IMG/VR virus record: IMGVR_UViG_3300000976_000011 | Span: 1-64,000 of that record | DNA length: 64,000 bases | Strand: one strand, 5' to 3' | Source: a virus | In this document: positions 1 through 64,000 of the stretch, one piece after another | How the letters are laid out: the number at the start of each line of letters is the position of its first letter | How positions within the stretch are numbered: position 1 is the stretch's first letter | Position numbers and translations under genes: made by a program | The notes under the pieces: generated by a model | What the model saw: only the letters and a program-made list of their open reading frames with translations | What the model was told of the DNA's origin: nothing | Databases searched by the model: none

Positions 1-86
1 CTAAATTGGCTATAGAGGATTATGATAAAATACATGAAAACATTCTATTTAGAAATTTAAAAAATAAAATAGGATCTTGTTTACAA

Positions 87-374
87 CTATAAAAGAATAA
101 CAAATTTTCCTGTATATGTAGAATTAATTGCTATATGGGGTTCTTCAAATCCTAAGAACCCTTCAGGAGAAACTGTTGTATGAGAAGGATGTAAAGACCA
201 ATGATCCCATTTTTCTCCACTTTTAAAATGAAAGTATAAGTTTTGATCTTCCATTGTGGAACCAGATGAAACTTTATCTATAATACATTCAGCGGACATT
301 CCCATATCCATATTGATAATAGTTTTACCTACAAAACTTTCCATATTGTCTACTAAGTCTTTAAAGTTCTTCAT
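87..374 (-). CDS. hypothetical protein
   Basis: ORF with SD-like AGGT, co-oriented with neighbours. Confidence 0.65.
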   Translation of the reverse strand: MKNFKDLVDNMESFVGKTIINMDMGMSAECIIDKVSSGSTMEDQNLYFHFKSGEKWDHWSLHPSHTTVSPEGFLGFEEPHIAINSTYTGKFVILL

Positions 375-437
375 TTTCTACCTTTTTATATGGTGGCATC
401 GCGATACAGTTGTTTGTTTTCCTCAATGGCGTAAATA

Positions 438-647
438 TTAGTCATATGCAAATACCAAAACATCTATAAATTCATAGTTACTTTCACCTAAAAGATTTTT
501 AATTGTTGATTCTAAAGGAAACCACACAACATCTCTAACTTTTGGACAAGGAACATAACCTAAATTTATTGTATGGCCTATGGATGGCACACTTTGTGAT
601 TCAACAATTTTAGATGAGCCAAACGAATCAATAATCAAAATTTTCAT
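438..647 (-). CDS. hypothetical protein
   Basis: ATGA overlap with upstream ORF. Confidence 0.65.
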   Translation of the reverse strand: MKILIIDSFGSSKIVESQSVPSIGHTINLGYVPCPKVRDVVWFPLESTIKNLLGESNYEFIDVLVFAYD

Positions 648-892
648 AATATTTCCTTAGGGTCATTTGACCAACTTATTTCTATACTTGTTTTTCCAAA
701 TTTTTTAACATTATATCCTAAAGATTTCAATCGAAAAACTATTGGATCTCTAAATTCTTGACAATTATTAAATATTGCTCTAAAATTCTTATTACTAGCT
801 TCTATAACAATTTTATCTTCTATAGTTTTCATTATATCATCTATAGTTTTGCCTCTTGTAGACATATTAAATGCTTTTATTGCTGATAACAT
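644..892 (-). CDS. hypothetical protein
   Basis: Tightly packed ORF in minus-strand operon. Confidence 0.65.
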   Translation of the reverse strand: MLSAIKAFNMSTRGKTIDDIMKTIEDKIVIEASNKNFRAIFNNCQEFRDPIVFRLKSLGYNVKKFGKTSIEISWSNDPKEIL

Positions 893-895
893 AAT

Positions 896-1507
896 TTAAT
901 CCTTCGGTTTAAAAACTACATGTTTTCCAATTACGCCAATCTTTTTAATATTAGAGTAATGTGTGTTTGTAAATTTAGTCTTTTTATCATTTTTATGATA
1001 ATATAGAGCACCCTCTGATAAATCTTTTTCCTGTTTATGTATAATATCATAAGCTATTTCAAGGGAGTTATACCAGGATTCTTTATCATGAACAGAATCC
1101 GACTTACCGTCATTAATCCAGCTAAATTGGGCCGTCTTGCCTTTCTTTTGATAAATGACCTCACAATATGTATTAGGAAAATTCTCGCTGGCAACACGAT
1201 TCTTTGAAACAAATCCGACCATCATTTTACCAAATAGAGTTTCACCTCTAGCTTCATGATAAATGTTTAGTGCCAAACAATCTAAATCAACTAGTTCTTC
1301 TCTAGTTAGATGCACTTTAGTTGGAACAAATGATTCCTTATATACGATTTTATCCTTAAATATCTCTTTAGTTGGTACTTCCTTACTAAATTGGACATAA
1401 AGAACAACTAAGCAATTTAATATTATTGCTATAGAGGCTGCTCTAAATATTTTAAAACGAGCAAGCATCTTAGCATCTATTACTATAGGTTCATTTATAG
1501 TAGACAT
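896..1507 (-). CDS. SleB/Hydrolase_2-family cell wall hydrolase with N-terminal membrane segment
   Basis: CLALNIYHEARGE, NRV..FPNTYCEVIYQ, QFSW, GALYYH, IGKHVVF motifs; start moved to ATG at 1507 behind GGAG. Confidence 0.9.
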   Translation of the reverse strand: MSTINEPIVIDAKMLARFKIFRAASIAIILNCLVVLYVQFSKEVPTKEIFKDKIVYKESFVPTKVHLTREELVDLDCLALNIYHEARGETLFGKMMVGFVSKNRVASENFPNTYCEVIYQKKGKTAQFSWINDGKSDSVHDKESWYNSLEIAYDIIHKQEKDLSEGALYYHKNDKKTKFTNTHYSNIKKIGVIGKHVVFKPKD

Positions 1508-1508
1508 A

Positions 1509-1754
1509 TTAGACTCCTGGATTAAAACAGTGCTTGACAAATATATCAAATTGTCTATCACAAAATTTAAACCACTTTTGTACAATCCAACAACCATCAG
1601 CATCTAATTTTAAAGCTGCTTTAGGAAACCATAATAGATCTCCCTTTAAATTAAAACAGAGCGCTTTCTCGCTCTCTTTTTCAATCTTTTCAGGTTGTAA
1701 GAATGTTAACAAATTTTGATTTGATGATAATTCTTGAAATTGAATTGTTTCCAT
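1509..1754 (-). CDS. hypothetical protein (ESEKA...LWFPKA family)
   Basis: ORF directly behind an early promoter, with AGGA SD. Confidence 0.7.
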   Translation of the reverse strand: METIQFQELSSNQNLLTFLQPEKIEKESEKALCFNLKGDLLWFPKAALKLDADGCWIVQKWFKFCDRQFDIFVKHCFNPGV

Positions 1755-1770
1755 AATGTAAGTTCCTATA

Positions 1771-1815
1771 TTTAACTGATAGGAGTATTATATAACAAAA
1801 ATATCATAATGTAAA
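1771..1815 (-). promoter_or_regulatory. sigma70-type early promoter
   Basis: TTTACA-17 nt-TATAAT followed by ATCAGTTAAA. Confidence 0.8.
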
Positions 1816-1821
1816 ATTTAA

Positions 1822-1895
1822 TGGAGCAGCCTACGAGAATCGAACTCGTTTCTCTTGGGTGGAAGCCAAGGGCACAGCCATTATACCAAGGCTGC
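1822..1895 (-). tRNA. tRNA-Gly(TCC)
   Basis: Cloverleaf; anticodon loop CTTCCAC; T loop TTCGATT; encoded CCA. Confidence 0.95.
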
Positions 1896-1908
1896 TCATA
1901 TTATATAA

Positions 1909-2109
1909 CTATTTATATCTTTGATTATATTCATCCCAATTACATGAAATTCCGCCGCTACGATGACCAGAGAATACAATACATTTTACACCATCAACTT
2001 CAATAGTCTTATAATGTTTACCTTGAGAAATACTTTTAACATTTGCTGGTTTATCATAAGAGCATGATGTTAAACACAATAAAATAAAGCTATAAAATAA
2101 AATTTTCAT
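1909..2109 (-). CDS. small lipoprotein-like protein
   Basis: Hydrophobic N-terminus with LTSC lipobox; GGISCNW motif. Confidence 0.65.
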   Translation of the reverse strand: MKILFYSFILLCLTSCSYDKPANVKSISQGKHYKTIEVDGVKCIVFSGHRSGGISCNWDEYNQRYK

Positions 2110-2110
2110 A

Positions 2111-2296
2111 TTAAATTGGATTAGCAAACCATGAAGCTAGCGCAGGAGTTTTCACTTTTTCTTTCATACCCATTGACCAAGATAAATCAGCTCTAGCCTC
2201 TCTTATAGCTTCTTCCTCAGTTTCAGCTCTATATACACCAAAGAACTCTCCATCTTGACTATTTCTAGGCACATATCCTACTTCATATTTGTTCAT
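2111..2296 (-). CDS. hypothetical protein
   Basis: Packed ORF. Confidence 0.55.
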   Translation of the reverse strand: MNKYEVGYVPRNSQDGEFFGVYRAETEEEAIREARADLSWSMGMKEKVKTPALASWFANPI

Positions 2297-2495
2297 TTAC
2301 AAATACCTGGGCAATATGATCCTTAAATTCTGGACAAGAAGGCCATGGAACAAATGTATTATCTATAGCATAACCTCTAGAGAACACTTTTTCCTTACAA
2401 TATAACCAACCACCATGTACTCGTAAAATATTAATGGATCCGATTTTTAAAGATTCGCCAATTTTTAACTTTTCTAATTTCTTTTTAATTTTCAT
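2283..2495 (-). CDS. hypothetical protein
   Basis: TAATG overlap; LRVHGGWLY motif. Confidence 0.6.
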   Translation of the reverse strand: MKIKKKLEKLKIGESLKIGSINILRVHGGWLYCKEKVFSRGYAIDNTFVPWPSCPEFKDHIAQVFVNEQI

Positions 2496-3061
2496 TATGT
2501 TTTCCTAGGTAAAATCCACGGTAACATTCTCGCAGTATTATATGCATCATCGTAACCATTATGTTGACGACCTTCAAATTCTAGGCGACATTTATTCATA
2601 GCTTTTTTGACTCCCATTTTTCTTTTAATACCTTGAGCATTCTTAAATAACATACTTAGATTCAAATAATCTAAATTATTAAAAGGATATAAGTGAGACA
2701 ATTTCCTTAATTTTAAGTTATCAACAAAGAATCTTTTATCGAAAGCTCCCCATGCTGCCCAATTATATTGACCTTTATACTTTTTCAGATCTTTATTTAG
2801 TTTATTACAAAATTCTCCCATGGGTATAGCCTTTTCAGCTAGAATCTCGTCGGTTATACCTGTAAGCTCTTCGCAAAAATAAGTCATTTTTGGATGTATA
2901 ACAGGTTGAACGTAATAATCAAAACCATCAACAATAGAATAATCTTCCATATTAACCATGACTGCGCCAAACTGGATCATTTCCATTTCATGTCTAGGAA
3001 ATTCGTTTGAGTTGGTACACGTAGCTTCGATGTCTGCAACTAATAAGTATCTTTTTGACAT
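2495..3061 (-). CDS. DEDDh 3'-5' exonuclease (ERI1/KapD-like)
   Basis: DIEATC, EMIQFGAV, WGAFD, GRQHNGYDDAYNT. Confidence 0.9.
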   Translation of the reverse strand: MSKRYLLVADIEATCTNSNEFPRHEMEMIQFGAVMVNMEDYSIVDGFDYYVQPVIHPKMTYFCEELTGITDEILAEKAIPMGEFCNKLNKDLKKYKGQYNWAAWGAFDKRFFVDNLKLRKLSHLYPFNNLDYLNLSMLFKNAQGIKRKMGVKKAMNKCRLEFEGRQHNGYDDAYNTARMLPWILPRKT

Positions 3062-3065
3062 TTTT

Positions 3066-3272
3066 TATAAATATAAATAAAGGGTTAAAATAATGATTCA
3101 ATACGGCTATATCTATATAACAACTAATTTAATAAATGGAAAGCATTAACGGCGACGAAAAGGTCCATACAAAATGAAATCTTACAAATTATCTCCTTAT
3201 TTGAAAACTTTAGATGAAAATGTTATAGGAAAAACCTATAAAGATATAGGCTTTAGTTTCTTAACTTTATAG
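3066..3272 (+). pseudogene. internally deleted GIY-YIG homing endonuclease remnant with late promoter
   Basis: TATAAATA; ATG3093 gives MIQYGYIYITTNLINGKH*, then a fragment SPYLKTLDENVIGKTYKDIGFSF matching the C-termini of the intact endonucleases. Confidence 0.8.
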
Positions 3273-3536
3273 GTTTTTCCAAGTATAAACAGAATTACCT
3301 GTTTTAAAGATTACTTCATTGCCATTATCTTCTAAAATTTCACTTACTGGAGTAGTCAGCCACCAATCTTGAGCTGAATAAGTTCTAGCTAAAAAAGAAC
3401 CAACTCTCATTGATTGCCCAAGAATAGGTCTCGAATTATCAGTAATTATATGTTGACCATCTTCTTTCCATTCTATTGATTCTGACATTAATCCCGAATC
3501 GCCTGCTCCGTCTCCTGATCTTACTAAACTATACAT
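3267..3536 (-). CDS. hypothetical protein
   Basis: Packed ORF; conserved-looking WWLTTPVSEI..FKTGNSVY. Confidence 0.7.
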   Translation of the reverse strand: MYSLVRSGDGAGDSGLMSESIEWKEDGQHIITDNSRPILGQSMRVGSFLARTYSAQDWWLTTPVSEILEDNGNEVIFKTGNSVYTWKNL

Positions 3537-3909
3537 TTTTAAAATTCCAATTTAGGTTAAATAATTCTGCGCATGATTTTAACTGTTTAATTAAACAGTT
3601 AAAATATATAAATTTGTGTGATGAAGATGTGTCATGGCATTGTTGAAGCGAAACAATTAAAGATTCATGTACTTTAGATAACTTAAGTCTTTTAACTACT
3701 CCTGACCAACATATGCCGAAGGCATCTTCATCAACCAATTTAGCTTGTTCATCAGTTAAAAATATACCAGCCGCACAAGCTAAATTATCGCTGGTTCTAT
3801 AAAAACATCTTGTTCCTATATTGCTAGGTACTTTTTGTTTAATTAAATGAGAAGCAACAGCATCAAAGACTTCTTGTTCTGATATGTTGGTATAATCAAT
3901 TACATTCAT
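3529..3909 (-). CDS. hypothetical protein
   Basis: QEVFDAVASHL..CFYR..CAAG..LQQCHD, typical of a phage family. Confidence 0.75.
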   Translation of the reverse strand: MNVIDYTNISEQEVFDAVASHLIKQKVPSNIGTRCFYRTSDNLACAAGIFLTDEQAKLVDEDAFGICWSGVVKRLKLSKVHESLIVSLQQCHDTSSSHKFIYFNCLIKQLKSCAELFNLNWNFKNV

Positions 3910-4115
3910 AATATTTTTCTCGCTTGGCCTTTATCGCCGAATTGTAAACATAATGTTGATATGTCATCTATATCATTATTATAATAAACCATCCAAGGAT
4001 CTCTATCAGGCCTTTTCATATAAATTATTTTAGCTGTTTGGCCTGAAGGATGAACTATTGAGTCACCTTCAAATAATTCATTACCATTATAACATAAATA
4101 AGGAGACTTTTTCAT
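3906..4115 (-). CDS. hypothetical protein
   Basis: ATGA overlaps. Confidence 0.6.
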   Translation of the reverse strand: MKKSPYLCYNGNELFEGDSIVHPSGQTAKIIYMKRPDRDPWMVYYNNDIDDISTLCLQFGDKGQARKIL

Positions 4116-4336
4116 AATTTACATTTTTTTAACCATATGTCTAAAGATTCTCTATCATTTTCATTATAAATTTTAAATATTTTACAATCACTATTTTTCC
4201 AAAATTCTATTCTCATATATGGATCATATCTTTTAAACGGTAATTTATTATCTACAGCTTTTAGTAATTTTGTAATATCATCATATAAACCGATGTTTAT
4301 AGAATCTTCATAATATTCTTCTATTAATATAAACAT
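4112..4336 (-). CDS. hypothetical protein
   Basis: Start trimmed to exclude tRNA-His. Confidence 0.55.
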   Translation of the reverse strand: MFILIEEYYEDSINIGLYDDITKLLKAVDNKLPFKRYDPYMRIEFWKNSDCKIFKIYNENDRESLDIWLKKCKL

Positions 4337-4356
4337 AATTTTCTCATATTCAAATT

Positions 4357-4435
4357 TGGGGTGTATGACGGGAATCGAACCCGCATCATCCCGAGTCACA
4401 GTCGGGAGTCTTATTCCTATTAGACCACATACACC
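4357..4435 (-). tRNA. tRNA-His(GTG)
   Basis: Cloverleaf; G-1:C73; loop CTGTGAC; CCA. Confidence 0.95.
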
Positions 4436-4439
4436 ATAA

Positions 4440-4778
4440 TTAATTCCATAATGCGTTAAAATACTCGCCGAAATATTTAAGACCTCTGGATTTTCTTTCC
4501 CAATCGTAATTTACATAATCAATACTTCCATCGAAATCATCGATAACAAAAGAAAGACCGAAAATCATATCATTTAAAATTTCTTGCCATTTTTCTGGTG
4601 TATCACAAAAATCATCGCAAGGGAAACATCCTGGATCAATCGAAAATTCTTTAAGCCTTGGCAAAGTAAATTTAGCGATTGTATAATCTAAACTCCAGAG
4701 TTCTGTATCATCCCAGCCTCTAGTCCATCTTTGGTAAAAGTGTTTGATATCTCTTTTTATAATTGCGATACTTTTCAT
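4440..4778 (-). CDS. hypothetical protein
   Basis: ELWSLDYTIAKFTLPRL..W..IL.DMIF..GL.YFG.YF..LW phage family pattern. Confidence 0.8.
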   Translation of the reverse strand: MKSIAIIKRDIKHFYQRWTRGWDDTELWSLDYTIAKFTLPRLKEFSIDPGCFPCDDFCDTPEKWQEILNDMIFGLSFVIDDFDGSIDYVNYDWERKSRGLKYFGEYFNALWN

Positions 4779-4782
4779 ATAA

Positions 4783-5046
4783 TTAAGGTTTCTTTGCTAA
4801 TACTTGTATAGATTTAATAATCTCCGCGTTTAACTCATCTCTAATCTCTTGAACTATTGTCTTTTTAAACCATTTTTCTTGTTTAGAATAATGAACCTTA
4901 AACTTATGACTTAGATTTTGATATCGGCACCTTTCTTCCTCAGTTTTAGCTGTTGGGCTAGGAGGTCTAATAATTACTGGCTCATAACTCACTTTATGAG
5001 GATACATAAATTGTGCGTCATTAACTACTACAAAATCATCACTCAT
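4783..5046 (-). CDS. hypothetical protein
   Basis: ORF between tRNAs with AGGT SD. Confidence 0.6.
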   Translation of the reverse strand: MSDDFVVVNDAQFMYPHKVSYEPVIIRPPSPTAKTEEERCRYQNLSHKFKVHYSKQEKWFKKTIVQEIRDELNAEIIKSIQVLAKKP

Positions 5047-5062
5047 AATATACCTATTAAGT

Positions 5063-5149
5063 TGGCGGAAAGTAAAGGAATCGAACCCTCATCAGTTTCC
5101 CGATGGCGACGGTTTTCAAGACCGTTTGTCCCCATGGACGCTACCTTCC
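5063..5149 (-). tRNA. tRNA-Ser(TGA)
   Basis: Class II cloverleaf; loop CTTGAAA; long V arm; G73; CCA. Confidence 0.95.
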
Positions 5150-5151
5150 TT

Positions 5152-5328
5152 TTATTCTTTTATAACTCTTGCTATGGAATTAATAGTCGTAACAGCAATA
5201 GAGCTATCTTCTAATAACTGATCTTCGGACCACCTATAAGCTAAATCAATCATACCTTCTATTCTTCTGAGTTTGTCTTTATTAATAGATGCCTCTAAAT
5301 CACTAGTATCGAAATCTTCAATTGCCAT
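5152..5328 (-). CDS. small hypothetical protein (58 aa, MAIEDFDTSD...)
   Basis: Open frame filling the gap between two tRNAs. Confidence 0.55.
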   Translation of the reverse strand: MAIEDFDTSDLEASINKDKLRRIEGMIDLAYRWSEDQLLEDSSIAVTTINSIARVIKE

Positions 5329-5343
5329 AATCTCTTTTAATGT

Positions 5344-5432
5344 TGGAGGAAGAGTTGATATTCGAAATCAATCCCATAAATGAGACACTTGGTTTAGCAA
5401 ACCAGCCCTGAGACCTCTCAGGTTACTCTTCC
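5344..5432 (-). tRNA. tRNA-Ser(GCT)
   Basis: Class II cloverleaf; loop TTGCTAA; CCA. Confidence 0.92.
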
Positions 5433-5441
5433 TTATTACTA

Positions 5442-6047
5442 TTATTTTGTAGTTTTCCAGTATCCAAGTGTATCAAATACTAATTTTAATTCAGATTTAA
5501 ATTCTTCTTGTAAATCGACGATCACAGATTGTATTCTATCATTACTTTCTAGAAAATCTCTTAATTCTAATTTACTGCTTAATGAAGATTTTTTAATTTC
5601 ACCTATATCATTAGTATATTTAAATTTTATTTTATCAATTTTAAGAATTTTTTTACATAGCTTATAAACAGATGAAAAATCATTTAAGCGCTTGTTACCG
5701 TAATAAGTATCTACAGGATCATTTTCTCTTAATACTACCTTTGTTATTTTTACGTTTTTTAATGATCCATAATCTATAGATAAATCTAAAGATTCTAAAC
5801 GATCTGATAACATATTATGAAATTTCGATAAAATATCTATGTAGGTTGGAACACCTTCTTCATTTGAAAGTCTGATTATTTCATCTTCCAAAGATTTGAT
5901 TTTAACTTTTTTTGGATAGTCACAATATCCACTACCCGTCTCAACTTTTCGATAGAAACCTTTATCAAATTTATAGAATACACCTTTAGGTAGACTCTTT
6001 TTAATACTTTTTTCTAAAGCTTTCTTATCTGATTTAAAGAAAAACAT
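5442..6047 (-). CDS. hypothetical protein
   Basis: 201-aa ORF with GAGG SD. Confidence 0.7.
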   Translation of the reverse strand: MFFFKSDKKALEKSIKKSLPKGVFYKFDKGFYRKVETGSGYCDYPKKVKIKSLEDEIIRLSNEEGVPTYIDILSKFHNMLSDRLESLDLSIDYGSLKNVKITKVVLRENDPVDTYYGNKRLNDFSSVYKLCKKILKIDKIKFKYTNDIGEIKKSSLSSKLELRDFLESNDRIQSVIVDLQEEFKSELKLVFDTLGYWKTTK

Positions 6048-6102
6048 TTTTATATCCTCTTAATTTTACATAACCAAACTATAATATAATAGATACTAAC
6101 TA

Positions 6103-7284
6103 TTATCCCTTAATACACATTACTTGTTTTAAAGTATGAACGACTTCAACTAAATCATCTTGTGCTTCCATAACTTTATCAATATCTTTATAGGCTGATG
6201 GTGTCTCATCAATAACATCGTAATCTATTCGACATTCAACACCTTCTACAGATTTCTTATGTTCAGACATACTAACTAATTTCTTAGCTTTAGATCTAGA
6301 CATAACTCTTCCAGCTCCATGCGAACACGAATTAAAAGATTCTTTATTGCCTAAACCTCTTACAATAAATGATTTGGCACCCATAGAACCAGGAATAATT
6401 CCCAATTGACCTTCTTTAGCACTTACAGCGCCTTTACGGGTCACCCAAACATTTTCTTTGTAGTGATTTTCTTTTTCTACATAGTTATGATGACAGTCGA
6501 TGGCATGTTGTTCCCATCTAAAATCTTTAGTATGCTTATGTAAAATATCTAAAGCTTTAGTCATCATAATATCTCTATTAAATTTGGCAAATGTCTGAGC
6601 CCAATCAATAGATCTAATATAGTCATCGAAGTGTTTAGATCCTTCTGGTAAATAAGAAAGATCTTCATCTGGAATATTACAAAACCAGCGCTTCATTTCT
6701 TCTTTCGCCTTAGAGATAAAATATCTACCAATAGCGTTACCAACTCCTCTAGAACCAGAGTGTAGCATAACCCAGACGAAGTCTTTTTCATCTAAACAAA
6801 TTTCAACAAAGTGATTACCGCCACCTAAAGTACCTAAATGTTTAACATTATTAGTATCTTTAATAGGAGCTATCTCACAAAGTTCATCAAATTCTTTTGC
6901 TAGATAATCTGACCAAATCTTTTCAGTTCCGCCATCTAGTTTATCATGTTTTCCAAAGCCTACTGGAATAACAGCTTCCATACCTAATCTAATATTCTTT
7001 AGATCATCAGGAAGATCTTTTGCCTTTAATGATGTTTTAACAGCCTGCATTCCACAACCTAAGTCAACACCTACCGTAGCTGGAATAATAGCTTTCTTAG
7101 TAGCTAAAACTGTTCCAATTGCGCATCCTTTTCCTAAGTGAGCATCTGGCATCGAAGCAATCCACTTATGGATGAATGGCATACTGGCTAAATTATTTAA
7201 TTGATCTAGGGTGTTATCGTCAATATGAACACCTTCATGCCAAGTTTTAATTGAAGCCTGATTGCCTTTATTTATTGCTTTCAT
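6103..7284 (-). CDS. rtcB: RtcB RNA 3'-phosphate/5'-OH ligase
   Basis: MPDAH, GVDLGCGM, GTLGGGNHFVE, HSGSRG, HHNY, TRKGA, PGSMG, SHGAGR, DETPSAYK. Confidence 0.97.
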   Translation of the reverse strand: MKAINKGNQASIKTWHEGVHIDDNTLDQLNNLASMPFIHKWIASMPDAHLGKGCAIGTVLATKKAIIPATVGVDLGCGMQAVKTSLKAKDLPDDLKNIRLGMEAVIPVGFGKHDKLDGGTEKIWSDYLAKEFDELCEIAPIKDTNNVKHLGTLGGGNHFVEICLDEKDFVWVMLHSGSRGVGNAIGRYFISKAKEEMKRWFCNIPDEDLSYLPEGSKHFDDYIRSIDWAQTFAKFNRDIMMTKALDILHKHTKDFRWEQHAIDCHHNYVEKENHYKENVWVTRKGAVSAKEGQLGIIPGSMGAKSFIVRGLGNKESFNSCSHGAGRVMSRSKAKKLVSMSEHKKSVEGVECRIDYDVIDETPSAYKDIDKVMEAQDDLVEVVHTLKQVMCIKG

Positions 7285-7310
7285 TATAAAATTCCTATTA
7301 AATTGTTTGG

Positions 7311-7402
7311 TGGTGTTCCTACTAGGATTCGAACCTAGACTACTCCCTAATCTGGGGATACGATCTTATAAAAATCGGGTGCTGCCGTTACACTATAGGA
7401 AC
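7311..7402 (-). tRNA. tRNA-Ile(TAT) with long variable arm
   Basis: Acceptor GTTCCTA/TAGGAAC; anticodon arm CGATT-TTTATAA-GATCG; extra arm TCCC-CAGATTA-GGGA; canonical T arm; CCA. Confidence 0.85.
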
Positions 7403-7780
7403 TTATTTTCTTTTTCTTAGGTTGGAAGTTCCTGTTGTATGACCTCCAACCCTCTGTTTATTTTTAGCTTCTTCTAATCCATATTTTTCTACAGATCTTT
7501 CCCAAATAGTTTTAAATGTACCAAATTTTTTACCATCTTCTACAGTATTCTCTCTATATGTCGCCCAATAAAGATGCTTAGGGTTTGAACAATTGCCATT
7601 GCCACAAGCATGAGCCAAAACTGCAGGCCTTTTAGGAATATTGGTGTCTAAATATTCAGCTAAAACTCCTCTGTGATGCGTACTTAGGCCGCCTCGCTCT
7701 AAACAAACTTCTGAAAGATCTATATGAGATTGCCTTTCTTTCTTAGTATGGCTTTTTATATATTCTTCTACTATTATCAT
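7403..7780 (-). CDS. HNH (His-Me finger) endonuclease-like protein inside tRNA cluster
   Basis: LAHACGNGNCSNPKHLYWATYRENTVED motif; start trimmed to exclude tRNA-Leu. Confidence 0.8.
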   Translation of the reverse strand: MIIVEEYIKSHTKKERQSHIDLSEVCLERGGLSTHHRGVLAEYLDTNIPKRPAVLAHACGNGNCSNPKHLYWATYRENTVEDGKKFGTFKTIWERSVEKYGLEEAKNKQRVGGHTTGTSNLRKRK

Positions 7781-7792
7781 TTGTATATAATT

Positions 7793-7869
7793 TGGTAGCG
7801 CCACCCGGATTCGAACCGGGAACATTCGGGTTTTAAGCCCGACACCTCTGCCAATTGGATCATGGCGCC
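7793..7869 (-). tRNA. tRNA-Leu(TAA), short variable loop
   Basis: Cloverleaf; loop CTTAAAA; A73; CCA. Confidence 0.9.
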
Positions 7870-7875
7870 ATATAT

Positions 7876-7915
7876 TGGGGTCCTAGGAGGCGATCGACCT
7901 CTTTCAACTAGTACC
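7876..7915 (-). ncRNA. minihelix tRNA-like RNA (acceptor plus T-like arm, CCA)
   Basis: GGTACTAG/CTAGGACC stem, GAGG-TCGATCG-CCTC arm, ends in CCA. Confidence 0.55.
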
Positions 7916-7920
7916 ATATT

Positions 7921-8004
7921 TAAATAATGTGGTAGGATTTGAACCTACACTAGAATTACTTGATAGTTATCTACCCTTGCTCTGCCTCACAAGACTGCAC
8001 ATTA
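7921..8004 (-). ncRNA. degenerate tRNA-like element
   Basis: TAATGTG/CACATTA acceptor and GTAGG-TTCAAAT-CCTAC T arm; no clear anticodon, no CCA. Confidence 0.55.
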
Positions 8005-8008
8005 ATTC

Positions 8009-8085
8009 TGGAAGCACAAGTAGGATTCGAACCTAACAACCTACGCAGTCAAAGTGCGTTGCTCTACCAGTTGAGCTATTGTGCT
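8009..8085 (-). tRNA. tRNA-Gln(TTG)
   Basis: Cloverleaf; loop CTTTGAC; CCA. Confidence 0.92.
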
Positions 8086-8092
8086 AAAAATT

Positions 8093-8338
8093 TTATAAAT
8101 TCTTAATTGCTTCTTTAATAGCAATTCTTGCTGATTTTTCACATTTGTTAGGATTCCAACCTGAAGAAGCAACATCATGATATGACATATATTTGCGACC
8201 ACCCGGAGTACCGTCGAAACTTATTGATTCTCTCTTTTCTTTAGACTTAACAAACCAAATATATAAATTGTTAACGGTTTTTAATAAAGAAACTTTATGA
8301 CCAGATTCTTCAAAATTTGCTATTAAAGTGTTTGACAT
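8093..8338 (-). CDS. hypothetical protein
   Basis: ORF behind early promoter, AGGT SD. Confidence 0.7.
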   Translation of the reverse strand: MSNTLIANFEESGHKVSLLKTVNNLYIWFVKSKEKRESISFDGTPGGRKYMSYHDVASSGWNPNKCEKSARIAIKEAIKNL

Positions 8339-8355
8339 TTTGTAATACCTATTAA

Positions 8356-8400
8356 TTTAACTGATAAGTTATTATAATCAATTAAATGATATTTGTAAAC
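8356..8400 (-). promoter_or_regulatory. sigma70-type early promoter
   Basis: GTTTACA-17 nt-TATAAT followed by ATCAGTTAAA. Confidence 0.85.
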
Positions 8401-8410
8401 ATCTAAAATC

Positions 8411-8440
8411 AAAAAAAGCCTACTAATTTAGTAGGCTTTT
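8411..8440 (-). terminator. intrinsic terminator of left attenuator
   Basis: AAAAGCCTACTA-AAT-TAGTAGGC followed by T7. Confidence 0.9.
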
Positions 8441-8474
8441 AAAAAGATATTTGCTATACTTATTACTAATCTAA

Positions 8475-8543
8475 TTAAAACCCCTCGATTCCTGAACTTA
8501 TTTGTCCATGCTGAGATAATAACGATTGTAATATGTTTTTCAT
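8475..8543 (-). CDS. putative attenuator leader peptide MKNILQSLLSQHGQISSGIEGF (left tRNA cluster)
   Basis: ATG 5 nt after TATAAATA; codons 4-18 all cognate to the downstream tRNAs; followed by terminator. Confidence 0.8.
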   Translation of the reverse strand: MKNILQSLLSQHGQISSGIEGF

Positions 8544-8548
8544 ATATC

Positions 8549-8556
8549 TATTTATA
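8549..8556 (-). promoter_or_regulatory. T4-type late promoter
   Basis: TATAAATA; TATAAATAGATATATG is identical to 57897-57912. Confidence 0.85.
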
Positions 8557-8938
8557 AAGACTTAATTTTAATCTGATATAACTCACCATCTGATAGATCG
8601 ACAGTTACTATGCTATCTTTGGCATTTCTATATGTAATACAAATAATAGGTTCTTTACATCTGTAAGTTGTCCATGTAGCGCTAGGAACATAATCTCCCA
8701 TACCAATATATTTTATATAACCTTGAAATCCAAAATAAGTTATCGCATCACCTACTTTAAAGTGACCGAATTTTTCTTTATGCTTCTCTAATTTTTCTTT
8801 ATGACAGTCAAATTCTTCATTTTGTGCGTAAGCATCAATTAGTTTGCGTTCCCACTCTCTATCATAGTTTGCGTTCATCTTTAATGCTTCAGCATGCTGA
8901 TCACACATATTAATAACTTTAGTTTTTTTCCACCACAT
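8552..8938 (-). CDS. hypothetical protein
   Basis: Packed ORF; resembles 9302..9643. Confidence 0.7.
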   Translation of the reverse strand: MWWKKTKVINMCDQHAEALKMNANYDREWERKLIDAYAQNEEFDCHKEKLEKHKEKFGHFKVGDAITYFGFQGYIKYIGMGDYVPSATWTTYRCKEPIICITYRNAKDSIVTVDLSDGELYQIKIKSL

Positions 8939-9312
8939 TATATTACCTCCGATTTCTCTACAGTTTCAATAACATCATATTTAATTGTTACTTTCTTTTG
9001 AATATTGAGACTAAAGTAATCCCAATACTTTATTACAAACTCTGGGGTGATCCGTATATCGCAATGTTGTGATATTACATTATAAAACTCGTCAGGATTG
9101 GTCCAGGGTTGAACATTATCGTGATATTCATCATACATAAATTCACAATACTCAATAAAATTATCCATTTTATCTACAAAATACTGATCAGTAACAGTGC
9201 AATTTTTGTAAATTAACCAGAATTTAAATGGCATGCCTCCTACTCTAGAAGCTTCAAAGCATTCATTATCAGACTTTACTTCACTTGGATTAAAATTTAA
9301 TTTAATTTCCAT
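8938..9312 (-). CDS. hypothetical protein
   Basis: Packed ORF. Confidence 0.7.
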   Translation of the reverse strand: MEIKLNFNPSEVKSDNECFEASRVGGMPFKFWLIYKNCTVTDQYFVDKMDNFIEYCEFMYDEYHDNVQPWTNPDEFYNVISQHCDIRITPEFVIKYWDYFSLNIQKKVTIKYDVIETVEKSEVI

Positions 9313-9643
9313 TATATGCCTCTTGGATTACACACATAGATTCAATATAAAAAGTTTGATGAGTTATAGAACCATCAGTTTTCATCCAACATAATTCCAT
9401 TTCAGGTCTATGCATCTCATCAAAATAAGGATCTTTACAGTTTGATGCATCATAATTACCTCTTTCAATATTTAGAATATATGCCTTTTTATCAAATAAT
9501 ATTACTTCTTCAGATATTAAAAAATTAGCATATAGATCTTCAAATAGTTCAGTTTCTTCTTTAAATTGATCATAGATTCTATTAACATTTAATGCTAATT
9601 GATGATCTTTATTAAATAACTTTTTCTTAGAATTAAACATCAT
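9302..9643 (-). CDS. hypothetical protein
   Basis: Packed ORF, GGAG SD. Confidence 0.7.
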   Translation of the reverse strand: MMFNSKKKLFNKDHQLALNVNRIYDQFKEETELFEDLYANFLISEEVILFDKKAYILNIERGNYDASNCKDPYFDEMHRPEMELCWMKTDGSITHQTFYIESMCVIQEAYNGN

Positions 9644-9824
9644 CCATCATCTCCTGATACATTATTAATTTTTCTAAAAGTTCTACATTAGACCAAGAAC
9701 CTATTTCTTTTTCTACGTCTTGTTGAACCCAATATTCAGAATTATCTTCTGACATATCATAACCACCAACAAAACCTATATATAATCTTTCTCTAATAAA
9801 ATCTAAAAGTTCTTGAGTAATCAT
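9633..9824 (-). CDS. hypothetical protein
   Basis: Packed ORF. Confidence 0.6.
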   Translation of the reverse strand: MITQELLDFIRERLYIGFVGGYDMSEDNSEYWVQQDVEKEIGSWSNVELLEKLIMYQEMMDDV

Positions 9825-10054
9825 TTATAACAACCGCTTTTGGCATAAGCTATTTCTCTTTCTTGGCGGAAGTTATCAGCTTGCCAGCCAGCATCTGAAG
9901 CAATTTTAGCTTTTTCAGATTTTACCCTAGATAATTGATTTTCAAGACTTTGAATTTCTTGTTCAGCAGCCTTAATAATTTTCTGAGCTTGCTTCATAAA
10001 TGGAGCTTTATTTGGATAGATTCTATGAAATGCTTTAGTGTATTTGTCTGTCAT
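9821..10054 (-). CDS. hypothetical coiled-coil protein
   Basis: Packed ORF. Confidence 0.6.
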   Translation of the reverse strand: MTDKYTKAFHRIYPNKAPFMKQAQKIIKAAEQEIQSLENQLSRVKSEKAKIASDAGWQADNFRQEREIAYAKSGCYK

Positions 10055-10062
10055 AATAAATA

Positions 10063-10087
10063 GAGAGTCCTCTTAACGAAGACTCTC
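10063..10087 (-). terminator. hairpin / possible terminator after dsbA
   Basis: GAGAGTC/GACTCTC inverted repeat. Confidence 0.5.
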
Positions 10088-10096
10088 CCCTAATAA

Positions 10097-10381
10097 TTAA
10101 ACTGCGCCGAAAAGAGTCTCATAAAGAGCATGAAGTTCATCATTCTCTTCAAAGTATTCTTCAGCGTTTTGCTTGTCATTCATTTTAGCAATTGCATTAA
10201 TAGACTTAGGAGTCATTTCATAATCATCCTTTAACATCTGTTTAATTTCTTTAATATGAGCTTGTTGACCTCGAATCAGCATAAGAGCATCTGAAATCTC
10301 ATCGAAAGCATTTTTTACTTTATCGACGTTTTCGCCAGTAGGAATGTTTACGAATTGACCAATTTGTGGAGTTGTTGACAT
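10097..10381 (-). CDS. dsbA: T4 DsbA-like dsDNA-binding protein
   Basis: EISDALMLI..IKEIK..LKDDY.M.PK.IN.IAK..KQ..E..E...LYETLF pattern. Confidence 0.75.
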   Translation of the reverse strand: MSTTPQIGQFVNIPTGENVDKVKNAFDEISDALMLIRGQQAHIKEIKQMLKDDYEMTPKSINAIAKMNDKQNAEEYFEENDELHALYETLFGAV

Positions 10382-10408
10382 TATTTAATTTACCTTATGT
10401 TAAAAATT

Positions 10409-10431
10409 ATGGGAGGATATTTCACCTCCCA
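10409..10431 (-). terminator. hairpin / possible terminator
   Basis: TGGGAGG/CCTCCCA inverted repeat. Confidence 0.55.
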
Positions 10432-10441
10432 ATGTTAAAAA

Positions 10442-10615
10442 TTAGTTTTGTTGATATGCTATGTCACTTAAATCTAAGAATGTTCTTAATATCATTTTCA
10501 TAATATCACTATCCTCATAAACTTCGGACCAATCGCCATCATCTGCTATTAGCTCTATTATATCCATATTATCGTCATAAGTAAACGACATTTCACCTAA
10601 ATTTAATTCATTCAT
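10442..10615 (-). CDS. small acidic hypothetical protein (57 aa)
   Basis: TAATG overlap with nrdA. Confidence 0.5.
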   Translation of the reverse strand: MNELNLGEMSFTYDDNMDIIELIADDGDWSEVYEDSDIMKMILRTFLDLSDIAYQQN

Positions 10616-12357
10616 TATCCTTCACACGCCTTACATTCTTCGATTGTTGGAGCTCTTTTATTCGAGCCTGATTTTAATTTTGATTCTGATCTTACATAAT
10701 AAAGAGTCTTAACACCTAATTCATGAGCTAATAGGTGAACATCATTGAAATAACCTGCTTCAGTATCAGATGGAAAGAATAAGTTCAATGATTGACTTTG
10801 ATCGATCATAGGAGTTCTTTGAGCTGCTTGCTTAATAATAGCTGCTTGATTGATCTCAAACGCAGTCAAGAATACTTCTTTTTCATGAGCTGACAAATAT
10901 GTTAAGTGTTGAACTGAACCACCTGCTTCTATAATAGAATCCCATACTCCGTCAGTATTTCTACTCTTACTCTCTAAAAGATCTTCTAATGTGCGATTCT
11001 TTTCCATAAAGATTCCTTTAGAAGTTTTATCAGTATAGACGTTTCTAATTATCGGCTCGATACCAGCAGAAACACCACCACTAATTATAGAATTAGATCT
11101 AGTAGGAGCAACAGCAGTTAAGTGGCTATTAAATAGACCGCTACCTTCACACCATAATGGTTCACCCATTTTCTCGGCTAATTTTCTACTTGCTGCCTCT
11201 GCACCGCTCTTTATGTTATTAAAGATCTGTCCATTTAACATCATAGCATCGAAGCTATCGAAAGGAATCGATCTTTCTTGTAGAAGAGTATGCCATCCTA
11301 ATACTCCGATTCCGATTGCTCTACCCTTTTCAGCATGCCGTCTAACATTTTCTAAACCAGGAATATCTTTAGACTTATCAATAAATTCATTAAGTACGCC
11401 ATTTAAGAATAAAGTAGCTATTTCTAACAGATTAGAATTTTTCCATTCATCGAACTTAACTAAGTTGAGACTGGATAGGCAGCAGATAAACGAATTCAAT
11501 GCATCCGTATGCAAGGTGATCTCCGAGCATATGTTGGTCATAGATACATTTAATCCATGTTTCTGATAACCTAGAGGGTTAGCTTTGTTGACATGATCTT
11601 TATACATTATGTAAGGTTCGCCAGTCTCAAAACGAGAAACCATAACCTTAGTCCACTTCTCTCTTGCTACTTCGTCGCCTTCACGAACTTTCTTTATAAA
11701 CTCATCAGATATAGTAACACAATGATGAAGATTTAGACACTGTCTATTTACATCGCCTTCAGGTCTTCGCATTCTAATGAATTCATCAAAGTCGCCGTGA
11801 TCGATATCTAAATTAATAGAAGCGGCACCGCGCCTTGTCGAACCTTGACTAATTCCATTAATAGTTTTGTCATAAATGGGCGCGAACGCTAAAATTCCAT
11901 CCGATTTACCATTAGCTCCTCCTGCAATATCTCTACCAGCAGGTCTAATCTTGTTAAATCCTACGCCAACGCCGCCACCTGCTTTAGTTAAGTTAGCAAG
12001 CTCTAAATTCTTTTCAAGGATGGAATACACTGAATCATCAGGATCTATTCCGAAGCAAGAAATGGGCAAGCCTCTTTTAGTTCCACAATTAGAAAGAATA
12101 GGGCTAGCAGGACACAGCCAATTATTCCACATAGCATCAAAAAATTCTTGAGCTAGAGAATTATCACCTTGATAGTCGTATTCGGAACAATATGATGCTA
12201 CAGAGTTAGCAACTCGTTCATACATCATCTTAGGCGATTCACCTTTGAGTCTATATCCTCGTGAAATAGTAGAATAACCTTTATCGGTCATCCATTCAGG
12301 GGCATCGTGAGTTAGCTTAAGATCTGCTAGCTCCTGATTTAAAATTTTATCAGCCAT
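10615..12357 (-). CDS. nrdA: class I ribonucleotide reductase alpha subunit (no ATP cone)
   Basis: LPISCF, GGGVG, NICSEI, CCLSSLNL, AVAPT, KTLYY, C-terminal CKACEG. Confidence 0.97.
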   Translation of the reverse strand: MADKILNQELADLKLTHDAPEWMTDKGYSTISRGYRLKGESPKMMYERVANSVASYCSEYDYQGDNSLAQEFFDAMWNNWLCPASPILSNCGTKRGLPISCFGIDPDDSVYSILEKNLELANLTKAGGGVGVGFNKIRPAGRDIAGGANGKSDGILAFAPIYDKTINGISQGSTRRGAASINLDIDHGDFDEFIRMRRPEGDVNRQCLNLHHCVTISDEFIKKVREGDEVAREKWTKVMVSRFETGEPYIMYKDHVNKANPLGYQKHGLNVSMTNICSEITLHTDALNSFICCLSSLNLVKFDEWKNSNLLEIATLFLNGVLNEFIDKSKDIPGLENVRRHAEKGRAIGIGVLGWHTLLQERSIPFDSFDAMMLNGQIFNNIKSGAEAASRKLAEKMGEPLWCEGSGLFNSHLTAVAPTRSNSIISGGVSAGIEPIIRNVYTDKTSKGIFMEKNRTLEDLLESKSRNTDGVWDSIIEAGGSVQHLTYLSAHEKEVFLTAFEINQAAIIKQAAQRTPMIDQSQSLNLFFPSDTEAGYFNDVHLLAHELGVKTLYYVRSESKLKSGSNKRAPTIEECKACEG

Positions 12358-13319
12358 TAAGACTCTTCTCCAAATAAATCTGTTTCATGCCAATGTGACC
12401 GAGTATATTCCGTGACTTTTGCAGCAAAAAAGTCTACAAAAGTATTATCTAAATTATTAAACCAGGCCATTTCTTTAAGATGATCTTGGTTTATATTTCT
12501 CCAATTAATCGGTAATCCAAGTTCATTAAGTTTCAGGTTAGCCCTTTCTCTAATAAATGCTTTAATATATTCCGGCTTTAGTCCTCTTATTTCACCTAAT
12601 GAAAATGCATTATCGATAAAATTATCTTCCAATTCGATAGTCAATCTGAATGCTTCTAGAATATCATTTTTCATATCATCGTCTAGCAGAGACTCATCTT
12701 CTTCTACCATCTTATTGAATAACCAACAACCAGCTTCTGAATGTAAAGCTTCATCACGGTTACTCCAAGCAATAATATTTTCTAAACCCTTTAAAAGATT
12801 AAATCTTGACAAGTTCATCAAAATAGCAAAAGCCGAAAATAAAGAAACGCCTTCAGTACAAGCAGAAAATATAGCTAATGATTTGGCTTTATCTCTATTC
12901 GTTCGAGTAGCGGTATCTCTCAATCTATCAAGTTTAGCAACTGCCGTTTCATCTTCAAGAAATGCTTGATAATCATCTAAGCCTAAAGAGTCATTCAAAT
13001 AAGAATATGCGGCAATGTGTACCGATTCCATTGAAGCAAAAGCTGATGCCATCATCTGAATTTCAGGTTTAGGAAACCAAGCTGATACTTTTTGACTCCA
13101 ATAATCTTCTACATGAATTTCTGCTTGAATAAAGGATTTTAGTATTTGGCCAATAACAGCCTTTTCTCCTTCAGTTAAATCGTTATTCCAATCCTTGACA
13201 TCTCCTGCCATCGGAACTTCCATCGGCAACCAGTGAGCAGATTGCTGTTTCTCCCAGAAGTCATAAGCCTTAGGATATTCAAAGGGCTTATAATATTCCC
13301 GTACTCTTGTTATTTTCAA
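12357..13319 (-). CDS. nrdB: class I ribonucleotide reductase beta subunit
   Basis: YKPFEYP, ESVH..AY, TEGVSLF, RDEALH, DFF motifs; TTG start. Confidence 0.96.
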   Translation of the reverse strand: MKITRVREYYKPFEYPKAYDFWEKQQSAHWLPMEVPMAGDVKDWNNDLTEGEKAVIGQILKSFIQAEIHVEDYWSQKVSAWFPKPEIQMMASAFASMESVHIAAYSYLNDSLGLDDYQAFLEDETAVAKLDRLRDTATRTNRDKAKSLAIFSACTEGVSLFSAFAILMNLSRFNLLKGLENIIAWSNRDEALHSEAGCWLFNKMVEEDESLLDDDMKNDILEAFRLTIELEDNFIDNAFSLGEIRGLKPEYIKAFIRERANLKLNELGLPINWRNINQDHLKEMAWFNNLDNTFVDFFAAKVTEYTRSHWHETDLFGEES

Positions 13320-13394
13320 TATATTATCCTTATTTTAATGGTTACTATAGTTATCAGATTTTTATTTATTGTGTACTCTAATTACCATTTTAAG

Positions 13395-13955
13395 TTAGGT
13401 GTTGTTATTTGCTATTTCTAGCGCTTTTTCTTGTAAGACATCGATAGCTCTTTGTCTTTGATTAATTAATTCTGAAACGTAATTAGGATTATCTACTAAA
13501 GCAGTTAAAACTGTCTGAGTATCTAATGGTGTATTTAAAGTGTTTAATGCTAAAATGGTCTGATCTAAAGGACCGATGAATTCTTGAAATTGGGCTATTA
13601 CGTCAAGCTTTTCGCCTGTTATAGTATTTACTATATCATCAGCAAATCCTATTCTATTTAAATCAAAAGTTGTTGCTTCAGCTACTGTCGACGTGAATGC
13701 ATTTAAGCCTGTTGACATAGTTGCTATAACAGCACTAAATTGAGCCATAGCTTGAACAAAAGGAGTTCCACCTAATGGGCCGATAGCTATAGATAATGCG
13801 TTACTTGCATTAGATACTAAATCAGCGATATCTTTAACATCTTCTAATATAGCATTAACATTCTCAGTTTCAGCTATAACCGAATTTAATTTAGATTTAT
13901 ATTCATCTATTTGTTGAATTCTTACTCTTGGAAAATCTACTGGTAATTGAGTCAT
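13395..13955 (-). CDS. hypothetical helical protein
   Basis: 186-aa ORF, ATGA overlap. Confidence 0.7.
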   Translation of the reverse strand: MTQLPVDFPRVRIQQIDEYKSKLNSVIAETENVNAILEDVKDIADLVSNASNALSIAIGPLGGTPFVQAMAQFSAVIATMSTGLNAFTSTVAEATTFDLNRIGFADDIVNTITGEKLDVIAQFQEFIGPLDQTILALNTLNTPLDTQTVLTALVDNPNYVSELINQRQRAIDVLQEKALEIANNNT

Positions 13956-14290
13956 ACGTTTGTATATATTTTAAGTTGTTGTTTAGCTGCATTTTGTAGC
14001 ATATTAAATGATCCTTTTGATGATCCATCCCATACTAAAATTAGAGCATCAGCATGCTCTGACATTAAAGCATTTCTAATCTGGCCAGCTCTTTTACCAT
14101 ATTGTTCCCATTCAGCAGGAAAATATTTAATAGGAATATTCATCTCTTTAGCGTATGATTCACCGCACATATCAACACCTCTAGCAGTCCCGCACACTAC
14201 TTCTGTTATATCAAATCCTGATAACTTTATTTCCTCTTTTACTAAATCGTAGTCAGTTATTTCTCTACTACCTGCTATAATTACTCTCAC
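13952..14290 (-). CDS. SLOG/YspA-like (DUF2493) protein
   Basis: IIAGSR, VVCGTARGVD, PAEW..YGKRAG.IRN, WDG.SKGS. Confidence 0.9.
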   Translation of the reverse strand: MRVIIAGSREITDYDLVKEEIKLSGFDITEVVCGTARGVDMCGESYAKEMNIPIKYFPAEWEQYGKRAGQIRNALMSEHADALILVWDGSSKGSFNMLQNAAKQQLKIYTNV

Positions 14291-15288
14291 AATACCTTGC
14301 ACCACTTTTTAAATTTTAACTGAGCTTTTAAGCCCTGAAATGTATTTTTTCTTATTAATTCTTGGATATCATAATTACCAGACAATACCATTTCATTTAT
14401 GTCCTTCTCTTTCATGCCAATAGGCCAAATTACTACTCTGAATCCTGAGTCGATACCTTTCTTTATAATTCTACAAATATCTAAATTTCTAGGCTCATTA
14501 TCCCAAACTAAAACTAAATTTTCTTTAGGAACCATATTAGCTATCGTAGTTAATGCACTAGAATTAACTGATATTGAGTTGTCTACAAATAAAGAGTCAA
14601 ATGCTCCTTCAATTGCATAAACATCTTGTTCTAAATTTAAATTTGTTAAACCAAAAACTAAAGAGTCAAAATCTTTATCTAGTTTAGCGTTCATATATCT
14701 TAAAGAGTTATCTGGATTTAGGCTTCTGCCTATTAATCCAATTAAAGTATCTTTAGATTCACATTTTAAAACAATCCTAGGATCCGTTTTTGGTAAATAT
14801 TTTGAATCCTGATTATATTCTTCTACTACAAATTTGGCAAAGTTTTCCGAATAGTAGAATTTATCATAGTGGTGTTCTGGTATTTCGCGACTTTTAAGAT
14901 ATTTTAAACAAATATCAACGTCTGTAGCCTTTTGTAAATGTACTTTTTTATTTATAAATCTAGGTTTCTTAGTCTTTATAGATAATTCTGGTTCTTTTTG
15001 TTTTCTTTTAGGATAAAGATCTAATATATAGCTTTTGTAAATTACTGAATCTGTTTGTTTTAAAAACTTACTTACATGTACAGGTCCGTAATCACAATTA
15101 AAACATTTATATTTCAATATGTTCTTGTTTGTGCGATAAACATTACCACGAGCCGCCTTTTTATCTTTCTCAGAGTCGCCGCAAATAGGACATGAAAATC
15201 TTAAAGCAAAGTCACCTACCACTTGAAAATTTCTGTAAGAAGAACAAGATTGTTTTGTCCAGAAGAAATCGTTATAAATATCACTCAT
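14287..15288 (-). CDS. 61: DNA primase (gp61)
   Basis: CPICGDS..KARG zinc finger, CFNC, TOPRIM EGAFDS and DNEPRN, KDINEM. Confidence 0.95.
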   Translation of the reverse strand: MSDIYNDFFWTKQSCSSYRNFQVVGDFALRFSCPICGDSEKDKKAARGNVYRTNKNILKYKCFNCDYGPVHVSKFLKQTDSVIYKSYILDLYPKRKQKEPELSIKTKKPRFINKKVHLQKATDVDICLKYLKSREIPEHHYDKFYYSENFAKFVVEEYNQDSKYLPKTDPRIVLKCESKDTLIGLIGRSLNPDNSLRYMNAKLDKDFDSLVFGLTNLNLEQDVYAIEGAFDSLFVDNSISVNSSALTTIANMVPKENLVLVWDNEPRNLDICRIIKKGIDSGFRVVIWPIGMKEKDINEMVLSGNYDIQELIRKNTFQGLKAQLKFKKWCKVL

Positions 15289-15457
15289 AATCCTTTATCA
15301 AGCTTTCGCAGTAATTTAGTAATTTTTCATATGAAACTTCTTCTAAACTCTTATGAGTAATTTCCATCATTGACCGAGTTAAAGCTCTAGCTTCTACTTG
15401 GATAGTTAGTTGTTTTCTAATTTCTAGTAAATGGCGCAATGGTATTTGTTTAGTCAT
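15281..15457 (-). CDS. hypothetical protein
   Basis: Packed ORF, start trimmed. Confidence 0.5.
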   Translation of the reverse strand: MTKQIPLRHLLEIRKQLTIQVEARALTRSMMEITHKSLEEVSYEKLLNYCESLIKDYE

Positions 15458-15635
15458 GAAAGCCTGCCAAATATCCTTCTTGATCAAGATAAGCTTCATC
15501 TTGAGCTGCAATCCACCCTTCATTCCATAAAGAAAATTCTTTAGAATCTATAAAATATGGATTCGAATTTATAGATAATCCTCTCTCGTAAGATTCATAT
15601 CCTGTTGTATAAGTCATCTCATCATATTTGTTCAT
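15450..15635 (-). CDS. ribosome modulation factor-like small protein
   Basis: GY.SY.RG...NSNPY....WNEGW pattern resembling RMF. Confidence 0.5.
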   Translation of the reverse strand: MNKYDEMTYTTGYESYERGLSINSNPYFIDSKEFSLWNEGWIAAQDEAYLDQEGYLAGFHD

Positions 15636-15667
15636 TTTCTTCTCCTATTATTCATATAAATATTTCC

Positions 15668-16054
15668 ATGATGCAAACATTACCTATTGATTCAAAATCT
15701 TATCCACTTTATGTCGTGAAAAATTATACTAACGACAAGCTTCTAGACGTGACAGAATTCAATAAGGATGCTAAATTATTTAAAAATGTTAAAAGTAATA
15801 TCAATAGATATTATAATAACAATAATATAGATTTAAAATTGATAATTAATCAAATTGTTACATTACAAAATCAATTTAAGCCGATTGCTGTGTCTAGAAT
15901 TTTATTCTATCTTATTAAAAAAGAACAACATTCTATATTAATTTCTATTTTAAGTTTTTTAAATTTATTTGATAGAAATAGAATACCTGAATGCTTACCT
16001 TCATTTAAGCCTGATATTACAGTTTATAATAAACTTAAAGAAATTTATTCTTGA
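15668..16054 (+). CDS. conserved T4-like late hypothetical protein
   Basis: TATAAATA at 15655 five nt before ATG; Y..KNY..EF..D..LI.NQI..L.N.F..ILF pattern. Confidence 0.75.
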   Translation: MMQTLPIDSKSYPLYVVKNYTNDKLLDVTEFNKDAKLFKNVKSNINRYYNNNNIDLKLIINQIVTLQNQFKPIAVSRILFYLIKKEQHSILISILSFLNLFDRNRIPECLPSFKPDITVYNKLKEIYS

Positions 16055-16263
16055 TTCTTTAGTTTCTTTTTAACTATCATATATCCATCAAGATTTAAAG
16101 TTTTATAATCTATTTGTTTAAAGTTATTACCATAATTACATATTACTTTATTAAAGACTGGATGCATATACATTATATATGATGATTTAGTATTAGAAAC
16201 TATTATATATTCTACATCTAAATCATTCATACATAATCTTATTAATTCATGAGTACTGTTCAT
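16045..16263 (-). CDS. hypothetical protein
   Basis: Packed ORF. Confidence 0.5.
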   Translation of the reverse strand: MNSTHELIRLCMNDLDVEYIIVSNTKSSYIMYMHPVFNKVICNYGNNFKQIDYKTLNLDGYMIVKKKLKNQE

Positions 16264-16771
16264 ATATTTCCTTTTCTATTTCTTTAGTTATCCAAGGCAT
16301 ATCAACTCTGTCGTATGAGTCAAATTGGTTTGTTGAAATTTTCTTTATTAATTCTGTTGATGACATAAATCTTTCATTTTCTTTATAAATCATACAATGA
16401 ATATTAGCTTGATCCATTTGACGCTTATAATCAGAAAGTCTATCATTTCCAGCATTTATACAAAATAAATTACCATCAGAAAGCTGAGAAACTATAGATG
16501 GTAAATAACCTTGCGTATGATTATATATTTTATAATTTGATTCAGGTATTTTAAAATATTGAATAGCTTTAAGAATTATTTTTTCTCTAAGTTGTAAATT
16601 TTTATTTCCGACCAATACAATATGATTCATAGAATTAGGATTTAACATTTTAGCGTGCCCAAAATGAAAAATATTGAATTTGCCGACAATTACATCTTCT
16701 ACATATGAATTATTAGGTAGTGTTAAATTGCTTAGAGATTCTTCTTTATTTAAAAATTTTAAATTTATCAT
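16247..16771 (-). CDS. HIGH-superfamily cytidylyltransferase-like protein
   Basis: GKFNIFHFGH (HxGH), AGNDR, MSSTE. Confidence 0.7.
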   Translation of the reverse strand: MINLKFLNKEESLSNLTLPNNSYVEDVIVGKFNIFHFGHAKMLNPNSMNHIVLVGNKNLQLREKIILKAIQYFKIPESNYKIYNHTQGYLPSIVSQLSDGNLFCINAGNDRLSDYKRQMDQANIHCMIYKENERFMSSTELIKKISTNQFDSYDRVDMPWITKEIEKEIYEQYS

Positions 16772-16798
16772 AACGTATTATATCATACTCCTAATGAA

Positions 16799-17551
16799 TT
16801 AGATATTAATAAAAGTTTGCATACTAAAGTTATCTCCAGATTTATTTGAATTTTTATAAAAACTTATATGACCAGTGGTTTCATTATCTATAGAAAAATC
16901 TACTTTATTACTAACTCTATTAACTTGGAATAAAATTTGGTCGAAACCTATTAAGGGCCGTTTAAGTATATATTCCTCTCTATGATAATCACCTTTACCG
17001 ATTACCTCTATGTATGGATATTCTGGTACATGAAATACAGAATTAAAAATTTCTTGAGGATCCTTTTTCTTTATAATCATATCCCATAAATCTAAGCAAG
17101 CTTCTCTGGTTGATGGATTAGTATATCCAAAAGCACCAAAAACTGATCTTTTGTGACCTATTAAACTTTGATTTGTGTAATTTTTTAATGAAACACCAAG
17201 ATAATTATCGTTAGGAGCAATAAGAACCAAATCGCTAGGATTTTTATTAGAATAATAGCTATCTATAATAGGATCGTCAAACGCTTTAGGTATTCCGGTC
17301 CACAATATATTTTCTATTTTAAACCAGTTTAATTGCTCTCTACAATGATTAAATATCATTTCTGCCATCTTATATGCTCTATTAGTTTCACACTCCATTT
17401 CTATAGGAGACATGGTGGCTAAAATTTCAGCATAATTTTCTGGAATAATATTATTAATAGGCTTACAATTACTAAACTTAATAAGATAATCTATAATTTT
17501 TACCTCGTTAAATGTGCCTCGATAAGCACTAGTATTTTTAGTAAATTTCAT
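16799..17551 (-). CDS. PD-(D/E)xK nuclease-like protein
   Basis: N-terminal NE helix; NPSDLVL....YLGVSLK. Confidence 0.6.
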   Translation of the reverse strand: MKFTKNTSAYRGTFNEVKIIDYLIKFSNCKPINNIIPENYAEILATMSPIEMECETNRAYKMAEMIFNHCREQLNWFKIENILWTGIPKAFDDPIIDSYYSNKNPSDLVLIAPNDNYLGVSLKNYTNQSLIGHKRSVFGAFGYTNPSTREACLDLWDMIIKKKDPQEIFNSVFHVPEYPYIEVIGKGDYHREEYILKRPLIGFDQILFQVNRVSNKVDFSIDNETTGHISFYKNSNKSGDNFSMQTFINI

Positions 17552-18356
17552 TTGATATATCCATAACTCTTTTATTATTATTTTCTAGCAAGTTAACTAA
17601 TTTTTTATCTTTACTCAAAAGATTTATTAGCTCTATTTTTTGTTTATCAGACCAAGTCTTTTTTATTCTGTTTATTAAATCTTCAACAGTATTTAATTCA
17701 GGAAATCCAATATAGACTTTAAAAGCATCCCAATCTGTAGTTAAAATTTTAGACTCTTTGTTCTTAGGTGCATCGTCATACATACATAATCCTCTATATG
17801 GTATGAATCTTCCCGTCCAACCTTCATCATTTTTAACGACTATCTTACATATTGAATTTAATATCATATTTCTAGCCCAAGATGGCCATTCAGTCATCAT
17901 ATATGGTACATTAAAATATGCTTTTTCGGAAAACGGCACACTCTCAACTTTGAAAATGTCTACCTTTCTAGGTATTCCTAATATGTCTTTAATTACAAAA
18001 GTCCATGTAGATAAACCTTTATAAAAAATCGCAGGATATGGTAGATTTTCTAAAATGCGGCCAATATGATTATTTGATAAAGACGTAATTAAATCTAAAT
18101 CTTTATGATAATTACCAGGCTCTTTTTTCTTCCAAGAACCTACGGTTTTAAAATGATCACGGAATTTAACTCCAGTGATTTTAGTTAAAATTTCATATAT
18201 AGAATGCTCAATAACATCTAAGTTATCATGTTCTCTATTGTTGATTGCGTAATAATGAATTCCGTCATCTTTTAAAGATTTTGATAATTCATCAACTAAA
18301 ATCAATTTGGCTGGCTTTTTTGTTTTCAAGTCTACCTTTTGGTTTTTCTTTGTCAT
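17538..18356 (-). CDS. Pol-beta-like nucleotidyltransferase
   Basis: VGSW......KDLDLI and VDIF (GS/DxD/D triad). Confidence 0.65.
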   Translation of the reverse strand: MTKKNQKVDLKTKKPAKLILVDELSKSLKDDGIHYYAINNREHDNLDVIEHSIYEILTKITGVKFRDHFKTVGSWKKKEPGNYHKDLDLITSLSNNHIGRILENLPYPAIFYKGLSTWTFVIKDILGIPRKVDIFKVESVPFSEKAYFNVPYMMTEWPSWARNMILNSICKIVVKNDEGWTGRFIPYRGLCMYDDAPKNKESKILTTDWDAFKVYIGFPELNTVEDLINRIKKTWSDKQKIELINLLSKDKKLVNLLENNNKRVMDISNEIY

Positions 18357-19701
18357 AATTGTCTCTTTCTTTTATTTTATTTTTAAGTCCATTAGACATG
18401 CTACTTGGTAAATCATATAATCTCATATGATTATAATCAACTCCAATATTAAAATTACTCAAACTATTTTTAGCTGCTGTTCTAGTCTTAAGTATTTTTA
18501 GATAATATTGTTCTAATTCTTTTAATTCATCGTTTGATGTCAAACTTACAATAAAGTCTGCTGTTGCTGTCACACCAAAAGATTCTGCTGCATCATCTAA
18601 GTCTGGATCTGACGATGAATATCCACCTCTATTAAGTTGTTGCGCCGTCCAACAAATAGCATCCCACTTACAAGCTAATGCTCTTAATTCTTCAGACACA
18701 AACTTAAAGTAACTATTTGTATTCAGTCCAGATTTGCCAAAAGAAACAGTAGATGATGCTAATAATCCGATATAATCAACAATAATAATATCTGGCGTAA
18801 AACCATCTTTCTTAATTTTTAATTCTTCAATTAAATTATCAATATTTGCAGCTGAAGCACTGTGCGCAGGAAAGAATTTAATGAATAATTTACCATTTTT
18901 AGCTTTATCTTTAGCTTTAAATAGTTTTTTCTCATATTCTACTTCATTTAATTCATTTAGCTTATTAATATTATGCTTAAATAAATTAGCATCAATCCTT
19001 TGAGCTGTTACTTGTTCACTCATTTCACCAGTAACAAATAAAACATTAAGACCTTGATCTAAATAGCTAGCTGCTAGATGACATAAACATAATGATTTAC
19101 CGACGTTCACACCAGCATAAATCATATTTAGAGTACCTCTTGATACTCCGCCGTTTGTTGCTATGTTTAAAACGTTTAAATCAAATGGGATTTTATCTTC
19201 ATTTTCATTATAGAATTCATATCTTTCTCTATAATCAGCAAAGAAGTCATGACCTACAGAATTATCAAATGTTACTGCTAGAGCATCCGACATTAATTTG
19301 GGAATAGCAGTCTTAGATAGTTTTCCGCCTTCAGCTTGCGCTATTTCGATAGCTTCAGCGAGCGCGATGTATAAAGATCTATCTTTAGCATAGTTTTCAG
19401 CCTTAGTATACATATTATCATAAGACCACGTAGTACATGGAGCTTCAAATAATTTAGTAACAAGTTCTTCGGCTTCGTCTAAAGCGATAGCAGAAATATC
19501 TTTATCTTCATCTAAATCCAATAATACCTCTTCTTTAGACGGAACATGATTAAATTTTTGTATGTGATTACATATTGTAGAGAATACTTTTATTTCTGAG
19601 TGCTGTTCAAAGTAGTCGTCCTTTAAATGAACGACTACCTTTTTTGCAAAATCTTCAGACCATAAAATGTAACTCAGAATAGATTCTGAAATTGAGTACA
19701 T
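18292..19701 (-). CDS. 41: replicative helicase (gp41)
   Basis: AGVNVGKS Walker A, IIVDY, TAQQLNR, ESFG..ATAD. Confidence 0.97.
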   Translation of the reverse strand: MYSISESILSYILWSEDFAKKVVVHLKDDYFEQHSEIKVFSTICNHIQKFNHVPSKEEVLLDLDEDKDISAIALDEAEELVTKLFEAPCTTWSYDNMYTKAENYAKDRSLYIALAEAIEIAQAEGGKLSKTAIPKLMSDALAVTFDNSVGHDFFADYRERYEFYNENEDKIPFDLNVLNIATNGGVSRGTLNMIYAGVNVGKSLCLCHLAASYLDQGLNVLFVTGEMSEQVTAQRIDANLFKHNINKLNELNEVEYEKKLFKAKDKAKNGKLFIKFFPAHSASAANIDNLIEELKIKKDGFTPDIIIVDYIGLLASSTVSFGKSGLNTNSYFKFVSEELRALACKWDAICWTAQQLNRGGYSSSDPDLDDAAESFGVTATADFIVSLTSNDELKELEQYYLKILKTRTAAKNSLSNFNIGVDYNHMRLYDLPSSMSNGLKNKIKERDNYDKEKPKGRLENKKASQIDFS

Positions 19702-19733
19702 ATTTTATTATTCTTATTATTAAATGGTGGTGA

Positions 19734-19764
19734 ATTATATAACTAATTTTTATATGATGTAAAC
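19734..19764 (-). promoter_or_regulatory. sigma70-type promoter for gp41
   Basis: GTTTACA-18 nt-TATAAT. Confidence 0.75.
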
Positions 19765-19766
19765 AC

Positions 19767-20003
19767 TTATTTCATATAGATTTCTCCGGACATCTCTGCA
19801 ACATTACTGTTTAAAGAGAATTCTTGAATATATCCTTCATATAAATCCCAACATGTAACTGTTGCTTGTACTCCCGCATCTTCTTTATTAGTTTTACCTT
19901 TAATAAATGGCTTATTATTAAAGAAAAATGCGCTACCTAATTCTAAATCCAGCAACATTTTACTTTTTCGTTGAAGTTGAACTTTAATCTGACTCATCAT
20001 CAT
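19767..20003 (-). CDS. hypothetical protein
   Basis: GAGGAG SD before ATG at 20003. Confidence 0.55.
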   Translation of the reverse strand: MMMSQIKVQLQRKSKMLLDLELGSAFFFNNKPFIKGKTNKEDAGVQATVTCWDLYEGYIQEFSLNSNVAEMSGEIYMK

Positions 20004-21063
20004 ACTCCTCTTCTGTAGAACCAAATGTGAAATTTTCCATGGTCCATTCATTAATTTGATCTAATATTTCTTTAGTAAAAAATTTATCTGGATTCTTATT
20101 GATGGCTTTACCGAAATATGTTTTACCTTCACACTCAGGAATTGGAACAGAATACTTATTACCCACTTTTTCAAAAATACCAGCCTTTTCAGCGATTTCT
20201 AATAATCCAGAATGCTTAACTAATCCCTTATCAAATAATAATTTAACTCTTACTTGAGTTTTCTCTTTAGTCATTCTTGATTTAAAAGCAGTACATAAAA
20301 TATTTACTCCAGTATGTTCAGTACCTTCTTTTTCTTGAGATTTAGATAAAGTTATAATAGTATCTGAAATATAAACTGCAGCAGAGCCACCGCCAATAGT
20401 TACTTGACCTGGCATACCTCCAATAGAATCATATACTTGGCCAATTATAACAAATGGAATATTTAACCTAGCAACTCTTAAACCATTTACTCGAAATGCT
20501 GATTTTAAAAGTTGAGCTTTACGGCCCATATCCATAGTATTCTTTTTAGCGTCGGAGGCCATTGAAGTTTCAGCTTCGGTCGATAGCTGACCTAAAGAAT
20601 CTAAAATAAACATTAATTTATTTTCAGGAGCTTCTTTGGATTTAGGATCATGGTGTTTTTCATATTCATCTAAAATAGAACTTACACTTTGTCGCATTTC
20701 TTCAACTGTTGATGGTTGCAATACAACTACTCGTGAAACATCAATATTTCTTTCCTTTAGCATTTTACTAGTTAAAGCAAACTCGGAATCTAAATAAACG
20801 CAGATTCCTTTAGGATTATCTTTTAAGAAAGTTTTCATTAAAGAAACAGCGAAAAAAGATTTAGCACTTGATGATTTACCAGCAAACATACATCTACGAG
20901 AAGATGTCATACCTTCATAAATCGATCCGCTTATTAAAGCGTTCAAAGCATAATTACCAGTTGAGATTGAAAAGTTTCCACTTTCTCCAACGATTCCTTC
21001 GGAAGCGACTGAAGCATAAGGGTCACCAGAAGCCTTGACTAGGCTCTTTAATAGACTATTCAT
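19984..21063 (-). CDS. uvsX: UvsX RecA-like recombinase
   Basis: STG..ALNALISG, GKSSSAKS, LDSE, ILDSLG, GGG, KSR.TKE. Confidence 0.95.
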   Translation of the reverse strand: MNSLLKSLVKASGDPYASVASEGIVGESGNFSISTGNYALNALISGSIYEGMTSSRRCMFAGKSSSAKSFFAVSLMKTFLKDNPKGICVYLDSEFALTSKMLKERNIDVSRVVVLQPSTVEEMRQSVSSILDEYEKHHDPKSKEAPENKLMFILDSLGQLSTEAETSMASDAKKNTMDMGRKAQLLKSAFRVNGLRVARLNIPFVIIGQVYDSIGGMPGQVTIGGGSAAVYISDTIITLSKSQEKEGTEHTGVNILCTAFKSRMTKEKTQVRVKLLFDKGLVKHSGLLEIAEKAGIFEKVGNKYSVPIPECEGKTYFGKAINKNPDKFFTKEILDQINEWTMENFTFGSTEEEYDDESD

Positions 21064-21095
21064 GTATTACCTTTATTATTTTTATTATTAGTAAT

Positions 21096-21155
21096 GCCTC
21101 CGATCTAAATACCATCTGTGGGGGTAAATCTGGTTCGATATATAGACCAGAGGGC
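21096..21155 (-). promoter_or_regulatory. structured 5' leader of uvsX
   Basis: GC-rich island with GCC/GGC closing stem and CTGGT/ACCAG hairpin. Confidence 0.45.
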
Positions 21156-21174
21156 TTTTCTTTATTATGAAATT

Positions 21175-21204
21175 ATTATATACCTTAAAAGATATATTGT
21201 AAAC
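21175..21204 (-). promoter_or_regulatory. sigma70-type promoter for uvsX
   Basis: GTTTACA-17 nt-TATAAT. Confidence 0.8.
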
Positions 21205-21211
21205 ACTATTT

Positions 21212-23686
21212 TTAAAATAAACCAGCTGCTTCGGTTTTAGGTTTCATTGACCATCCAATTACATCAGTAACTTTATTTAAATTATTTGTAAAATTTTTGT
21301 TCCAAACCGCTTCATAATCTATGTATCTAAACATTGACTCTGGTAATTGATCTTTAAAAGCTATCATATTGTCGCCTATAGGATTAGGCATCAACAAAGG
21401 AACCAACTTTATTTTATCGCCTTCATATATTGGCTCTAAATCTATATCTTCTTTTTTTATTAGAGCATTAAAATTGATAGCGCCACGAATATGCGATTGT
21501 GCTCCCTTTTTATATGTATCTCCAGATAAGTATTTAGTAATATAATTAATACCTTTATTTTCAGCTATATGAACGATATGTTGCTTCATAAATTCAGGTT
21601 TAAATTTACTTATTCGTTTAATAACATCTTGCTCTGGTACTTCTAAAAGTATGTCTTTTACAATATCCTTTAACTCATTAGCAGCAAATGCAGGTGTAGA
21701 TGATTTGATAATTTCTAAGCCCATTATTTTTATTTTTGGTTCTTTGGGTCTATAACCTTCATCATCTAATACACATAAAGCATATCTTTTCTTTTTACAC
21801 CAAAAACCATTATCAGCGATAACCTCTCTACTCATATTTAGCTTATTTGAATAACAATTCAAATATTCAGAAAAGTCTACGAAAGTTTTATCGATGATTT
21901 TTCTTATAACTTGTTTTTCGAATTGATCGACAAATTCAAGCTTTTGGCTTTTAGACATTCCTGAGCATTCTCTATCAACAATATTACCAATTGTAAAATA
22001 AATTGAATCTGTATCTCCAGCGATAACTAAATCTTTACCTGAATTATGCTTCTTTAATTTATTATTTAATTGATCGGTTATTGATAGTAACGCAAGCTGA
22101 CCTGATTTAGTTATTGATTCAGCAAGTCTTAAGTCAAAATATTGACATTTATCTGAACCTAAAGCGCCATATAAACTATTAAGTAAAATTTTCATAGCGT
22201 GCTGAAATGTATCATGAAGAAGTTCATCTTCTTTTCTACCTTCAGTTTTCGCTTGTTTCATTTTTTTCTTTTCTGAATATCTTCTAGCAAATAACGTGCC
22301 CATTAATTCAGAAAAGAATGATTTTTTATCTGTTTTAAACATAAATCCAGATGGACATATGGTAATATTGTTTTCTTTTAATAGGGAAAAATCATACTCT
22401 TGATCCTTCATTCTATCAAAATCTATATTACAATAAAATTTTTGTAATTCTTCTGGTAATTCAAAAGGGTCTACTAACGTTTCTGGTCCTATGTTCCATT
22501 GTTCTATTATTTTTGGATATAGAGAATCGAAATCTTCTGAAAGAATCCACTTATGCTGTCCTATAACTGGAGGAATAACAAATGCACCCTTAAATGATTC
22601 ATCCTTCTTATTCATTCGAAATTTGATCTCAGGAACAATTTTCTGGTTCATTAAATGATGATATATTGTAGATTCCCAAGTTCGTATTGGGCTGGTAACA
22701 TCCTCGTAATTGACTTTACCAAAATTAGCCACTGTTATAGCTAATCTGATAAGATTTCTTACTTTATCTATGCCTTCTACTAATTCAACGTCTTTAATAT
22801 TATATTCCATAAAGAGTTGATAATTTTCTCTATATAGATTTTTTAAAGATGCATAATCTGAATAATCGATTTTCTTTTCGCCTAATTCAATTTCAGCAAT
22901 AGTATCAAGTTTGTAGTTTTCTCTAGGAATTAATACAAACTTCTTATATAGTGTTAAATAATCTAATCTAGATATTCCATATAAATCGACATATTGGGAT
23001 TCTCTGCCAAACGCGTCAGATCTAAAATATGAATTAGTTGCGCCATATGGCGAAAGTTTATTAGCATAGTCCTCACCAAATAATTTTTTTACTCTATTAT
23101 AAATGTATGGAATATCAAATGTATCAATATTCCATCCTGTGACCACATGTGGTTTTTCCTGGCGCCAAAATTCTACAAAATCTCTAACTAAATCTCTTTC
23201 AGATTTAAATTCTCTATAATCTACATCCTCTCTATCAGTAATAAATGTATCATCATTTAATGGAAGACCCCAAACATAATTTATTCCATTACATTTAATA
23301 GTAATAGCATTCATCGGCCATTCAGCTAAATGAGCTTCAGGAAATCCTTTTTCGACATCGACCTCGATATCTATATTAAATATTTTTACTTTTGAATAAT
23401 CAGTTACACACTCTTCAGGATATTTTTCGAACATAAACTGAACGAGAGCCTTTTTATCTCCATAAACTTTACCGCTTTGTTTCTTTTTTTGCCATAAAGT
23501 TTCTTTGAATTCTTTAATAGAACCATAACTTATAGGAGTTAAATAATTTTTTCTATCAGGAGTTAAATATTCTGTTTTCTTGGAAGCAGGAAAGAACAGC
23601 TTGGGCTGGAAATCATCTACTCGATAATCTCCATCAGTATCTCTAACTAAAATACTGTTTCCTAAATTTATACTATTTATGTACAT
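21212..23686 (-). CDS. 43: family B DNA polymerase (gp43)
   Basis: DIE, GWNI..FD, YNIKD exonuclease motifs; DFDSLYP, KILLNSLYG, GDTDS, KKRYA. Confidence 0.98.
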   Translation of the reverse strand: MYINSINLGNSILVRDTDGDYRVDDFQPKLFFPASKKTEYLTPDRKNYLTPISYGSIKEFKETLWQKKKQSGKVYGDKKALVQFMFEKYPEECVTDYSKVKIFNIDIEVDVEKGFPEAHLAEWPMNAITIKCNGINYVWGLPLNDDTFITDREDVDYREFKSERDLVRDFVEFWRQEKPHVVTGWNIDTFDIPYIYNRVKKLFGEDYANKLSPYGATNSYFRSDAFGRESQYVDLYGISRLDYLTLYKKFVLIPRENYKLDTIAEIELGEKKIDYSDYASLKNLYRENYQLFMEYNIKDVELVEGIDKVRNLIRLAITVANFGKVNYEDVTSPIRTWESTIYHHLMNQKIVPEIKFRMNKKDESFKGAFVIPPVIGQHKWILSEDFDSLYPKIIEQWNIGPETLVDPFELPEELQKFYCNIDFDRMKDQEYDFSLLKENNITICPSGFMFKTDKKSFFSELMGTLFARRYSEKKKMKQAKTEGRKEDELLHDTFQHAMKILLNSLYGALGSDKCQYFDLRLAESITKSGQLALLSITDQLNNKLKKHNSGKDLVIAGDTDSIYFTIGNIVDRECSGMSKSQKLEFVDQFEKQVIRKIIDKTFVDFSEYLNCYSNKLNMSREVIADNGFWCKKKRYALCVLDDEGYRPKEPKIKIMGLEIIKSSTPAFAANELKDIVKDILLEVPEQDVIKRISKFKPEFMKQHIVHIAENKGINYITKYLSGDTYKKGAQSHIRGAINFNALIKKEDIDLEPIYEGDKIKLVPLLMPNPIGDNMIAFKDQLPESMFRYIDYEAVWNKNFTNNLNKVTDVIGWSMKPKTEAAGLF

Positions 23687-23710
23687 TTTTACTTTTTTAT
23701 AAATATATTT

Positions 23711-24535
23711 ATGAATGAAATTAAAAACAAATATTCCAAATGGTATTATAACCTAATGGAATCAAGAAGTAAACTAAATAGGGTTAAATTATCAAAAGAT
23801 AATGCTGATTATGTTTATTACGAAAAACATCATATAGTCCCTAGAAGTTTAGGCGGATCAAATGACCCTGATAATCTAATACTGCTTACCGCTAGGGAGC
23901 ATTTTATAGCCCACTTATTGCTACCTAAATTTCTTATTGGAGCTCATAGAAAAAAGATGGTAAGAGCGCGCTGGTATCTTTCTAATTTATCAAAATATGA
24001 TAATGTTATAAATTCAAGAACTTTCGAAAAATATAGATTAGAATATTCTGGAATTATTTCAGGATCTAATCATCATAATTATGGTAAAGTGTTATCAGAA
24101 GAAACTAAAGCTAAAATGTCTGAATCTAGAACCGGACTAAAGAGATCAGAAGAAACTAAAGCTAAAATGTCTAAAGCAGCAAAAAGACGCCGATATTCTA
24201 AAGAAACTAAAGCTAAAATGTCTGAAAGTAAACAAGGTAAAAATCACCCGCTCTACGGTTGTAAGCATAGTTTAGAAACTAAAGCTAAAATGTCTGAATC
24301 CCATAAAGGAGAAAATAGTTACAAATTTAAAGGATATTATGTCACGCCATTTGGTAAATATGTAACTAGACGAGACTTTGATAAACATAAAGGGATAACT
24401 TCTAATTGGTGTATTAATAACCAAAAACTTGTTAATCTTTTATCATTTAATCGTTGTCCTTATTTACAATCTTTAGGAAAAAATGTTATTGGAAAATCAT
24501 TTAAACAATTGGGTTTTTATTTTGATAAAGTTTAA
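23711..24535 (+). CDS. HNH homing endonuclease with NUMOD3 repeats
   Basis: EKHHIVPRSLGG..NL..LTAREHFIAH; antisense to gp43; TATAAATA 5 nt upstream. Confidence 0.93.
   Translation: MNEIKNKYSKWYYNLMESRSKLNRVKLSKDNADYVYYEKHHIVPRSLGGSNDPDNLILLTAREHFIAHLLLPKFLIGAHRKKMVRARWYLSNLSKYDNVINSRTFEKYRLEYSGIISGSNHHNYGKVLSEETKAKMSESRTGLKRSEETKAKMSKAAKRRRYSKETKAKMSESKQGKNHPLYGCKHSLETKAKMSESHKGENSYKFKGYYVTPFGKYVTRRDFDKHKGITSNWCINNQKLVNLLSFNRCPYLQSLGKNVIGKSFKQLGFYFDKV
24098..24300 (+). repeat. four copies of GAAACTAAAGCTAAAATGTCT (ETKAKMS, NUMOD3)
   Basis: In-frame direct repeats seen in sequence. Confidence 0.85.
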
Positions 24536-25203
24536 AGGTCCATAATTTCTATTTCATTTTCTACAAAAGTTTTTAAGCTGTCTAAATCGCCATCGTTATT
24601 ATAATTCTTTTCTACCATAATGAAACGTTTATTTTTATCATTTTTATAAACCCACTCTCTAGAGTCACCGACGAAATTTTTAGCATTACGGAAAATACGT
24701 CCAATAATTCTTATTGGTGATAGTTTCGGTATTTGAGATTTTCTTTCAATTCTATATAGATAAAGTCTTATAGGATCAGATTTATTTTTTTCATTATATT
24801 CTTCGACAAGCTCACACAATCTATCAAATTCACACTGAAAACCTATATCAGTAATAATAAAATTATCAATATCATCTACATCAGCCTCAATTTTTTTAAA
24901 TAAAAGATCAGCAAATATTTCAGGATAGAAAGTAGTTTTAAGAAATTTTTCACCATAATCTATCATACATTGCCGGAACGTCGGAGAATTTGGAACATTT
25001 GGAAATAATGGTCTTCCTTTTCCTAATTCTCTGTAATATGAATATTCTTCATTATTAAAGCTAAAAGTAGCCTTTAAAGCATCACCGATTGGCTCTGCCA
25101 TTTTATATATTTTAGATTTACCAAGAGCTTTAGTAGAAAAATATTTTCCAAAAGTATCTTTACCTGCTCTAGGATGACCGTTTGCACAGATTATTTTTTT
25201 CAT
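24532..25203 (-). CDS. dNMP kinase (gp1-like)
   Basis: NGHPRAGKDT P-loop, TFRQ.MI..GE, IITD.GF..E. Confidence 0.8.
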   Translation of the reverse strand: MKKIICANGHPRAGKDTFGKYFSTKALGKSKIYKMAEPIGDALKATFSFNNEEYSYYRELGKGRPLFPNVPNSPTFRQCMIDYGEKFLKTTFYPEIFADLLFKKIEADVDDIDNFIITDIGFQCEFDRLCELVEEYNEKNKSDPIRLYLYRIERKSQIPKLSPIRIIGRIFRNAKNFVGDSREWVYKNDKNKRFIMVEKNYNNDGDLDSLKTFVENEIEIMDL

Positions 25204-25217
25204 GAATAAATAGGTAT

Positions 25218-25469
25218 ATGAGTGTTATAAAAATACCAAATGTTGTTAAGGCTGGTCAGGGTACTAGAAGTGTCGCCAGACGGCTTGATTCAGTATATGC
25301 TTATTTTGTAGGGTATATTACTGGCGGTTCGCCATCTGTGTTTGTTGGAGATGCTTCTGCAGCTCAGGTTGAACCTATGCCGATTCAACCAGTAATATCT
25401 GATGCATTACCAGAGTCAGATATAATAATATATGACTCTGGCTTCGTTAGAAAAAACGAAATGTTTTAA
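25218..25469 (+). CDS. PAAR/gp5.4-like small late protein (partial domain)
   Basis: SVARRLDSV and ITGGSPSVFVG resemble PAAR repeats; AATAAATA 5 nt upstream. Confidence 0.5.
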   Translation: MSVIKIPNVVKAGQGTRSVARRLDSVYAYFVGYITGGSPSVFVGDASAAQVEPMPIQPVISDALPESDIIIYDSGFVRKNEMF

Positions 25470-26371
25470 TCATCGTCACCGAAATAATTATCGAATTTAC
25501 CAGAAAAATCAGTAACGTCATCATCCAAAGTAGATTCATCAGCTTTCGCTTTTTCTTCTACCTTTTCAACAAGGTCATCTAATTCATCATCAAAACCTGC
25601 AGCTTTATTGGCAGATTCTTTTACTTCTTCATTTACTGCGCCTTCACCAGTCTTTTCATGAAATAATACTGCTAATTCATCATAAGACTTCATTTCAGAC
25701 TCGTATTTAAACTCCTTAATAGGATATAAAGATTCCACTACTTTTTCCAAAGTGGCTTGATCATCTTCATATAAGGCACTAGGAGCTTGGAAAGAAGATT
25801 TGTCATAATTAGGATATTCACCCTTCTTAATGATTTTAAAATTAAAATTTGCACCTTCATCAACATCAAACGGATCGATTGGCATCTCATCGTCAAATTC
25901 TGGCTTAATGCATGCTTTAATCATATTAAAAATAGATTTACCAAATTTGAACAGAAACACTTTTCCTTCGTTTGCTGGATTTGCAGGATCTTTAATAACT
26001 AAAATATTAGCCACATAGTGATATTTTCTGCTTCTAGCTTTAACATATTCAGGAACTAGAGAAGGCTCGCCGCCAGCGTCATCCCAATGTTTACCATTAG
26101 CTTGACATACTGGGCAATCTTCGCCTAAAGTAGTAGGACATTTCTCAACGAAATAGCCTTTATCTGTTTTAAAGAAGTGATCAAAGTACTGAGTCCATGG
26201 ATTACCTTCTAGATCTTGTTGAGGTAAAAATCTAATAATAGTATTAGCATTACCTTGTTTATCTCTAGTAGCTTGCCAGAAGCGCTCGTCTACTTGTCTG
26301 GTTTGATTAATTTTGTCAGCTAGGGCACCGACGCCTTTTCTTTTCTTTCTTAATTCACTTAAACTTGACAT
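25466..26371 (-). CDS. 32: single-stranded DNA-binding protein (gp32)
   Basis: DERFW, IRFLP, CP.T....CPVC, NILVIKDP, GANF, NYDKS, acidic tail. Confidence 0.97.
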   Translation of the reverse strand: MSSLSELRKKRKGVGALADKINQTRQVDERFWQATRDKQGNANTIIRFLPQQDLEGNPWTQYFDHFFKTDKGYFVEKCPTTLGEDCPVCQANGKHWDDAGGEPSLVPEYVKARSRKYHYVANILVIKDPANPANEGKVFLFKFGKSIFNMIKACIKPEFDDEMPIDPFDVDEGANFNFKIIKKGEYPNYDKSSFQAPSALYEDDQATLEKVVESLYPIKEFKYESEMKSYDELAVLFHEKTGEGAVNEEVKESANKAAGFDDELDDLVEKVEEKAKADESTLDDDVTDFSGKFDNYFGDDD

Positions 26372-26402
26372 TTATTTTATGCTCTTTTTATTATCATTTT
26401 AA

Positions 26403-26993
26403 TTATTTTATTATCGTTTCTAGTGTTATTTTTTCAAATACGACTAAATCAACATTCATGAAAGTTTTATACTTTTGTATTTTTAACTTGAATTCATTAA
26501 ATTGATCATCATCTTTGAGTGAGACATTCCTATCTAGGAATTTAAAATATATATCGAGCAACACTAGAGTCTCGAAACATATTTTATTCTGAATAAAGTA
26601 CTGGATAACTTTTGGAAGTTCTCCATGTTCACTTATTAGTTGACTCTTTATATTTATATGAGATAGAAATCTCAAATCACGAAAATAATAATCCTTTAAA
26701 TTCGCATTAATTTTCTTCCATTTTTCAAGTATATCATAAGATTCTTGAGATGTACTATTATATACTGAAAAGCCTTGATTGTAAACAAAATTTGCAACTA
26801 AATAATCTTTAAATGAATCTAAGTCTTTAAATTTATATCTAAACTTATTAAATAATCCTTTATCACGCCTTCTTAAGAATGATTGCCTAGATGCATTTAC
26901 TTTACCATTATACTTATTATAATTATATCCTTTTGAATTAAAGTGTCTTTGAATTGCTAAATATCTTACATAATAGTGATAACTATCAATCAT
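26403..26993 (-). CDS. 59: helicase loader (gp59)
   Basis: YLA..RHF...Y.Y.KYNGK...F..RRD..F, VANF, ETLV.LD. Confidence 0.92.
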   Translation of the reverse strand: MIDSYHYYVRYLAIQRHFNSKGYNYNKYNGKVNASRQSFLRRRDKGLFNKFRYKFKDLDSFKDYLVANFVYNQGFSVYNSTSQESYDILEKWKKINANLKDYYFRDLRFLSHINIKSQLISEHGELPKVIQYFIQNKICFETLVLLDIYFKFLDRNVSLKDDDQFNEFKLKIQKYKTFMNVDLVVFEKITLETIIK

Positions 26994-27321
26994 GATTTTC
27001 TAAAAAGAACTTAGTGGATTCCGCATCAAGTTTTATAAAATTTTCGCCTTGTATGCGAGATGAATTAGCACTTTGTAATTCTAACATATCTATTCGATTC
27101 TTTAATGAATTTATTTTGCATATAATAAATATTCCAGGCTCATACTTATCAAAATTATACCATTTAGAATTATACTCATTTTTAGATATGCTCATCTTAT
27201 TTTCAATATCTTTTAACTCATTTTTTAAACTGTTAATTAATTTAGGTAATTTTGAAAAATAAAGATCGACGTTAACTATTAATGTATTCATTTTAAAATA
27301 AGCCTTCTGGTAATCCTTCAC
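26986..27321 (-). CDS. hypothetical protein
   Basis: Packed ORF. Confidence 0.55.
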   Translation of the reverse strand: MKDYQKAYFKMNTLIVNVDLYFSKLPKLINSLKNELKDIENKMSISKNEYNSKWYNFDKYEPGIFIICKINSLKNRIDMLELQSANSSRIQGENFIKLDAESTKFFLENHD

Positions 27322-27514
27322 TTAGATCTATATTATATTCTTCAGATAATGTAATTCTGAAATTATCGCCTAGGAGTGGTACAACATCTTCTACATCTAC
27401 ATCAAAGGTTTCTGCTGTAGTTAAAATAGCATGAATTAGAGATTTAGGATAATCTTCTCTCAAAACTCTATCTAATTCAAAATTAAACGTATTAAATCTA
27501 TCGTTCATACTCAT
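27293..27514 (-). CDS. 33: late transcription coactivator (gp33-like)
   Basis: F..E......S.I.AI...E..DVD.E.V..LL pattern; near gp59/gp32 as in T4; GLF C-terminus. Confidence 0.7.
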   Translation of the reverse strand: MSMNDRFNTFNFELDRVLREDYPKSLIHAILTTAETFDVDVEDVVPLLGDNFRITLSEEYNIDLSEGLPEGLF

Positions 27515-27698
27515 TATAATCACCAAATTTTAATATTGACATTATTAAATTTATATCTAAATCCAATTTATTTAATTCTTCTTTAATTAACTTACGCCCT
27601 GCAACCATTTCAAAATGCTTATAATATAAATTAGCAAGTTCTGCAATTTCATGTTTATGAGTTTTTATATAAATGAATCTTACTAACTGTTTAATCAT
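27498..27698 (-). CDS. hypothetical protein
   Basis: Packed ORF. Confidence 0.5.
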   Translation of the reverse strand: MIKQLVRFIYIKTHKHEIAELANLYYKHFEMVAGRKLIKEELNKLDLDINLIMSILKFGDYNEYER

Positions 27699-27937
27699 TG
27701 TTTTATTTCATTCCTATAAAAAGATTCTATCATTGCTACTGTTGTAGCAGCAACTTGAACTAATTCTTCAATATAACCTTCATCATCATTTTCTAAATTA
27801 GCTTTGCATACTTCTCCGTATTCTTCGCCAAGAATACTACACCACCTATCAACTGAATGATTCTGTTCACCCCATTTAATGTCTTGATTTAATCTTTTAT
27901 TTTCGATTAGCTCGAATATCTCATCAATCGTTATCAT
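27695..27937 (-). CDS. MazG-like nucleotide pyrophosphohydrolase
   Basis: KWGEQNH..W..ILGEEYGEV..A...EELVQVAA. Confidence 0.85.
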   Translation of the reverse strand: MITIDEIFELIENKRLNQDIKWGEQNHSVDRWCSILGEEYGEVCKANLENDDEGYIEELVQVAATTVAMIESFYRNEIKQ

Positions 27938-28163
27938 TTTCTTTCCTTCCAATTAAAGCATCTATATCATCAGCATCCACTGTATAAATCGAGGTACGGT
28001 AACAAGTTTTTATATTTACTGGCATACCATCCAATAAAGCCTCAATAGATACTTCATTTAAATATCCATCAAAGACTTCTTGAAAAATTTCAAGTTCTGC
28101 ATGATACTTGCTTAATAGCGCTCTTAGATCTTTTAAGAACTCTAATTCGTTTTTCTTGCTCAT
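27924..28163 (-). CDS. hypothetical protein
   Basis: AGGAG SD. Confidence 0.65.
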   Translation of the reverse strand: MSKKNELEFLKDLRALLSKYHAELEIFQEVFDGYLNEVSIEALLDGMPVNIKTCYRTSIYTVDADDIDALIGRKENDND

Positions 28164-28180
28164 AAATAATTCTCCTTAAA

Positions 28181-28210
28181 GCGAGAGGATCATTAAAGTG
28201 TTCCTCTCGC
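28181..28210 (-). terminator. probable terminator hairpin
   Basis: GCGAGAGGA/TCCTCTCGC inverted repeat. Confidence 0.65.
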
Positions 28211-28234
28211 GTATATTTTAAAATGATTTTCTTT

Positions 28235-28747
28235 TTATCCATTATGAACAGTTTTATCTTCTACATGAGATTTCAATTTCTTCATAGTTCGCCGAATTAA
28301 TCGAGTCATAAATAAAACCATCACTAATACCGAAACCGAAATAAAGACATCTAAATAATTAATTGCTGTGAATGCTAGAAACGGAATTGTAAATAATATT
28401 CCACATCTTTTAATGAATTCAACACAAACTTCACCAGGACGAATAAATTGCGCTCTAAATTCTTCAATAGTTTCATCAATATCTATACTATAACTTCTAA
28501 AAGTTTTTCCTAAATGATCAGGATTTGAACTCAATCTATAGTAGCCATCATATTCGCAGTGGTATCTATATTTTCCATAACCACAAAATAAACTAAAAAG
28601 CCAATTTGTATTAATTAAAGACTTTTCTTCTTCAATCCAAGCAATAACCAACTGAATCGCTTTTCCACCTGCTAAAATAAAAACACATATAGCAAGCCAA
28701 AGAGCGAATCCGTATCCTAAGTGTTGTAAATCCATTGATATATTCAT
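28235..28747 (-). CDS. membrane protein
   Basis: Three hydrophobic segments. Confidence 0.7.
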   Translation of the reverse strand: MNISMDLQHLGYGFALWLAICVFILAGGKAIQLVIAWIEEEKSLINTNWLFSLFCGYGKYRYHCEYDGYYRLSSNPDHLGKTFRSYSIDIDETIEEFRAQFIRPGEVCVEFIKRCGILFTIPFLAFTAINYLDVFISVSVLVMVLFMTRLIRRTMKKLKSHVEDKTVHNG

Positions 28748-28759
28748 AATTTAATTTTC

Positions 28760-29200
28760 CTATAGTTTGTTAATTGTAATTCCTGTTTCTTTCATAATAT
28801 CATATCCTAATTCAGAAGATTCTGACCATCGAGTCTCTGATTCAGGGTCACAATTTTTAAAAAATATTGTATCTACACCTACTTGAGCTATTGCTGAAGC
28901 GCATTGATGGCAAATGGGTAAACCATACACATACATATAAGAACCCTGTAATTTTATACCATTACGTGTTGCGTTGTAAATACAATTTTGTTCTCCGTGT
29001 ACAATATACTTATATTTAGTCTCTCTTTCTCTATATCGCTTCTCAGTATCTGAAATGCCTCTAGCAAAACCATTATATCCAGTTGATAAAATGTTTTTAG
29101 TATCTGGATTTATAGCAACTACTCCAATCTTAGTAGAAGGATCTTTAGACCAAGTAGAAATATGCTCAGCAAGATTTATAAATTTTTCGTTCCAACTCAC
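28760..29200 (-). CDS. cd: dCMP deaminase
   Basis: WSKDPST, GYNG, HGEQN, PICHQC. Confidence 0.93.
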   Translation of the reverse strand: MSWNEKFINLAEHISTWSKDPSTKIGVVAINPDTKNILSTGYNGFARGISDTEKRYRERETKYKYIVHGEQNCIYNATRNGIKLQGSYMYVYGLPICHQCASAIAQVGVDTIFFKNCDPESETRWSESSELGYDIMKETGITINKL

Positions 29201-29490
29201 GCTGACTCTGGTTTAGAAATATATGAACTTCCATCGTGGCCACATCCAGCAAATAAAAATTCTATATTATCCTTTTTGTAAGAGATCCACCAGTCATATT
29301 GCCAGCCATTGCAATCAAATTCTTCAGATTCTTCCCAGCCATTTCTATGAGCATAACGACTGACATCAGCTGGTGAAACATAGATGTCGAAATTAATGGA
29401 ATCTAATTCATTAGGTCCATTAGAGTCTTCTGTTAATTTGTTAATAGCATCATCTATTAAAAGATTTGGATCATCGTTATATGTTTTCAT
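29197..29490 (-). CDS. hypothetical protein
   Basis: NGWQYDWW motif; packed. Confidence 0.65.
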   Translation of the reverse strand: MKTYNDDPNLLIDDAINKLTEDSNGPNELDSINFDIYVSPADVSRYAHRNGWEESEEFDCNGWQYDWWISYKKDNIEFLFAGCGHDGSSYISKPESA

Positions 29491-29807
29491 AGTAAACTCT
29501 TCTTTTCACCGTAAGGATAATACTTTATAGACTCCAATGAATGCCAACCATATTCACCGTAGGGTGCCATATCGGCCACGGCTTCCAGATCTAAATAGTC
29601 GGGATCATCTTCTTCGATAGCTTCAGCCCAATGACCATGATATTCGCTACAAGCGAAGTCTTCATAGTTAGGAAATCTTCGTTTAACGACGGCGATTCGT
29701 CGCTTTAATTCTTCTAAGCCTTCGTCTGTAACAGAGATTACTCGTGTTAAATAATCCGCATCATTAGTATCAACTACAACTTCTACATACCACTTATATT
29801 CTTTCAT
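29487..29807 (-). CDS. hypothetical protein
   Basis: DTNDADY...PYGEYG.HSLES phage family pattern. Confidence 0.7.
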   Translation of the reverse strand: MKEYKWYVEVVVDTNDADYLTRVISVTDEGLEELKRRIAVVKRRFPNYEDFACSEYHGHWAEAIEEDDPDYLDLEAVADMAPYGEYGWHSLESIKYYPYGEKKSLL

Positions 29808-29822
29808 AATTTAATTATCTTG

Positions 29823-30041
29823 TTATCCTAATAACTCACCTAATTTAAAATATTTTCTAGGCTTATTATAATGGTTTGATATTCTTCGTTCAAGAAATTG
29901 CAACCAGACATATGAACCGTCATCCATCTTAACGGGTATAATAGCAAAATGTTTATGCCATTTATCATATTTTTTATATCTGAGTTTTCTTCTTTGTTTA
30001 AAGAAAATTTTGATATTATCTAGTCTCAAATTAATTATCAC
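29823..30041 (-). CDS. hypothetical protein
   Basis: WH..FA..PV......VWL motif. Confidence 0.6.
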   Translation of the reverse strand: MIINLRLDNIKIFFKQRRKLRYKKYDKWHKHFAIIPVKMDDGSYVWLQFLERRISNHYNKPRKYFKLGELLG

Positions 30042-30210
30042 AATTATACATCCATCTTAGTTTTCCGCCATGATCCTGAGAAACTATAGAAGTCTTTTTA
30101 CAATTTTCTTCTAACCAAGCTTCATTAGTATGATTATCATATACCATTTTTCCAAATAAGTAAATTGCTATACACCAAATACTTATAGTTAATATTTGCA
30201 ATACTCTCAT
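30031..30210 (-). CDS. small membrane protein
   Basis: TAATG overlap; N-terminal hydrophobic helix. Confidence 0.55.
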   Translation of the reverse strand: MRVLQILTISIWCIAIYLFGKMVYDNHTNEAWLEENCKKTSIVSQDHGGKLRWMYNCDN

Positions 30211-31280
30211 TAAAATAATCCTGTAGCTTCTGAAACTACTTCTGGTTTTCCTGTCCAATGTGGATAAAATTCTCTAGATAAGTGTACTGATCTAGGTTTT
30301 TCCATATAAGCAAAATCTAATTCATCTTTAGAATTTTCTAAATAATCTGTCCACTCTAAAACCTTTATATTAGTATTATTTGTTTCTACATATAATCTAT
30401 CTATAAATTCGCCTCTTATAAAGTCTCTATCGTGCCATGAACCCCAGAATGGTTTACCTTTATGCCATCCTGATTTCGGAACAACTCTGGATTCATTTTC
30501 GATAGGTAATGGAACATATATAGAAGCATTTTTTATATTTAGACTTTTAATCTGATTAACGTATCTGATTACTAAATCATTAACTATACCTTTAGCTTCA
30601 TCTAGATTTTTACTTAAACGATAAATATGATGTCTTATATCTATATTTCCAAAATAAAATTCTAAAGAATCATAATGATTCAAATTTTGAGGTATAAAAC
30701 TTTCTAAGCCTCGGTTGATGGCCCCATTAAGCGTTTGAAAAGGTACACTATTAACAGCCCAACCAGCTCTATACATACTAATTGCATGAGAGTCTCCTAA
30801 AACTAATTTTTTAGAATTAAAATTATTAGCAGGATCAAAATAATCTTCTTGTTTAGATAACTTAGTTAACTCTGCTAAATCTATATTGTCCCAAATTTCT
30901 GGATATCCGGATTGAGATTTTAATCTATTATATACCATAAAGCCATAATCTGGCATTGGTATTTTACAAGATATTATTTCTTTATTATTAAATTTACAAT
31001 ATTTAGCATATAAAGAAATTTTAGCTAGCTGTCTTGCAACAGGTTCATTTTTTAAACCACCAAATAAATTTAATGAACCTGAGAAGTCATTACCATGATA
31101 TAAATAAATTTTATCATATTCCAAATAATCTTCTATGATATTATCAGATGTCTCAATATCTACTACATCATCTGTATATTTAGTCTTAATCATATCATAA
31201 AGAATCCAGCCTTCTGCTGATTTATGAGAATATAATCGACTTGATATTAAGTTAACTGGTCCCGTTATAAGTATCTTCAT
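30210..31280 (-). CDS. SGNH-like protein of DNA-modification cluster
   Basis: LVLGDSH, YFGNIDIRHH, RSVHLS; ends in GLF. Confidence 0.6.
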   Translation of the reverse strand: MKILITGPVNLISSRLYSHKSAEGWILYDMIKTKYTDDVVDIETSDNIIEDYLEYDKIYLYHGNDFSGSLNLFGGLKNEPVARQLAKISLYAKYCKFNNKEIISCKIPMPDYGFMVYNRLKSQSGYPEIWDNIDLAELTKLSKQEDYFDPANNFNSKKLVLGDSHAISMYRAGWAVNSVPFQTLNGAINRGLESFIPQNLNHYDSLEFYFGNIDIRHHIYRLSKNLDEAKGIVNDLVIRYVNQIKSLNIKNASIYVPLPIENESRVVPKSGWHKGKPFWGSWHDRDFIRGEFIDRLYVETNNTNIKVLEWTDYLENSKDELDFAYMEKPRSVHLSREFYPHWTGKPEVVSEATGLF

Positions 31281-31636
31281 TTAATAATCTGTCCGTTATT
31301 TCTTTTACTACTAAATCATGCATATCGTTCGCTTCATCATCAGCATCTATATTATCTATAAACCATTTTGATTGAAATGAAACTTGTTTACTTACATCAG
31401 CATCATTATATCTATAATCATCTTTTTAGATAAAAAGGCCATAGTTTCAAAATATCTTCCAGGTCCAATTTCTAAAAATCCAGTATCTAATTTATTTTTT
31501 TCTAAGACCTACAGTAGAAACTACAATTTTTACACCGTCATATCTTTCAATTAGTGTATTTCTTCTAAATAAACAGTCCATAGCATAAATATAATGACCA
31601 GCCCCAACCTCTTTCTCTCTTATGAACGTATCTCAT
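31252..31636 (-). pseudogene. frameshifted phage hypothetical gene (RERGWAGH...CLFRRNTL...IVVSTVG...RYFETMAF)
   Basis: Coherent protein recovered only after correcting three homopolymer indels (G4, A7, A5). Confidence 0.7.
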
Positions 31637-31639
31637 AAT

Positions 31640-31936
31640 TTAAGTATAATCTCTAAGCTGAGTTTGTAACTCGTTACATGCTAAATCTACTACTCCATAT
31701 TTAACTTCATTTGTAACTAAATTTCTTAGGCCTAGAAGCATTAATTTTCCAGGTAACTCAACTTCAATTATATCTAGCGGAAAAAATTCTTCCAGTGCGC
31801 AAGAATTTAAATTTTCCAAATCTGATATTTCATCGCAGAAATCAAATTCAACGGCTTTATAGAAACATGTCCATTCGCCTTCTAAGTTTAATTGTTCTTT
31901 AGCTTTATCTATATCGCCAATAGTTAATAAGTTCAT
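31640..31936 (-). CDS. hypothetical protein
   Basis: Packed ORF. Confidence 0.65.
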   Translation of the reverse strand: MNLLTIGDIDKAKEQLNLEGEWTCFYKAVEFDFCDEISDLENLNSCALEEFFPLDIIEVELPGKLMLLGLRNLVTNEVKYGVVDLACNELQTQLRDYT

Positions 31937-31938
31937 AT

Positions 31939-33027
31939 TTAAAATAATCCATCTGATTCATGTTTTCGTTTATTAATTATATCATAAAACGAATCAAATG
32001 TTAATGGTAATATTCTTTTTATTTGAGCTTTTTCATTATTTTTAATAGCTTCGAAGCAGGCAAATTGACAAAAAGTAATTTCAGTACCAAAAGTTGTGAG
32101 ATATCCATCACGCTCTAAATTATTCTTATAGAATTCAAATAATTCTTCAGATTCAAACTCAAAGAATTCATGTTGGTGATCTCTAATAGATAAAATTATG
32201 TTCTCCATGGCGTTATTGTTATTCAACTTAACATCAGGAAAAACGAATTCCATACCACGTTTAGCACCAGGACCTACAAGACAATAGTTATCATCTTCAT
32301 CTATATGTTTTAAGTCTTCAGACCTACTAAAATTGCATGGAGGATGATAACCAAAATATGGTCCTATGCCTCTATGACTAATTAACCATTCACAAACATC
32401 AGATAATTTATTTTCTTTATCAATCACTACAGAGCTAAGACCTAAATCGTCCAAATGCACTATCCATTCTATCATATCAGATAAATGAAATTTTCTTTGA
32501 GGGTCAACATATTTTTCTCTGCAATAATTTCTTGCAGCAGTCTGTAATGATGTCTGTAATTGTGTTTTACCCCACACGGCTAACTTCATTTGATTTATAT
32601 TTAGGTTCTCATTAATAAAATCAAAGTATTTAACGTCCTTTCTATAAAGATCAAAATCTATTATATTAGAATAATCTAGAGAGTTGGTGGCCACTAGGGT
32701 AAGTGTTGGCATTCCAACAAATTTTACTACCATAGCATTAAGAATTTTATTTCTTAATGAAGTATCTTTATTAAATACAAAATTTTCTAGCCAATATACT
32801 TCAGCGTGCTTAGATCGATTTGGATTCCAATATGAAACTTCTTGTCTCATAGCAGGCCCAAATAAAGGATTCTCTACATACTCATCTATACGATCTGATT
32901 CTCTAAGACATTCTCGCTTAAAGAAATCTAAGACCCATGTATTAAAATAATCAAAATTTTCTTTATTGGTCATATCTTTAAGTTGACCTAAAGATAGCGG
33001 TTTTTCTTTATAAGATTGTATCTTCAA
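31939..33027 (-). CDS. aGPT-Pplase / amino acid:DNA transferase-like (HhH fold) DNA-modifying enzyme
   Basis: RGIGPYFGY, VGPGAKRGM..VF, E...CQF motifs; ends in GLF. Confidence 0.75.
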   Translation of the reverse strand: MKIQSYKEKPLSLGQLKDMTNKENFDYFNTWVLDFFKRECLRESDRIDEYVENPLFGPAMRQEVSYWNPNRSKHAEVYWLENFVFNKDTSLRNKILNAMVVKFVGMPTLTLVATNSLDYSNIIDFDLYRKDVKYFDFINENLNINQMKLAVWGKTQLQTSLQTAARNYCREKYVDPQRKFHLSDMIEWIVHLDDLGLSSVVIDKENKLSDVCEWLISHRGIGPYFGYHPPCNFSRSEDLKHIDEDDNYCLVGPGAKRGMEFVFPDVKLNNNNAMENIILSIRDHQHEFFEFESEELFEFYKNNLERDGYLTTFGTEITFCQFACFEAIKNNEKAQIKRILPLTFDSFYDIINKRKHESDGLF

Positions 33028-33749
33028 TCGACTTTCCTACGGTAAAATAAATCAAATCCAAATAATGAACCCGTATACTCTACTCCAAATGCTTCGCGCA
33101 TAACAGGATCCTTACCAACAAAACCGTAATTAGGTGTAGCTGAGACTAATTCAAAACCTTGAGCTAGAATGTACTTTTGATAATTAGCCTCGAAATCCAG
33201 AATATATTTTTCTGAATGAACTTCGAGAGACATCTCTTCGACAGAATTCGGTACAATAAAGTTTTCGTTTAAAAAATCTTTTTCAGCGCCTTCGATATCC
33301 ATTTTAATATGCGTGTATTTCCACATAGATAAAATAGTGTGAATATTTAAATTCTTTACTACGGTTTTAGTTAAAGCTTTTGTAACTTTTGCTGGATTAA
33401 CAGTTGCACTACATGAAAACTGTTTGCTATTTCTTATATAGAAAGCGATCTCTGGATCTTCAGAGTTAGAAACAGCCGCATTTAAAATTTTACCGTTTTC
33501 AGGCATATTATTTAATGCGCACTCATAATTAGATTTAAGAGCTTCGATACCTAAATATGCCTTTACGTTGGCTTCTTTACATATATGAGCAAAGCCACCG
33601 CAGTGAACACCTAGATCTAAAACTACAGAATTTTCATCTAATGAGAAATATGTATAATTTTGTAGACATTCATTTACCATACCTCGGTCAGTACTTTCAT
33701 AGATTGGGTCATCTCTAATAATGACTCCTTTATATTCTTTATAATTCAT
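33024..33749 (-). CDS. FkbM-family SAM-dependent methyltransferase
   Basis: VLDLGVHCGGF, GIEA, NAAVS, IKMDIEGAE, LEVH. Confidence 0.88.
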   Translation of the reverse strand: MNYKEYKGVIIRDDPIYESTDRGMVNECLQNYTYFSLDENSVVLDLGVHCGGFAHICKEANVKAYLGIEALKSNYECALNNMPENGKILNAAVSNSEDPEIAFYIRNSKQFSCSATVNPAKVTKALTKTVVKNLNIHTILSMWKYTHIKMDIEGAEKDFLNENFIVPNSVEEMSLEVHSEKYILDFEANYQKYILAQGFELVSATPNYGFVGKDPVMREAFGVEYTGSLFGFDLFYRRKVD

Positions 33750-33919
33750 TTCTTTAATTTCCTACAATACGCAAGCGCTTGATTATGACGACGTAATTGT
33801 TCTTCTACACATTTTATAGCTAATTTTACACAAGCTTTTTCTTCATGATGGCAGTCATCAAAATTAAGCTCACCTAGAAAATCTTTTAAATACTCTATAG
33901 TTTTCTCATAATCTTTCAT
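33746..33919 (-). CDS. small hypothetical protein (57 aa)
   Basis: ATGA overlaps at both ends. Confidence 0.55.
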   Translation of the reverse strand: MKDYEKTIEYLKDFLGELNFDDCHHEEKACVKLAIKCVEEQLRRHNQALAYCRKLKK

Positions 33920-34302
33920 AAATGTCTCACGTTCTCTTTTTCGACTAAATCATGCACTAATAATATCACATGCACGTCTGGATGTACATCAGTAATTTCT
34001 TTGGCTTGAACAGGGTCATCTTCAAAATGAATTCCTACTATATATCTCTGTTTAAGTTTACTGATGATGTTAGCTTTATGTTTACCAGATGATTGCCTAG
34101 TTTTTTTAGAAAAATGTCTAGGATTTAAAAACAATTTATTCTTAATTCCTTTAGACTCTAACATTTCTAAAGTCTCTTTTTCTTCTTGAAATGATCTTCC
34201 TGTTATGATGATATCGTCAGGGCCTGGATAGACCCCTCCGTATTCTCCCATAAAGATAACGCCGTCGATATCAAAAGTATTAATTATTTTTCTAGTAGTC
34301 AT
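33916..34302 (-). CDS. HAD-superfamily phosphatase
   Basis: FDIDGV, IITGR, K, HFEDD. Confidence 0.85.
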   Translation of the reverse strand: MTTRKIINTFDIDGVIFMGEYGGVYPGPDDIIITGRSFQEEKETLEMLESKGIKNKLFLNPRHFSKKTRQSSGKHKANIISKLKQRYIVGIHFEDDPVQAKEITDVHPDVHVILLVHDLVEKENVRHL

Positions 34303-34504
34303 CAGTTATATCCAAAAATAAATCTTCCATTTGATCCATAGATTCTCTAAATTGTGTTAATAGATCAAACATAGCTTCTTTTTCTAATTCTACATTTGCA
34401 TTTCTAGCTGTCGAATAAGAAGCTTCCCAAATAGAATCATTTTGTTGAATTATTTCTTCTAATTTATTTTCAACATCAGTTCTTAAATCATCAAATTTTT
34501 TCAT
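34292..34504 (-). CDS. hypothetical protein
   Basis: Packed ORF. Confidence 0.6.
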   Translation of the reverse strand: MKKFDDLRTDVENKLEEIIQQNDSIWEASYSTARNANVELEKEAMFDLLTQFRESMDQMEDLFLDITDDY

Positions 34505-34505
34505 G

Positions 34506-34853
34506 TTATCCTATTCTCTGATATATTAAAGCTGTGACTATTGTCCATTCATCAAAACTATCACCATAACCTTCTTTCATCATATCAAATAAAACTTCTT
34601 TATTTCTAGCGCAAACATTGTGCTCCATTTTAAGCAGTCTTGATGGTATATTAAAAAAATCTCCAGTCCAGAAACCTAGTGATATTCCCTTTCCAACCAA
34701 TTTATCTTCTTTATCATCACTAAACTCTTCTACTAAATGAAATTTTTCATTAGGCTGTATAGCCCACTTTAAACCCTTTCTTATAGTAACACCTATATCA
34801 AAACATGCTAGATCAAATGTGTGGTCTAAATTTTTTAGTTGTTTAGTAGTCAT
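34506..34853 (-). CDS. ASCH/PUA-like hypothetical protein
   Basis: GVTIRKG.KW motif; weak. Confidence 0.4.
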   Translation of the reverse strand: MTTKQLKNLDHTFDLACFDIGVTIRKGLKWAIQPNEKFHLVEEFSDDKEDKLVGKGISLGFWTGDFFNIPSRLLKMEHNVCARNKEVLFDMMKEGYGDSFDEWTIVTALIYQRIG

Positions 34854-36117
34854 TTTTAGAATCCTGAAAAGTATATTCTAAATCAGATACTACTGGATCT
34901 TTAGTAGCTAATTGTTTTCTAGTGGTTGAAGTTAACTCTCGACGCGCTAAAGCGTCACACTCAAATTTTGCATCTTCAGTTTTCATTTGTACTGGTGGGC
35001 TTTTCTGAGTCCAAGCAGATGGGCCACGTAAGTAACCTACTAATCCCATCTCAGCAGCTACTTGAGCGAAACGAATTGCCGAAATAACAACTCCACCTGA
35101 ATTAGGTGAATCTTGAACAGATAATCTAGCAGTTAATTCATAACGAGCGCCAGCAAAACCATAAGCAACAATATCAAAATTAGCAATCTTATTGTCAGAC
35201 CCAATATATTCGCCACCTGGTTTTTGCTGTACGGTTAATGAGGGACCAGCGAACAATGTCATACCTTCTATAGACTCGTCTCGTACATGATTCTGACCTT
35301 TCAGAACGTTTTCTTTAGAAATATGTTTATTTTCTAAGCGGTCCTGTTTAGCCATATTTAGAAAATCAGTATTTGCTGTACGACCTGTCCGAATATGTTC
35401 TTGGCCTTGAGTAGAACCAGATGCCATATTGGTTTGGATGTGTTGAGTTACCATTAAACCAGAATCAATCATAGCTCCTTGTAAAACTTCAGACATTCTA
35501 GAAGCTCCCCATGCTGAACGCATATCAGAACCTACAAATGTTAAACCTGCATTAATAAATTTTTGTTCGACTCTTTTAGTATCTTCAGTAGAAATTAAAG
35601 TTGGAATACAATTAACAAAATGAACGCCTGCTTTAAGTGCTACATCTACCCAAAATTTCGAAGCTTCTTCAGACCCAACAGGTAAATAATTTACTAACAT
35701 ATCTACATCGAACGATTCAATTAAATCTACCGCTTCAGTGAAAGACACAGCCGTGTCAGCTTCAGTTCTAAAAGAGACATCTTCAGGATAATCATACATA
35801 TGAGGAGCTACGCCATCCAACAAAGGAGCAGAAAAAACTCCCGCTGAGTGTGGAACTACATTAGAAGTAATTTCTTTTACATGATTCATTGCACAATTTG
35901 GTTTAGCTAAAATTGCTTCTCTAAGATTTATTCCTACCTTTCTACGATCAACATCAAAGCCAATAACATATTCAATATCATTAACAGTATAGCCGCCAAT
36001 ATCTTCATACATTAAGCCGACTTTATCTTGAGGATTATCTTGATAATATTGAGTTCCTTGAATAAGGGAAGAAGCGCAGTTACCGACACCGATGATGCCA
36101 ACACGAATTTTTTTCAT
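34843..36117 (-). CDS. ino1: myo-inositol-1-phosphate synthase (Ino1 family)
   Basis: GIIGVGNCASSLIQG, FDVD..KVG, NYLPVGS, FVNCIP, NTDFLNM, SK, DSPNSGGV, KSPP. Confidence 0.93.
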   Translation of the reverse strand: MKKIRVGIIGVGNCASSLIQGTQYYQDNPQDKVGLMYEDIGGYTVNDIEYVIGFDVDRRKVGINLREAILAKPNCAMNHVKEITSNVVPHSAGVFSAPLLDGVAPHMYDYPEDVSFRTEADTAVSFTEAVDLIESFDVDMLVNYLPVGSEEASKFWVDVALKAGVHFVNCIPTLISTEDTKRVEQKFINAGLTFVGSDMRSAWGASRMSEVLQGAMIDSGLMVTQHIQTNMASGSTQGQEHIRTGRTANTDFLNMAKQDRLENKHISKENVLKGQNHVRDESIEGMTLFAGPSLTVQQKPGGEYIGSDNKIANFDIVAYGFAGARYELTARLSVQDSPNSGGVVISAIRFAQVAAEMGLVGYLRGPSAWTQKSPPVQMKTEDAKFECDALARRELTSTTRKQLATKDPVVSDLEYTFQDSKNDY

Positions 36118-36151
36118 TTTTATACCTTTATGTTTATATCAGTTTATTTAA

Positions 36152-36200
36152 GTGACAAATTTGACCAGATTATCTGGAGTAGGTCACATATCTATTTATG
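36152..36200 (-). promoter_or_regulatory. late-promoter-like CATAAATA plus structured leader of ino1
   Basis: GTGAC/GTCAC closing stem enclosing CCAGA-TAA-TCTGG hairpin. Confidence 0.5.
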
Positions 36201-36527
36201 ATTTGTAGCAGACAAAAATATTTCCATTTCTGCGCCTTCAAGAGTTATATAATCAATCATATTAGAATTATATAACAAAACAAATCTTCTGTAAATATCT
36301 TCAATTTGTGCTCGTTGAATAATAAGTCCAGTATATTTGTTAAGATTTTCTTCTTCAATTTCTTTTAAAACTGCTTTATTAGAAACTGCTTTGCGTCGAA
36401 ATATCCGTAAACCATTAGACATTTTTTCTCGAATTTGTTCAAAATTAACTTTTAAGAAATAATCTATTTCATTCTCTATAATAGGAAAATTATTCTTAAA
36501 ATCGTTAATCGGAATTTGAATTTGCAT
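36192..36527 (-). CDS. hypothetical protein
   Basis: Packed ORF. Confidence 0.6.
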   Translation of the reverse strand: MQIQIPINDFKNNFPIIENEIDYFLKVNFEQIREKMSNGLRIFRRKAVSNKAVLKEIEEENLNKYTGLIIQRAQIEDIYRRFVLLYNSNMIDYITLEGAEMEIFLSATNHK

Positions 36528-37293
36528 ATTCGCTCTCAGGATATAATTTGTTATAAGAAGATTTTGTAATATCTAGCATTCCAGTTTTAATAAAATGATC
36601 TACAATATAAAAATGTCTTTCATATACGTGAAGATTTTGAACCTGCCAAAACATATTACCAACTGATAAATTTAAATCTTTAGCTAATTCTTTAAGAACA
36701 TAATCTTGCCACGCTTTATCATTACGATATCCAAAATAAACATCATTAGATCTCATTTGGACGACGCAATCAAGCTTGCCATGTCGAATATAATAGCTTA
36801 CTGAGTTAGTACAGACAAAATCATTTTTGCCGTTTTCACAATAATCATAATGCATGGTAGGTCTATTATAAATCATAGATGCTCTACGAGAATCTGGATT
36901 AGTCTTTAATTCTTGGAAAACATTATTATATTGATCTCCATATTTTTCTGAAAAAATAAGTAATCCATAATTAGAATTAATTTCGCCATCAGGGTTAGCA
37001 GCATATGACCACGCTTGTGGTGGCTGAAATTGTCTACCATTAATATCTAAAATATTACTTGATTGACTTTCATACCATTTTAATTCTTTTTCAATATAAT
37101 CTTTATTTGGAGTACCGAAAATGGCTTCTTCGTTAGCTTTAAAAGAAGCTCCTATTAATTCTATAGTTTTTACGCCTGTTTTATCAGTAGTAAAATGTTT
37201 ATAGAATAACATATCAGCAAAATGTTCTCTTATATTATCCATATCTGATGTGTTTTTCCACTTCATAGGTTTACCTTGTTCTATAATAGCCAT
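36505..37293 (-). CDS. 42: dCMP hydroxymethylase (T4 gp42-like)
   Basis: E..WY, INSNYG, SRRA, DFVCTN (catalytic Cys), MRSND..FGYRND (Asp specifying dCMP), LHVYERHF. Confidence 0.9.
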   Translation of the reverse strand: MAIIEQGKPMKWKNTSDMDNIREHFADMLFYKHFTTDKTGVKTIELIGASFKANEEAIFGTPNKDYIEKELKWYESQSSNILDINGRQFQPPQAWSYAANPDGEINSNYGLLIFSEKYGDQYNNVFQELKTNPDSRRASMIYNRPTMHYDYCENGKNDFVCTNSVSYYIRHGKLDCVVQMRSNDVYFGYRNDKAWQDYVLKELAKDLNLSVGNMFWQVQNLHVYERHFYIVDHFIKTGMLDITKSSYNKLYPESEYANSNSD

Positions 37294-37462
37294 TATGTCG
37301 TTAATTTTTTAATAGCAGCATCTTTTTCCTTATGTAATATATTCAGAAAAATATCTAGTTCATCATCACTTATTTCCAAATCTTGAACAATGTCATCTAC
37401 ATGTTCATATCCCATTTCGTTTATAACATTAATGATTCTATTAAAAATTGCATTTTCATACA

Positions 37463-38089
37463 TTATTTAAATACCTCGTAATCTTCTTCTGATTGACCTT
37501 CCATTTGTCCTCTGCAATATGATACAAAGAAACTAAGATAGTTAATTGCATCCTTAGCTGAATCTTCTAAAGATTCGAAATTAGTATCATAATTACTATC
37601 ATCTCTCATGGCTTCCATGACTGACCGCATTCGAAGCATTTTAGCATGAACGATTTCTTGAATAGTAAATAAGCCAGATGGATAATAATCGGATTGTTTT
37701 ACGGAACTATTAGGATTCTGATAGTCTTGAGATTTTTTAAGTTGAAGTTCTATGCATTCAGCTAAAACGTTTACCGATTCTTTAGATTCGTCTAAATCGT
37801 ATTTATTGTATAGGTAATCTTCTATATATGAAGGCAGCTCATGATCTTTTTCAGACTCTTCATAATTATCTGATCGATTCATAGAACCTAAAGCTTGTGC
37901 GATAGGATCTAAAAATTCTGGTTCTTTCGAATATTCAGTTTTACCCATGCCAGATAAAGCATTAACTATAGATGGATCAGTCATTATTTTATCATGATTT
38001 AACATTTGGGTTTTTATTTTATCAGCTTGTTCTTCTGTCATTTTTTCAACATGACCTGTAAAAGGCGCTGTTGGTTGCTTATTGGTCAT
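37463..38089 (-). CDS. Nmad1/DUF1599 nucleotide-modification-associated domain protein
   Basis: ELQ.KKSQDY, DYYP.G, K.LR..S, ESLEDS.KD.INY.SF. Confidence 0.75.
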   Translation of the reverse strand: MTNKQPTAPFTGHVEKMTEEQADKIKTQMLNHDKIMTDPSIVNALSGMGKTEYSKEPEFLDPIAQALGSMNRSDNYEESEKDHELPSYIEDYLYNKYDLDESKESVNVLAECIELQLKKSQDYQNPNSSVKQSDYYPSGLFTIQEIVHAKMLRMRSVMEAMRDDSNYDTNFESLEDSAKDAINYLSFFVSYCRGQMEGQSEEDYEVFK

Positions 38090-38480
38090 ACATTTCTCCG
38101 AAAGTGCCATGATTACCTTTATGGGATGGTGGAAGCCATCCTTCCGGCTTCATTAAATCAGGAAAACCAAAAGGATTGGGTCTACCTTCTTTAATTCCTC
38201 TAATTTTTGCAAGATTAGCATTCATAACTTCAGAATAAGCTTTATCTGAATCTACTTTAAACAAATCAAGCGTACCTAAACAAAATACAATAATATCTAT
38301 TAATGCATCTACTATTTCTTCTGGATTTTCTTCGTCTACGGCATCACATAATTCAAAATATTCTTCTTGAATCATATTAAGCCTTAAATCCAAATGATCT
38401 CGATGTCCTTGGTTATCTAAATATTTTATTACGTCATGGAAGTCAAATTTGGCGTGCATTTTTTCTATTAAATCGATCAT
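38079..38480 (-). CDS. MazG/PRA-PH-like dNTP pyrophosphohydrolase (candidate dCTPase)
   Basis: IQEEY.EL..A....EIVDALID, V..ANLAK, KPEGW.PP. Confidence 0.85.
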   Translation of the reverse strand: MIDLIEKMHAKFDFHDVIKYLDNQGHRDHLDLRLNMIQEEYFELCDAVDEENPEEIVDALIDIIVFCLGTLDLFKVDSDKAYSEVMNANLAKIRGIKEGRPNPFGFPDLMKPEGWLPPSHKGNHGTFGEMYDQ

Positions 38481-38528
38481 GAAACTCTTTTATTGTTTTG
38501 GTTATTGTTTTCATAATATAAAATATCC

Positions 38529-38771
38529 TTATTCTTCTAATCTATCTTGATTAGATTTCCAGCTTACATACTTTAACGTAAATTCATCCTTAAATCTAGT
38601 TTTATTTATTTTATTATATTCGGTGATCTTCGTAAACACCCAAACGAAATATTGATTACATGAATCAAATATTTTTCCTTTATCCTTTTCTATATCAAAT
38701 ATAGCTTCATACATTTTAAGTTCTTTTACTGGAACCTTTTTACGCTTTTTAGCTTTAACTTTTTTTACCAT
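38529..38771 (-). CDS. hypothetical basic protein
   Basis: Packed ORF. Confidence 0.55.
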   Translation of the reverse strand: MVKKVKAKKRKKVPVKELKMYEAIFDIEKDKGKIFDSCNQYFVWVFTKITEYNKINKTRFKDEFTLKYVSWKSNQDRLEE

Positions 38772-39030
38772 CAATATATGCCATGTAAATTATAAAACAT
38801 AATGTAGAGAATAGAAATAATCCTAGACCAATTAATTCATAAAATTCAGCTATTATAACTGAACTTATACAAGATAATAAATATATTATATTTGATTTAG
38901 ATGAAATAATTCCATTATAAATCCATTTTAAAATATACCAAAAAGTTACGGCTATTCCTACAGATATAAACTGTACACAAAATACATAAAAGCCAAGTTC
39001 GTATAAAATTTCTTCTTTATTCCATTTCAT
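38755..39030 (-). CDS. membrane protein
   Basis: Three hydrophobic segments. Confidence 0.6.
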   Translation of the reverse strand: MKWNKEEILYELGFYVFCVQFISVGIAVTFWYILKWIYNGIISSKSNIIYLLSCISSVIIAEFYELIGLGLFLFSTLCFIIYMAYIDGKKS

Positions 39031-39075
39031 AATCTTTTATTATATAACATTTGTTAACTTTATGTTCGTTTATTA

Positions 39076-39270
39076 CTAAGATGTAATGAATTCGTAGAAT
39101 TTTTTATTCTGCAGAGCTAAAACATGTATAATATAGAATCCTAATACTATACCTGTTGCGTAATATCTCCCTACTTCGAATGTTAAATAAAACATTGCAT
39201 ATAATGGTATAACTAGAGTCAATAATGATAAACTCACAACTTCTAAATATGTCTTTATAATAAATTTCAT
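39076..39270 (-). CDS. small membrane protein
   Basis: Two hydrophobic segments. Confidence 0.6.
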   Translation of the reverse strand: MKFIIKTYLEVVSLSLLTLVIPLYAMFYLTFEVGRYYATGIVLGFYIIHVLALQNKKFYEFITS

Positions 39271-40058
39271 AATTTAACTACCTCGTCTACGTATTCCACA
39301 AAACTTTTTCTATTTCTAGTAAAGTCCAAGATTTCTCCATCTACTGCAGCCAGTAGATGTCCACTTATAGATATTAAATAATTTTTCTTATCAAGCTGTC
39401 CAATTAATCCTTTTACAGAATATCCTTTAGACTTGGCTCTATATCCTGCATATGTTCTCTGCCTATCAAATTTATGAACTCTAACTAATTTATAACCTAA
39501 AATTTTAAGAGCTTTATTTGATACATAATGAGGAGTTCCTCTTCTAAATTTCCTACCGCTTTCGGCTAAAGTTTTATGCACTACAGAATAATCCAAACCT
39601 GTTGCTAAAGTGATTGCTTTTACAACACAGTCATTAGTTTCACCAAATTTCTTAGTCTGTTCTTTGACTGCTTCATATTTTTTCCAATTTTCAGTATCTC
39701 TGTATGATAAATCTATTGGCTTACGAACTCTGGGTTTAGATTTTCTTTCTAATTCTTTAGCTTTAAAAGCTTCAATAGCTTCAGGAGTCATACCATAAGT
39801 TTTATCCCAATTAACTTTTAAAGAATATCGTTCATAACCAGAATATCCTCGATAGTTGTAAAATAAAGCGGCTTGATAATATCTTTTACCATTAGTGACT
39901 ATAGCATAATCATCGCAATGACCTCTATAATTTGATAAGAGTTTTTCATTATTTTTGCGTTTAAATTCTTCAACAATTTCCATGTCAGCCCATTTTGGGT
40001 CAACTACGAAATCAGAGTCATATCCGGTATTATTCTTTACCCATTTAGAAAGTTTCAT
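39267..40058 (-). CDS. hypothetical protein with papain-like Cys/His motifs
   Basis: NDCVVKAI.LA.G.DY and GHL.A.VDG. Confidence 0.6.
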   Translation of the reverse strand: MKLSKWVKNNTGYDSDFVVDPKWADMEIVEEFKRKNNEKLLSNYRGHCDDYAIVTNGKRYYQAALFYNYRGYSGYERYSLKVNWDKTYGMTPEAIEAFKAKELERKSKPRVRKPIDLSYRDTENWKKYEAVKEQTKKFGETNDCVVKAITLATGLDYSVVHKTLAESGRKFRRGTPHYVSNKALKILGYKLVRVHKFDRQRTYAGYRAKSKGYSVKGLIGQLDKKNYLISISGHLLAAVDGEILDFTRNRKSFVEYVDEVVKL

Positions 40059-40331
40059 TTATAGAATTAAAGCAAATTGATTGTTTATTTTAACATATGT
40101 TAAGAAAGCTTCATAATAATTTTTGTTTAAAATTAGAACGTTCATAACTTTTTCATTTTTATAAATGGGAGTCATGTCTATATATTCTTCAAGATATCCG
40201 TGAGATTCTATTAACTCTAAATTCTTAGGTACTTTATTTTGTTTTATGTCTTCTATAAACTGCTCTAGATAACAACTCATTTTTAGATTATTTTTATTAA
40301 TAAATGCTAAAATTTTATTTAAATCTTTCAT
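40059..40331 (-). CDS. hypothetical protein
   Basis: First ORF behind early promoter. Confidence 0.65.
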   Translation of the reverse strand: MKDLNKILAFINKNNLKMSCYLEQFIEDIKQNKVPKNLELIESHGYLEEYIDMTPIYKNEKVMNVLILNKNYYEAFLTYVKINNQFALIL

Positions 40332-40350
40332 AATATAAATTTCCTATTTG

Positions 40351-40395
40351 TTTAACTGATATAAAGATTATATCATATCTGATGGAAAAGTAAAC
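40351..40395 (-). promoter_or_regulatory. sigma70-type early promoter at start of left arm
   Basis: GTTTACT...TATAAT followed by ATCAGTTAAA. Confidence 0.85.
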
Positions 40396-40437
40396 ACTCA
40401 GAATCCTTATAAATAATAATAATAAAATCATATTGTT

Positions 40438-41019
40438 ATGAGAGAATTAGAAAATAATAAGTATTTTATTTGGTATAGAGATCTTTGCAACTCTAGGCAA
40501 AAATTGAATCGAACTAAATCTGAATGTTATTATGAAGAGCATCATATTATGCCTAGGTCTTTAGGTGGTACTGATGACAGAGAGAATTTAGTACTTCTTA
40601 CACCTAGAGAACACTATATAGCTCATTTATTATTAACTAAATTTACCTATGGTAAATCTAAAGTAAAAATGAATCACGCTTTATGGAGAATGGCTTGTTG
40701 TAATGGAATTATCATTAATAGTAGATTATATCAAACATTAAAAGAATCTATATCACAAGAATTATCGGAAAGAAATTCTTCAATTAGATCTCATACATTT
40801 TCTGGTTGGTATATTACACCTTTCGGAAAATTTATTTCTTCCAGACAAGCATCAGAATCTATAAAGAACAAACTAAGTTACAAATTAATTCAGGCTTATT
40901 GCAAGAGAAATAATACAAAATTAACAAATAGATCAAATATAAAAACTAAATATTTTCAAGAAGAAGATATAGGAAAATCATTTAAAGAGTTAGGATTTTC
41001 TTTCCAGGAAATACAATGA
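40438..41019 (+). CDS. HNH homing endonuclease
   Basis: EEHHIMPRSLGG..NL..LTPREHYIAH; YITPFG and GKSFKELGF C-terminal domain; TATAAATA at 40408. Confidence 0.92.
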   Translation: MRELENNKYFIWYRDLCNSRQKLNRTKSECYYEEHHIMPRSLGGTDDRENLVLLTPREHYIAHLLLTKFTYGKSKVKMNHALWRMACCNGIIINSRLYQTLKESISQELSERNSSIRSHTFSGWYITPFGKFISSRQASESIKNKLSYKLIQAYCKRNNTKLTNRSNIKTKYFQEEDIGKSFKELGFSFQEIQ

Positions 41020-42485
41020 CAAAAGTAGAATTAATAAAAATAGACGAGTCTTATTCTCAAATAGTTTGTGAAAGAGCTCAAATGTATGAACTTTCAGATG
41101 AACTAACATTCAAAGTTGATGGTGCTCATTGGTCTCCAGCTTTTCGCAACGGGTTTTGGGATGGAAAGATAAGACTGCTCAACAAAAATGGTCAACTCTA
41201 TACTGGATTGGCTGACTTTGTGAAAAACTTTTGTAAGCAAAGAAATTATAAATTTTCAGGCTTGGGTTTTGCTGAAGAAAAGGAAATTAATCCAGACAAA
41301 TTAATGAAAAATATTATGTCTTGGAATCCTACAAGATATGATGATAATCAAAAAAGAGTTCCTTTAAAACCACACAAAGAACAAATGATGGCTATTTACG
41401 CTGCTCTTTTAAAAAAGAGACTTATAGTTGAATCGGCTACTGCTGCAGGTAAGTCATTTATTGTTTGTACTCTTACAAGAATTCTTAGTAGAAATAAAAC
41501 ATTAATTATTGTTCCGAGGGTTGATTTAGCCAATCAAATGTTGGAAAACTATCATGAGTATTTTGAGAATTGGGATCCTACTATAGATCTATTATACTCT
41601 GGTCAAAAATTAACTGGTGCTGATATTTTGATTGGTACTTGGCAGTCTTTAGCCAAAAGACCTAAATCATTTTTCGAACAATTTAAAACCGTAATTTATG
41701 ATGAAGTTCACGAAGCTGAATCTAAATCTGCTTGTAAAATATTAGAATCTTGCACAAATGCTGAATTCAGAATAGGTCTTACAGGAACTCTAAAAGATGC
41801 TAAAACTCACCAATTAACTTTACAAGGATTATTCGGTAAAAACTATAAATTTAGTAGAGCGATTGATAATATCAACAAAGGTGTATCAGCTAAATTAGAT
41901 ATATTAGTGCAAAAATTAAATTATGATGTTCCTCTACAAGGCAAATTTGAAACAGGTAGTGAAAAATATATGGCAGAATTAGAGTATATTTGGCTACATA
42001 AAGCCAGAAATGCTCACATATATAATACTGCTAATAAATTAAAAGGAACAACATTAGTTTTATTTAAAAATACAGCTCATGGCGAGTTAATGTATAAAGA
42101 ATATAGAGAAAAGTATGGCGACAAAAATATCTTTATTATTCATGGTGGTATAGACAAAGAAAAACGTAAAAAAATACGTCAATACATAATGGCGCACCCT
42201 GAAGATGATATTTTACTTTTTGCATCTTTAGGAACATTTAGTACAGGTATAAATATTAAAACGATTAAAGCAGCTATATTAGCTGGGCCACTGAAAGATA
42301 AAATAAAATTACTTCAATCTATTGGTAGAGGTTTACGTGTAACTAATGATGGAGCAGGCTTTTTATTCATTGATTTGGTAGACATTATTCCAAACGCGAA
42401 TATTTTAAAGAAACATGGAATTGAGAGAGTCAATAGATATATTGAAGAGGAATTTTCATATAAAGTAGAACAAATTAAACTTTAG
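41016..42485 (+). CDS. uvsW: UvsW SF2 helicase
   Basis: WDGKIRL, ATAAGKS, DEVH, GLTGT, FSTGINI, QSIGRGLR. Confidence 0.96.
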   Translation: MTKVELIKIDESYSQIVCERAQMYELSDELTFKVDGAHWSPAFRNGFWDGKIRLLNKNGQLYTGLADFVKNFCKQRNYKFSGLGFAEEKEINPDKLMKNIMSWNPTRYDDNQKRVPLKPHKEQMMAIYAALLKKRLIVESATAAGKSFIVCTLTRILSRNKTLIIVPRVDLANQMLENYHEYFENWDPTIDLLYSGQKLTGADILIGTWQSLAKRPKSFFEQFKTVIYDEVHEAESKSACKILESCTNAEFRIGLTGTLKDAKTHQLTLQGLFGKNYKFSRAIDNINKGVSAKLDILVQKLNYDVPLQGKFETGSEKYMAELEYIWLHKARNAHIYNTANKLKGTTLVLFKNTAHGELMYKEYREKYGDKNIFIIHGGIDKEKRKKIRQYIMAHPEDDILLFASLGTFSTGINIKTIKAAILAGPLKDKIKLLQSIGRGLRVTNDGAGFLFIDLVDIIPNANILKKHGIERVNRYIEEEFSYKVEQIKL

Positions 42486-42627
42486 GTTCATAGTCGAAGC
42501 CTATTTCTTTAAATGTTTTACCTATAATTTTAAGACCTAGAGCTTTAAGATATTTAGATTGACACTGGCTTCTTAAACAAATTATTTTATCTGAATTTTT
42601 ACACCATCTATCATCAGAATTAGCATG
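42475..42627 (-). pseudogene. homing endonuclease remnant (C-terminal domain only)
   Basis: RWCKNSDK..SKYLKALG.KIIGKTFKEIGF out of frame with the ATG that follows AAGGAG. Confidence 0.7.
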
Positions 42628-42655
42628 TGTCAGCTCCTTATAAATATATTTAATA

Positions 42656-42711
42656 GAGGGACAGCAATTGTGCTCCATTGTTGAATTAAGCTGTAACTTA
42701 ATTCTAACCTC
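42656..42711 (-). ncRNA. structured endonuclease-leader RNA, copy A
   Basis: GAGGTTAG...AACAATGGAG..CAATTGCTGTCCCTC, shared with 51611-51669. Confidence 0.7.
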
Positions 42712-42747
42712 ATATAAATATTTATTAAAAATAACAAATTAAAAATT

Positions 42748-42987
42748 ATGAACTTAATAGAAGAATTGGAAGGAATTTTCGAAGTGGAAAATAATATCAT
42801 TTTAGATATCAACTTTGTAGGTTCTGAAGAAGATGCAATGAAAGTTGCTAAACAAAATGGTATTAAATTTAAAGGATCGAAAATGTCTGGTCCTAAAGAT
42901 ATGGTAATGAAATTTCTTACAAGCGATCAAAAAGTATTTAATATTGATGATTTAAAGAAAGAACAGCCAAATCTATTTAAAGGTTAA
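42748..42987 (+). CDS. late hypothetical protein
   Basis: TATAAATA at 42713; followed by terminator. Confidence 0.65.
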   Translation: MNLIEELEGIFEVENNIILDINFVGSEEDAMKVAKQNGIKFKGSKMSGPKDMVMKFLTSDQKVFNIDDLKKEQPNLFKG

Positions 42988-43008
42988 AAATAATTAATAT
43001 TTAAAATA

Positions 43009-43052
43009 TTCAAAAAGATTAAGTTATGTATAGCCGGCTTAATCTTTTTGAA
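43009..43052 (+). terminator. intrinsic (bidirectional) terminator
   Basis: TTCAAAAAGATTAAG/CTTAATCTTTTTGAA inverted repeat. Confidence 0.75.
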
Positions 43053-43073
43053 AATAATTATATTATGCGAACA

Positions 43074-43103
43074 GTTTACATTTAATGAAAAATAGTATAT
43101 AAT
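43074..43103 (+). promoter_or_regulatory. sigma70-type promoter
   Basis: GTTTACA-17 nt-TATAAT. Confidence 0.8.
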
Positions 43104-43323
43104 AAAAAAATTACAGCATTAATTATAAATTCTGATTTATAAAGTTAACTTTTCGATGGAACCGAAAAGAAGATTGGAACAATCTTTACATATTTATTTT
43201 ATATAATATAGATATTAAGAAAATCTATAAGAACCTTCTTATTATAATACAAAAAGGATCTAATGTATAATAAGAAATATAATAAAGCCAGATAAGGCTT
43301 AAAAGTCGATAAAAATAATAAGA

Positions 43324-43812
43324 ATGACTAAAAAGAAAAATGAATACTATATAGAACCTAAAGTCTTTATACCAGAACTTAAAGCTTGGAAAGAAGCTAG
43401 AGCTCTTGATCCTTCAGTACAGTGGAGCGATAGTTTATGTAAAAAGTTTATGAAGATTATTGAAGGTTTATCCCACCATAAAAGTTTTTCAGGCTATAGT
43501 TATATAGATGAAATGAAAGACGAAGCATTGTTTCATATTATGAAATATGGCCATAATTATAATCCCGATAAGTTAGATGATAAAGGAAGACCATATAATC
43601 CATTTTCTTATTATAATAGAATTGCTTGGCAAGCTTTTGTTTCTATCATTAATAAAGAAAAACATCAGCAAATGATTAAAGGTGAATATTTAAGAAAGAA
43701 TTATACTTTAGATAGCGAATTATTTCTTGATGGAGCTGAAGATCACACTCAAGCATTAGACATGATGGCAAAAATGTATGATGTAAAATCTAAAGAGACA
43801 GAAGATAAATGA
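43324..43812 (+). CDS. 55: late sigma factor (gp55)
   Basis: KI.EGLS....F.GYSY.DEM.D, Y..N..P, NPFSY...IAW.AF...I.KEK.Q. Confidence 0.93.
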   Translation: MTKKKNEYYIEPKVFIPELKAWKEARALDPSVQWSDSLCKKFMKIIEGLSHHKSFSGYSYIDEMKDEALFHIMKYGHNYNPDKLDDKGRPYNPFSYYNRIAWQAFVSIINKEKHQQMIKGEYLRKNYTLDSELFLDGAEDHTQALDMMAKMYDVKSKETEDK

Positions 43813-43991
43813 AAGTAACTATAAAGAAAAGTATTAATTTAGAAATAAGTGGTAAGACCATTGAAATTTCAGAAGATGCAGCAAGAAATTTATTAGACCA
43901 ACTGGAAGATGTAATTAACGAATTGGATTATGAAGAAACAGAATTTGTTTTTAATTCAACAAAAATTAAATGGCCACCGGAGATTATATAA
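43809..43991 (+). CDS. hypothetical protein
   Basis: ATGA overlap. Confidence 0.55.
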   Translation: MKVTIKKSINLEISGKTIEISEDAARNLLDQLEDVINELDYEETEFVFNSTKIKWPPEII

Positions 43992-44221
43992 TGAGATTAT
44001 TAGATTTAGAAACCGACATAGCTTTATATCATACTAATACTATTTGTGAGTTGATACGTGATAAGATTAATGAACAAAAGAAAGAAGTGTGTTATCCTCC
44101 TGAAGATTTCGAAGAGAAACTTCCTATGGATAACGAGATTATTATGAGTCTCATAGAGAATGAATTCAAAGAAGATTTCACTATTATAAAAAGAGCAGAA
44201 GACATTTTAATTAAATGGTAA
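43970..44221 (+). CDS. hypothetical protein
   Basis: Packed ORF. Confidence 0.55.
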   Translation: MATGDYIMRLLDLETDIALYHTNTICELIRDKINEQKKEVCYPPEDFEEKLPMDNEIIMSLIENEFKEDFTIIKRAEDILIKW

Positions 44222-44227
44222 TACATA

Positions 44228-45304
44228 ATGACGAATAAAAAGGTCGTTATATTAGGCGACACTCATTTCGGATTTAAAAAAGCTTCAGATATATTTTCAA
44301 ATTATTTCGAAGACTTCTTAACAAATCAATTCTTTCCTTACTTGGAAGAGCACGATATTAAAGTAGTTATTCAATTAGGTGATCTTCTTGATAGCAGAAA
44401 ATATATTAATGCTAAAACTTTAAAATTTGTTAATGAAAAATATTTAGAAGAATTTGAAAAGAGAAAAATAACTCTCTATCAAATGGTAGGTAATCATGAT
44501 GTCTATTATAAAAATACCAATAAAATCAATTGGATAGATAACATACTAAGTTTTAGTAATTACGAATATGTCAATTTTTGTGATTCGTGGGAAACTTACG
44601 AGATATTTGGTGAGAAGTTTGATATTATTCCATGGATCAACGAAGAAAATGAATCTAAAATTTTTGACTTTATGGACAAGTCTAATTCTAAGTATCTATT
44701 TGGTCATCTAGAATTATCAGGTTTCGAGTTAACTCCTGGCCATTTTTCACAACATGGTCATTCTGTTAAACCATTTAAGAAATATGATAAAGTAGTTTCA
44801 GGACATTATCATATAAGAAGCAAGAAAGGTAATATTACATATGCAGGTATTCCTTATCAATTAACTTGGTCAGATTGTGACGATAAGAAAGGTTTCTGGG
44901 TTTTAGATGTAGAATCTAATAGAATGACTCATAAAGTTAACCCTAGAGCTATTTTTAAACGTATAGAATATGATGAAGACTTTATAGATATAAAAGATTT
45001 TGATTTTAATAGTTATGAAAATTCTTATGTTAAAGTATTTGTCAGGAACAAGAAGGATGATGCAAAATACAATGATTTCGTTACACGGCTTAATTCTATA
45101 GCAGTATATGATTTATCCATTATCACAAATAATGAAATCATAACTAACGATATAGATATTGAAGGTTTAGAAGTAGAAGACACTTTAACTATTCTTAGAA
45201 AATTTATTTTAAAGAATGTAAATGACAATATGAACTCAGATAATATAGTAAAACATGTAGAAAATTTATATAATGAAGGTCTAATTTTAATGAAGGATGT
45301 ATAA
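44228..45304 (+). CDS. 47: recombination endonuclease subunit (gp47, Mre11-like)
   Basis: GDTHFG, LGD.LD.RK, GNHD, GHLE, SGHYH. Confidence 0.96.
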   Translation: MTNKKVVILGDTHFGFKKASDIFSNYFEDFLTNQFFPYLEEHDIKVVIQLGDLLDSRKYINAKTLKFVNEKYLEEFEKRKITLYQMVGNHDVYYKNTNKINWIDNILSFSNYEYVNFCDSWETYEIFGEKFDIIPWINEENESKIFDFMDKSNSKYLFGHLELSGFELTPGHFSQHGHSVKPFKKYDKVVSGHYHIRSKKGNITYAGIPYQLTWSDCDDKKGFWVLDVESNRMTHKVNPRAIFKRIEYDEDFIDIKDFDFNSYENSYVKVFVRNKKDDAKYNDFVTRLNSIAVYDLSIITNNEIITNDIDIEGLEVEDTLTILRKFILKNVNDNMNSDNIVKHVENLYNEGLILMKDV

Positions 45305-45573
45305 TGATTAAAGAATATACATCTAGTGCTATATTTGAGTATAGTAAAAAGCAAATTAAGTTCTTTGGGCCATATTCTATATTGGACATGAATCTAGCAG
45401 TTCTTAATATCTATAATTTAATTGTTAGTTTGTCTGATTTAGAATCATTTAAATTTGAGATAGATTCAGAAGAGTATAACTATATTGATATAGAGTATAA
45501 AATATTAGGATCAAAATTAACTATTATGTCGTTTTCTCCAGAATACTCAACTATTACGGAATACAATGAATAA
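45304..45573 (+). CDS. hypothetical protein
   Basis: TAATG overlap. Confidence 0.55.
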   Translation: MIKEYTSSAIFEYSKKQIKFFGPYSILDMNLAVLNIYNLIVSLSDLESFKFEIDSEEYNYIDIEYKILGSKLTIMSFSPEYSTITEYNE

Positions 45574-45844
45574 TCAAGAAATATTAAATTTGCCAATTAA
45601 AACCTGGTATGAGCCAGTAACTATTAGAGAATTCTTAAAAGATCTTTTAAAGGTTTTAATTGTTGAACAGGAATCTTTTTCAGGAAAACGACCTTTCGGA
45701 GATTCGGATTGGTTTTGGGTTTTATCTGAGCCTTTAGTAACGTATAAGCTTATAGATGGCAAATGCGACGATAATGGAATGATAGAAGATTTTAATCACC
45801 AAGAAGCCGAAGATTTATTTTTAAAACTTATAGATGCATTATGA
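45566..45844 (+). CDS. hypothetical protein
   Basis: TIREFLK.LL......FSGKRPFGDSDW phage family pattern. Confidence 0.75.
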   Translation: MNNQEILNLPIKTWYEPVTIREFLKDLLKVLIVEQESFSGKRPFGDSDWFWVLSEPLVTYKLIDGKCDDNGMIEDFNHQEAEDLFLKLIDAL

Positions 45845-46038
45845 AAAATAAAGAAACAGATATAGAGTATAATTTAATTAGAATGAATTTATGGAAAGAT
45901 GCATGGGTTTCAACAGCAAATTCTAGCTCATGCCGACTAACAGAAACTGCTACAAAATATGCTGATATAGCATTAACAGAGTTCGATATAAGATTTCCTA
46001 AGAATAGTATCTTTCCGGATACTTTGAATAATATTTAG
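45841..46038 (+). CDS. hypothetical protein
   Basis: ATGA overlap. Confidence 0.55.
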   Translation: MKNKETDIEYNLIRMNLWKDAWVSTANSSSCRLTETATKYADIALTEFDIRFPKNSIFPDTLNNI

Positions 46039-46528
46039 CAAAAGTTTTATCATACTTGTAAAAATCGCGGTATGCCTGTACAGGATCATTATTATGATAT
46101 TTTTCAGGCATACATTGCGGAAAGTGAGTAATACCTTTATCCTGTAGTGAATCTGGAGCATAAGCCAATATATCTATTAGTTTAGTTTCACTAAGATGAT
46201 CGTTATTAAACCGCCTGCGGAACTCTTTACATAATTCGCTCCACATTTCATACATAAATTCGTAATTTGCTTTTGATTCTCGAACCCAAATAGCACTTGG
46301 ATGATTTACGTGAGTGGCTTTATATAATACATTTTCAAGAGCTTTATCAGGATGTTTCCACCGTTTAATTTTACGGCCTGATGAATCGTCAATGTATAAT
46401 TCGCCATCAAGCATACGATGAGCTGTAGACATCATTTGAGCATATTCAATAGGCATTTTTAAAACGTGCTCATTACAATGCATTTGCGCAGCTTTAATGG
46501 GATCTTGGTGTAATAAGAAAATGTTAAT
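45998..46528 (-). CDS. pyrimidine-dimer DNA glycosylase/endonuclease V-like protein (probable ATT start)
   Basis: [M]NIF.L..DP..AAQ.HC..HV.KM..EYAQM, THVNHPS..W, PQCMP, AYR.FY. Confidence 0.85.
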   Translation of the reverse strand: MNIFLLHQDPIKAAQMHCNEHVLKMPIEYAQMMSTAHRMLDGELYIDDSSGRKIKRWKHPDKALENVLYKATHVNHPSAIWVRESKANYEFMYEMWSELCKEFRRRFNNDHLSETKLIDILAYAPDSLQDKGITHFPQCMPEKYHNNDPVQAYRDFYKYDKTFAKYYSKYPERYYS

Positions 46529-46589
46529 GTTCTTTCTCCATAATAATCTTTAATTTATAAATATCACTATAAACCAAAAGATAACAAAT

Positions 46590-47216
46590 ATGAATAGACA
46601 TTTAAAAAGATATAATAAACTTATAGAATTTTTTAAAAATAATCCTAGAGACGGTCATTGCGAACTACATCATATTATACCTAAATGTATGAGTGGAACG
46701 GATGATAAAAATAATTTAATATTATTACCAACCAAGGCTCATTTTATTGCTCATTACTTACTTCATAAAGCATATCCAGATAATATAAAATTATCTCAAG
46801 CTTTTTCTATGATGTGCGTAAATAACAAAAGTCAAAAAAGAAGAAATACAGGAAAACTTTATGAAATTTCTAAAATAGCTAGATCTAATGCATTGAAAGG
46901 GGTTCCTAGACCTGAATGGGTAAAAGAAAAACTCAGAGTTCCTAAAAAGTCAAAAAAGAATTATATTGGTAGAAAACTATCAAAAGAAACTAAAGATAAA
47001 ATATCTAAAGCTAACAAGGGTAAAGCATTTTCTGAAGAACATAAAAAGAATTTAAGAATCTCAATGGAAAAAGTTTATCAAAAAAGAACAGAAAAAAGAA
47101 ATACAAAGGCTAAATCCTTTCAAGCTCTTTTTGATCAATTTGAAGGAACAAAGAAAGAATTCGCTAAAAGCCAACATGTAAATTATAGTACAATGAAAGG
47201 ATATTTGAGAAAATAA
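46590..47216 (+). CDS. HNH homing endonuclease with NUMOD3
   Basis: ELHHIIPKCMSG.DD..NL..L....HFIAH; SKETKDKIS; TATAAATA at 46556. Confidence 0.9.
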   Translation: MNRHLKRYNKLIEFFKNNPRDGHCELHHIIPKCMSGTDDKNNLILLPTKAHFIAHYLLHKAYPDNIKLSQAFSMMCVNNKSQKRRNTGKLYEISKIARSNALKGVPRPEWVKEKLRVPKKSKKNYIGRKLSKETKDKISKANKGKAFSEEHKKNLRISMEKVYQKRTEKRNTKAKSFQALFDQFEGTKKEFAKSQHVNYSTMKGYLRK

Positions 47217-47262
47217 AAATAATTAGATATGATAGTATACTTCAACTAAAAAGAGGTTTATA

Positions 47263-47484
47263 ATGATTGAATGGCCAAAAGAATATGTTGTAGACATTGA
47301 GAAGCCACCTATAGGGCCTCCAAATAGAGAACAATATTGTGGTATATTTTCATCAGGTGAAACTTCTGCATCTATTTTACAGGGTAAAAAGTGGAGTAAA
47401 TATATAGATGAATATCGAGATGCTCTCTATAATGATAAAAATGAGAGAATTTTACCAAAACTAGGAAAATTAGATTTAGAATGA
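47263..47484 (+). CDS. hypothetical protein
   Basis: GAGG SD. Confidence 0.6.
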   Translation: MIEWPKEYVVDIEKPPIGPPNREQYCGIFSSGETSASILQGKKWSKYIDEYRDALYNDKNERILPKLGKLDLE

Positions 47485-47714
47485 TAAAAGATAAAGAATG
47501 TATATTATTTTTCGCTTTCAGATATTCTTTAAAAAGACAAACTTATGCACCTAGCGTAGTTTGTGAAGAATTATTGAATTGTTGGCAAGATTTAAGTCAT
47601 AACGCTAAATTATCTATTTACAAAGAAATTAAAGATGATTATGATGATTTAGATTATATTAATAAAAAGATTTGGGATCAAATAATAGAAAAATATGAGT
47701 CAGAAATTAAATAG
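47481..47714 (+). CDS. hypothetical protein
   Basis: AFRYSL.R.TY motif. Confidence 0.7.
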   Translation: MIKDKECILFFAFRYSLKRQTYAPSVVCEELLNCWQDLSHNAKLSIYKEIKDDYDDLDYINKKIWDQIIEKYESEIK

Positions 47715-47904
47715 TGAGCATCCTGTTTTCAGTATGAGTAAATATGTTAAATCGGAAGATTTATATAAAGATAAAGCAGAATATTATGAGAAAGAATATA
47801 TTAAATGTTTAGTATTATTAAATAAAATTGAAGCGAACGTAGATAGATATTCTCAAGAGGGTGTTTATATTAAAACTTTAATAAGAGAATCATTCGAGGA
47901 TTAA
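47695..47904 (+). CDS. hypothetical protein
   Basis: Packed ORF. Confidence 0.55.
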   Translation: MSQKLNSEHPVFSMSKYVKSEDLYKDKAEYYEKEYIKCLVLLNKIEANVDRYSQEGVYIKTLIRESFED

Positions 47905-47906
47905 TT

Positions 47907-49619
47907 TTGTACATAAAATTTGAGAAGATATCATATAAGAATCTTTTATCAGTAGGCAACAATCCAGTAGAATTAAATTTTTTAGAAGCTCCGACCACAT
48001 TATTATTTGGCAAAAATGGTAATGGTAAATCTTCTATTATTGAGGCTATTCATTTTGCTCTTTATGGTAAAGCATTTCGGAAAATCGTTAAGAATCAATT
48101 AGTTAATAATGTTAATAAGAAAAACTTATTAGTTGAGTTGTGGTTTTCCATTGGCCAAAAAAGCTATAAAATAGAAAGAGGAATACGACCTAATATTTTT
48201 AATGTATATTGTAACGGTGAAAAATTAGATAACGACGCCTCCGCCGTCGATTTTCAAAAAGAATTAGAATTCACTATTCTTAAAATGACTCGCGAAACCT
48301 TTAGACAAATCGTCGTATTAGGTTCTACTTCTTATGTTCCATTTATGAGACTTAATAATCGCGATCGAAATTTAATTATCGAAGATCTTTTAGATATTCA
48401 AATATTTTCTAAAATGCTTATAGTTCTTAAACAGAAATTATCTCTGAATAAAAGAAGTTTAATAGACATCAATCACTCCATTGAACTTACAACTAATAGT
48501 ATAGTACATACGTCTGATCATATTGATAAAATTCAAGACAATAATGATAAATTAAAGAAAGATAATCAAAAACAAATTGATAATATTAAATCTAAATTAA
48601 ATAGATATACAAACGATAAAGAAAAGTTAAATCAGATGCTTATAGATAATGCACTTGATGATAATATTTTAGAAGAAAAAAGACAAGTTAGACAAGAAAT
48701 AGTAAATGCTAATATTTCTATAAAGAGTAACCTTAAAGAAGTTAATAAGCTTCTTGATTTCTTTGAGCACCAGGCTACATGTCCGACCTGTCAACAAGAT
48801 ATAACTGAAGAAACTAAAAAAGAAAAATTATTAGAGTTAGAATCTAAATCTTCAATGATGAAAGGCCGCTTGGACAAAAATAAAACCTTTGTATCTAAGG
48901 CTGATAAAAATATAGCAAAATATGAAGAACATACTAGAAAACTTGAAGAGCTTGCTAAATCTATAGAAGCCTTAACTATAAAAATTTCTCAAGAAAAAGC
49001 TCTTTTAAGAAGAGTTGATTCGGTAGTTGAGATAGATAATTCTGAATCTATTAAAAATTTAAAAGATTTGAATGTCGAGTTAAAGAAATTTATCAAGAAG
49101 CAACAAGAAATTAGTAAGTTTATAGAAGAATATCAATTTATTCAAGAGATTTTAAATGAAAATGGTATTAAGTCTTCTATTATTAAGACATATTTACCAA
49201 TTATAAATAAAATTATACAAAAGTATTTACAAATACTTGAATTTGATATAGAATTTGAATTCGATGAAACATTTGCTGAAAGAATTAAATTCGCAGGACG
49301 CGAAGATGTTCAGTATTTTGCATTATCTGAAGGTCAAAAACTAAGACTTGATTTATGTTTATTATTTACTTTTCGTGATGTCAGTAATCTAAAAAATTCT
49401 ACTTCTACAAATTTATTAATTTTTGATGAAATCGGCGGGAGTTCTCTGGATTCTGAAGGTATGGATTCTTATCTGCGTATTGTTTTTGAAGACGCTAATA
49501 AAGGAAGTAATATTTTAATTATTAGTCATGATAATTATATGCAGACGAATGATGTTCTAGATAGATCATTAGAATTTCGTAAAGATGGAACTTTCACCGA
49601 ACTATTACAAGAAAAATAA
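47907..49619 (+). CDS. 46: recombination ATPase subunit (gp46, Rad50-like)
   Basis: GKNGNGKSS, CPTC zinc hook, LSEGQK, LLIFDE, IISH. Confidence 0.97.
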   Translation: MYIKFEKISYKNLLSVGNNPVELNFLEAPTTLLFGKNGNGKSSIIEAIHFALYGKAFRKIVKNQLVNNVNKKNLLVELWFSIGQKSYKIERGIRPNIFNVYCNGEKLDNDASAVDFQKELEFTILKMTRETFRQIVVLGSTSYVPFMRLNNRDRNLIIEDLLDIQIFSKMLIVLKQKLSLNKRSLIDINHSIELTTNSIVHTSDHIDKIQDNNDKLKKDNQKQIDNIKSKLNRYTNDKEKLNQMLIDNALDDNILEEKRQVRQEIVNANISIKSNLKEVNKLLDFFEHQATCPTCQQDITEETKKEKLLELESKSSMMKGRLDKNKTFVSKADKNIAKYEEHTRKLEELAKSIEALTIKISQEKALLRRVDSVVEIDNSESIKNLKDLNVELKKFIKKQQEISKFIEEYQFIQEILNENGIKSSIIKTYLPIINKIIQKYLQILEFDIEFEFDETFAERIKFAGREDVQYFALSEGQKLRLDLCLLFTFRDVSNLKNSTSTNLLIFDEIGGSSLDSEGMDSYLRIVFEDANKGSNILIISHDNYMQTNDVLDRSLEFRKDGTFTELLQEK

Positions 49620-49752
49620 TGACTGAAGAGCCTAATTTTGTAGATTTAAAACTACATGATGCAGTAGAAAGATTTCTGGTAAATTCTATTGGAAAGAATA
49701 GAGAAAATTTAGAGAAAGCTAAAAAGCATTTGAATAATATAGAAAATACATT

Positions 49753-50298
49753 ATGAGAAAAACAATTTATTTTGATATGGATGGAACTTTAGCTGCGTAT
49801 CATCAACATATAGAATCTTTAGGAGTTGATTTAGAATCTATTACAACAGAAGAGGATTACGAAGAAAAAATCATTTTGCCTCATTTTGGTTCAGATATAT
49901 TTTTAAATCTTAATCCTCTTCCATTACTTAGTTATTTAAAGGAATGGTATGAAGAAACAACTTATTCTAAAACTAATATATTAAAGAAAAATATAGCATT
50001 TGTTAGTTTTGTTGGTCATCATAAGCATAATTTAAATTCTATTAAAATGAAAAGATTATGGTTGGAAAAAAATGGTCTAAACCGCATGGGTGAATTTATT
50101 CCACTGATTGGCCAATATGAAGATAGAGCATTATTAGCAGATAAAAACAGTTTACTTTTTGATGACTGTGAGTATACAATAGAACTCTTTATAAAAAATG
50201 GTGGTTAAGGAGTGACCGTACACCCAGATGTAACTGAAGTTACAGAAGAAGGATACGAAAAATTTAAAACAATAATTAATAACTTTTTGGAAAATTAA
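49753..50298 (+). pseudogene. HAD 5'(3')-deoxyribonucleotidase-like gene with in-frame TAA at 50206-50208
   Basis: IYFDMDG, K..WL, LLFDD; the GG*GVTVH motif is interrupted and the frame stays open to 50298. Confidence 0.7.
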
Positions 50299-50301
50299 AA
50301 T

Positions 50302-51000
50302 ATGAAATTAACAGCAGACTTATTGTCGAAGCTAACCAAATTATCTAGAATCAATAATAGCATTGTATTAACTGAAGGTAATGTATTAGGTGTAAAACAA
50401 ACTGATGCTCATGTAGCAGATGTGATTTTAGAAGAGGCTATCCCAGCAGAAGCAGCAATTTATGATTTACCGCTCTTCATTAAGACTCTAGGATTATTCA
50501 ATGTTGATAATACTAAGTTAGAATTTTCTGATTCTAGAATCATTATTAAGTCAAAATCACAGAAAGCGTCTTATCTATTAACTGAAAAGCGCTTAATAGA
50601 CTCATGTGCGCCTTCTGCTTCAGTTCAGCAAGTAGCTTCTTCTGGTAAATTAGGTGAAGAACTTTTATCTTTTGAACTATCAGGAGAATTACTGGCTCAA
50701 ATTACTTCAAATGCTAAAACACTTGGTTTAGATCATATTTCTTTTGCTATGAAACAAGGTGTTCTTACAGTAACTATTTGTGATAAAAATAACCCAGGTG
50801 AAAATAGTATCGAAACTGTGGTAGCACAAGCTGATTCTCCAGAATTTGAATATGTGTTTTTAACTGAAGATTTCATGAAAATTCCAGCATCTATTTACAA
50901 TATGACATTCTATAAAGATGTAGCTTCGTTTACTCTTATATCAGATAATTTCAATATGTTCTTATGTGCAGACGCGGAATTCACAACTAAGGTTACTTAA
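50302..51000 (+). CDS. 45: sliding clamp (gp45)
   Basis: MKL....L..L...IN.SI, AIYDL..F; position between gp46 and gp44. Confidence 0.9.
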   Translation: MKLTADLLSKLTKLSRINNSIVLTEGNVLGVKQTDAHVADVILEEAIPAEAAIYDLPLFIKTLGLFNVDNTKLEFSDSRIIIKSKSQKASYLLTEKRLIDSCAPSASVQQVASSGKLGEELLSFELSGELLAQITSNAKTLGLDHISFAMKQGVLTVTICDKNNPGENSIETVVAQADSPEFEYVFLTEDFMKIPASIYNMTFYKDVASFTLISDNFNMFLCADAEFTTKVT

Positions 51001-51580
51001 TACTCTTACAATTATCAAAATGATATCTTGTCATATTAGGCCCTGCTCCTTCTTTGTTACAATTAGGACAGGTAATTTTTTTAAATGGTTTACTTCTAGC
51101 TTTTGAAATTTTATCTTTAGTTTCTTTAGAAAATACTCTGTTTTTCATTTTAAGAATGCTTTCTTTAGAGTGCTCGCGCCCATACATAGGATTATTTTTA
51201 CCAGAATTATTATGGCTCATTTTACTCCTAGTTTCAATTGAAAGTATTTTTTCTGATAATATCTTAGAATGTTGTATTTTTAAGAAAGCATATAATTCTT
51301 TATCTATGATTTTATTGCTTATTCTAGACATCAAATTCCAAGCATAGATCATCTTTATTTTATCTTTTCCATCAGTAAAATAAGGAAGTAATTCGTGAAC
51401 TCTATAATGTTCCTTAGCGGTAAGTAGAACTAAGTTATCAGGATCATTGGATCCGCCTAATGATCTAGGAACTATATGGTGCTTTTCATAGTAAACTTCT
51501 TTAGATTTAATTCTTTCTTGTTTCTTAGCTTGGCTTATTATGTTATAATATTCATGATAAAATTTATTTTCAATAAACAT
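50993..51580 (-). CDS. HNH homing endonuclease with NUMOD3 and C-terminal zinc finger
   Basis: EKHHIVPRSLGG, LTAKEH, NPMYG..HS, CPNC...G..NMTRYHFDNCK. Confidence 0.92.
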   Translation of the reverse strand: MFIENKFYHEYYNIISQAKKQERIKSKEVYYEKHHIVPRSLGGSNDPDNLVLLTAKEHYRVHELLPYFTDGKDKIKMIYAWNLMSRISNKIIDKELYAFLKIQHSKILSEKILSIETRSKMSHNNSGKNNPMYGREHSKESILKMKNRVFSKETKDKISKARSKPFKKITCPNCNKEGAGPNMTRYHFDNCKSIK

Positions 51581-51610
51581 ATTTAGTTACTCGTAATAAA
51601 TAAAAATTAT

Positions 51611-51669
51611 GAGGGACAGCAATGTGTTACTCCGTTGTTGGATAATACTTCCAATATTAACCTAACCTC
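51611..51669 (-). ncRNA. structured endonuclease-leader RNA, copy B
   Basis: GAGGTTAG...AACAACGGAG..CACATTGCTGTCCCTC, shared with 42656-42711. Confidence 0.7.
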
Positions 51670-51685
51670 TAATAATTATTTATTA

Positions 51686-52633
51686 ATGCTTAAACAAACA
51701 AAAGACCCACTTATGGATATGGTCTGGTCGCAAAAACATAGACCAGAAAAATTAAAAGATATAGTTCTTCCAGATTCTTTACGAACAGTTTTAGATAAAA
51801 CCGTGGAAGACGGTGAAATACCAAATTTTTTATTTTATAGTAATTCGGCAGGAGTAGGAAAAACTACTGTAGCGCAAGCTTTAGCAAGTGAATTAGATGC
51901 TTCTGTTTTAACTATCAACGGTTCTTTAGATAAAAATATTGATACGCTTAGAGGAGAAATATCCAAATTCTGCTCTGCATTTGATCCAGATGGTAGGCGT
52001 AAGTTGGTACTAATTGATGAGTCTGATTATTTAAATCCGAACTCGACCCAGCCAGCACTTAGGCATTTTATAGAAAAATTTTCAACAATGGCTTCATTTA
52101 TATTTACTTGTAATTATGCAAATAAATTAATACCCGCTCTTAGAAGTAGATTTGTTCAACGATCTTTCGATTTTGAAAATAAAGATAAAAATTCATTAAT
52201 GATGCAAATGCTTGATAGAGCTTGTTATATATTAGATGAAGAAGAAGTAAAATATGATAAGAAAATTGTTGCTCATTATGTAAAGAGTAATTATCCTGAT
52301 TTTAGAAGTTGTATTAATGCTTTACAAATAGCAGCTAAATCTGGACCCATCGTTAAGGTTATTGAGACTCAAAAAACTGAAATTGATAAATTATTAACAA
52401 TAATTAAAAATAAAAAGTTTAAAGAGATGAGATCTTGGTGTGCGGAAAACCATACTCTTGGTATGCCATGGTTAGCTGATAAAATCTATAAAAATCTAGA
52501 TAATTTGTTTGAACCGAGCGCACAACCATTGGCTATTGCATTTCTGGCTGATTATAGTTATAAATCAGGATTTGCTGTAAGTATGGAAATTAATATGGCT
52601 GCATGTTTAAGCGAAATATTTATGGAATGTTAA
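51686..52633 (+). CDS. 44: clamp loader large subunit (gp44)
   Basis: W.QKHRP, AGVGKTT, INGS, IDESD, FIFTCN, LRSR, PDFR. Confidence 0.96.
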   Translation: MLKQTKDPLMDMVWSQKHRPEKLKDIVLPDSLRTVLDKTVEDGEIPNFLFYSNSAGVGKTTVAQALASELDASVLTINGSLDKNIDTLRGEISKFCSAFDPDGRRKLVLIDESDYLNPNSTQPALRHFIEKFSTMASFIFTCNYANKLIPALRSRFVQRSFDFENKDKNSLMMQMLDRACYILDEEEVKYDKKIVAHYVKSNYPDFRSCINALQIAAKSGPIVKVIETQKTEIDKLLTIIKNKKFKEMRSWCAENHTLGMPWLADKIYKNLDNLFEPSAQPLAIAFLADYSYKSGFAVSMEINMAACLSEIFMEC

Positions 52634-52656
52634 AATGAAAGTAGAATTAATTATAA

Positions 52657-52884
52657 ATGATAAAAATTATACAGGAATATCTTTTGCACATGAATTTTAC
52701 TGAGTTTAATGTAGATGATTTATATGATAGATCAAGAGCCGGTAAAGAATTTGAGAAAATGATAACCACTGAAGTTGTAATGAAATATAAATATAGTGAT
52801 TTAGATCGTAGGGTTTTTACAATACTATTTGAAAAAGAATTAGATCAATTTTTAAGAAAAGAGGCTAAATATGGAAGTAAATAA
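52657..52884 (+). CDS. hypothetical protein
   Basis: Packed ORF. Confidence 0.55.
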   Translation: MIKIIQEYLLHMNFTEFNVDDLYDRSRAGKEFEKMITTEVVMKYKYSDLDRRVFTILFEKELDQFLRKEAKYGSK

Positions 52885-53095
52885 AAAAGAAAAAAGAAAA
52901 GTATTGATAAAATACAAATTATTTGAATCTGAAGTAGTTCGAACTGCAACTTTTTTCGATAATGATAGATTATATTTAGCAATATCTGAAGGTTTTTGGG
53001 TAACATCTTATCACAATAGAGCATTAGGTTTTAATGAAAGATCAGATTATGTTCTTCCAAAAAATATCTTGAGTGTTTATGTCCCAGATAGTTAA
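52871..53095 (+). CDS. hypothetical protein
   Basis: GAGG SD. Confidence 0.55.
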   Translation: MEVNKKEKRKVLIKYKLFESEVVRTATFFDNDRLYLAISEGFWVTSYHNRALGFNERSDYVLPKNILSVYVPDS

Positions 53096-53618
53096 AAATA
53101 AAGATGGAACTATTAACTGTATAAGAGATAAATCGTCAGGAACTGAAATTAAACCTGAAGATTTAAATTTATCTAATAAGCATAATAAGATTAATGTACA
53201 ATTACTTAAAGATGCTTTAGAATATGAATTATTTCCTCCTGTAAAGCCAGGACTTTTTGATTTATTAAACGATATAAGTTCTGGTTCAGGCGATCTAATT
53301 AATGGTAATGAAAAAACATATTCGCCATTTGTTATCAATAATTTATTATCTTATTCTAATGATTGTATATTTCACGTTAATGAAATGAATCTACGTGGCT
53401 CGATCGATGGAAAATATCAGTATAAATATTTAAGTGGATCTGTTAGAAAAAAGAAAAGATTTAATAGAACCCATAAAGTTACTAAAGAAGAAGATGTAGA
53501 AATTATTTCTAAAATATATCATCTTAGTTACAGAAAAGCGGCCCAAATTTTAGATATTGTTTATCAAGAACTTGGAGAATTACCAAAATATTACAAAGAC
53601 TTATATAAAAAATTATGA
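53079..53618 (+). CDS. 62: clamp loader small subunit (gp62)
   Basis: Y.PF.IN..LS...D.I..VNEMN, QY.YL...VRKKKRF. Confidence 0.9.
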   Translation: MSQIVKNKDGTINCIRDKSSGTEIKPEDLNLSNKHNKINVQLLKDALEYELFPPVKPGLFDLLNDISSGSGDLINGNEKTYSPFVINNLLSYSNDCIFHVNEMNLRGSIDGKYQYKYLSGSVRKKKRFNRTHKVTKEEDVEIISKIYHLSYRKAAQILDIVYQELGELPKYYKDLYKKL

Positions 53619-54016
53619 TAGAAGCCCCAAGATGGTCTCTAGAAGACGCCATCGAAATTAAATTTAATGATGAAGAAAACTTCTTAAAAATTGCCGAAAC
53701 TTTAACAAGGATAGGAAATCCTAATAAAAATAAAGAATTATCTCAATTATCGCACCTATTACATAAAAAAGGAAAGTATTATATAATCCACTATAAAGGT
53801 ATGTATGCTTTAGATGGTAATTATTCTTTTGATTATGATATGGAAGATGTTGAAGCTCAAAACAAGATTGCGAAATTAATCGAATCTTGGGGCTTAGCAG
53901 AAATCATCGATAAACATAAAGTAAATCAAACCGACGATGTATTCGTTAAAGTTGTACCTTGGAAAGATAAAAATAATTGGACACTGATACCACAATACAA
54001 ATTTGGCGCCAAATAA
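53615..54016 (+). CDS. regA: translational repressor RegA
   Basis: FLKI.ETLTRIG, L.Q..H.LHK.GKYYI.H.K, IA.L...WGL, W.L...Y. Confidence 0.95.
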   Translation: MIEAPRWSLEDAIEIKFNDEENFLKIAETLTRIGNPNKNKELSQLSHLLHKKGKYYIIHYKGMYALDGNYSFDYDMEDVEAQNKIAKLIESWGLAEIIDKHKVNQTDDVFVKVVPWKDKNNWTLIPQYKFGAK

Positions 54017-54020
54017 ATAG

Positions 54021-54070
54021 AAAGCGACAAGGAGAACTGATTGTTTTAGTCTTTCTCTTCTAGTCGTTTT
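54021..54070 (+). terminator. probable terminator after regA
   Basis: AAAGCGAC...GTCGTTTT imperfect hairpin. Confidence 0.5.
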
Positions 54071-54091
54071 TACATAAAATAAGGTTATATA

Positions 54092-55006
54092 ATGAAACAT
54101 TTACATGAAGTACAGAACTCAAATATATTAGATAGAGATTTTTTCGTTAATATCAAATTAGATTATTCAGCATTTATAGTTAAATATGAAAATGGTGTTT
54201 CTACTTATCATGGTAGAAACTTAAAAGAAATTACTCATTTCGGATTTGAGAATAGATTTGCTATTTTATCGCCAGCTCGCTCTATATTTTTAGCTAATTC
54301 TGAAGACATATTGGATAAAGATGGATATTATCATTTTGAATATAAAAATCCTGATATGGAATATACTATCGACGATGGCCGAGATCCTGGTCTATATTTT
54401 TCATATTTTACAGATTTAGATCATAATGTTCAAAATACTGATATAGTTAGAGAAACATCAATAGAAATTTCTCGTGATGATTTAAAAAATCTATCTTCTA
54501 GTGATCTTTTAGTAAAATACAATCTAGGTCAAGAAGAAGGTATAGTTGTACATTTTCCTATGTATAATGATTCAGTAAAAGTAGTAAATCCATATTTTAC
54601 AAGTTATGCTAAATTAAAGCGCTCAGTAAATAGTAATAGTAAAGAAGTAAGAGCCTTTGTTAAGGCTTTCTTTGAACAAGGTAAACAGGGTTTAGTTTCA
54701 GGAGTAAGCAAGAATATAGAAGACACTCAAGCTTATAAAAATTTCATATTTAATAATGCTGTTATCGTTTATGCTGATCTTATGACAGATTTAGATATAG
54801 ATTTTTTTAAAACTAATCCTGCTCTATTATCTTATAATAAATTATTTAAATTTTATTCATATGAATTATGGGAAATAGTAGAAAATCAAACTGCCATGGA
54901 ACAGTTTGATAGATATATTGGAAGAGGCAATTATGAACTTATCTCCTTTATATACATAGTGTTAATGAATTTAGTTGAAAAAGAATTAGAAAATGAAATT
55001 AAATAA
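54092..55006 (+). CDS. ATP-dependent RNA ligase-like nucleotidyltransferase
   Basis: IKLD (motif I), HFE, EEGIVV (motif IV), VKVVN (motif V). Confidence 0.6.
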   Translation: MKHLHEVQNSNILDRDFFVNIKLDYSAFIVKYENGVSTYHGRNLKEITHFGFENRFAILSPARSIFLANSEDILDKDGYYHFEYKNPDMEYTIDDGRDPGLYFSYFTDLDHNVQNTDIVRETSIEISRDDLKNLSSSDLLVKYNLGQEEGIVVHFPMYNDSVKVVNPYFTSYAKLKRSVNSNSKEVRAFVKAFFEQGKQGLVSGVSKNIEDTQAYKNFIFNNAVIVYADLMTDLDIDFFKTNPALLSYNKLFKFYSYELWEIVENQTAMEQFDRYIGRGNYELISFIYIVLMNLVEKELENEIK

Positions 55007-55229
55007 AATAGACGTTGAAATTTCTGATATGGAAGGAAGACTTTTAATAAATTCTTTATCTTTATATTTAAAATGTGATGGCTGTTTAGCATATTATTCC
55101 AATGGCGCTCAACTTCTTGATAATGAAAGACATTATTTAGAATTGTTATATCATTTTTGTACTTTATTTGATAAAATAGAAGTCTATACTAAAACTTTAG
55201 AAACGATAACAAAACATTATGCTGACTGA
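54993..55229 (+). CDS. hypothetical protein
   Basis: Packed ORF. Confidence 0.55.
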   Translation: MKLNKIDVEISDMEGRLLINSLSLYLKCDGCLAYYSNGAQLLDNERHYLELLYHFCTLFDKIEVYTKTLETITKHYAD

Positions 55230-55521
55230 TGAAATATTAAATAAAATAGATTATGTTGCTGCTAGGGTAGTTCCTAGATTTCTTAATGAAAACTGTGTTA
55301 ATGGATTTTCTATAAAAGAAAATGATGAAGAATTAGAGCTAATAGGTTTTCATGGAAAACTTCTTTATCTTCATAAAAATAAATTTCAATCAGACTTATA
55401 TAGAATGTTTATTTTTCAAGCTATTTGTGAATATAAATGCATAGAATTAAATGAAAACGAACTTGATATAATTTTAGAATTTCAAGAAGCAATACCAAAA
55501 TATAACCGGAGAACCCATTAA
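55219..55521 (+). CDS. hypothetical protein
   Basis: Packed ORF. Confidence 0.55.
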   Translation: MLTDEILNKIDYVAARVVPRFLNENCVNGFSIKENDEELELIGFHGKLLYLHKNKFQSDLYRMFIFQAICEYKCIELNENELDIILEFQEAIPKYNRRTH

Positions 55522-56519
55522 TGTACACCGATATAGAAGAACAATATTCTCAATTATTAAATCATGTAAAATTATATGGTCATCAAGTAGATAATGATCG
55601 AACAGGAGTCGGCACTAAAAAAGATTTTGGTCATTTAATTAAATTAGATGTAGAAGAAGTAGGGTTCCCAATTCTTACAAGTAAATTTGTACATTTTAAA
55701 TCTATTGTAGTTGAACTATTATGGATGTTAAATGGCGATGATAATACCGATTATCTTAAAGAGCACGGTGTTACTATCTGGGATGAGTGGGCAGATGATA
55801 ATGGAGATCTAAATGGCGTATATGGAAAACAGTGGCGACATTGGCATAGAAATGTTTACAAGCGAGAAGTAAAATCTTTGGAGGATCTATGTGATATGTT
55901 CGGTCGCCCTGAAGAATTTACTGGCCACACTGCTATTTTTAAAAATGGTCAAACTTGGAACTATTTTAATAAAGAAAATTTCTTTAGATGGGATCAATCT
56001 ATAGATCAAGTAGAACAGCTGATTAATACAATTAAAACCAATCCAAATGATAGGCGACAAATAGTTACAGCTTGGAATGTAGATGCATTAGACAGTATGA
56101 ATTTACCACCTTGTCATCATACCTGGCAAACATTTGTTAGAGGTGACACTTTAGATTTAATGATGCATCAGAGAAGCTGTGATATGTTTCTAGGTGTACC
56201 TTTTAATCTAACAGCATATTCTCTTTTATTGTGCATTTTGGCTAAAATAACTGGATTAAAACCTGGAAAATTTACATGGACGGGTGGCGACTGTCATGTA
56301 TACTCTAACCATGTTAATCAAGTTGATAAGTATTTAGATAATTATTATACCAATGCTTCATCAAATGGCGGTATTCAATATCCAACTCTTTGCTTTAATG
56401 ATGATATTGATTTTTCAAGCTTACAATCATTTTTAGATACAACATTGGATAATCCTGAAAGAATATTTTTAATGGATTATAAACATATGGGTTCTATTAA
56501 AGCGGATGTGGCAGTGTGA
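55521..56519 (+). CDS. td: thymidylate synthase (ThyA type)
   Basis: DRTGVGT, ELLW, IWDEW, YGKQWR, LPPCH, QRSCD.FLGVPFN, DCHVY.NH. Confidence 0.97.
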   Translation: MYTDIEEQYSQLLNHVKLYGHQVDNDRTGVGTKKDFGHLIKLDVEEVGFPILTSKFVHFKSIVVELLWMLNGDDNTDYLKEHGVTIWDEWADDNGDLNGVYGKQWRHWHRNVYKREVKSLEDLCDMFGRPEEFTGHTAIFKNGQTWNYFNKENFFRWDQSIDQVEQLINTIKTNPNDRRQIVTAWNVDALDSMNLPPCHHTWQTFVRGDTLDLMMHQRSCDMFLGVPFNLTAYSLLLCILAKITGLKPGKFTWTGGDCHVYSNHVNQVDKYLDNYYTNASSNGGIQYPTLCFNDDIDFSSLQSFLDTTLDNPERIFLMDYKHMGSIKADVAV

Positions 56520-56785
56520 TGAAAGATAAATTAGGAAGACATTTAGATGCAAATGATTTGATTGTATATTCTACATCATCAAGAGATTATAATAATTTTA
56601 AATTTGCTAAAATATTAGAAGTAGAAGAGAAATCTTTAACCCTTATTCCATTGGTTGAAAATTGGAATAAGGGTTTTCGAATCGGTAAAAAGTGTAAAAT
56701 ATCTCATTCTGAAAGAATTCTTAAGATTGATGACGCTACATCAGTTTTAGCTAATATGAAGTTAGAATCACTTACTCAAATTTAA
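56516..56785 (+). CDS. hypothetical protein
   Basis: KD.LG..L...D.IVY motif; GTGA overlap. Confidence 0.65.
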   Translation: MMKDKLGRHLDANDLIVYSTSSRDYNNFKFAKILEVEEKSLTLIPLVENWNKGFRIGKKCKISHSERILKIDDATSVLANMKLESLTQI

Positions 56786-56861
56786 AATCAAATCCCAAGT
56801 CCTTAAAAGATAAACCTTTAGGGAAAACTTTTAAGGACTTGGGATTTGATTTTAAATTTGA
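56776..56861. repeat. perfect 34-bp inverted repeat (18-nt spacer) derived from an endonuclease C-terminus
   Basis: TCAAATTTAAAATCAAATCCCAAGTCCTTAAAAG and its exact reverse complement. Confidence 0.95.
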
Positions 56862-56892
56862 TCCATATAAGTTTTTATAAAGGAGAATTTTT

Positions 56893-57339
56893 TTGACTAC
56901 AATTTGCTGGGACGGAGAAACATTGGCAACAGATTCTTTATTAAATTCTGATTCAGGAGTTAGCCAAGTTGAAACTAAAAAATTATTTAAAGTAAATAGA
57001 TATTTTGATTTCATAAATGTGAAATTTGAAGATAAAGGATTCTATCTGGCTGGAGCTGGAAATTACACTGAAATTTTAACTATTTTAGATACGTTAAATT
57101 TTTCAAGTATTGAAGAATCAGAATTTTTTATATTAGATATCAATTTAACTAAGTGTTATTATATTGATAGTTATGGTATAATGGAAATTAAAGAATCTAT
57201 GGCTATTGGCTCAGGAAGTCAATATGCCATGGGAGCGATGTTGGCAGGATCAAACGCAGCCGAAGCTGTTAAGATCGCGTCACAATTAGATACTGAAACA
57301 GGTGGAAATGTACAATATATAAAGGTTACATATTCTTAA
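56893..57339 (+). CDS. proteasome-beta/HslV-like Ntn hydrolase
   Basis: N-terminal MTT, LATDS, AGAG, AIGSGSQYAMGA, D..TGG; AGGAG SD with TTG start. Confidence 0.85.
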   Translation: MTTICWDGETLATDSLLNSDSGVSQVETKKLFKVNRYFDFINVKFEDKGFYLAGAGNYTEILTILDTLNFSSIEESEFFILDINLTKCYYIDSYGIMEIKESMAIGSGSQYAMGAMLAGSNAAEAVKIASQLDTETGGNVQYIKVTYS

Positions 57340-57350
57340 TAAAATAGTTA

Positions 57351-57393
57351 TTTACTTTTATACCCATTAATATATAATACTCATCAAGTTAAA
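57351..57393 (+). promoter_or_regulatory. sigma70-type early promoter
   Basis: TTTACT...TATAAT followed by ATCAAGTTAAA. Confidence 0.7.
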
Positions 57394-57399
57394 CAAATT

Positions 57400-57576
57400 A
57401 TGAAAACAACAAACGAAATTTTAAATGATACTTTAGAAGATTTACAAGAAGCATTAGTTTTAGCAGGCGGTAAATTTTTCCGTAGAGAAGAATTGTTAAA
57501 TATGCCAGTAGATGAATTATTTGCTATGTGTATTTCTAATAAAATTAAATTAAAAATTAAATTTATTTCAAAATAA
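57400..57576 (+). CDS. small hypothetical protein (58 aa)
   Basis: ORF between two early promoters. Confidence 0.55.
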   Translation: MKTTNEILNDTLEDLQEALVLAGGKFFRREELLNMPVDELFAMCISNKIKLKIKFISK

Positions 57577-57577
57577 T

Positions 57578-57622
57578 GTTTACATTGTGATTTAAATAGT
57601 ATATAATGTATTCATCAGTTAG
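57578..57622 (+). promoter_or_regulatory. sigma70-type early promoter
   Basis: GTTTACA-17 nt-TATAAT followed by ATCAGTTAG. Confidence 0.85.
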
Positions 57623-57650
57623 ATAAATAAATTTAACTAAACAGAATTAT

Positions 57651-57698
57651 GCCGTAGTTGTACGAATGTAGGTGGTCTGAATCCACCCTACGGCGCCA
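57651..57698 (+). ncRNA. 48-nt minihelix tRNA-like RNA
   Basis: GCCGTAG/CTACGGC acceptor, GGTGG-TCTGAAT-CCACC T arm, G73, CCA; 13-nt connector only. Confidence 0.75.
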
Positions 57699-57714
57699 AT
57701 TTTGATATTATAAT

Positions 57715-57789
57715 GCGGAGAAGTATTGGTTATACAAACTGAAGATTAATATTTCAGTTATCAGGTTCGATTCCTAGGCTCCGTGAACA
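57715..57789 (+). ncRNA. degenerate tRNA-like element
   Basis: GCGGAG/CTCCGT, D-like arm, 8-bp central stem, GGTTCGATTCC; no CCA. Confidence 0.55.
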
Positions 57790-57830
57790 TTTGTGAGTTA
57801 ATAGGCAAGGTTATAATATTAAATTTTTCT

Positions 57831-57889
57831 GATTAATTAGGTTCAAATTTGATTAAGAACCAACTGAGGTCACCTAATTAGTCTTTTTT
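57831..57889 (+). terminator. terminator-like stem with large loop
   Basis: GATTAATTAGGT/ACCTAATTAGTC followed by T6. Confidence 0.5.
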
Positions 57890-57896
57890 AAAGTTT

Positions 57897-57904
57897 TATA
57901 AATA
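57897..57904 (+). promoter_or_regulatory. T4-type late promoter
   Basis: TATAAATA. Confidence 0.85.
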
Positions 57905-57909
57905 GATAT

Positions 57910-58014
57910 ATGAATTATACAAATACAATCAGACCGACGAATATCGCTACTAAAGAACTGACAGTAGTGGAATATCGCGCGAATCCTATCTTTGATAAGG
58001 AGTCTGGAAGTTAA
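57910..58014 (+). CDS. putative attenuator leader peptide MNYTNTIRPTNIATKELTVVEYRANPIFDKESGS (right tRNA cluster)
   Basis: Leaderless position; codons 2-31 all cognate to downstream tRNAs; stop codon overlaps antiterminator. Confidence 0.85.
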   Translation: MNYTNTIRPTNIATKELTVVEYRANPIFDKESGS

Positions 58015-58072
58015 GTAGGTAAATACAATAGTATTTTAAGAGCCTACTTATTAATTTAAGTAGGCTTTTTTT
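58012..58072 (+). terminator. mutually exclusive antiterminator (58012-58050) and terminator (58041-58072)
   Basis: TAAGTAGGT pairs with GCCTACTTA; terminator AGCCTACTTA/TAAGTAGGCT followed by T run. Confidence 0.88.
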
Positions 58073-58085
58073 AACACAAAATAAT

Positions 58086-58161
58086 GGTCACGTAGCTTAG
58101 CGGCAAAAGCACTCCCCTGTCAAGGGAGTAGACGAGAGTTCGAATCTCTTCGTGACCGCCA
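58086..58161 (+). tRNA. tRNA-Asp(GTC)
   Basis: Cloverleaf; CTGTCAA; CCA. Confidence 0.96.
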
Positions 58162-58165
58162 AAAT

Positions 58166-58240
58166 GTACTTGTAGCTGAGATGGATTAGCGTTAGGTTGA
58201 AGCCCTAAAGACGGAGGATCGTTACCTCCCGAGTACACCA
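58166..58240 (+). tRNA. tRNA-Phe(GAA)
   Basis: Cloverleaf; TTGAAGC; CCA. Confidence 0.93.
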
Positions 58241-58248
58241 AGTTTCAT

Positions 58249-58324
58249 TCCTTAGAAGTTCACCAGGTAGAACGCCGGACTGTTAATCCGGATGTTGGGA
58301 GTTCGAGTCTCTCCTAGGGAGCCA
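58249..58324 (+). tRNA. tRNA-Asn(GTT)
   Basis: Cloverleaf; CTGTTAA; CCA. Confidence 0.95.
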
Positions 58325-58329
58325 ATTTT

Positions 58330-58420
58330 ATTGGTAGTTATAGTACTGCACTAGCTCAGAAAGCACGCGAGGCAACGTATACCTCTTGCATGATCGGGAA
58401 AAACTTGAGTAACTATCAAT
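58330..58420 (+). ncRNA. unidentified multibranch RNA
   Basis: ATTGGTAGTTA/TAACTATCAAT closing stem with about four internal hairpins. Confidence 0.6.
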
Positions 58421-58422
58421 AC

Positions 58423-58497
58423 AGTCGATTAGTTTAATGGCTAAAACCCCGAACTGATAATTCGGAGAAGAAGGATCGAGACCTTCATCGACTACCA
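58423..58497 (+). tRNA. tRNA-Ile(GAT)
   Basis: Cloverleaf; CTGATAA; CCA. Confidence 0.94.
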
Positions 58498-58535
58498 CTT
58501 TTAACTTTTTATAAATAATAATAAAGTTAAAAGTT

Positions 58536-59222
58536 ATGAACTATAAAAAGATATACGATTCTCTAATTGAAAGAGGATCGAATAGAAAATTAGAGTGCTA
58601 TAAAGAATCTCATCATATCCTACCTAGATGTATAGGAGGAACAGATGAAAAAGATAATTTAGTAGAATTAACCCCAGAAGAGCATTATTTAGCTCACCAA
58701 TTGTTAGTTAAAATTTATCCAGACGAAGCTAAGTTAGTTTATGCTGCTAATATGATGATTCCTAATAGATCGTCTAATAAAATGTATGGTTGGTTAAGAA
58801 GGAGATTCTCTAAAGAAATATCTATTAATCAAAAAGGTAAAGGTAATTCTCAAGCTAACACTTTTTGGGTAAGTAATATAAATGAAAGAAAAAACCTGAA
58901 ACTTAAAAAGGGTGATGATATTCCTTTAAATTACTTACCAGGTAGAAATCTTTGGAAAGAATTAGATAGGCAGTATGAATTAGAAAGAAACAAAGAAATA
59001 AAATTACAAAATAATATAGATAAAGCTAAAAAATACTATTTACTTTTTTGTGATTCTAATTATAATTCTTTAAAATCATTTGGAGAATCAAACATGTATC
59101 CGCATTCGTATATAAGTTTGTATAAGCTCTGGAAAAAATATTTGCCGGAATATAATGAAATATCCGGTCAAGGTAAAAGCATTAAAAAGATAATGGGGTG
59201 TAGCTCAGAGGCAGAGCAGTAG
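58536..59222 (+). CDS. HNH homing endonuclease in tRNA cluster
   Basis: ESHHILPRC.GG.D..NLV.LTPEEHYLAHQLL; TATAAATA at 58510; 3' end overlaps tRNA-Lys. Confidence 0.92.
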   Translation: MNYKKIYDSLIERGSNRKLECYKESHHILPRCIGGTDEKDNLVELTPEEHYLAHQLLVKIYPDEAKLVYAANMMIPNRSSNKMYGWLRRRFSKEISINQKGKGNSQANTFWVSNINERKNLKLKKGDDIPLNYLPGRNLWKELDRQYELERNKEIKLQNNIDKAKKYYLLFCDSNYNSLKSFGESNMYPHSYISLYKLWKKYLPEYNEISGQGKSIKKIMGCSSEAEQ

Positions 59223-59268
59223 ACTTTTAATCTATTGGACGGGATTTCGAAATTCCCTACCCCAACCA
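59194..59268 (+). tRNA. tRNA-Lys(TTT)
   Basis: Cloverleaf; CTTTTAA; CCA. Confidence 0.94.
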
Positions 59269-59278
59269 AATATTAAAC

Positions 59279-59368
59279 GCGTAGACTGAGCATTGGCGAG
59301 CTCAAGTGGCTGTAACCCACCCGCATATAAATAAGTCTGTATAGGTTCAACTCCTATTCTGCGCACCA
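59279..59368 (+). tRNA. tRNA-Tyr(GTA)
   Basis: Class II; CTGTAAC; CCA. Confidence 0.92.
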
Positions 59369-59376
59369 CAATATAA

Positions 59377-59452
59377 GCACTTGAAGCATTTATTGGATGA
59401 TGCCCGGTTTTGTAATCCGGTGAATACGGCTCGATTCCGTACTAGTGCTCCA
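59377..59452 (+). tRNA. tRNA-Thr(TGT)
   Basis: Cloverleaf; TTTGTAA; CCA. Confidence 0.88.
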
Positions 59453-59455
59453 AAA

Positions 59456-59576
59456 TTTAGTAATCGCTTGAATGTGATAATGAATTAATATTAAACATGT
59501 CAATGATATTATGAATTTATTGCTTGGATAAAGCACTAGGCAACTAGAGCTGATGGTTCGAATCCATCTTACTAAA
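59456..59576 (+). ncRNA. enlarged tRNA-like RNA
   Basis: TTTAGTAA/TTACTAAA stem, GATGG-TTCGAAT-CCATC T arm, extra hairpins. Confidence 0.65.
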
Positions 59577-59589
59577 TAAAAATTTGCAA

Positions 59590-59720
59590 ATAGCTCGAAC
59601 TGAACCAGAAATGGTCGGACAAGATACCCGATAAGTGGTCGTGGCAGTGCCGGTAAAGTCTTAAATCAGGAAGTCATTGATTTTGAATGACTAATTCATT
59701 CTATCTAGAGAATGAATTTT
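59590..59720 (+). ncRNA. unidentified structured RNA
   Basis: GC-rich; ACCA-GAAA-TGGT, AGTCATT/AATGACT and AATTCATTCT/AGAATGAATT hairpins. Confidence 0.5.
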
Positions 59721-59722
59721 AT

Positions 59723-59797
59723 GAATCGGAAGGCAAATGGTTAGCCATCACACTTTCAATGTGACGTTAGCGGGTTCGAACCCCGTCCGGTTCTCCA
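59723..59797 (+). tRNA. tRNA-Glu(TTC)
   Basis: Cloverleaf; CTTTCAA; CCA. Confidence 0.93.
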
Positions 59798-59805
59798 AAT
59801 TAAAT

Positions 59806-59912
59806 GTGATCTAAAGCCTATCATTTGAAGCTCAAACTTAGATTGGAGAATAAGGGTCTAAGGTGCTCTTTAAATACCAATATCACCTGAATGACGATTC
59901 AGGAATGATCAC
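59806..59912 (+). ncRNA. unidentified multibranch RNA
   Basis: GTGATC/GATCAC closure; CTTAGATT/GGTCTAAG and CCTGAAT/ATTCAGG hairpins. Confidence 0.55.
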
Positions 59913-59923
59913 TTTAGCCTTAT

Positions 59924-60001
59924 CTGTGTGTAGCTCAGTCAGGTCAGAGTCCTCGCCTTGGAAGCGAGAAGCCGTTGGTTCGAATCCAACCACGCAGACC
60001 A
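59924..60001 (+). tRNA. tRNA-Pro(TGG)
   Basis: Cloverleaf; CTTGGAA; CCA. Confidence 0.96.
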
Positions 60002-60008
60002 AATTTAT

Positions 60009-60092
60009 GCCTCTGTGGTGAAATGGAAAACACACTGGTTTTAGATGCCAGCGACGAAAGTCTTGTCGGTTCGAATCCGACCAGGGGTACCA
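60009..60092 (+). tRNA. tRNA-Leu(TAG)
   Basis: Class II; TTTAGAT; CCA. Confidence 0.95.
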
Positions 60093-60201
60093 AATTATTA
60101 TAAATATAATTGGATATTAATTTAATTAAGAGAAATTTATACCATTATCTGATGAATCAATTGTTTTCTTCACAGATAAACCTGGTTTAGTATAAACTTA
60201 C

Positions 60202-60273
60202 GCCCAAGGCAATTGGATGCACACCGGCCTACGAAGCTGGTTCTTATAGGTTCGAGTCCTATCTTGGGTGCCA
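60202..60273 (+). tRNA. tRNA-Arg(ACG), 5' D stem apparently truncated
   Basis: CTACGAA loop, T arm and CCA intact; about 4 nt missing after acceptor stem. Confidence 0.75.
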
Positions 60274-60280
60274 AATTAAT

Positions 60281-60349
60281 GGGGTTGCTAGATGGGCTAG
60301 ACTTGACATTTGCAATGTCGATGGCAGGGATCGTTACCCTGTAGCTCCA
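60281..60349 (+). tRNA. tRNA-Ala(TGC), reduced D arm, CCA not encoded
   Basis: G3:U70 pair; TTTGCAA loop; T arm. Confidence 0.75.
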
Positions 60350-60393
60350 AAAATTCTTATAAATATTATTGATTAAAATTTGAGATAAAATAC

Positions 60394-60687
60394 ATGAAAA
60401 CTAAATCAATAACTTATTCAACTTTATTAGCGCTTGCTTTAACAACTTCTACTACATTATCCGCTCCTTCTTTAGAGCGATGCGCAGATGTAATTAAAGG
60501 TGGGAAAAATTCTTGCGCGGTTAAATCTCTTGGTATTTCTTGCCAGGGTCAAGCGACTGACGACATAAATGCTCCAGAAGGAACTAAACCTAGAAAATTG
60601 GCTAAAGCTTGTAATAAAATTGCTGATCAAAATGATCATAAAATCACTGGTGGTAGATTGGTTGATAGATACGGCGAATCAATATGA
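60394..60687 (+). CDS. DUF2282 (bufferin-precursor-like) secreted Cys-rich protein
   Basis: Signal peptide, then ERC..V.K.GKNSC......SC.GQA....C.KI...GG; TATAAATA at 60358. Confidence 0.6.
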   Translation: MKTKSITYSTLLALALTTSTTLSAPSLERCADVIKGGKNSCAVKSLGISCQGQATDDINAPEGTKPRKLAKACNKIADQNDHKITGGRLVDRYGESI

Positions 60688-60923
60688 TAAACAAGCAGAC
60701 ATTTTATGATTTAGCCGATATATTTGACAGATTTAGAATATTTCCTATTTTAATGATGCTATGTTATGGATATTTTGTGTTTGATGTGTTTAATTGGATT
60801 AAATCATTAGAAACTATATCTTTAGAAGCAGCGGGTATATTTTCCACTGTTACTGGCGTAGCTGGATTTGTGTTCAATTTTTATACCAACTTATTAAGTA
60901 GGGAAGTAAAGAATGATAAATAA
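60684..60923 (+). CDS. small two-TM membrane protein (holin-like)
   Basis: RIFP..MM..Y, W...L, AG..S..TG. Confidence 0.6.
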   Translation: MINKQTFYDLADIFDRFRIFPILMMLCYGYFVFDVFNWIKSLETISLEAAGIFSTVTGVAGFVFNFYTNLLSREVKNDK

Positions 60924-61077
60924 AGGTGCAGTGTAACAATTATTAACTCAACAACGGTTAATATCAGAATAAAAGAACTAGAGAATTTAATAACTAATTG
61001 TAAGAATTATAAAAAGTTAAAAATTCTTGAGAAAGATCTAACATCCTTTAGATGTATAAAAATATTATTGGATAATA

Positions 61078-61404
61078 ATGGAAAAAGTACTTAGAGAGTG
61101 GCTAAACGAAGAAGATTCTTCAGATAATGGTTGGTTTAAATTCGAAATGGCTGCTGACTGTGAAGAAGTATATTGTGATTTAACTATAGCTGATTGTTCG
61201 AGATCTGTTCATTTATCTATTACTTGGGCTGAAGATGATTCTAAGTATCGAAAGAATTTAGAACAGGCTAAAGCTAAAATGGATAAACTTATCGAAGGTT
61301 TAGTAAGTTTTAGAAATGATTTCGATAAATTTCACGAACATTTCTTAGAAGAAAAAGATAAAGCTATTAAAAAACGAGAAGAAGCTAAAAATAAAGAAAA
61401 ATAA
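61078..61404 (+). CDS. hypothetical protein
   Basis: REWLN...IADC.RSV.L..K.D.L phage family pattern. Confidence 0.75.
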   Translation: MEKVLREWLNEEDSSDNGWFKFEMAADCEEVYCDLTIADCSRSVHLSITWAEDDSKYRKNLEQAKAKMDKLIEGLVSFRNDFDKFHEHFLEEKDKAIKKREEAKNKEK

Positions 61405-61406
61405 TC

Positions 61407-61451
61407 GTTTACAATATTATCCGGTAGTATATAATTATTCTATCAGTTAAA
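61407..61451 (+). promoter_or_regulatory. sigma70-type early promoter
   Basis: GTTTACA...TATAAT followed by ATCAGTTAAA. Confidence 0.85.
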
Positions 61452-61458
61452 CAAATAT

Positions 61459-61544
61459 ACCCTTTGTTCCTGACATCGGTCTTCTAAACCGATCCTTTAA
61501 TGTTAGGTGGTAAGTGTGAGGTTCGATTCCTCCAGAGGGTGCCA
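61459..61544 (+). tRNA. non-canonical tRNA-Arg(TCT)-like RNA with rearranged D region
   Basis: Acceptor ACCCTTT(G)/(C)AGAGGGT, TCGGT-CTTCTAA-ACCGA arm, T loop TTCGATT, G73, CCA. Confidence 0.75.
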
Positions 61545-61548
61545 TAAT

Positions 61549-61712
61549 ACTCGGGAGCACAGTGGATGACCGTTATCATCACGACTGAGGTATTAGTACA
61601 GTTCCAAAATTTGTACTCTAAGTCTATGATTCTTAGGTTAAAAATCATCTTTTAACAATAGGTAAATTGTGAGCTAAGATTGATAGCTGGTTATCGAAAC
61701 GTAAATTCGAGT
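61549..61712 (+). ncRNA. unidentified multibranch RNA (about 165 nt)
   Basis: ACTCGGG/TTCGAGT closure with five or more hairpins. Confidence 0.6.
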
Positions 61713-61759
61713 TAGGAAAAGTAGTGTCAACGTTCCTTGCCTAAATCTAGAACAAATAT

Positions 61760-61836
61760 CGCGGTTGTAGGAAGGGTGGTCCCTACTGAGGCTCATAACC
61801 TTTAGTTACCTAGTTCGATTCTAGCCTCCGCTACCA
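61760..61836 (+). tRNA. tRNA-Met(CAT), initiator-like, imperfect stems
   Basis: C1 mismatch; CTCATAA loop; CCA. Confidence 0.7.
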
Positions 61837-61837
61837 A

Positions 61838-61914
61838 CGAGATAAGGCGAACAAGGTGGACGCACTAGATTCATAACCTAGTTATGGCTGATTCGATTTC
61901 AGCTATCTCGACCA
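61838..61914 (+). tRNA. tRNA-Met/Ile2(CAT)
   Basis: Cloverleaf; TTCATAA; CCA. Confidence 0.9.
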
Positions 61915-61923
61915 AAACTACAT

Positions 61924-62042
61924 ACACGGGTCTGGTACTGTTAGGTTCTTCGAAGGCCGACCAGAGGACATCGCGTAATAGGATAATATACTAGTACCTT
62001 GCTTCCTATTGATTAGGGGTTCGATTCCTCTTCTGTGTACCA
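61924..62042 (+). ncRNA. 119-nt tRNA-like RNA
   Basis: ACACGGG/TCTGTGT acceptor, AGGGG-TTCGATT-CCTCT T arm, CCA; two long arms. Confidence 0.75.
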
Positions 62043-62049
62043 TTATTAG

Positions 62050-62164
62050 CGTCGGAAAGCATTTGCAAAGATCAATTAAGAAGAGAGGGCAGTTACCCGA
62101 GATCATAGGTTGATGCGCCAGGTAGCTCCTGAGAAGTTAGGTTCGAATCCAACTCCGACGGCCA
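62050..62164 (+). ncRNA. 115-nt tRNA-like RNA
   Basis: CGTCGGA/TCCGACG acceptor, GGTTCGAATCC, CCA; non-cloverleaf interior. Confidence 0.75.
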
Positions 62165-62166
62165 TT

Positions 62167-62394
62167 ATGAAATATAAGTATGAAGTTAAAATAGTTCCTG
62201 AACTTCCTAATGGAATGGAACCCGCTTGCAGAGTTTTATCAGAAACTGAAGTATTATTTTTGATAGATATATCTTATAGAAAGGATAAAACTGAGAAAGA
62301 GATTGTTTCGAATCTGATGCAATTTACTAAAGGTTTTGTTAATCCTGCTTTAATTGTAAAAGTATTAAGAAATTATCAAAGGAATTTATTATGA
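62167..62394 (+). CDS. hypothetical protein
   Basis: Start trimmed to exclude the ncRNA. Confidence 0.6.
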   Translation: MKYKYEVKIVPELPNGMEPACRVLSETEVLFLIDISYRKDKTEKEIVSNLMQFTKGFVNPALIVKVLRNYQRNLL

Positions 62395-62705
62395 AAAAGA
62401 TTTTTATTTTATCCCTGATTATTTTATCAGGATGTGTAGAACCAAGTTTTAGATTTATACATACTAAAGCTAAAGTTTCAGAACAAGGTATTTGTATAGA
62501 AGACGAATGCTCATATAAAATAAAAACTGAATTAGGTGAAAATGATTTTATAAATATAAGAAGTCCCGCTTCGGTTGGTCAAACTGTTTATAAGATCTGT
62601 AGAAGTAAAAAGAATAAAATATATAATTGTGGTTGGTACGTAGAAAACGACCTAAGATATATTAATTTAGAAGAAAAACCAAGCTCGATTAGCTCAGTCA
62701 GGTAG
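62391..62705 (+). CDS. lipoprotein
   Basis: LSGC lipobox. Confidence 0.7.
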   Translation: MKKIFILSLIILSGCVEPSFRFIHTKAKVSEQGICIEDECSYKIKTELGENDFINIRSPASVGQTVYKICRSKKNKIYNCGWYVENDLRYINLEEKPSSISSVR

Positions 62706-62760
62706 AGCTCTGTCCTTACAAGTCAGGTAAGCAATGGTTCGAATCCATTATCGAGTACCA
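62683..62760 (+). tRNA. tRNA-Val(TAC)
   Basis: Cloverleaf; CTTACAA; CCA. Confidence 0.93.
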
Positions 62761-62780
62761 ATTTTTACAATGAGTATATT

Positions 62781-63080
62781 ATGTTCAAATTCTTCAAGAA
62801 GAAACCAAAATATCCCACCAAAAATAATCCTACCACTTTTGAAATACATAGTGGATGGGGAGATAATATCAGTTGGTTAAATACCGAACAATTTAATAAT
62901 TATACGGAAGATACCATCTTTAAAGTTTATGGTCATCTACCATTTGAATTTCCAGAAGTAGGCGATCTACTCGAAGGATATTTTGAATCAGGTGAAGTAA
63001 TGTTTAAATTTATAAAGGTTCAAAGAAAATCTGATCCTAGAGATATGTTTTTCGCAGAGGTTGTATTACATGAAGGTTAA
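62781..63080 (+). CDS. hypothetical protein
   Basis: GWGD.I, P.VGD, DPRDMFFA motifs. Confidence 0.7.
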   Translation: MFKFFKKKPKYPTKNNPTTFEIHSGWGDNISWLNTEQFNNYTEDTIFKVYGHLPFEFPEVGDLLEGYFESGEVMFKFIKVQRKSDPRDMFFAEVVLHEG

Positions 63081-63291
63081 AACTCTATATTCTGAATTAG
63101 AGATAATTCATAAAGGTGGACAAGAGCTAGTTGAGAGTTCAGTTGATGCTACGTTCCAAACGCGATTTGGCATTTGTTTATCTTTATTAAAGCCAATGGA
63201 ATTAGAAAGAACCAAATTCTTACAAGATATAATTGATGGAAAAATTAAAGGAGCTGAAGCTAGAAGAATAGCAATTCAGAAATTTACATAA
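63070..63291 (+). CDS. hypothetical protein
   Basis: Packed ORF. Confidence 0.55.
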   Translation: MKVKTLYSELEIIHKGGQELVESSVDATFQTRFGICLSLLKPMELERTKFLQDIIDGKIKGAEARRIAIQKFT

Positions 63292-63737
63292 TGAATAGTA
63301 TTCCTTTAGTCGCTTATAGCATTAATAATATGTATTTCATGGGAATTCAAGCTGGAATTCAAGCATATCATAGTTGTATAGAATTAGGTCAATTTTGCCA
63401 TAAACTAGGACCAGGAAACGAAAACCGATCTATTGGTAAATTACACTTTGACTTTCATGGTATTTATTCAGATTGGGCAGATAATCATAAAAGTGTATCT
63501 ATTCTTAATGGCGGTACTAGAAACAATCTTGAAGAACTTGCTAGTATTATAGAAAGATCATCATTTCCATCTAAAAGGTTTTATGAAAGGGATTGTTCTG
63601 AAGATGCATTTAGTAGTATCACGGTTGTATGTCCTAATGTCAGAGACATTTTGAAAAGAAAATATTTACACAAATTTATATCTAATGAAGATTATTGTAT
63701 GTTTGAACATTTAGTTTCATTGAGGGTCGCAACTTGA
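63291..63737 (+). CDS. PTH2-like peptidyl-tRNA hydrolase family protein
   Basis: GIQAGIQA.H, W...HK....LNGG, F.E.D....S.I.V. Confidence 0.65.
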   Translation: MNSIPLVAYSINNMYFMGIQAGIQAYHSCIELGQFCHKLGPGNENRSIGKLHFDFHGIYSDWADNHKSVSILNGGTRNNLEELASIIERSSFPSKRFYERDCSEDAFSSITVVCPNVRDILKRKYLHKFISNEDYCMFEHLVSLRVAT

Positions 63738-64000
63738 AAAATCTCGAAGAATTAATGGATTATTTAAGCAGAATATCAAATAACTGGACTTTTAGTTTTT
63801 CCAATAATAAATATACTATATCAGCAAATAAAAATTCAAAAAAAATAATTATATCATCTACAACTTTGTATGATGGTTTAAATGAAATAATAGATAAAAT
63901 TGAAAACTAAAGAAAGATTATTAGAGATAGTATTTTTAATAGCTTTAGTTTATGTATCTTATCAAATTGGAAGTATTAATAATTTAGTTATAAATCATAT

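Follow-up and report, generated by a model that had tools for sequence, protein, structure and literature searches.

A 22-codon open reading frame (ORF) that stands in front of a tRNA gene cluster in the genome of a T4-like phage contains 15 consecutive codons that are all read by the seven tRNAs encoded behind it, and a twin ORF in front of the second tRNA cluster is built from the complementary codon set. Chance falls far short of explaining this codon match, which is specific to the way in which the tRNA genes are divided between left and right. In predicted folds, moreover, the ORF, its stop codon, an alternative pairing and a terminator have the geometry of a leader-peptide attenuator. 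We therefore propose, as the probable though by no means assured reading, that the left cassette serves as a ribosome-mediated (leader-peptide) transcription attenuator and controls the entry of late transcription into a unit of tRNA genes and rtcB. Its output would be regulatory and, as modelled here, would include a response to the supply of tRNA.

The phage genome is a single contig of 141,675 bp (141.7 kb) with a GC content of ~30%. The window analysed here is the stretch of 64,000 nucleotides that begins the contig, and coordinates refer to it unless the genome or another locus is named. The DNA polymerase is ~37% identical to gp43 of cyanophages and other T4-like phages; with the closest isolate just 37% identical by this protein, there is therefore no orthologous leader to compare. 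A DNA search of the phage collection for such a leader gave matches at the level of the tRNAs only, and no relatives of the 128-aa protein encoded upstream of the cassette were found in viral contigs. Only one sequencing run has matching DNA, an algal metagenome (DNA), and no RNA run is listed. The late sigma factor gp55 was not found among eight ORFs at 13.4–21 kb.

The left leader and the tRNA genes behind it

The left cassette lies on the minus strand and has the following elements, in the order of transcription.

8549–8556, minus strand: late promoter box of the T4 type, TATAAATA, assigned by sequence match
8475–8543, minus strand: leader ORF of 22 codons, predicted to be leaderless, with a TAA stop at 8477–8475
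8490–8534, minus strand: putative sensing run, codons 4–18 of the ORF, all from the 14 codons of the seven downstream tRNAs
8411–8440, minus strand: intrinsic terminator with a perfect 12-bp stem, a 3-nt loop and a T-run (−14.1 kcal/mol)
8371–8399, minus strand: early promoter of the sigma-70 type, TTTACA-17-TATAAT, matching the consensus at 11 of 12 positions

The stop codon of the 128-aa ORF upstream (8552–8938) lies inside the box, from which the ATG at 8543 is separated by a spacer of exactly 5 nt. The 16-mer formed by box, spacer and ATG, which an earlier note on this DNA had reported as the identical opening of two leader ORFs, was counted in the whole genome and occurs there in exactly two copies, at 8541–8556(−) and 57897–57912(+). 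The same note had placed a related terminator after the left ORF and an early sigma-70 promoter just beyond it, and both were recovered at the positions listed. The hairpin follows the stop codon after a spacer of 37 nt and is the sole strong minus-strand terminator within positions 1–9500; its stem core is common to the left and right leaders and is present nowhere else in the genome.

How the ORF would be translated is suggested by the position of its start codon. There is no Shine-Dalgarno sequence in front of it. In T4, the late box extends from −13 to −6, counted from the transcription start (PMC1524935), and on this basis the first transcribed nucleotide is predicted to fall on the A of the ATG at 8543. 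An ATG exactly 5 nt past the box is found at 12 of the 51 TATAAATA boxes in the genome, as against 0–2 at each of the other offsets (0 to 12), and the count rises to 14 when relaxed boxes are admitted. Since eight such starts open long ORFs (63–276 aa), which include several homing endonucleases of the HNH or GIY-YIG type, leaderless late mRNAs would be a normal mode of expression in this phage, and judging from these sequences its late mRNAs appear to be systematically leaderless. We infer that the left transcript starts at 8543 and that the 22-codon ORF is translated. By the same reasoning, a translatable AUG would be carried only by RNA begun at the left late promoter, and not by RNA that reads through from upstream. 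Within the window, the box-N5-ATG arrangement is seen, for example, at 15655(+), 23698(+), 8556(−) and 57897(+).

Past the terminator, the minus strand continues with the sigma-70 promoter, an 81-aa ORF and then tRNA genes mixed with ORFs as far as tRNA-Gly (1822). The interior of this stretch contains no strong minus-strand terminator.

1822–8338, minus strand: proposed gated unit (tRNAs, rtcB and other ORFs), the co-oriented stretch beyond the left terminator
8093–8338, minus strand: 81-aa ORF
8009–8085, minus strand: tRNA-Gln-TTG (ARAGORN and Rfam)
7925–8004, minus strand: tRNA-like element with a 7-bp acceptor stem, a good T arm and a poor anticodon arm
7793–7869, minus strand: tRNA-Leu-TAA (ARAGORN and Rfam)
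7403–7792, minus strand: HNH endonuclease ORF
7311–7402, minus strand: tRNA-Ile-TAT (ARAGORN and Rfam)
6103–7284, minus strand: rtcB, encoding the RNA-repair ligase RtcB
5344–5432, minus strand: atypical tRNA-Ser-GCT-like gene (cloverleaf fold; relaxed ARAGORN)
5063–5149, minus strand: tRNA-Ser-TGA (ARAGORN and Rfam)
4357–4434, minus strand: tRNA-His-GTG (ARAGORN and Rfam)
2495–3061, minus strand: RNase T-like ORF
1822–1895, minus strand: tRNA-Gly-TCC (ARAGORN and Rfam)

The presence of rtcB in the unit, noticed earlier from the letters alone, is thus borne out, and so are six of the seven tRNAs said to lie downstream, each called by both ARAGORN and Rfam. The seventh, Ser-GCT, is a genuine but atypical gene. 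Its acceptor stem has 7 bp, its anticodon loop reads TT-GCT-AA, the variable arm is long, the T arm is standard and the sequence ends in CCA; the D arm is made of a 6-bp stem and a 4-nt loop. Neither ARAGORN at default settings nor the Rfam tRNA model detects the gene, and under relaxed settings ARAGORN reports a tRNA at this position. The window indeed holds no tRNA for Cys or Trp, as had been stated; both exist outside it, at genome positions 65118 and 72441. Outside the window, a search in front of the tRNAs for Met, Cys and Trp found no further leaders.

Several smaller features of these genes may be recorded here. The tRNA-Gly gene is preceded directly by a late promoter of its own, with a TATAAATA box at 1910–1917(−), and another such box lies inside the variable arm of tRNA-Tyr, at 59326–59333(+). 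The tRNA-Ile-TAT gene (7311–7402) has a long variable arm of 5 bp and a total length of 92 nt, which is unusual for an Ile tRNA. The element at 7925–8004, between tRNA-Gln and tRNA-Leu, is read as Ile(gat) by relaxed ARAGORN and may be a pseudo-tRNA or an unusual tRNA.

Codon match and the twin leader

Codon usage in 177 long ORFs (38,359 codons) served as the reference. If ordinary wobble is allowed and U34 of the Ser tRNA is taken to read the U-ending codon too, the seven left tRNAs read 14 codons (the left set), which account for 22.3% of genome usage. Codons 4–18 of the leader are drawn wholly from this set, as had been claimed with a slightly larger estimate of its size. When all six frames of the whole genome were scanned, with no requirement for an ORF, this run of 15 proved to be the longest left-set run, the next being 9 and 8, and the number of runs dropped about four-fold with each added codon. 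Comparison with genome codon usage, which the earlier note had named as a check on its claim, makes the run significant, with a naive probability of 1.7 × 10−10 per site. With Ser-GCT left out, the run is 12 codons long and the next-best 7. Under strict wobble, 14 of the 15 codons qualify and the leader is still the unique genome maximum, the next independent site reaching 12. Each left tRNA is sampled by 1–3 codons only, and the coverage of all seven in 15 draws is unremarkable when taken alone (P = 0.25). The codons of the ORF that do not belong to the left set are found at its ends only, at positions 2–3 and 19, 20 and 22.

The second copy of the 16-mer opens a leader in front of the right tRNA cluster.

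57897–58072, plus strand: twin leader before the right tRNA cluster; its promoter and terminator modules are those of the left leader, and its ORF has 34 codons

When the two cassettes are aligned, their promoter and terminator modules are identical and the ORFs between them (22 and 34 codons) are wholly different, so that the left and right peptides share no sequence past the start. Codons 2–31 of the right ORF all come from the complementary (right) codon set. This set makes up 70% of usage, and its longest run in the genome again lies in a leader, namely the twin at 57897 (34 codons with in-frame flanks, 30 inside the ORF after the ATG; the next runs are 30 and 25). All 14 of its own tRNA species are covered (P = 0.04), and the synonymous codons used are unusually rare (P = 0.002). 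The two leaders do therefore partition codon space in the way the clusters do, as proposed before, each holding the longest run of its own set in the genome. The reported opposition in synonymous choice is also found: Ile is ATA and Leu is TTA in the left leader, whereas Ile is ATC and Leu is CTG in the right one, CTG making up just 0.18% of genome codon usage. Given the peptides, the probability that all synonymous choices fall within the leader's own set is 0.0058 for the left and 0.028 for the right. That these choices fit the partition with the peptides held fixed argues against a purely peptide-level cause of the match.

For the right leader, one assignment, that of the AGA codon, rests on an unusual tRNA-like gene at 61459–61544(+), whose anticodon was read as TCT by eye. 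The acceptor stem, T arm and CCA end of this gene are normal, but its D arm is almost absent and it has a long extra arm; relaxed ARAGORN reads an anticodon other than TCT (Arg). Just upstream of the right promoter, at 57714–57861(+), lie one or two degenerate tRNA-like elements, which relaxed ARAGORN reads as Leu(taa) and Lys(ttt).

Predicted folding, the proposed switch and its alternatives

The full left leader folds with a z-score of −4.2, the terminator contributing −14.1 kcal/mol. Besides the terminator, two pairings that both involve the stop-codon region are predicted.

8458–8536, minus strand: helix 1:2, formed by codons 3–10 with the stop-codon region and the 20 nt behind it
8433–8484, minus strand: candidate antiterminator 2:3, in which the stop-codon region pairs with an A-run and the base of the terminator 5′ arm

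Helix 1:2, calculated with the terminator left out, has an energy of −15.5 kcal/mol and a z-score of −2.9, equalled by 4 of 200 shuffles. In the folding model it is the default state of an RNA that carries no ribosome, and it qualifies as an anti-antiterminator.

The antiterminator was assessed by folding nascent RNA (RNAfold) before the 3′ arm of the terminator is made, with ~30 nt masked for the ribosome. In the predicted structure 2:3 (−10.7 kcal/mol), a G-run and a U-run that span the stop codon form base pairs with the A-run and the terminator base, and a 4-bp AGAU/AUCU helix adds support. It is predicted as long as the codon in the ribosomal A site is one of codons 1–16, and is gone at codons 17–23. 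Nascent folding thus returns the very pairing, AGAT/ATCT extension included, that had been proposed from the letters; the pairing is, however, no better than that of shuffled spacers, which matched it in 120 of 1500 cases by energy and in 694 of 1500 by pairing. It sequesters the base of the terminator only, and by these calculations it is the weakest link in the case for an attenuator. When the RNA with a masked ribosome is folded to equilibrium, the terminator forms at every ribosome position (P = 0.97). Since the terminator always wins at equilibrium, any switch must be kinetic, as in classical attenuators. The non-left codons 19, 20 and 22 sit where the ribosome would block the antiterminator anyway.

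The twin leader gives a different picture of this element. There, an 8-nt copy of the terminator 3′ arm lies over the stop codon and is predicted to pair with the 5′ arm, with a probability of 0.88 while codons 1–30 are in the A site; the pairing is lost at codons 31–35. This antiterminator is beyond chance, being matched by 15 of 1500 shuffles. Codons 32–34, which are the sole left-set codons of the right ORF, sit in the zone that the ribosome masks. In the left leader, the stretch past the stop codon holds a partial copy of the 3′ arm where the right one holds the 8-nt copy.

We envisage the following sequence of events. Late RNA polymerase would start at the A of the ATG, 6 nt past the TATAAATA box, and make a leaderless transcript, on whose 5′ AUG a ribosome would load and go on to read 15 successive codons that need exactly the seven downstream tRNA species. 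If decoding were fast throughout, the ribosome would reach the last codons and the stop and cover the stop-codon region; the 12-bp terminator would then form, and an RNA of ~135 nt would be released. If decoding were slow at even one of these codons, because its tRNA was scarce, uncharged or damaged, the ribosome would stall upstream and region 1 would stay open. The free stop-codon region could then pair with the base of the terminator, and the polymerase would read on into the tRNAs, rtcB and the other ORFs. On RNA without a ribosome, such as upstream read-through RNA, which has no Shine-Dalgarno sequence ahead of the ATG, codons 3–10 would pair with the stop region and termination would be the default. 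Early in infection, the sigma-70 promoter behind the terminator would bypass the switch. The twin at 57897 would act likewise on the second tRNA cluster, its codons being those of the complementary set. Control by the left leader would be partial, because the early promoter bypasses the switch and because tRNA-Gly has its own late promoter.

What the switch might be for is a more tentative matter. The two sensor ORFs may constitute a response to tRNA depletion or tRNA damage, that is, a sense-and-repair circuit against tRNA-targeting defence, a suggestion we consider possible rather than probable. Together, the leaders would sample 21 phage tRNA species (7 left, 14 right). Such tRNAs might be lost through host anticodon nucleases, through host tRNA decay after shut-off, or through starvation. 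A stall on the affected leader only would open late transcription of the replacement tRNAs, and the left leader would also open that of the RtcB ligase, which is able to reseal cleaved tRNAs.

Three other readings of the cassette have to be weighed against the attenuator. First, the ORF might be translated and codon-matched and yet have an output other than antitermination at the hairpin, with the ~135-nt RNA or the ribosome occupancy acting, for example, via RNA stability, processing or a trans-acting small RNA; or the left copy might be a decaying duplicate of a functional right switch. The weakness of the left antiterminator speaks for this reading, as does the partial 3′-arm copy that the left leader has in place of the 8-nt copy from which the right antiterminator is formed. 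We nevertheless think it unlikely. The left codon run is cleaner than the right one, which is unexpected for a decaying copy, and both helix 1:2 and the positions of the foreign-set codons fit the geometry of attenuation.

Second, the element might be nothing but an operon boundary, with the hairpin closing the early operon that lies upstream (the nrd region), the sigma-70 promoter opening the next one, the late promoter and the short ORF as an incidental spacer between them, and the codon match as a product of chance. The terminator does follow immediately on a block of co-oriented genes, with a strong early promoter directly behind it, and the left antiterminator is not above chance. Against this stand the left run, which is the genome maximum by a wide margin, and the twin, which holds the maximum for the complementary set; the fit of the synonymous choices to the partition; the modules that the two cassettes share and that are unique to them; and the analogous leaders of other phages described below. 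We regard a boundary alone as improbable, and a role as boundary is in any case compatible with an attenuator and no replacement for it.

Third, the cassette might be a small late gene with a terminator of its own, whose product is a functional peptide of 22 residues with a composition that matches the tRNA set by chance. This reading would agree with the presence of a promoter, a start codon and a terminator and with a peptide that looks like an ordinary amphipathic sequence, but it is very improbable, since it cannot explain why ATA and not ATT, TTA and not CTN, and GGA and not GGT are used (P = 0.0058), nor the mirror-image behaviour of the twin leader, and the two peptides have no common sequence past the start.

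Relation to known attenuators and to leaders of other phages

The attenuator that we propose for the left cassette follows a logic known for amino-acid operons, which we have not found described for tRNA genes: full-text literature searches turned up no published account of leader-peptide control of phage tRNA genes. The attenuators trpL, hisL, leuL, pheL, thrL and ilvL likewise consist of a short ORF with regulatory codons and a stop codon by alternative pairings, followed by a terminator. The spacing from stop codon to terminator in trpL is similar to that of the left leader, and the multivalent ilvL and thrL sample several amino acids, as the left leader would.

Several differences are apparent. 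First, the enterobacterial attenuators control biosynthetic enzymes, whereas the genes that would be regulated here are those of tRNAs and RtcB. Second, the codons are chosen per tRNA species (ATA versus ATC, TTA versus CTG), as opposed to per amino acid in the amino-acid operons. Third, hisL and pheL present one species in tandem, and the left leader seven species, 1–3 times each. Fourth, the left leader mRNA is predicted to be leaderless and to come from a T4-type late promoter, unlike that of the enterobacterial attenuators. The enterobacterial leaders show no match to the left leader in sequence or Rfam family; an Rfam search of the left cassette gave only a chance-level Phe_leader match on the hairpin (E = 0.98).

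Two other systems bear on translation components. The pheST operon of E. coli (pheM) is under a leader-peptide attenuator that senses the decoding of the cognate codon; what it controls is the synthetase for one amino acid, whereas the left element would control tRNAs themselves, and several at once. T-box riboswitches likewise couple the status of tRNA to read-through into translation-related genes. A T-box binds the uncharged tRNA directly and needs neither a ribosome nor an ORF. The left cassette has no T-box match in Rfam, even at E ≤ 1.

Phage tRNA genes are usually treated as constitutive helpers of codon usage or as spares against tRNA-cleaving defences. If our proposal is right, phages regulate their tRNA supply on demand, by ribosome feedback on the transcription of tRNAs and RtcB, and the codon list of a leader is a direct readout of the tRNAs that a phage treats as one functional set. 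The oldest paradigm of attenuation would then widen from the sensing of amino acids to that of tRNA species. The paired complementary leaders in one genome amount to a natural swap experiment, and the leaderless design would keep the system compact enough to be tested in a cell-free setting.

Searches for exact copies of the 16-mer and of the terminator returned mostly unrelated phages, as the 16-mer is a common late-promoter head, with locus L170/L255 as the one useful yield. Analogues were also sought in rtcB-anchored loci of other phages. A complete phage contig of 198.8 kb (G001), unrelated to the phage studied here, has an rtcB that is 69% identical and a leader at L257:12–99(+), in the same place as L253:6782–6872(−), with a TATAAATA box, 5 nt, an ATG and an ORF of 24 codons. 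Codons 2–17 of this leader are nearly all for Lys, Leu, Glu and His, and the three exceptions match tRNAs further along the cluster. Behind it come a terminator and then tRNAs for His, Glu, Leu-TAG, Lys, Glu, Leu-CAA and Leu-TAA, and rtcB lies further on. A strong antiterminator is predicted, with the last codons of the leader as its 5′ strand, and it no longer forms when the A site has moved beyond codon 15.

A second phage contig, of 170.6 kb (G002, locus L255), has two units of short ORF and terminator in front of tRNA blocks. One of them, at L255:7146–7310(+) with its leader at 7146–7259, contains two Trp codons and many codons for Thr, Ala, Asn and Val, and precedes tRNAs for Ala, Asn, Trp, Thr and Val. 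In the other, at L255:13484–13680(+), the leader ends in a run of Thr and Ser codons and is followed by tRNAs for Ser, Ser, Thr, Ser and Cys. The stem core of its terminator is the same as in the phage studied here, and an 11-nt copy of the 3′ arm lies right past the stop codon.

Of the arrangements of short ORF, terminator and tRNA block in rtcB-linked loci, 6 of 12 match their own block more closely than they match 90% or more of the foreign blocks; about one such case would be expected. An unanchored census of 13 tRNA block starts in rtcB-linked loci, in which the best-scoring short ORF in the 450 nt ahead of each start was taken, showed no signal overall (median rank 0.43), at low power and with a search distance that misses the left leader itself. 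With no signal in the unanchored test, the design would thus be recurrent but not universal. On a further contig, of 345.6 kb, a 34-codon ORF with four ATA codons, followed by a terminator, stands directly before a tRNA-Ile(TAT) gene at about L275:12192–12300(+).

Follow-up and report, generated by a model that had tools for sequence, protein, structure and literature searches.

Four proteins of an uncultured T4-like phage end in the tripeptide GLF, and this ending is probably (at about 70%, in our estimate) the peptide by which the lineage docks proteins on its gp45 sliding clamp, in the fuller form E-[A/S]-x-G-L-F with a free C-terminus. Two of the four are enzymes of DNA modification, which would thereby be tethered to newly made DNA. 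The four proteins are the DNA polymerase gp43, a 73-residue protein resembling gp33, and two enzymes called here E356 (an SGNH-fold protein) and E362 (aGPT-Pplase-like). The window analysed is a stretch of 64,000 nucleotides belonging to a genome of 141,675 bp that has direct terminal repeats and a GC content of 30%. The features discussed are listed in Table 1.

Table 1. Features of the window that bear on the proposed clamp peptide
Feature	Position	Strand	Evidence
gp43, family B DNA polymerase, 824 aa	21212..23686	-	PF00136, PF03104; phrog_262 3.7e-237
Probable gp33 late-transcription co-activator, 73 aa	27293..27514	-	weak PF16805; position
E356, two predicted domains and flexible tail SEATGLF	30210..31280	-	AF2, Foldseek, fold comparison
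E362, aGPT-Pplase-like helix-hairpin-helix (DNA-glycosylase superfamily), tail HESDGLF	31939..33027	-	PF18723; fold
Divergent thymidylate-synthase homologue with dCMP-hydroxymethylase signatures	36505..37293	-	PF00303
gp55, late sigma factor, no GLF tail	43324..43812	+	28% identity to S-SM2 gp55, E 4e-14
gp45, sliding clamp, proposed tail receptor	50302..51000	+	phrog_223 1e-30; weak PF09116
gp44, clamp loader	51635-52633	+	phrog_168 1.2e-87
gp62, clamp loader	53073-53618	+	phrog_225 7.8e-31

The four GLF-stop proteins reported in a preliminary description of this DNA were all recovered, on the minus strand. Their last residues read KTEAAGLF in gp43 (where the GLF codons occupy positions 21215-21223), GLPEGLF in the gp33-like protein, SEATGLF in E356 and HESDGLF in E362, the motif E-[A/S]-x-G-L-F being common to gp43, E356 and E362. 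The claim that no other ORF ends in this way holds for the window and extends to the whole genome: among its 495 ORFs of at least 40 aa (258 of them non-overlapping), no GLF ending was found beyond these four. Chance would yield about 0.06 such endings, against the four observed among 258 genes, and GLF reached three or more copies in none of 20,000 column shuffles of the C-terminal tripeptides. The glycine codons of the four tails are not identical (GGT, GGC, GGA and GGA) and the sequences 3' of the four stop codons are unrelated, so that the match lies at the level of the peptide and does not reflect a DNA repeat.

In T4 and RB69, the C-termini of gp43 and gp33 bind gp45, and T4 gp45-binding peptides are interchangeable between proteins; T4 DNA ligase binds the same gp45 pocket through an internal LDFLF loop, with a Kd of about 10 uM (PMC2988020; PMC6212786). 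One of the four GLF proteins is the polymerase itself, which in T4 and RB69 binds the clamp at its C-terminus, and this supports the docking reading. The gp43 of the window is 37.7% identical to cyanophage gp43. Of its 119 nearest proteins, 117 have a canonical-type hydrophobic tail, and the window gp43 is the sole one to end in GLF. The window tails lack the first leucine and the first aromatic residue of (S/T)LDFL(F/L/Y) or L(E/D)xFF; with the first leucine of LDFLF or LExFF missing, the affinity of GLF for a gp45-type pocket is uncertain.

Tails were compared across 80 related viral loci, using a strict motif, L[ED]xF[FLM] followed by 0-2 residues at the C-terminus. It is carried by six of seven gp43 proteins, by 45 of 64 distinct E356 homologues (58 of which have a hydrophobic tail) and by 3 of 12 E362 homologues, all 12 of the latter having a tail under a looser pattern. 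The remaining 2,907 ORFs yield 17 instances of the strict motif, every one in a C5 DNA methylase adjoining E356, which fits the earlier suggestion that the tail marks the DNA-acting steps of the pathway. The E356 and E362 homologues have (S/T)L(E/D)xFF-type tails, as does the gp43 of the same contigs. One contig, G001, combines TLDEFFG (gp43), TLDSFFV (E362), TLEDLFV (E356) and TLETFFE (methylase); another, L064, has TLESFLN in gp43 and SLEDFLS in E356. The tail is absent from some E356 homologues though gp43 has one (L003, L048 and L109), and at L109 the E362 tail NRLF is mismatched to the gp43 tail TLDMFFS. In both enzymes the conserved core ends before the tail, which falls in a length-variable segment modelled with low confidence. 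This comparison of tails supports the earlier proposal that GLF may be a clamp-binding motif.

The same data bear on the idea that the shared GLF arose by chance or from AT-rich composition, or that it is a C-terminal tag governing degradation or stability, with no link to DNA. Indeed, TTA, TTT and TAA are preferred codons in this genome, at 30% GC, and a baseplate hub protein encoded elsewhere in it ends, by chance, in the canonical-looking GLEDFLV. Such an origin is nevertheless highly improbable in view of the shuffling result, of the retention of the ending in orthologues and of the confinement of the strict motif to gp43 and DNA-modifying enzymes; moreover, a degron placed on the replicative polymerase too would have no rationale.

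The history of the GLF form was read from a tree of E362 built without the last 25 residues. The window protein forms a clade (support 100/100) with P0125 (89% identity, ending in ESEGLF) and P0126 (75%, ending in RLF), and this xLF clade is nested among canonical-tail sequences. The E356 homologue adjoining P0126 ends in GGLF. On this phylogeny, GLF is a derived form restricted to one clade, the lineage having re-coded its tail. The gp43 of the close xLF relatives was searched for and was not recovered, so that step-wise covariation with gp43 rests on one genome. The expectation that enzyme tails would follow the gp43 tail from relative to relative is borne out, as the homologues match the gp43 tail of their own phages and the E362, E356 and gp33-like relatives of the window clade all have xLF endings; for that clade, gp43 itself is represented by a single genome.

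The gp45 gene lies between gp46 and gp44/gp62, the same arrangement as in cyanophage S-SM2. Its product is unusually divergent, with 26% identity to S-SM2 gp45 compared with 40-42% for two canonical-tail relatives, as expected if the clamp pocket and its ligands changed together. We infer that GLF binds the gp45 of this phage and that replication and modification are coupled. The comparative data reveal a common selected peptide without naming its receptor, and the canonical gp33 tails differ from the gp43 tails in relatives, so that a second receptor or mode of binding is conceivable. Docking on another phage partner (the clamp loader, gp32 and a modification complex centred on the polymerase are examples) is nonetheless unlikely: the homologous position of gp43 binds gp45 in T4 and RB69, and the ligase loop of T4 uses the same gp45 pocket. 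We know of no alternative receptor for this class of peptide.

A bacterial receptor has also to be weighed. E. coli Pol II, itself a family B enzyme, ends in QLGLF and binds the beta clamp through this peptide (Kd 1.7 uM), the motif rules being QL[S/D]LF (PMC11139829). Given the same last three residues and free carboxylate, GLF might be a motif of the beta-clamp type, one that takes the polymerase and the enzymes to the host clamp instead of, or besides, gp45. This seems quite improbable, as Gln at position 1 and Leu at position 2, the main source of affinity, are missing in EAAGLF, EATGLF and ESDGLF (Gln at position 1 followed by an aliphatic residue is likewise not found in LPEGLF), and as the phage retains gp45 and gp44/62. 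A broader version deserves no more credence: the lineage would have rebuilt its clamp-client code, a divergent gp45 pocket and four or more clients having moved jointly from LExFF to GLF. As the new ending would copy the Pol II QLGLF, the host beta clamp might then carry the polymerase and the modification enzymes as well as, or in place of, gp45.

Under the preferred reading, that of a gp45-docking peptide, the clients should include proteins known to use the clamp in T4. The 73-residue protein is probably the gp33 co-activator, a label weakly supported by its sequence. Its ORF opens at TTG 27526, and the ATG at 27514 gives 73 aa. The protein is small and acidic, and is encoded two genes upstream of gp59 (26403-26993) and gp32 (25466-26371). 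The earlier gp33-like label stands insofar as this is the only PF16805 match genome-wide, with a score (E 0.036, 11.5 bits) under the 25-bit cut-off. Two relatives give E 0.014 and 0.006, and the set including the window protein spans 11.5-16.8 bits, below 25, compared with 61.8 and 37.3 bits for the bona fide gp33 of G001 and G002. The endings of gp33-like relatives are EGLF and DDLF. In relatives, bona fide gp33 has a KLP[I/V/F] ending, unlike the gp43-type tail, and has in common with the window protein a subterminal Leu-Pro. As to gp55, it had correctly been described as tail-less: its C-terminus reads MYDVKSKETEDK (...SKETEDK), and a canonical-like TLDSELFLD lies internally, at residues 128-136.

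Profile or fold matches uphold the labels previously given to gp43 (family B), E356 (SGNH), E362 (aGPT-Pplase-like) and gp45. In the AF2 model of E356 (pLDDT 86, below 50 at residues 347-355), an N-terminal alpha/beta domain of unknown kind is predicted to precede a C-terminal domain of the SGNH/GDSL fold. Residues 154-342 match GDSL esterases and O-acetyl esterases/transferases (Foldseek, VIA), with Z up to 12.9, the value for 7e16 (rmsd 2.8, 164 residues). Invariant in the alignment of homologues are G161-D-S-H164 in block I and G210-N211 in block III; the block V position shows an invariant S330-x-H332 (SVHLS), in which Ser takes the usual place of Asp and His is kept. The conserved core ends at W341, beyond which the length varies.

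In E362, residues 201-293 match PF18723 (HMUDK_hel; 38 bits, cut-off 25), the sole profile matched, and no PDB sequence matched the profile of the E362 family. The AF2 model has a pLDDT of 87, below 50 at residues 340-344 and 359-361, and the conserved core ends at R337, followed by a length-variable segment. The best structural match is 8z2n (PaMx11 gp46, a 5-PmdU glycinyltransferase), at Z 10.2 over 232 residues, only moderate for a helical protein such as this one; OGG glycosylases come next, at Z 7-9. In Aeromonas phage 44RR2.8t, E356 and E362 are fused into a protein of 795 aa with a single tail, SLDGLFAI. The base modified by the tailed enzymes is probably supplied by the hydroxymethylase homologue, and newly made phage DNA probably contains 5-hydroxymethylcytosine. 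Aligned to the canonical ThyA of the phage, this homologue has Asp for the Asn of PFN, and Asp for Leu at position -3 from the catalytic Cys; that these two Asp positions signify a hydroxymethylase of the cytosine type is drawn from PMC13326640. Members of the aGPT-Pplase family work on 5-hmdU in DNA that a partner kinase has activated; a P-loop 5-hmdU DNA kinase was not recognised in this phage, apart from a 128-aa ORF that weakly matches a polynucleotide-kinase PHROG.

The preferred model assumes that the polymerase, the gp33-like protein, E356 and E362 each present GLF on a flexible linker. Since the clamp trimer offers three pockets and the tail is shared, the four clients would compete for these pockets or share them. 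The gp44/62 loader would put the clamp on replicating phage DNA, the tether would keep the modification enzymes on newly made DNA, and modification could be finished before host nucleases meet unmodified sites. The enzymes might act at the fork, as earlier suggested, or on clamps that stay behind on DNA already replicated.

How phages with modified DNA manage to modify every new strand before host nucleases cut it is an old question. Across hundreds of uncultured T4-like phages, the probable clamp peptide of the polymerase recurs on enzymes of three or four families unrelated to one another, namely those of E356 (SGNH fold), E362 (aGPT-Pplase-like), the C5 DNA methylase and a GT4 glycosyltransferase. 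One lineage seems to have altered it simultaneously in every client, as a receptor common to them all would lead one to expect; this coordinated re-coding to GLF is what is new here, and amounts to a natural covariation test. The tail could serve as a practical marker, in modification clusters of unknown function, of the genes that act on DNA as opposed to nucleotides, and may define orthogonal clamp-peptide pairs.

Like the peptides of T4/RB69 gp43, gp33 and gp55, the tail described here is short, hydrophobic-acidic, C-terminal, carried on a flexible linker and common to polymerase and probable co-activator. It differs in reading E-x-x-G-L-F rather than (S/T)LDFL(F/L/Y), in having DNA-hypermodification enzymes among its clients and in being absent from gp55. 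With the bacterial QL[S/D]LF it shares a C-terminal GLF, a free carboxylate and a family B polymerase, whereas it has no Gln or Leu at positions 1 and 2, in a phage with its own trimeric-type clamp and loader. The aGPT-Pplases and 5-PmdU transferases of PaMx11 (gp46), M6 and ViI resemble E362 in their helix-hairpin-helix fold class and their related Pfam family, HMUDK_hel; in contrast to those thymidine-hypermodifying phages, E362 is paired with an SGNH-fold protein, bears a clamp-type tail and occurs with a hydroxymethylase that has cytosine-type residues. We found no publication describing polymerase-type clamp tails on phage DNA-modification enzymes. The only precedent, and the only physical link so far proposed, is the interaction of T4 alpha-glucosyltransferase with gp45, now disputed: put forward from in vitro work, it was recently not reproduced in vitro or in vivo, in a study that used C-terminally His-tagged alpha- and beta-GT (NAR 2026, PMC13216743 / bioRxiv 10.64898/2025.12.06.692756). 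The idea is the same, a phage DNA-modifying enzyme riding the clamp, whereas the evidence here is a conserved polymerase-type tail in three or four enzyme families. In eukaryotes, DNMT1 couples DNA methylation to replication by binding PCNA through a PIP-box. There too a DNA-modifying enzyme is brought to a sliding clamp, and the C5 DNA methylase of the phage relatives carries the tail; yet clamp and motif are unrelated, and the purpose here is probably protection from host nucleases, not epigenetic inheritance.

Four minus-strand ORFs of the window end in Gly-Leu-Phe followed by a stop: the DNA polymerase gp43, a small gp33-like protein, the SGNH-fold protein E356 and the aGPT-Pplase-like protein E362 (table). 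That no other protein shares this ending, as the preliminary description had stated, was borne out over the whole genome, where no further ORF of at least 40 amino acids carries it and 0.06 would be expected. In 20,000 shuffles of the last three residue columns, two copies arose 23 times and three copies never. Three of the four tails share a longer, six-residue pattern (EAAGLF, EATGLF, ESDGLF), and the match is not a DNA repeat, since the glycine codons are unlike and the DNA downstream is unrelated. The observation is thus real and non-random. The sigma-like exception also held: gp55, identified by its similarity to cyanophage gp55 (E 4e-14), has no hydrophobic tail. Its residues 128-136, 26 residues before the C-terminus, read as a canonical-looking TLDSELFLD, which could be a vestigial or an internal clamp motif. 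Two other endings may be mentioned: that of a 79-aa ORF with no family match, and that of a baseplate hub protein (phrog_150), which resembles the canonical tail by chance and cautions against loose motif searches.

Features discussed in the text. Positions are those of the window unless a related viral locus (L) or the whole record (G000) is named.
Feature	Position	Strand	Remark
gp43	21212-23686	-	KTEAAGLF
HNH-NUMOD3 homing-type endonuclease	23711-24535	+	
111-aa ORF	26986-27321	-	
gp33-like ORF	27293-27526	-	GLF; 73 aa from ATG at 27514
E356, SGNH fold	30210-31280	-	EATGLF
Stretch without ORF of at least 60 aa	31281-31639		359 bases
E362, aGPT-Pplase-like	31939-33027	-	ESDGLF
Inositol-1-phosphate-synthase-like protein	34843-36117	-	
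Divergent ThyA homologue	36505-37293	-	FGYRND; DFVC
79-aa ORF	42748-42987		NLFKG
gp55	43324-43812		
gp55 internal motif	43705-43731		TLDSELFLD
gp45 sliding clamp	50302-51000	+	
Canonical ThyA	55521-56519		
Baseplate hub	G000 96140-96892 (L106:2141-2890)		HEGLEDFLV; outside window
Bona fide gp33 of relatives	L102:12111-12347, L095:2894-3136, L110:14603-14941		
Fused ORF233c of 44RR2.8t	L081:6001-8388		SLDGLFAI
C5 methylases, among others	L054:11095-12303, L028:11044-12273, L016:11122-12324		
GT4-type glycosyltransferase	L028:6012-7097		ETSVFDFFE

The viral record, of which the window is the first 64 kb, has 141,675 bp, a G+C content of 30.7% and direct terminal repeats, and is the genome of a distant T4-like phage. 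Genes for gp43, gp32, gp59, gp41, gp61, UvsX and UvsW were identified, together with gp46/47, gp45, gp44/62, regA and NrdAB, and with two thymidylate-synthase homologues, a dNMP kinase and a dCMP deaminase. The gp43 protein is 37.7% identical to that of a cyanophage, and no phage record matched positions 21212-33027 in a megablast search. The endonuclease gene (PF07460 at 5e-27, PF01844) lies between the gp43 and dNMP kinase genes, on the opposite strand.

The proposed nature of both enzymes was upheld by structure prediction. E356 (pLDDT 86) has an SGNH/GDSL fold over residues 154-342, with a Z of 12.9 to a GDSL esterase and further matches that include peptidoglycan O-acetyl esterases and transferases. 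Its invariant residues comprise GDSH and GN, and a Ser-x-His stands at block V in place of the usual DxxH; residues 1-150, the N-terminal domain, gave no usable match in the ESM Atlas. E362 is all-helical (pLDDT 87). Its best match (Z 10.2) is PaMx11 gp46, a phage 5-PmdU glycinyltransferase of the aGPT-Pplase family, and helix-hairpin-helix glycosylases of the OGG type come next. This usable match came from VIA-align, Foldseek alone giving a weak one (E 0.07); in Pfam the protein hits HMUDK_hel alone, and an HMM profile of its family found nothing among PDB sequences. The stretch lacking any ORF of at least 60 aa (table) separates a 98-aa ORF from the E356 start. In the Aeromonas phage 44RR2.8t the two proteins are fused in ORF233c, a "hypothetical protein" of 795 aa (phrog_17781) with a tail of its own, and the split polymerase 43B ends in NNLFDMFDI. 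This cultured T4-like phage offers a tractable system for study of the tail.

The divergent ThyA homologue has Asp at the equivalents of Asn-177 and Leu-143, of which the first sets cytosine specificity and the second is linked to hydroxymethylation (PMC13326640). These residues mark it as resembling a dCMP hydroxymethylase of the gp42 type. Further genes of the cluster encode MazG-like pyrophosphatases, a dNMP kinase, a dCMP deaminase, the canonical ThyA, an inositol-1-phosphate-synthase-like enzyme and an FkbM methyltransferase. Both Asp residues and this gene content suggest that the phage DNA contains 5-hydroxymethylcytosine, which would then be modified on the polymer by E362 and E356. 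If the ThyA homologue is indeed a dCMP hydroxymethylase, E362 would act on a cytosine derivative; we know of no aGPT-Pplase-like enzyme described as doing so. The inositol-1-phosphate-synthase-like protein is 69-83% identical among relatives, versus 42-47% for its neighbour E356.

Searching viral contigs with E356 as the query gave 255 relatives, from which 80 loci were kept. Nearly all E356 homologues there carry tails such as TLEDFFS, SLENFFA or TLEEFF, the E362 homologues end in TLDSFFS/V, SIEEFLI, TLEDFLCGA or SLSEFM, and gp43 proteins on the same contigs in TLDEFFG/A, SLEDFFS or NLEEFFT. A strict pattern, L[ED]xF[FLM] plus zero to two C-terminal residues, is found in 6 of 7 gp43 proteins, in 45 E356 homologues out of 64 and in 3 of the 12 that E362 has; a looser pattern takes in all 12 of the latter. 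Of the remaining 2,907 distinct ORFs in these loci, 17 carry it, and all 17 are a single protein of some 400 aa whose gene comes immediately after that of E356 and which Pfam assigns to the C5 cytosine DNA methylases (PF00145). The methylases with polymerase-type tails occur at this place in many relatives and end, for instance, in NTLETFFE, SSLETFF or LQLDQFML; the window genome has none. A GT4-type glycosyltransferase in the clusters of some relatives ends in SVFDFFE. The expectation that the enzyme tails vary in step with that of gp43 is supported, in that homologues of both enzymes carry gp43-type tails. These tails are not universal: E356 homologues in L003, L048 and L109 have none although their own gp43 is canonical, and in L109 E362 ends in NRLF against TLDMFFS for gp43. 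Full-text literature searches found no paper on clamp-type tails of phage hypermodification enzymes or methylases.

In a collection of 5.8 billion proteins, 117 of the 119 gp43 proteins nearest to the window's have hydrophobic tails of the canonical type, in most cases (S/T)L(E/D)xFF, and that of the window is the sole one in GLF. Within the E362 family, P0125, which comes from a Tara Oceans contig and is 89% identical to the window protein, ends in ESEGLF and P0126, 75% identical, in NYQRLF, while sequences of 72% identity or less have canonical tails again. In a maximum-likelihood tree that left out the last 25 residues, the window protein, P0125 and P0126 form a clade (support 100/100) nested among canonical-tail sequences; a fourth xLF ending, in P0154, has a separate origin. 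The E356 homologue adjoining P0126 on the same contig ends in ELFGGLF, and the gp33-like protein has two known relatives, which end in PEGLF and PDDLF. In this clade, then, three client families changed together, and the window's contribution is that the motif switched across the whole clade and simultaneously in every client. A search for gp43 in close relatives found none: the best of 2,008 matches reaches just 41-42% identity, scanning metagenomes with the last 300 aa gave no hit, and the gene is missing from four out of five longer contigs that are related.

The gp33 label is less firm. The ORF is the only PF16805 match in the genome, but scores below threshold (E 0.036); two relatives reach 0.014 and 0.006. 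Its gene lies two genes upstream of gp59-gp32, and it shares a subterminal Leu-Pro with true gp33 proteins, so that the 73-aa protein is probably gp33. The full 77-aa ORF, counted from TTG, had no tblastn match among phages, and profile-profile comparison of its family with two bona fide gp33 proteins, with profiles too shallow, gave a probability below 1% (E 0.086). In related marine phages, bona fide gp33 has a segment of the EDLNFL type and then a terminal KLPI, RLPV or KLPF, a tail class unlike that of gp43 in the same phages. Between the gp33-like gene and gp59 is a 111-aa ORF without a family match, which shares 29 bases with the end of the gp33-like gene.

The best-supported reading of the GLF tails, to which we give a probability of roughly 0.7, is that they are peptides docking on the sliding clamp gp45. 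The gp45 encoded in the window is unusually divergent: it shares 26% identity with its cyanophage counterpart, versus 40-42% for two canonical-tail relatives, whereas for gp43 the values are 38% and 44-47%. This is consistent with co-evolution of pocket and ligands but no proof of it, and alignments at 25% identity are unreliable for comparing pocket residues. Compared with these relatives, gp45 and also gp55 diverge from their cyanophage homologues much more than gp43, gp41 and gp44 do. Established gp45 ligands are the tails of T4 gp43 (C-terminus EKASLDFLFG), gp33 and gp55 and an LDFLF loop of the ligase (PMC2988020, PMC6212786); a recent study did not reproduce the binding of T4 alpha-glucosyltransferase to this clamp (PMC13216743). 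The window tails have their GLF in common with the last three residues of QLGLF, the motif by which E. coli Pol II binds the beta clamp, and lack the Gln-Leu that dominates that interaction (PMC11139829).

Follow-up and report, generated by a model that had tools for sequence, protein, structure and literature searches.

Leader-peptide attenuation is best known from the amino-acid operons of enterobacteria, such as those preceded by trpL, hisL, pheL and leuL, and from the multivalent leaders thrL and ilvL, which sense several amino acids. The phage locus described here shares with these attenuators a short ORF rich in codons linked to the product, an intrinsic terminator, an antiterminator mutually exclusive with it and a predicted read-out by ribosome position; its terminator is also more stable than the antiterminator, hence control would be kinetic. 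It departs from them in that the targets are tRNA genes and not biosynthetic enzymes, in that up to 15 tRNA species are represented by one or a few codons each and not by runs of a single codon, and in that one of its cassettes is three-stranded, without a 1:2 protector. In addition, its start is probably leaderless and placed at a phage late promoter, and two complementary putative sensors would partition the code. T-box riboswitches, which precede aminoacyl-tRNA synthetase and amino-acid genes of Firmicutes, likewise convert the state of a tRNA into a choice between terminator and antiterminator in a leader. However, in a T-box a single uncharged tRNA is recognized directly, with no translation involved, by a specifier codon together with the T-box sequence, whereas the triplets found here constitute a translatable ORF. 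Phage tRNA genes are usually viewed as static aids to codon usage or as decoys against tRNA-targeting defences. Bacteriophage T4 has the same TATAAATA late-promoter motif and clustered tRNA genes that are transcribed as precursors, and we know of no description of leader-peptide control of its tRNAs. Full-text literature searches and the genome paper of Caulobacter phage phiCbK yielded no published account of such control of a tRNA array.

The window, that is, the whole stretch of DNA analysed, comprises the first 64 kb (64,000 nucleotides) of IMG/VR record IMGVR_UViG_3300000976_000011, which is 141,675 bp long and has a G+C content of 30.7%. The genome encodes a gp43-like DNA polymerase with 37% identity to its counterparts in cyanomyophages and in Methylophilales phage Melnitz, as well as T4-type helicases, an SbcCD-like nuclease and a ribonucleotide reductase. 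Judged by gp43 and these other core genes, the phage is a T4-like myovirus, though a divergent one. The collections searched contained no visible close relative. Comparison of the region with 50,697 phage records (Megablast and blastn) gave no match, IMG/VR searches that took the HslV-like and thymidylate-synthase genes nearby as anchors returned only distant loci without comparable arrays, and a pattern search in IMG/VR for the three arms of the regulatory hairpins had a single match, in an unrelated repeat region. A metagenome scan with an RtcB alignment was dominated by bacterial RtcB and did not find a close relative; phage Melnitz, also followed as a lead, proved to be a false trail. The tRNA genes lie in two clusters, one running leftward from 8085 to 1822 and the other rightward from 58086.

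The cassette in front of the right cluster begins on the plus strand with a putative T4-type late promoter box, TATAAATA (57897-57904), located 5 nt 5' of the ATG of an ORF at 57910-58014. This ORF has 34 sense codons followed by TAA (58012-58014), lacks a Shine-Dalgarno sequence, is co-oriented with the tRNA genes and ends 72 nt upstream of tRNA-Asp. The layout of promoter, 5-nt spacer and 34-codon ORF proposed from a sequence-only reading was thus confirmed in all its coordinates, and so was its proposal that the stop codon lies inside a 9-nt antiterminator strand competing with a terminator placed before the first tRNA. The antiterminator 5' strand, TAAGTAGGT (58012-58020), within which the stop codon lies, repeats the terminator 3' arm, TAAGTAGGC (58057-58065), in direct orientation. 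Both can pair with the shared strand GCCTACTTA (58042-58050), giving the antiterminator in the first case and, across a 6-nt loop, the terminator in the second; the latter is followed by T7 (58066-58072). The extended terminator stem has 13 bp (-17.3 kcal/mol) and the terminator ends 13 nt 5' of tRNA-Asp (58086), a gap too short for a promoter. The antiterminator (58012-58050; -12.5 kcal/mol) consists of 9 bp on which an inner hairpin of 6 bp (58021-58036) stacks from below, and this inner hairpin is a possible pause hairpin. A 9-bp complement to a terminator arm within 80 nt upstream was seen in only 0.2-0.7% of controls. Rfam models run over 57560-58100 and 56500-64000 placed no known family on the leader, including the T-box (RF00230), and gave only weak chance matches, while PHROGs and Pfam had no match for the leader peptides or the small neighbouring ORFs.

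In T4 the late promoter box lies at about -10 and transcription starts about 6 nt downstream; such promoters depend on gp55, gp33 and the clamp. With this geometry the transcript of the cassette would begin at or next to the AUG and would be a leaderless mRNA, so that translation of the leader, which has no ribosome-binding site of its own, depends on a leaderless start that we infer from the spacing. The same arrangement was sought elsewhere in the genome. TATAAATA-N5-ATG opens eight long ORFs of 63-276 aa, for example at 15655 and 23698 of the window and at 64444, 80031, 81554, 84404 and 111457 of the genome. Although the total number of TATAAATA sites (51) is about that predicted from composition, an ATG follows at exactly N5 in 11 of them, versus about one expected. 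The same 19-mer start also opens ordinary long genes in 28 AT-rich marine IMG/VR contigs. These data indicate that the promoter-N5-ATG module marks real gene starts, both here and in other marine phages, and the pattern suggests that phages of this group often make leaderless late mRNAs. A late promoter followed by an ORF of 20-40 codons occurs genome-wide only in the two tRNA cassettes.

The right cluster (58086-62760, plus strand) contains genes for Asp, Phe, Asn, Ile-GAT, Lys, Tyr, Thr, Glu, Pro, Leu-TAG, Arg-ACG, Ala, an Arg-TCT-like species, two Met and Val, with an HNH-like ORF and small ORFs lying among them. The tRNA list drawn up from the letters alone held in most of its entries: ARAGORN called 12 of the genes by default (Asp, Phe, Asn, Ile-GAT, Lys, Thr, Glu, Pro, Leu-TAG, Ala, Met and Val), and Tyr and the second Met at a relaxed threshold only. 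Two of the 15 tRNA species are atypical. Arg-ACG (60198-60273) scored 27 bits with Rfam, under the cut-off, and the Arg-TCT-like gene (61459-61544) lacks a normal D arm; both were read by eye from their acceptor, anticodon and T arms only. Two long tRNA-like elements of 117-128 nt were also seen at about 61919-62046 and 62051-62167, with 7-bp acceptor stems, GGTTCGA-type T arms and CCA, and were called by neither ARAGORN nor Rfam.

The leader of the right cassette is spelled in the codons of the cluster behind it. Codons 1-31 are all within the reading range of the right cluster and only codons 32-34 (TCT GGA AGT) are outside it. Codon usage in 136 long ORFs served as baseline, in which the right-cluster set accounts for 71.4% of usage and the left-cluster set for 24.6%. 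As had been claimed, the whole stretch from codon 2 to codon 31 can be read by the downstream tRNAs, that is, 30/30 if U34 reads A, G and U (p = 4e-5); under strict A/G wobble the count is 27/30 and still significant (p = 2e-4), and it is 28/30 without the two atypical Arg genes (p = 8e-4). The companion claim that every anticodon type of the cluster is represented was borne out too, all 14 non-Met species being present (chance 0.035). A further argument, that the exclusive use of ATC and CTG matches the anticodons GAT and TAG, stood only in part: both codons are readable, but GAT also reads ATT, and CTG is read by TAG through wobble and not through Watson-Crick pairing. When all six frames of the 141.7-kb genome were scanned, the leader was the second-longest run of right-set codons, with one longer run. 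Because right-set codons cover 71% of usage, the right leader on its own is only moderately improbable.

A paralogous cassette precedes the left cluster on the minus strand (8411-8556). It has an identical 16-mer, TATAAATAGATATATG (8556-8541), containing the promoter and start, a 22-codon ORF (8543-8475) and a terminator GCCTACT..AGTAGGC (8436-8418) with T7. The 16-mer and the terminator core are present in exactly two copies each in 141.7 kb, both directed into tRNA clusters. The left cluster (1822-8085, minus strand) encodes Gln, Leu-TAA, Ile-TAT, Ser-TGA, His and Gly-TCC and includes, at 7284-6103 on the same strand, a gene for an RtcB-type RNA ligase. The left terminator (-14.3 kcal/mol) competes with an antiterminator (-10.7 kcal/mol) that sequesters only the base of the terminator stem. 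Between terminator and cluster there are a sigma-70-like promoter and an ORF of 81 aa (8338-8093), and this promoter gives the left cluster a route independent of the attenuator. Fourteen of the 15 codons from 4 to 18 of the left leader belong to the left-cluster set (p = 3e-8), which makes it the 15-codon window richest in left-set codons in a six-frame scan of the genome. The two leaders are complementary (cassette by codon class, 30,2 / 5,15; Fisher p = 3.6e-7), and p did not rise above 7e-7 when wobble was restricted or the atypical Arg genes were left out. The existence of a second cassette with the complementary codon set disfavours both chance and an artefact of composition, and the codon match is confirmed as far above chance expectation.

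The folding of both cassettes was then studied with ribosomes masked at successive positions. At equilibrium the terminator of either cassette wins wherever the ribosome is placed, which means that any control exerted here must be kinetic; in the trp attenuator of Escherichia coli the terminator likewise beats the antiterminator at equilibrium. Co-transcriptional folding was therefore modelled on the transcript as it is before the terminator 3' arm has been made, with a masked footprint from -15 to +12 relative to the A site. In the right cassette the 5' arm of the terminator was sequestered with P = 0.93-0.98 for A-site codons 2-30, 0.87 for codon 31, 0.55 for codon 32 and about 0.3 for codons 33, 34 and the stop. 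In the left one the base of the terminator stem was sequestered with P = 0.85 for codons 2-16, 0.58 for codon 17 and 0.19 from codon 18 on. For the leader of a distantly related contig, G001, the values were 0.71 for codons 2-15 and 0.03 from codon 17 on. In silico, therefore, the switch is placed at codons 31/32 in the right leader, 17/18 in the left one and 16/17 in that of G001, in each case at the end of the cognate codons, the cognate run of the left leader ending at codon 18. This agrees with the sequence-only reading, which had suggested folding with and without a ribosome footprint as a check and had placed the last three codons, the only non-cognate ones, within a footprint of the antiterminator: in the right cassette the antiterminator is the first helix to form, and it is lost only when the A site is at codon 32 or beyond.

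The comparison with trp/his-type attenuators made in that reading needs to be narrowed. The ORF, the terminator, the exclusive antiterminator and the dependence on the footprint are all present, but the right cassette has a three-strand geometry without the trp-type 1:2 protector hairpin. Without a ribosome its antiterminator forms with P = 0.98 and, as no protector opposes it, untranslated RNA should read through. In the left cassette, when no ribosome is present, pairing between the 5' portion of the ORF and the region after the stop lowers P to 0.45, which amounts to a partial protector.

To look for the same rule in other phages, leaders upstream of tRNA arrays were compared with the content of those arrays. 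A search with RtcB led to IMG/VR contig G001, of 198,785 bp with terminal repeats, whose core proteins are 30-45% identical to those of this phage, versus 69% for RtcB. Upstream of its main array there are, in this order, a sigma-70-like promoter, TATAAATA, N5, ATG, a 24-codon leader, a terminator with T7 and tRNA-His, and both leader and terminator are unrelated in sequence to those of this phage. The array can read every codon from 2 to 17, with TTA, CTA and TTG each fitting one of three Leu tRNAs, and 13 of the 16 index codons come from the first tRNA block (His, Glu, Leu x3, Lys; p = 2e-6), a window among the top three of that genome. A second mini-ORF of the contig (about 140200-140014, minus strand; 22 codons plus a terminator), before an Asn-Gln-Met-Ser block, is enriched in Asn and Gln codons (6/21), not significantly.

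Cultured phages showed a similar arrangement of promoter, mini-ORF written in the amino acids of the downstream tRNAs and terminator. In cyanophage S-PM2 (NC_006820, 118368-118472) an unannotated ORF of 34 codons follows TATAAATA and precedes a strong terminator and a block of 13 tRNAs, of which it represents 12/13 species; the RefSeq record annotates an antisense hypothetical CDS across it. Caulobacter phage phiCbK (NC_019405) has mini-ORFs before tRNA blocks at about 49540 and 51341. In the former, 41 of 44 residues are amino acids carried by the 13 tRNAs that follow (p = 3e-12), and in the latter 19 of 31 (p = 0.002); the match of the first phiCbK mini-ORF (3/19) was not significant. The neighbourhood of the phiCbK RtcB gene is devoid of tRNAs, the arrays being located elsewhere. 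The leaders and terminators of phiCbK and S-PM2 are unrelated in sequence to the present ones and, unlike them, this phage has a complementary pair with a putative leaderless late-promoter start. When six leader/array pairs were permuted, the true pairing was the single best of the 720 permutations, i.e. 1/720 at or above the observed match, so that the covariation of leader codons with array content, which had been put forward as the way to check the idea, does hold. With a crude cassette detector, no convincing candidate was seen upstream of the arrays of T4, KVP40, S-CRM01, contig G008 and several RtcB-linked contigs; T4, KVP40 and S-CRM01 thus differ from this phage in that the scan found no mini-ORF/terminator cassette before their tRNA clusters, and the negatives in these three and in G008 indicate that the device is sporadic rather than universal.

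The observed anatomy, statistics, paralogy, covariation and mutually exclusive folds make kinetic ribosome-mediated attenuation the best reading of the locus, and we consider it probably correct. Its predictions that could be tested in silico are supported by the models, apart from the 1:2 protector of the right cassette. In terms of function, each tRNA cluster would then be gated by a leader-peptide attenuator whose input is the speed of decoding at the codons of that cluster, a model in which we have reasonable confidence. The start, translation, kinetics and trigger that we infer would be as follows. Late in infection the TATAAATA promoter would fire and give a transcript starting at or beside the AUG, a leaderless mini-mRNA. 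A ribosome following close behind the RNA polymerase would clear the 31 index codons, reach the last three codons or the stop and cover 58012-58020. With this strand covered, 58042-58050 would pair with 58057-58065 and transcription would halt at T7, 13 nt before tRNA-Asp. If the ribosome stalled on any index codon, its tRNA being scarce or damaged, 58012-58020 would stay free and pair with 58042-58050 as soon as this was made; with the antiterminator in place the terminator would come too late to form, and the polymerase would enter the tRNA genes. The left cassette would have the same role for Gln, Leu-UAA, Ile-UAU, Ser, His and Gly. Together the two cassettes would form a multi-input OR gate and a negative feedback on tRNA supply, the genetic code being split between two sensors. 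In transcripts from upstream promoters the AUG would be internal and without a ribosome-binding site, and read-through would be the default. The expected outcome would be constitutive expression early and demand-regulated expression late. A sensor of this kind cannot tell host from phage tRNAs, nor scarcity of a tRNA from its missing charging. Anticodon nucleases as the trigger are a speculation, for which the RtcB gene in the left cluster is circumstantial.

Among the alternatives, the one that survives best accepts a translated, codon-matched sensor and gives it another output, such as cleavage, stability or processing of the precursor, ribosome rescue, or the terminated RNAs of 136-163 nt as the product. 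The codon match as such requires translation and not attenuation, the terminator is favoured at equilibrium throughout, and S-PM2 does not fit the simple model, since a ribosome at its stop codon leaves the antiterminator strand uncovered. Against this, mutually exclusive helices are rightly placed in three cassettes, the footprint switch lies where the matched codons end, chance alone would rarely produce the 9-bp complement and the terminator abuts tRNA-Asp. We regard a different output as unlikely on this balance.

The second alternative treats the cassette as an insulator, in which a late promoter and a small peptide gene end in a strong terminator that shields the array, and the tRNAs are transcribed from other promoters, either early or internal. 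Sigma-70-like promoters do exist ahead of the right leader (57579-57607), at 59039 and 61408 within the right cluster and after the left terminator, and the terminators look strong. However, an insulator leaves unexplained why each leader is spelled in the codons of its own cluster and is complementary to the other, as well as the repeat of the terminator arm that overlaps the stop codon; moreover, no promoter fits between 58072 and tRNA-Asp. Insulation is, in our judgement, unlikely, and somewhat less credible than a sensor with another output.

A direct RNA-RNA recognition comparable to that of T-boxes, in which the leader would pair with anticodons without being translated, draws on the complementarity between leader triplets and array anticodons. 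Yet these triplets are contiguous and in one frame between an ATG and a stop, behind a module that starts real genes, neither a T-box nor any other Rfam family was recognized, and no known riboswitch reads 15 tRNAs, so we find this explanation very improbable. The weakest one, that the ORFs are due to chance or are small conserved protein genes without any link to tRNAs, has in its favour that short ORFs are frequent in AT-rich DNA and that the peptides match no family, but it is hardly tenable given the Fisher p = 3.6e-7, the position of both leaders at the genome-wide extremes and the obedience of the non-homologous leaders of G001, S-PM2 and phiCbK to the same rule.

Returning to ribosome-mediated attenuation, there is a broader proposal that we favour by a narrow degree: phages would have repeatedly evolved a codon-indexed tRNA homeostat, in which a leader peptide enumerates the tRNAs of the block downstream and ribosome speed gates transcription of that block. 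It would be represented here by two complementary leaders for two clusters under independent regulation, leaderless late transcripts and an OR gate for shortage of or damage to any listed tRNA, to which RtcB would add a sense-and-repair capacity against late tRNA decay or host anticodon nucleases. If it were true, phages would gauge the decoding capacity of the cell codon by codon and make tRNAs on demand, classical attenuation would reach beyond amino-acid metabolism to the translation apparatus, and the grouping of tRNA genes into blocks would have an explanation. It would also offer synthetic biology a portable natural sensor of tRNA pools. As matched leaders are present in the cultured systems phiCbK/Caulobacter and S-PM2/Synechococcus WH7803, the idea is directly testable.

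Finally, several elements were observed around both cassettes. The promoter at 57579-57607 (TTTACA-17-TATAAT), upstream of the right leader, is followed by a tRNA-like minihelix of 48 nt (57651-57698) with an acceptor stem, a T arm and GCCA. A degenerate tRNA-Leu(TAA)-like gene (57714-57786), called by ARAGORN at a relaxed threshold only, comes next, and then a weak hairpin with T6, the whole region extending to 57892. As they lie upstream of the leader, the tRNA-like RNAs of 57579-57892 would be outside attenuator control. Farther upstream, between an ORF of 89 aa and the HslV-like gene, there is a perfect 34-bp palindrome (56776-56861; hairpin of -50 kcal/mol, z = -10.9), which plant and animal miRNA models match on both strands for the mere reason that it is a long hairpin. 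Within the left cluster, TATAAATAG (1917-1895, minus strand) lies directly 5' of tRNA-Gly, with neither leader nor terminator, and would be a late promoter driving the tRNA directly; TATAAATAG also precedes tRNA-Gly in the unrelated T4-like contig G008.
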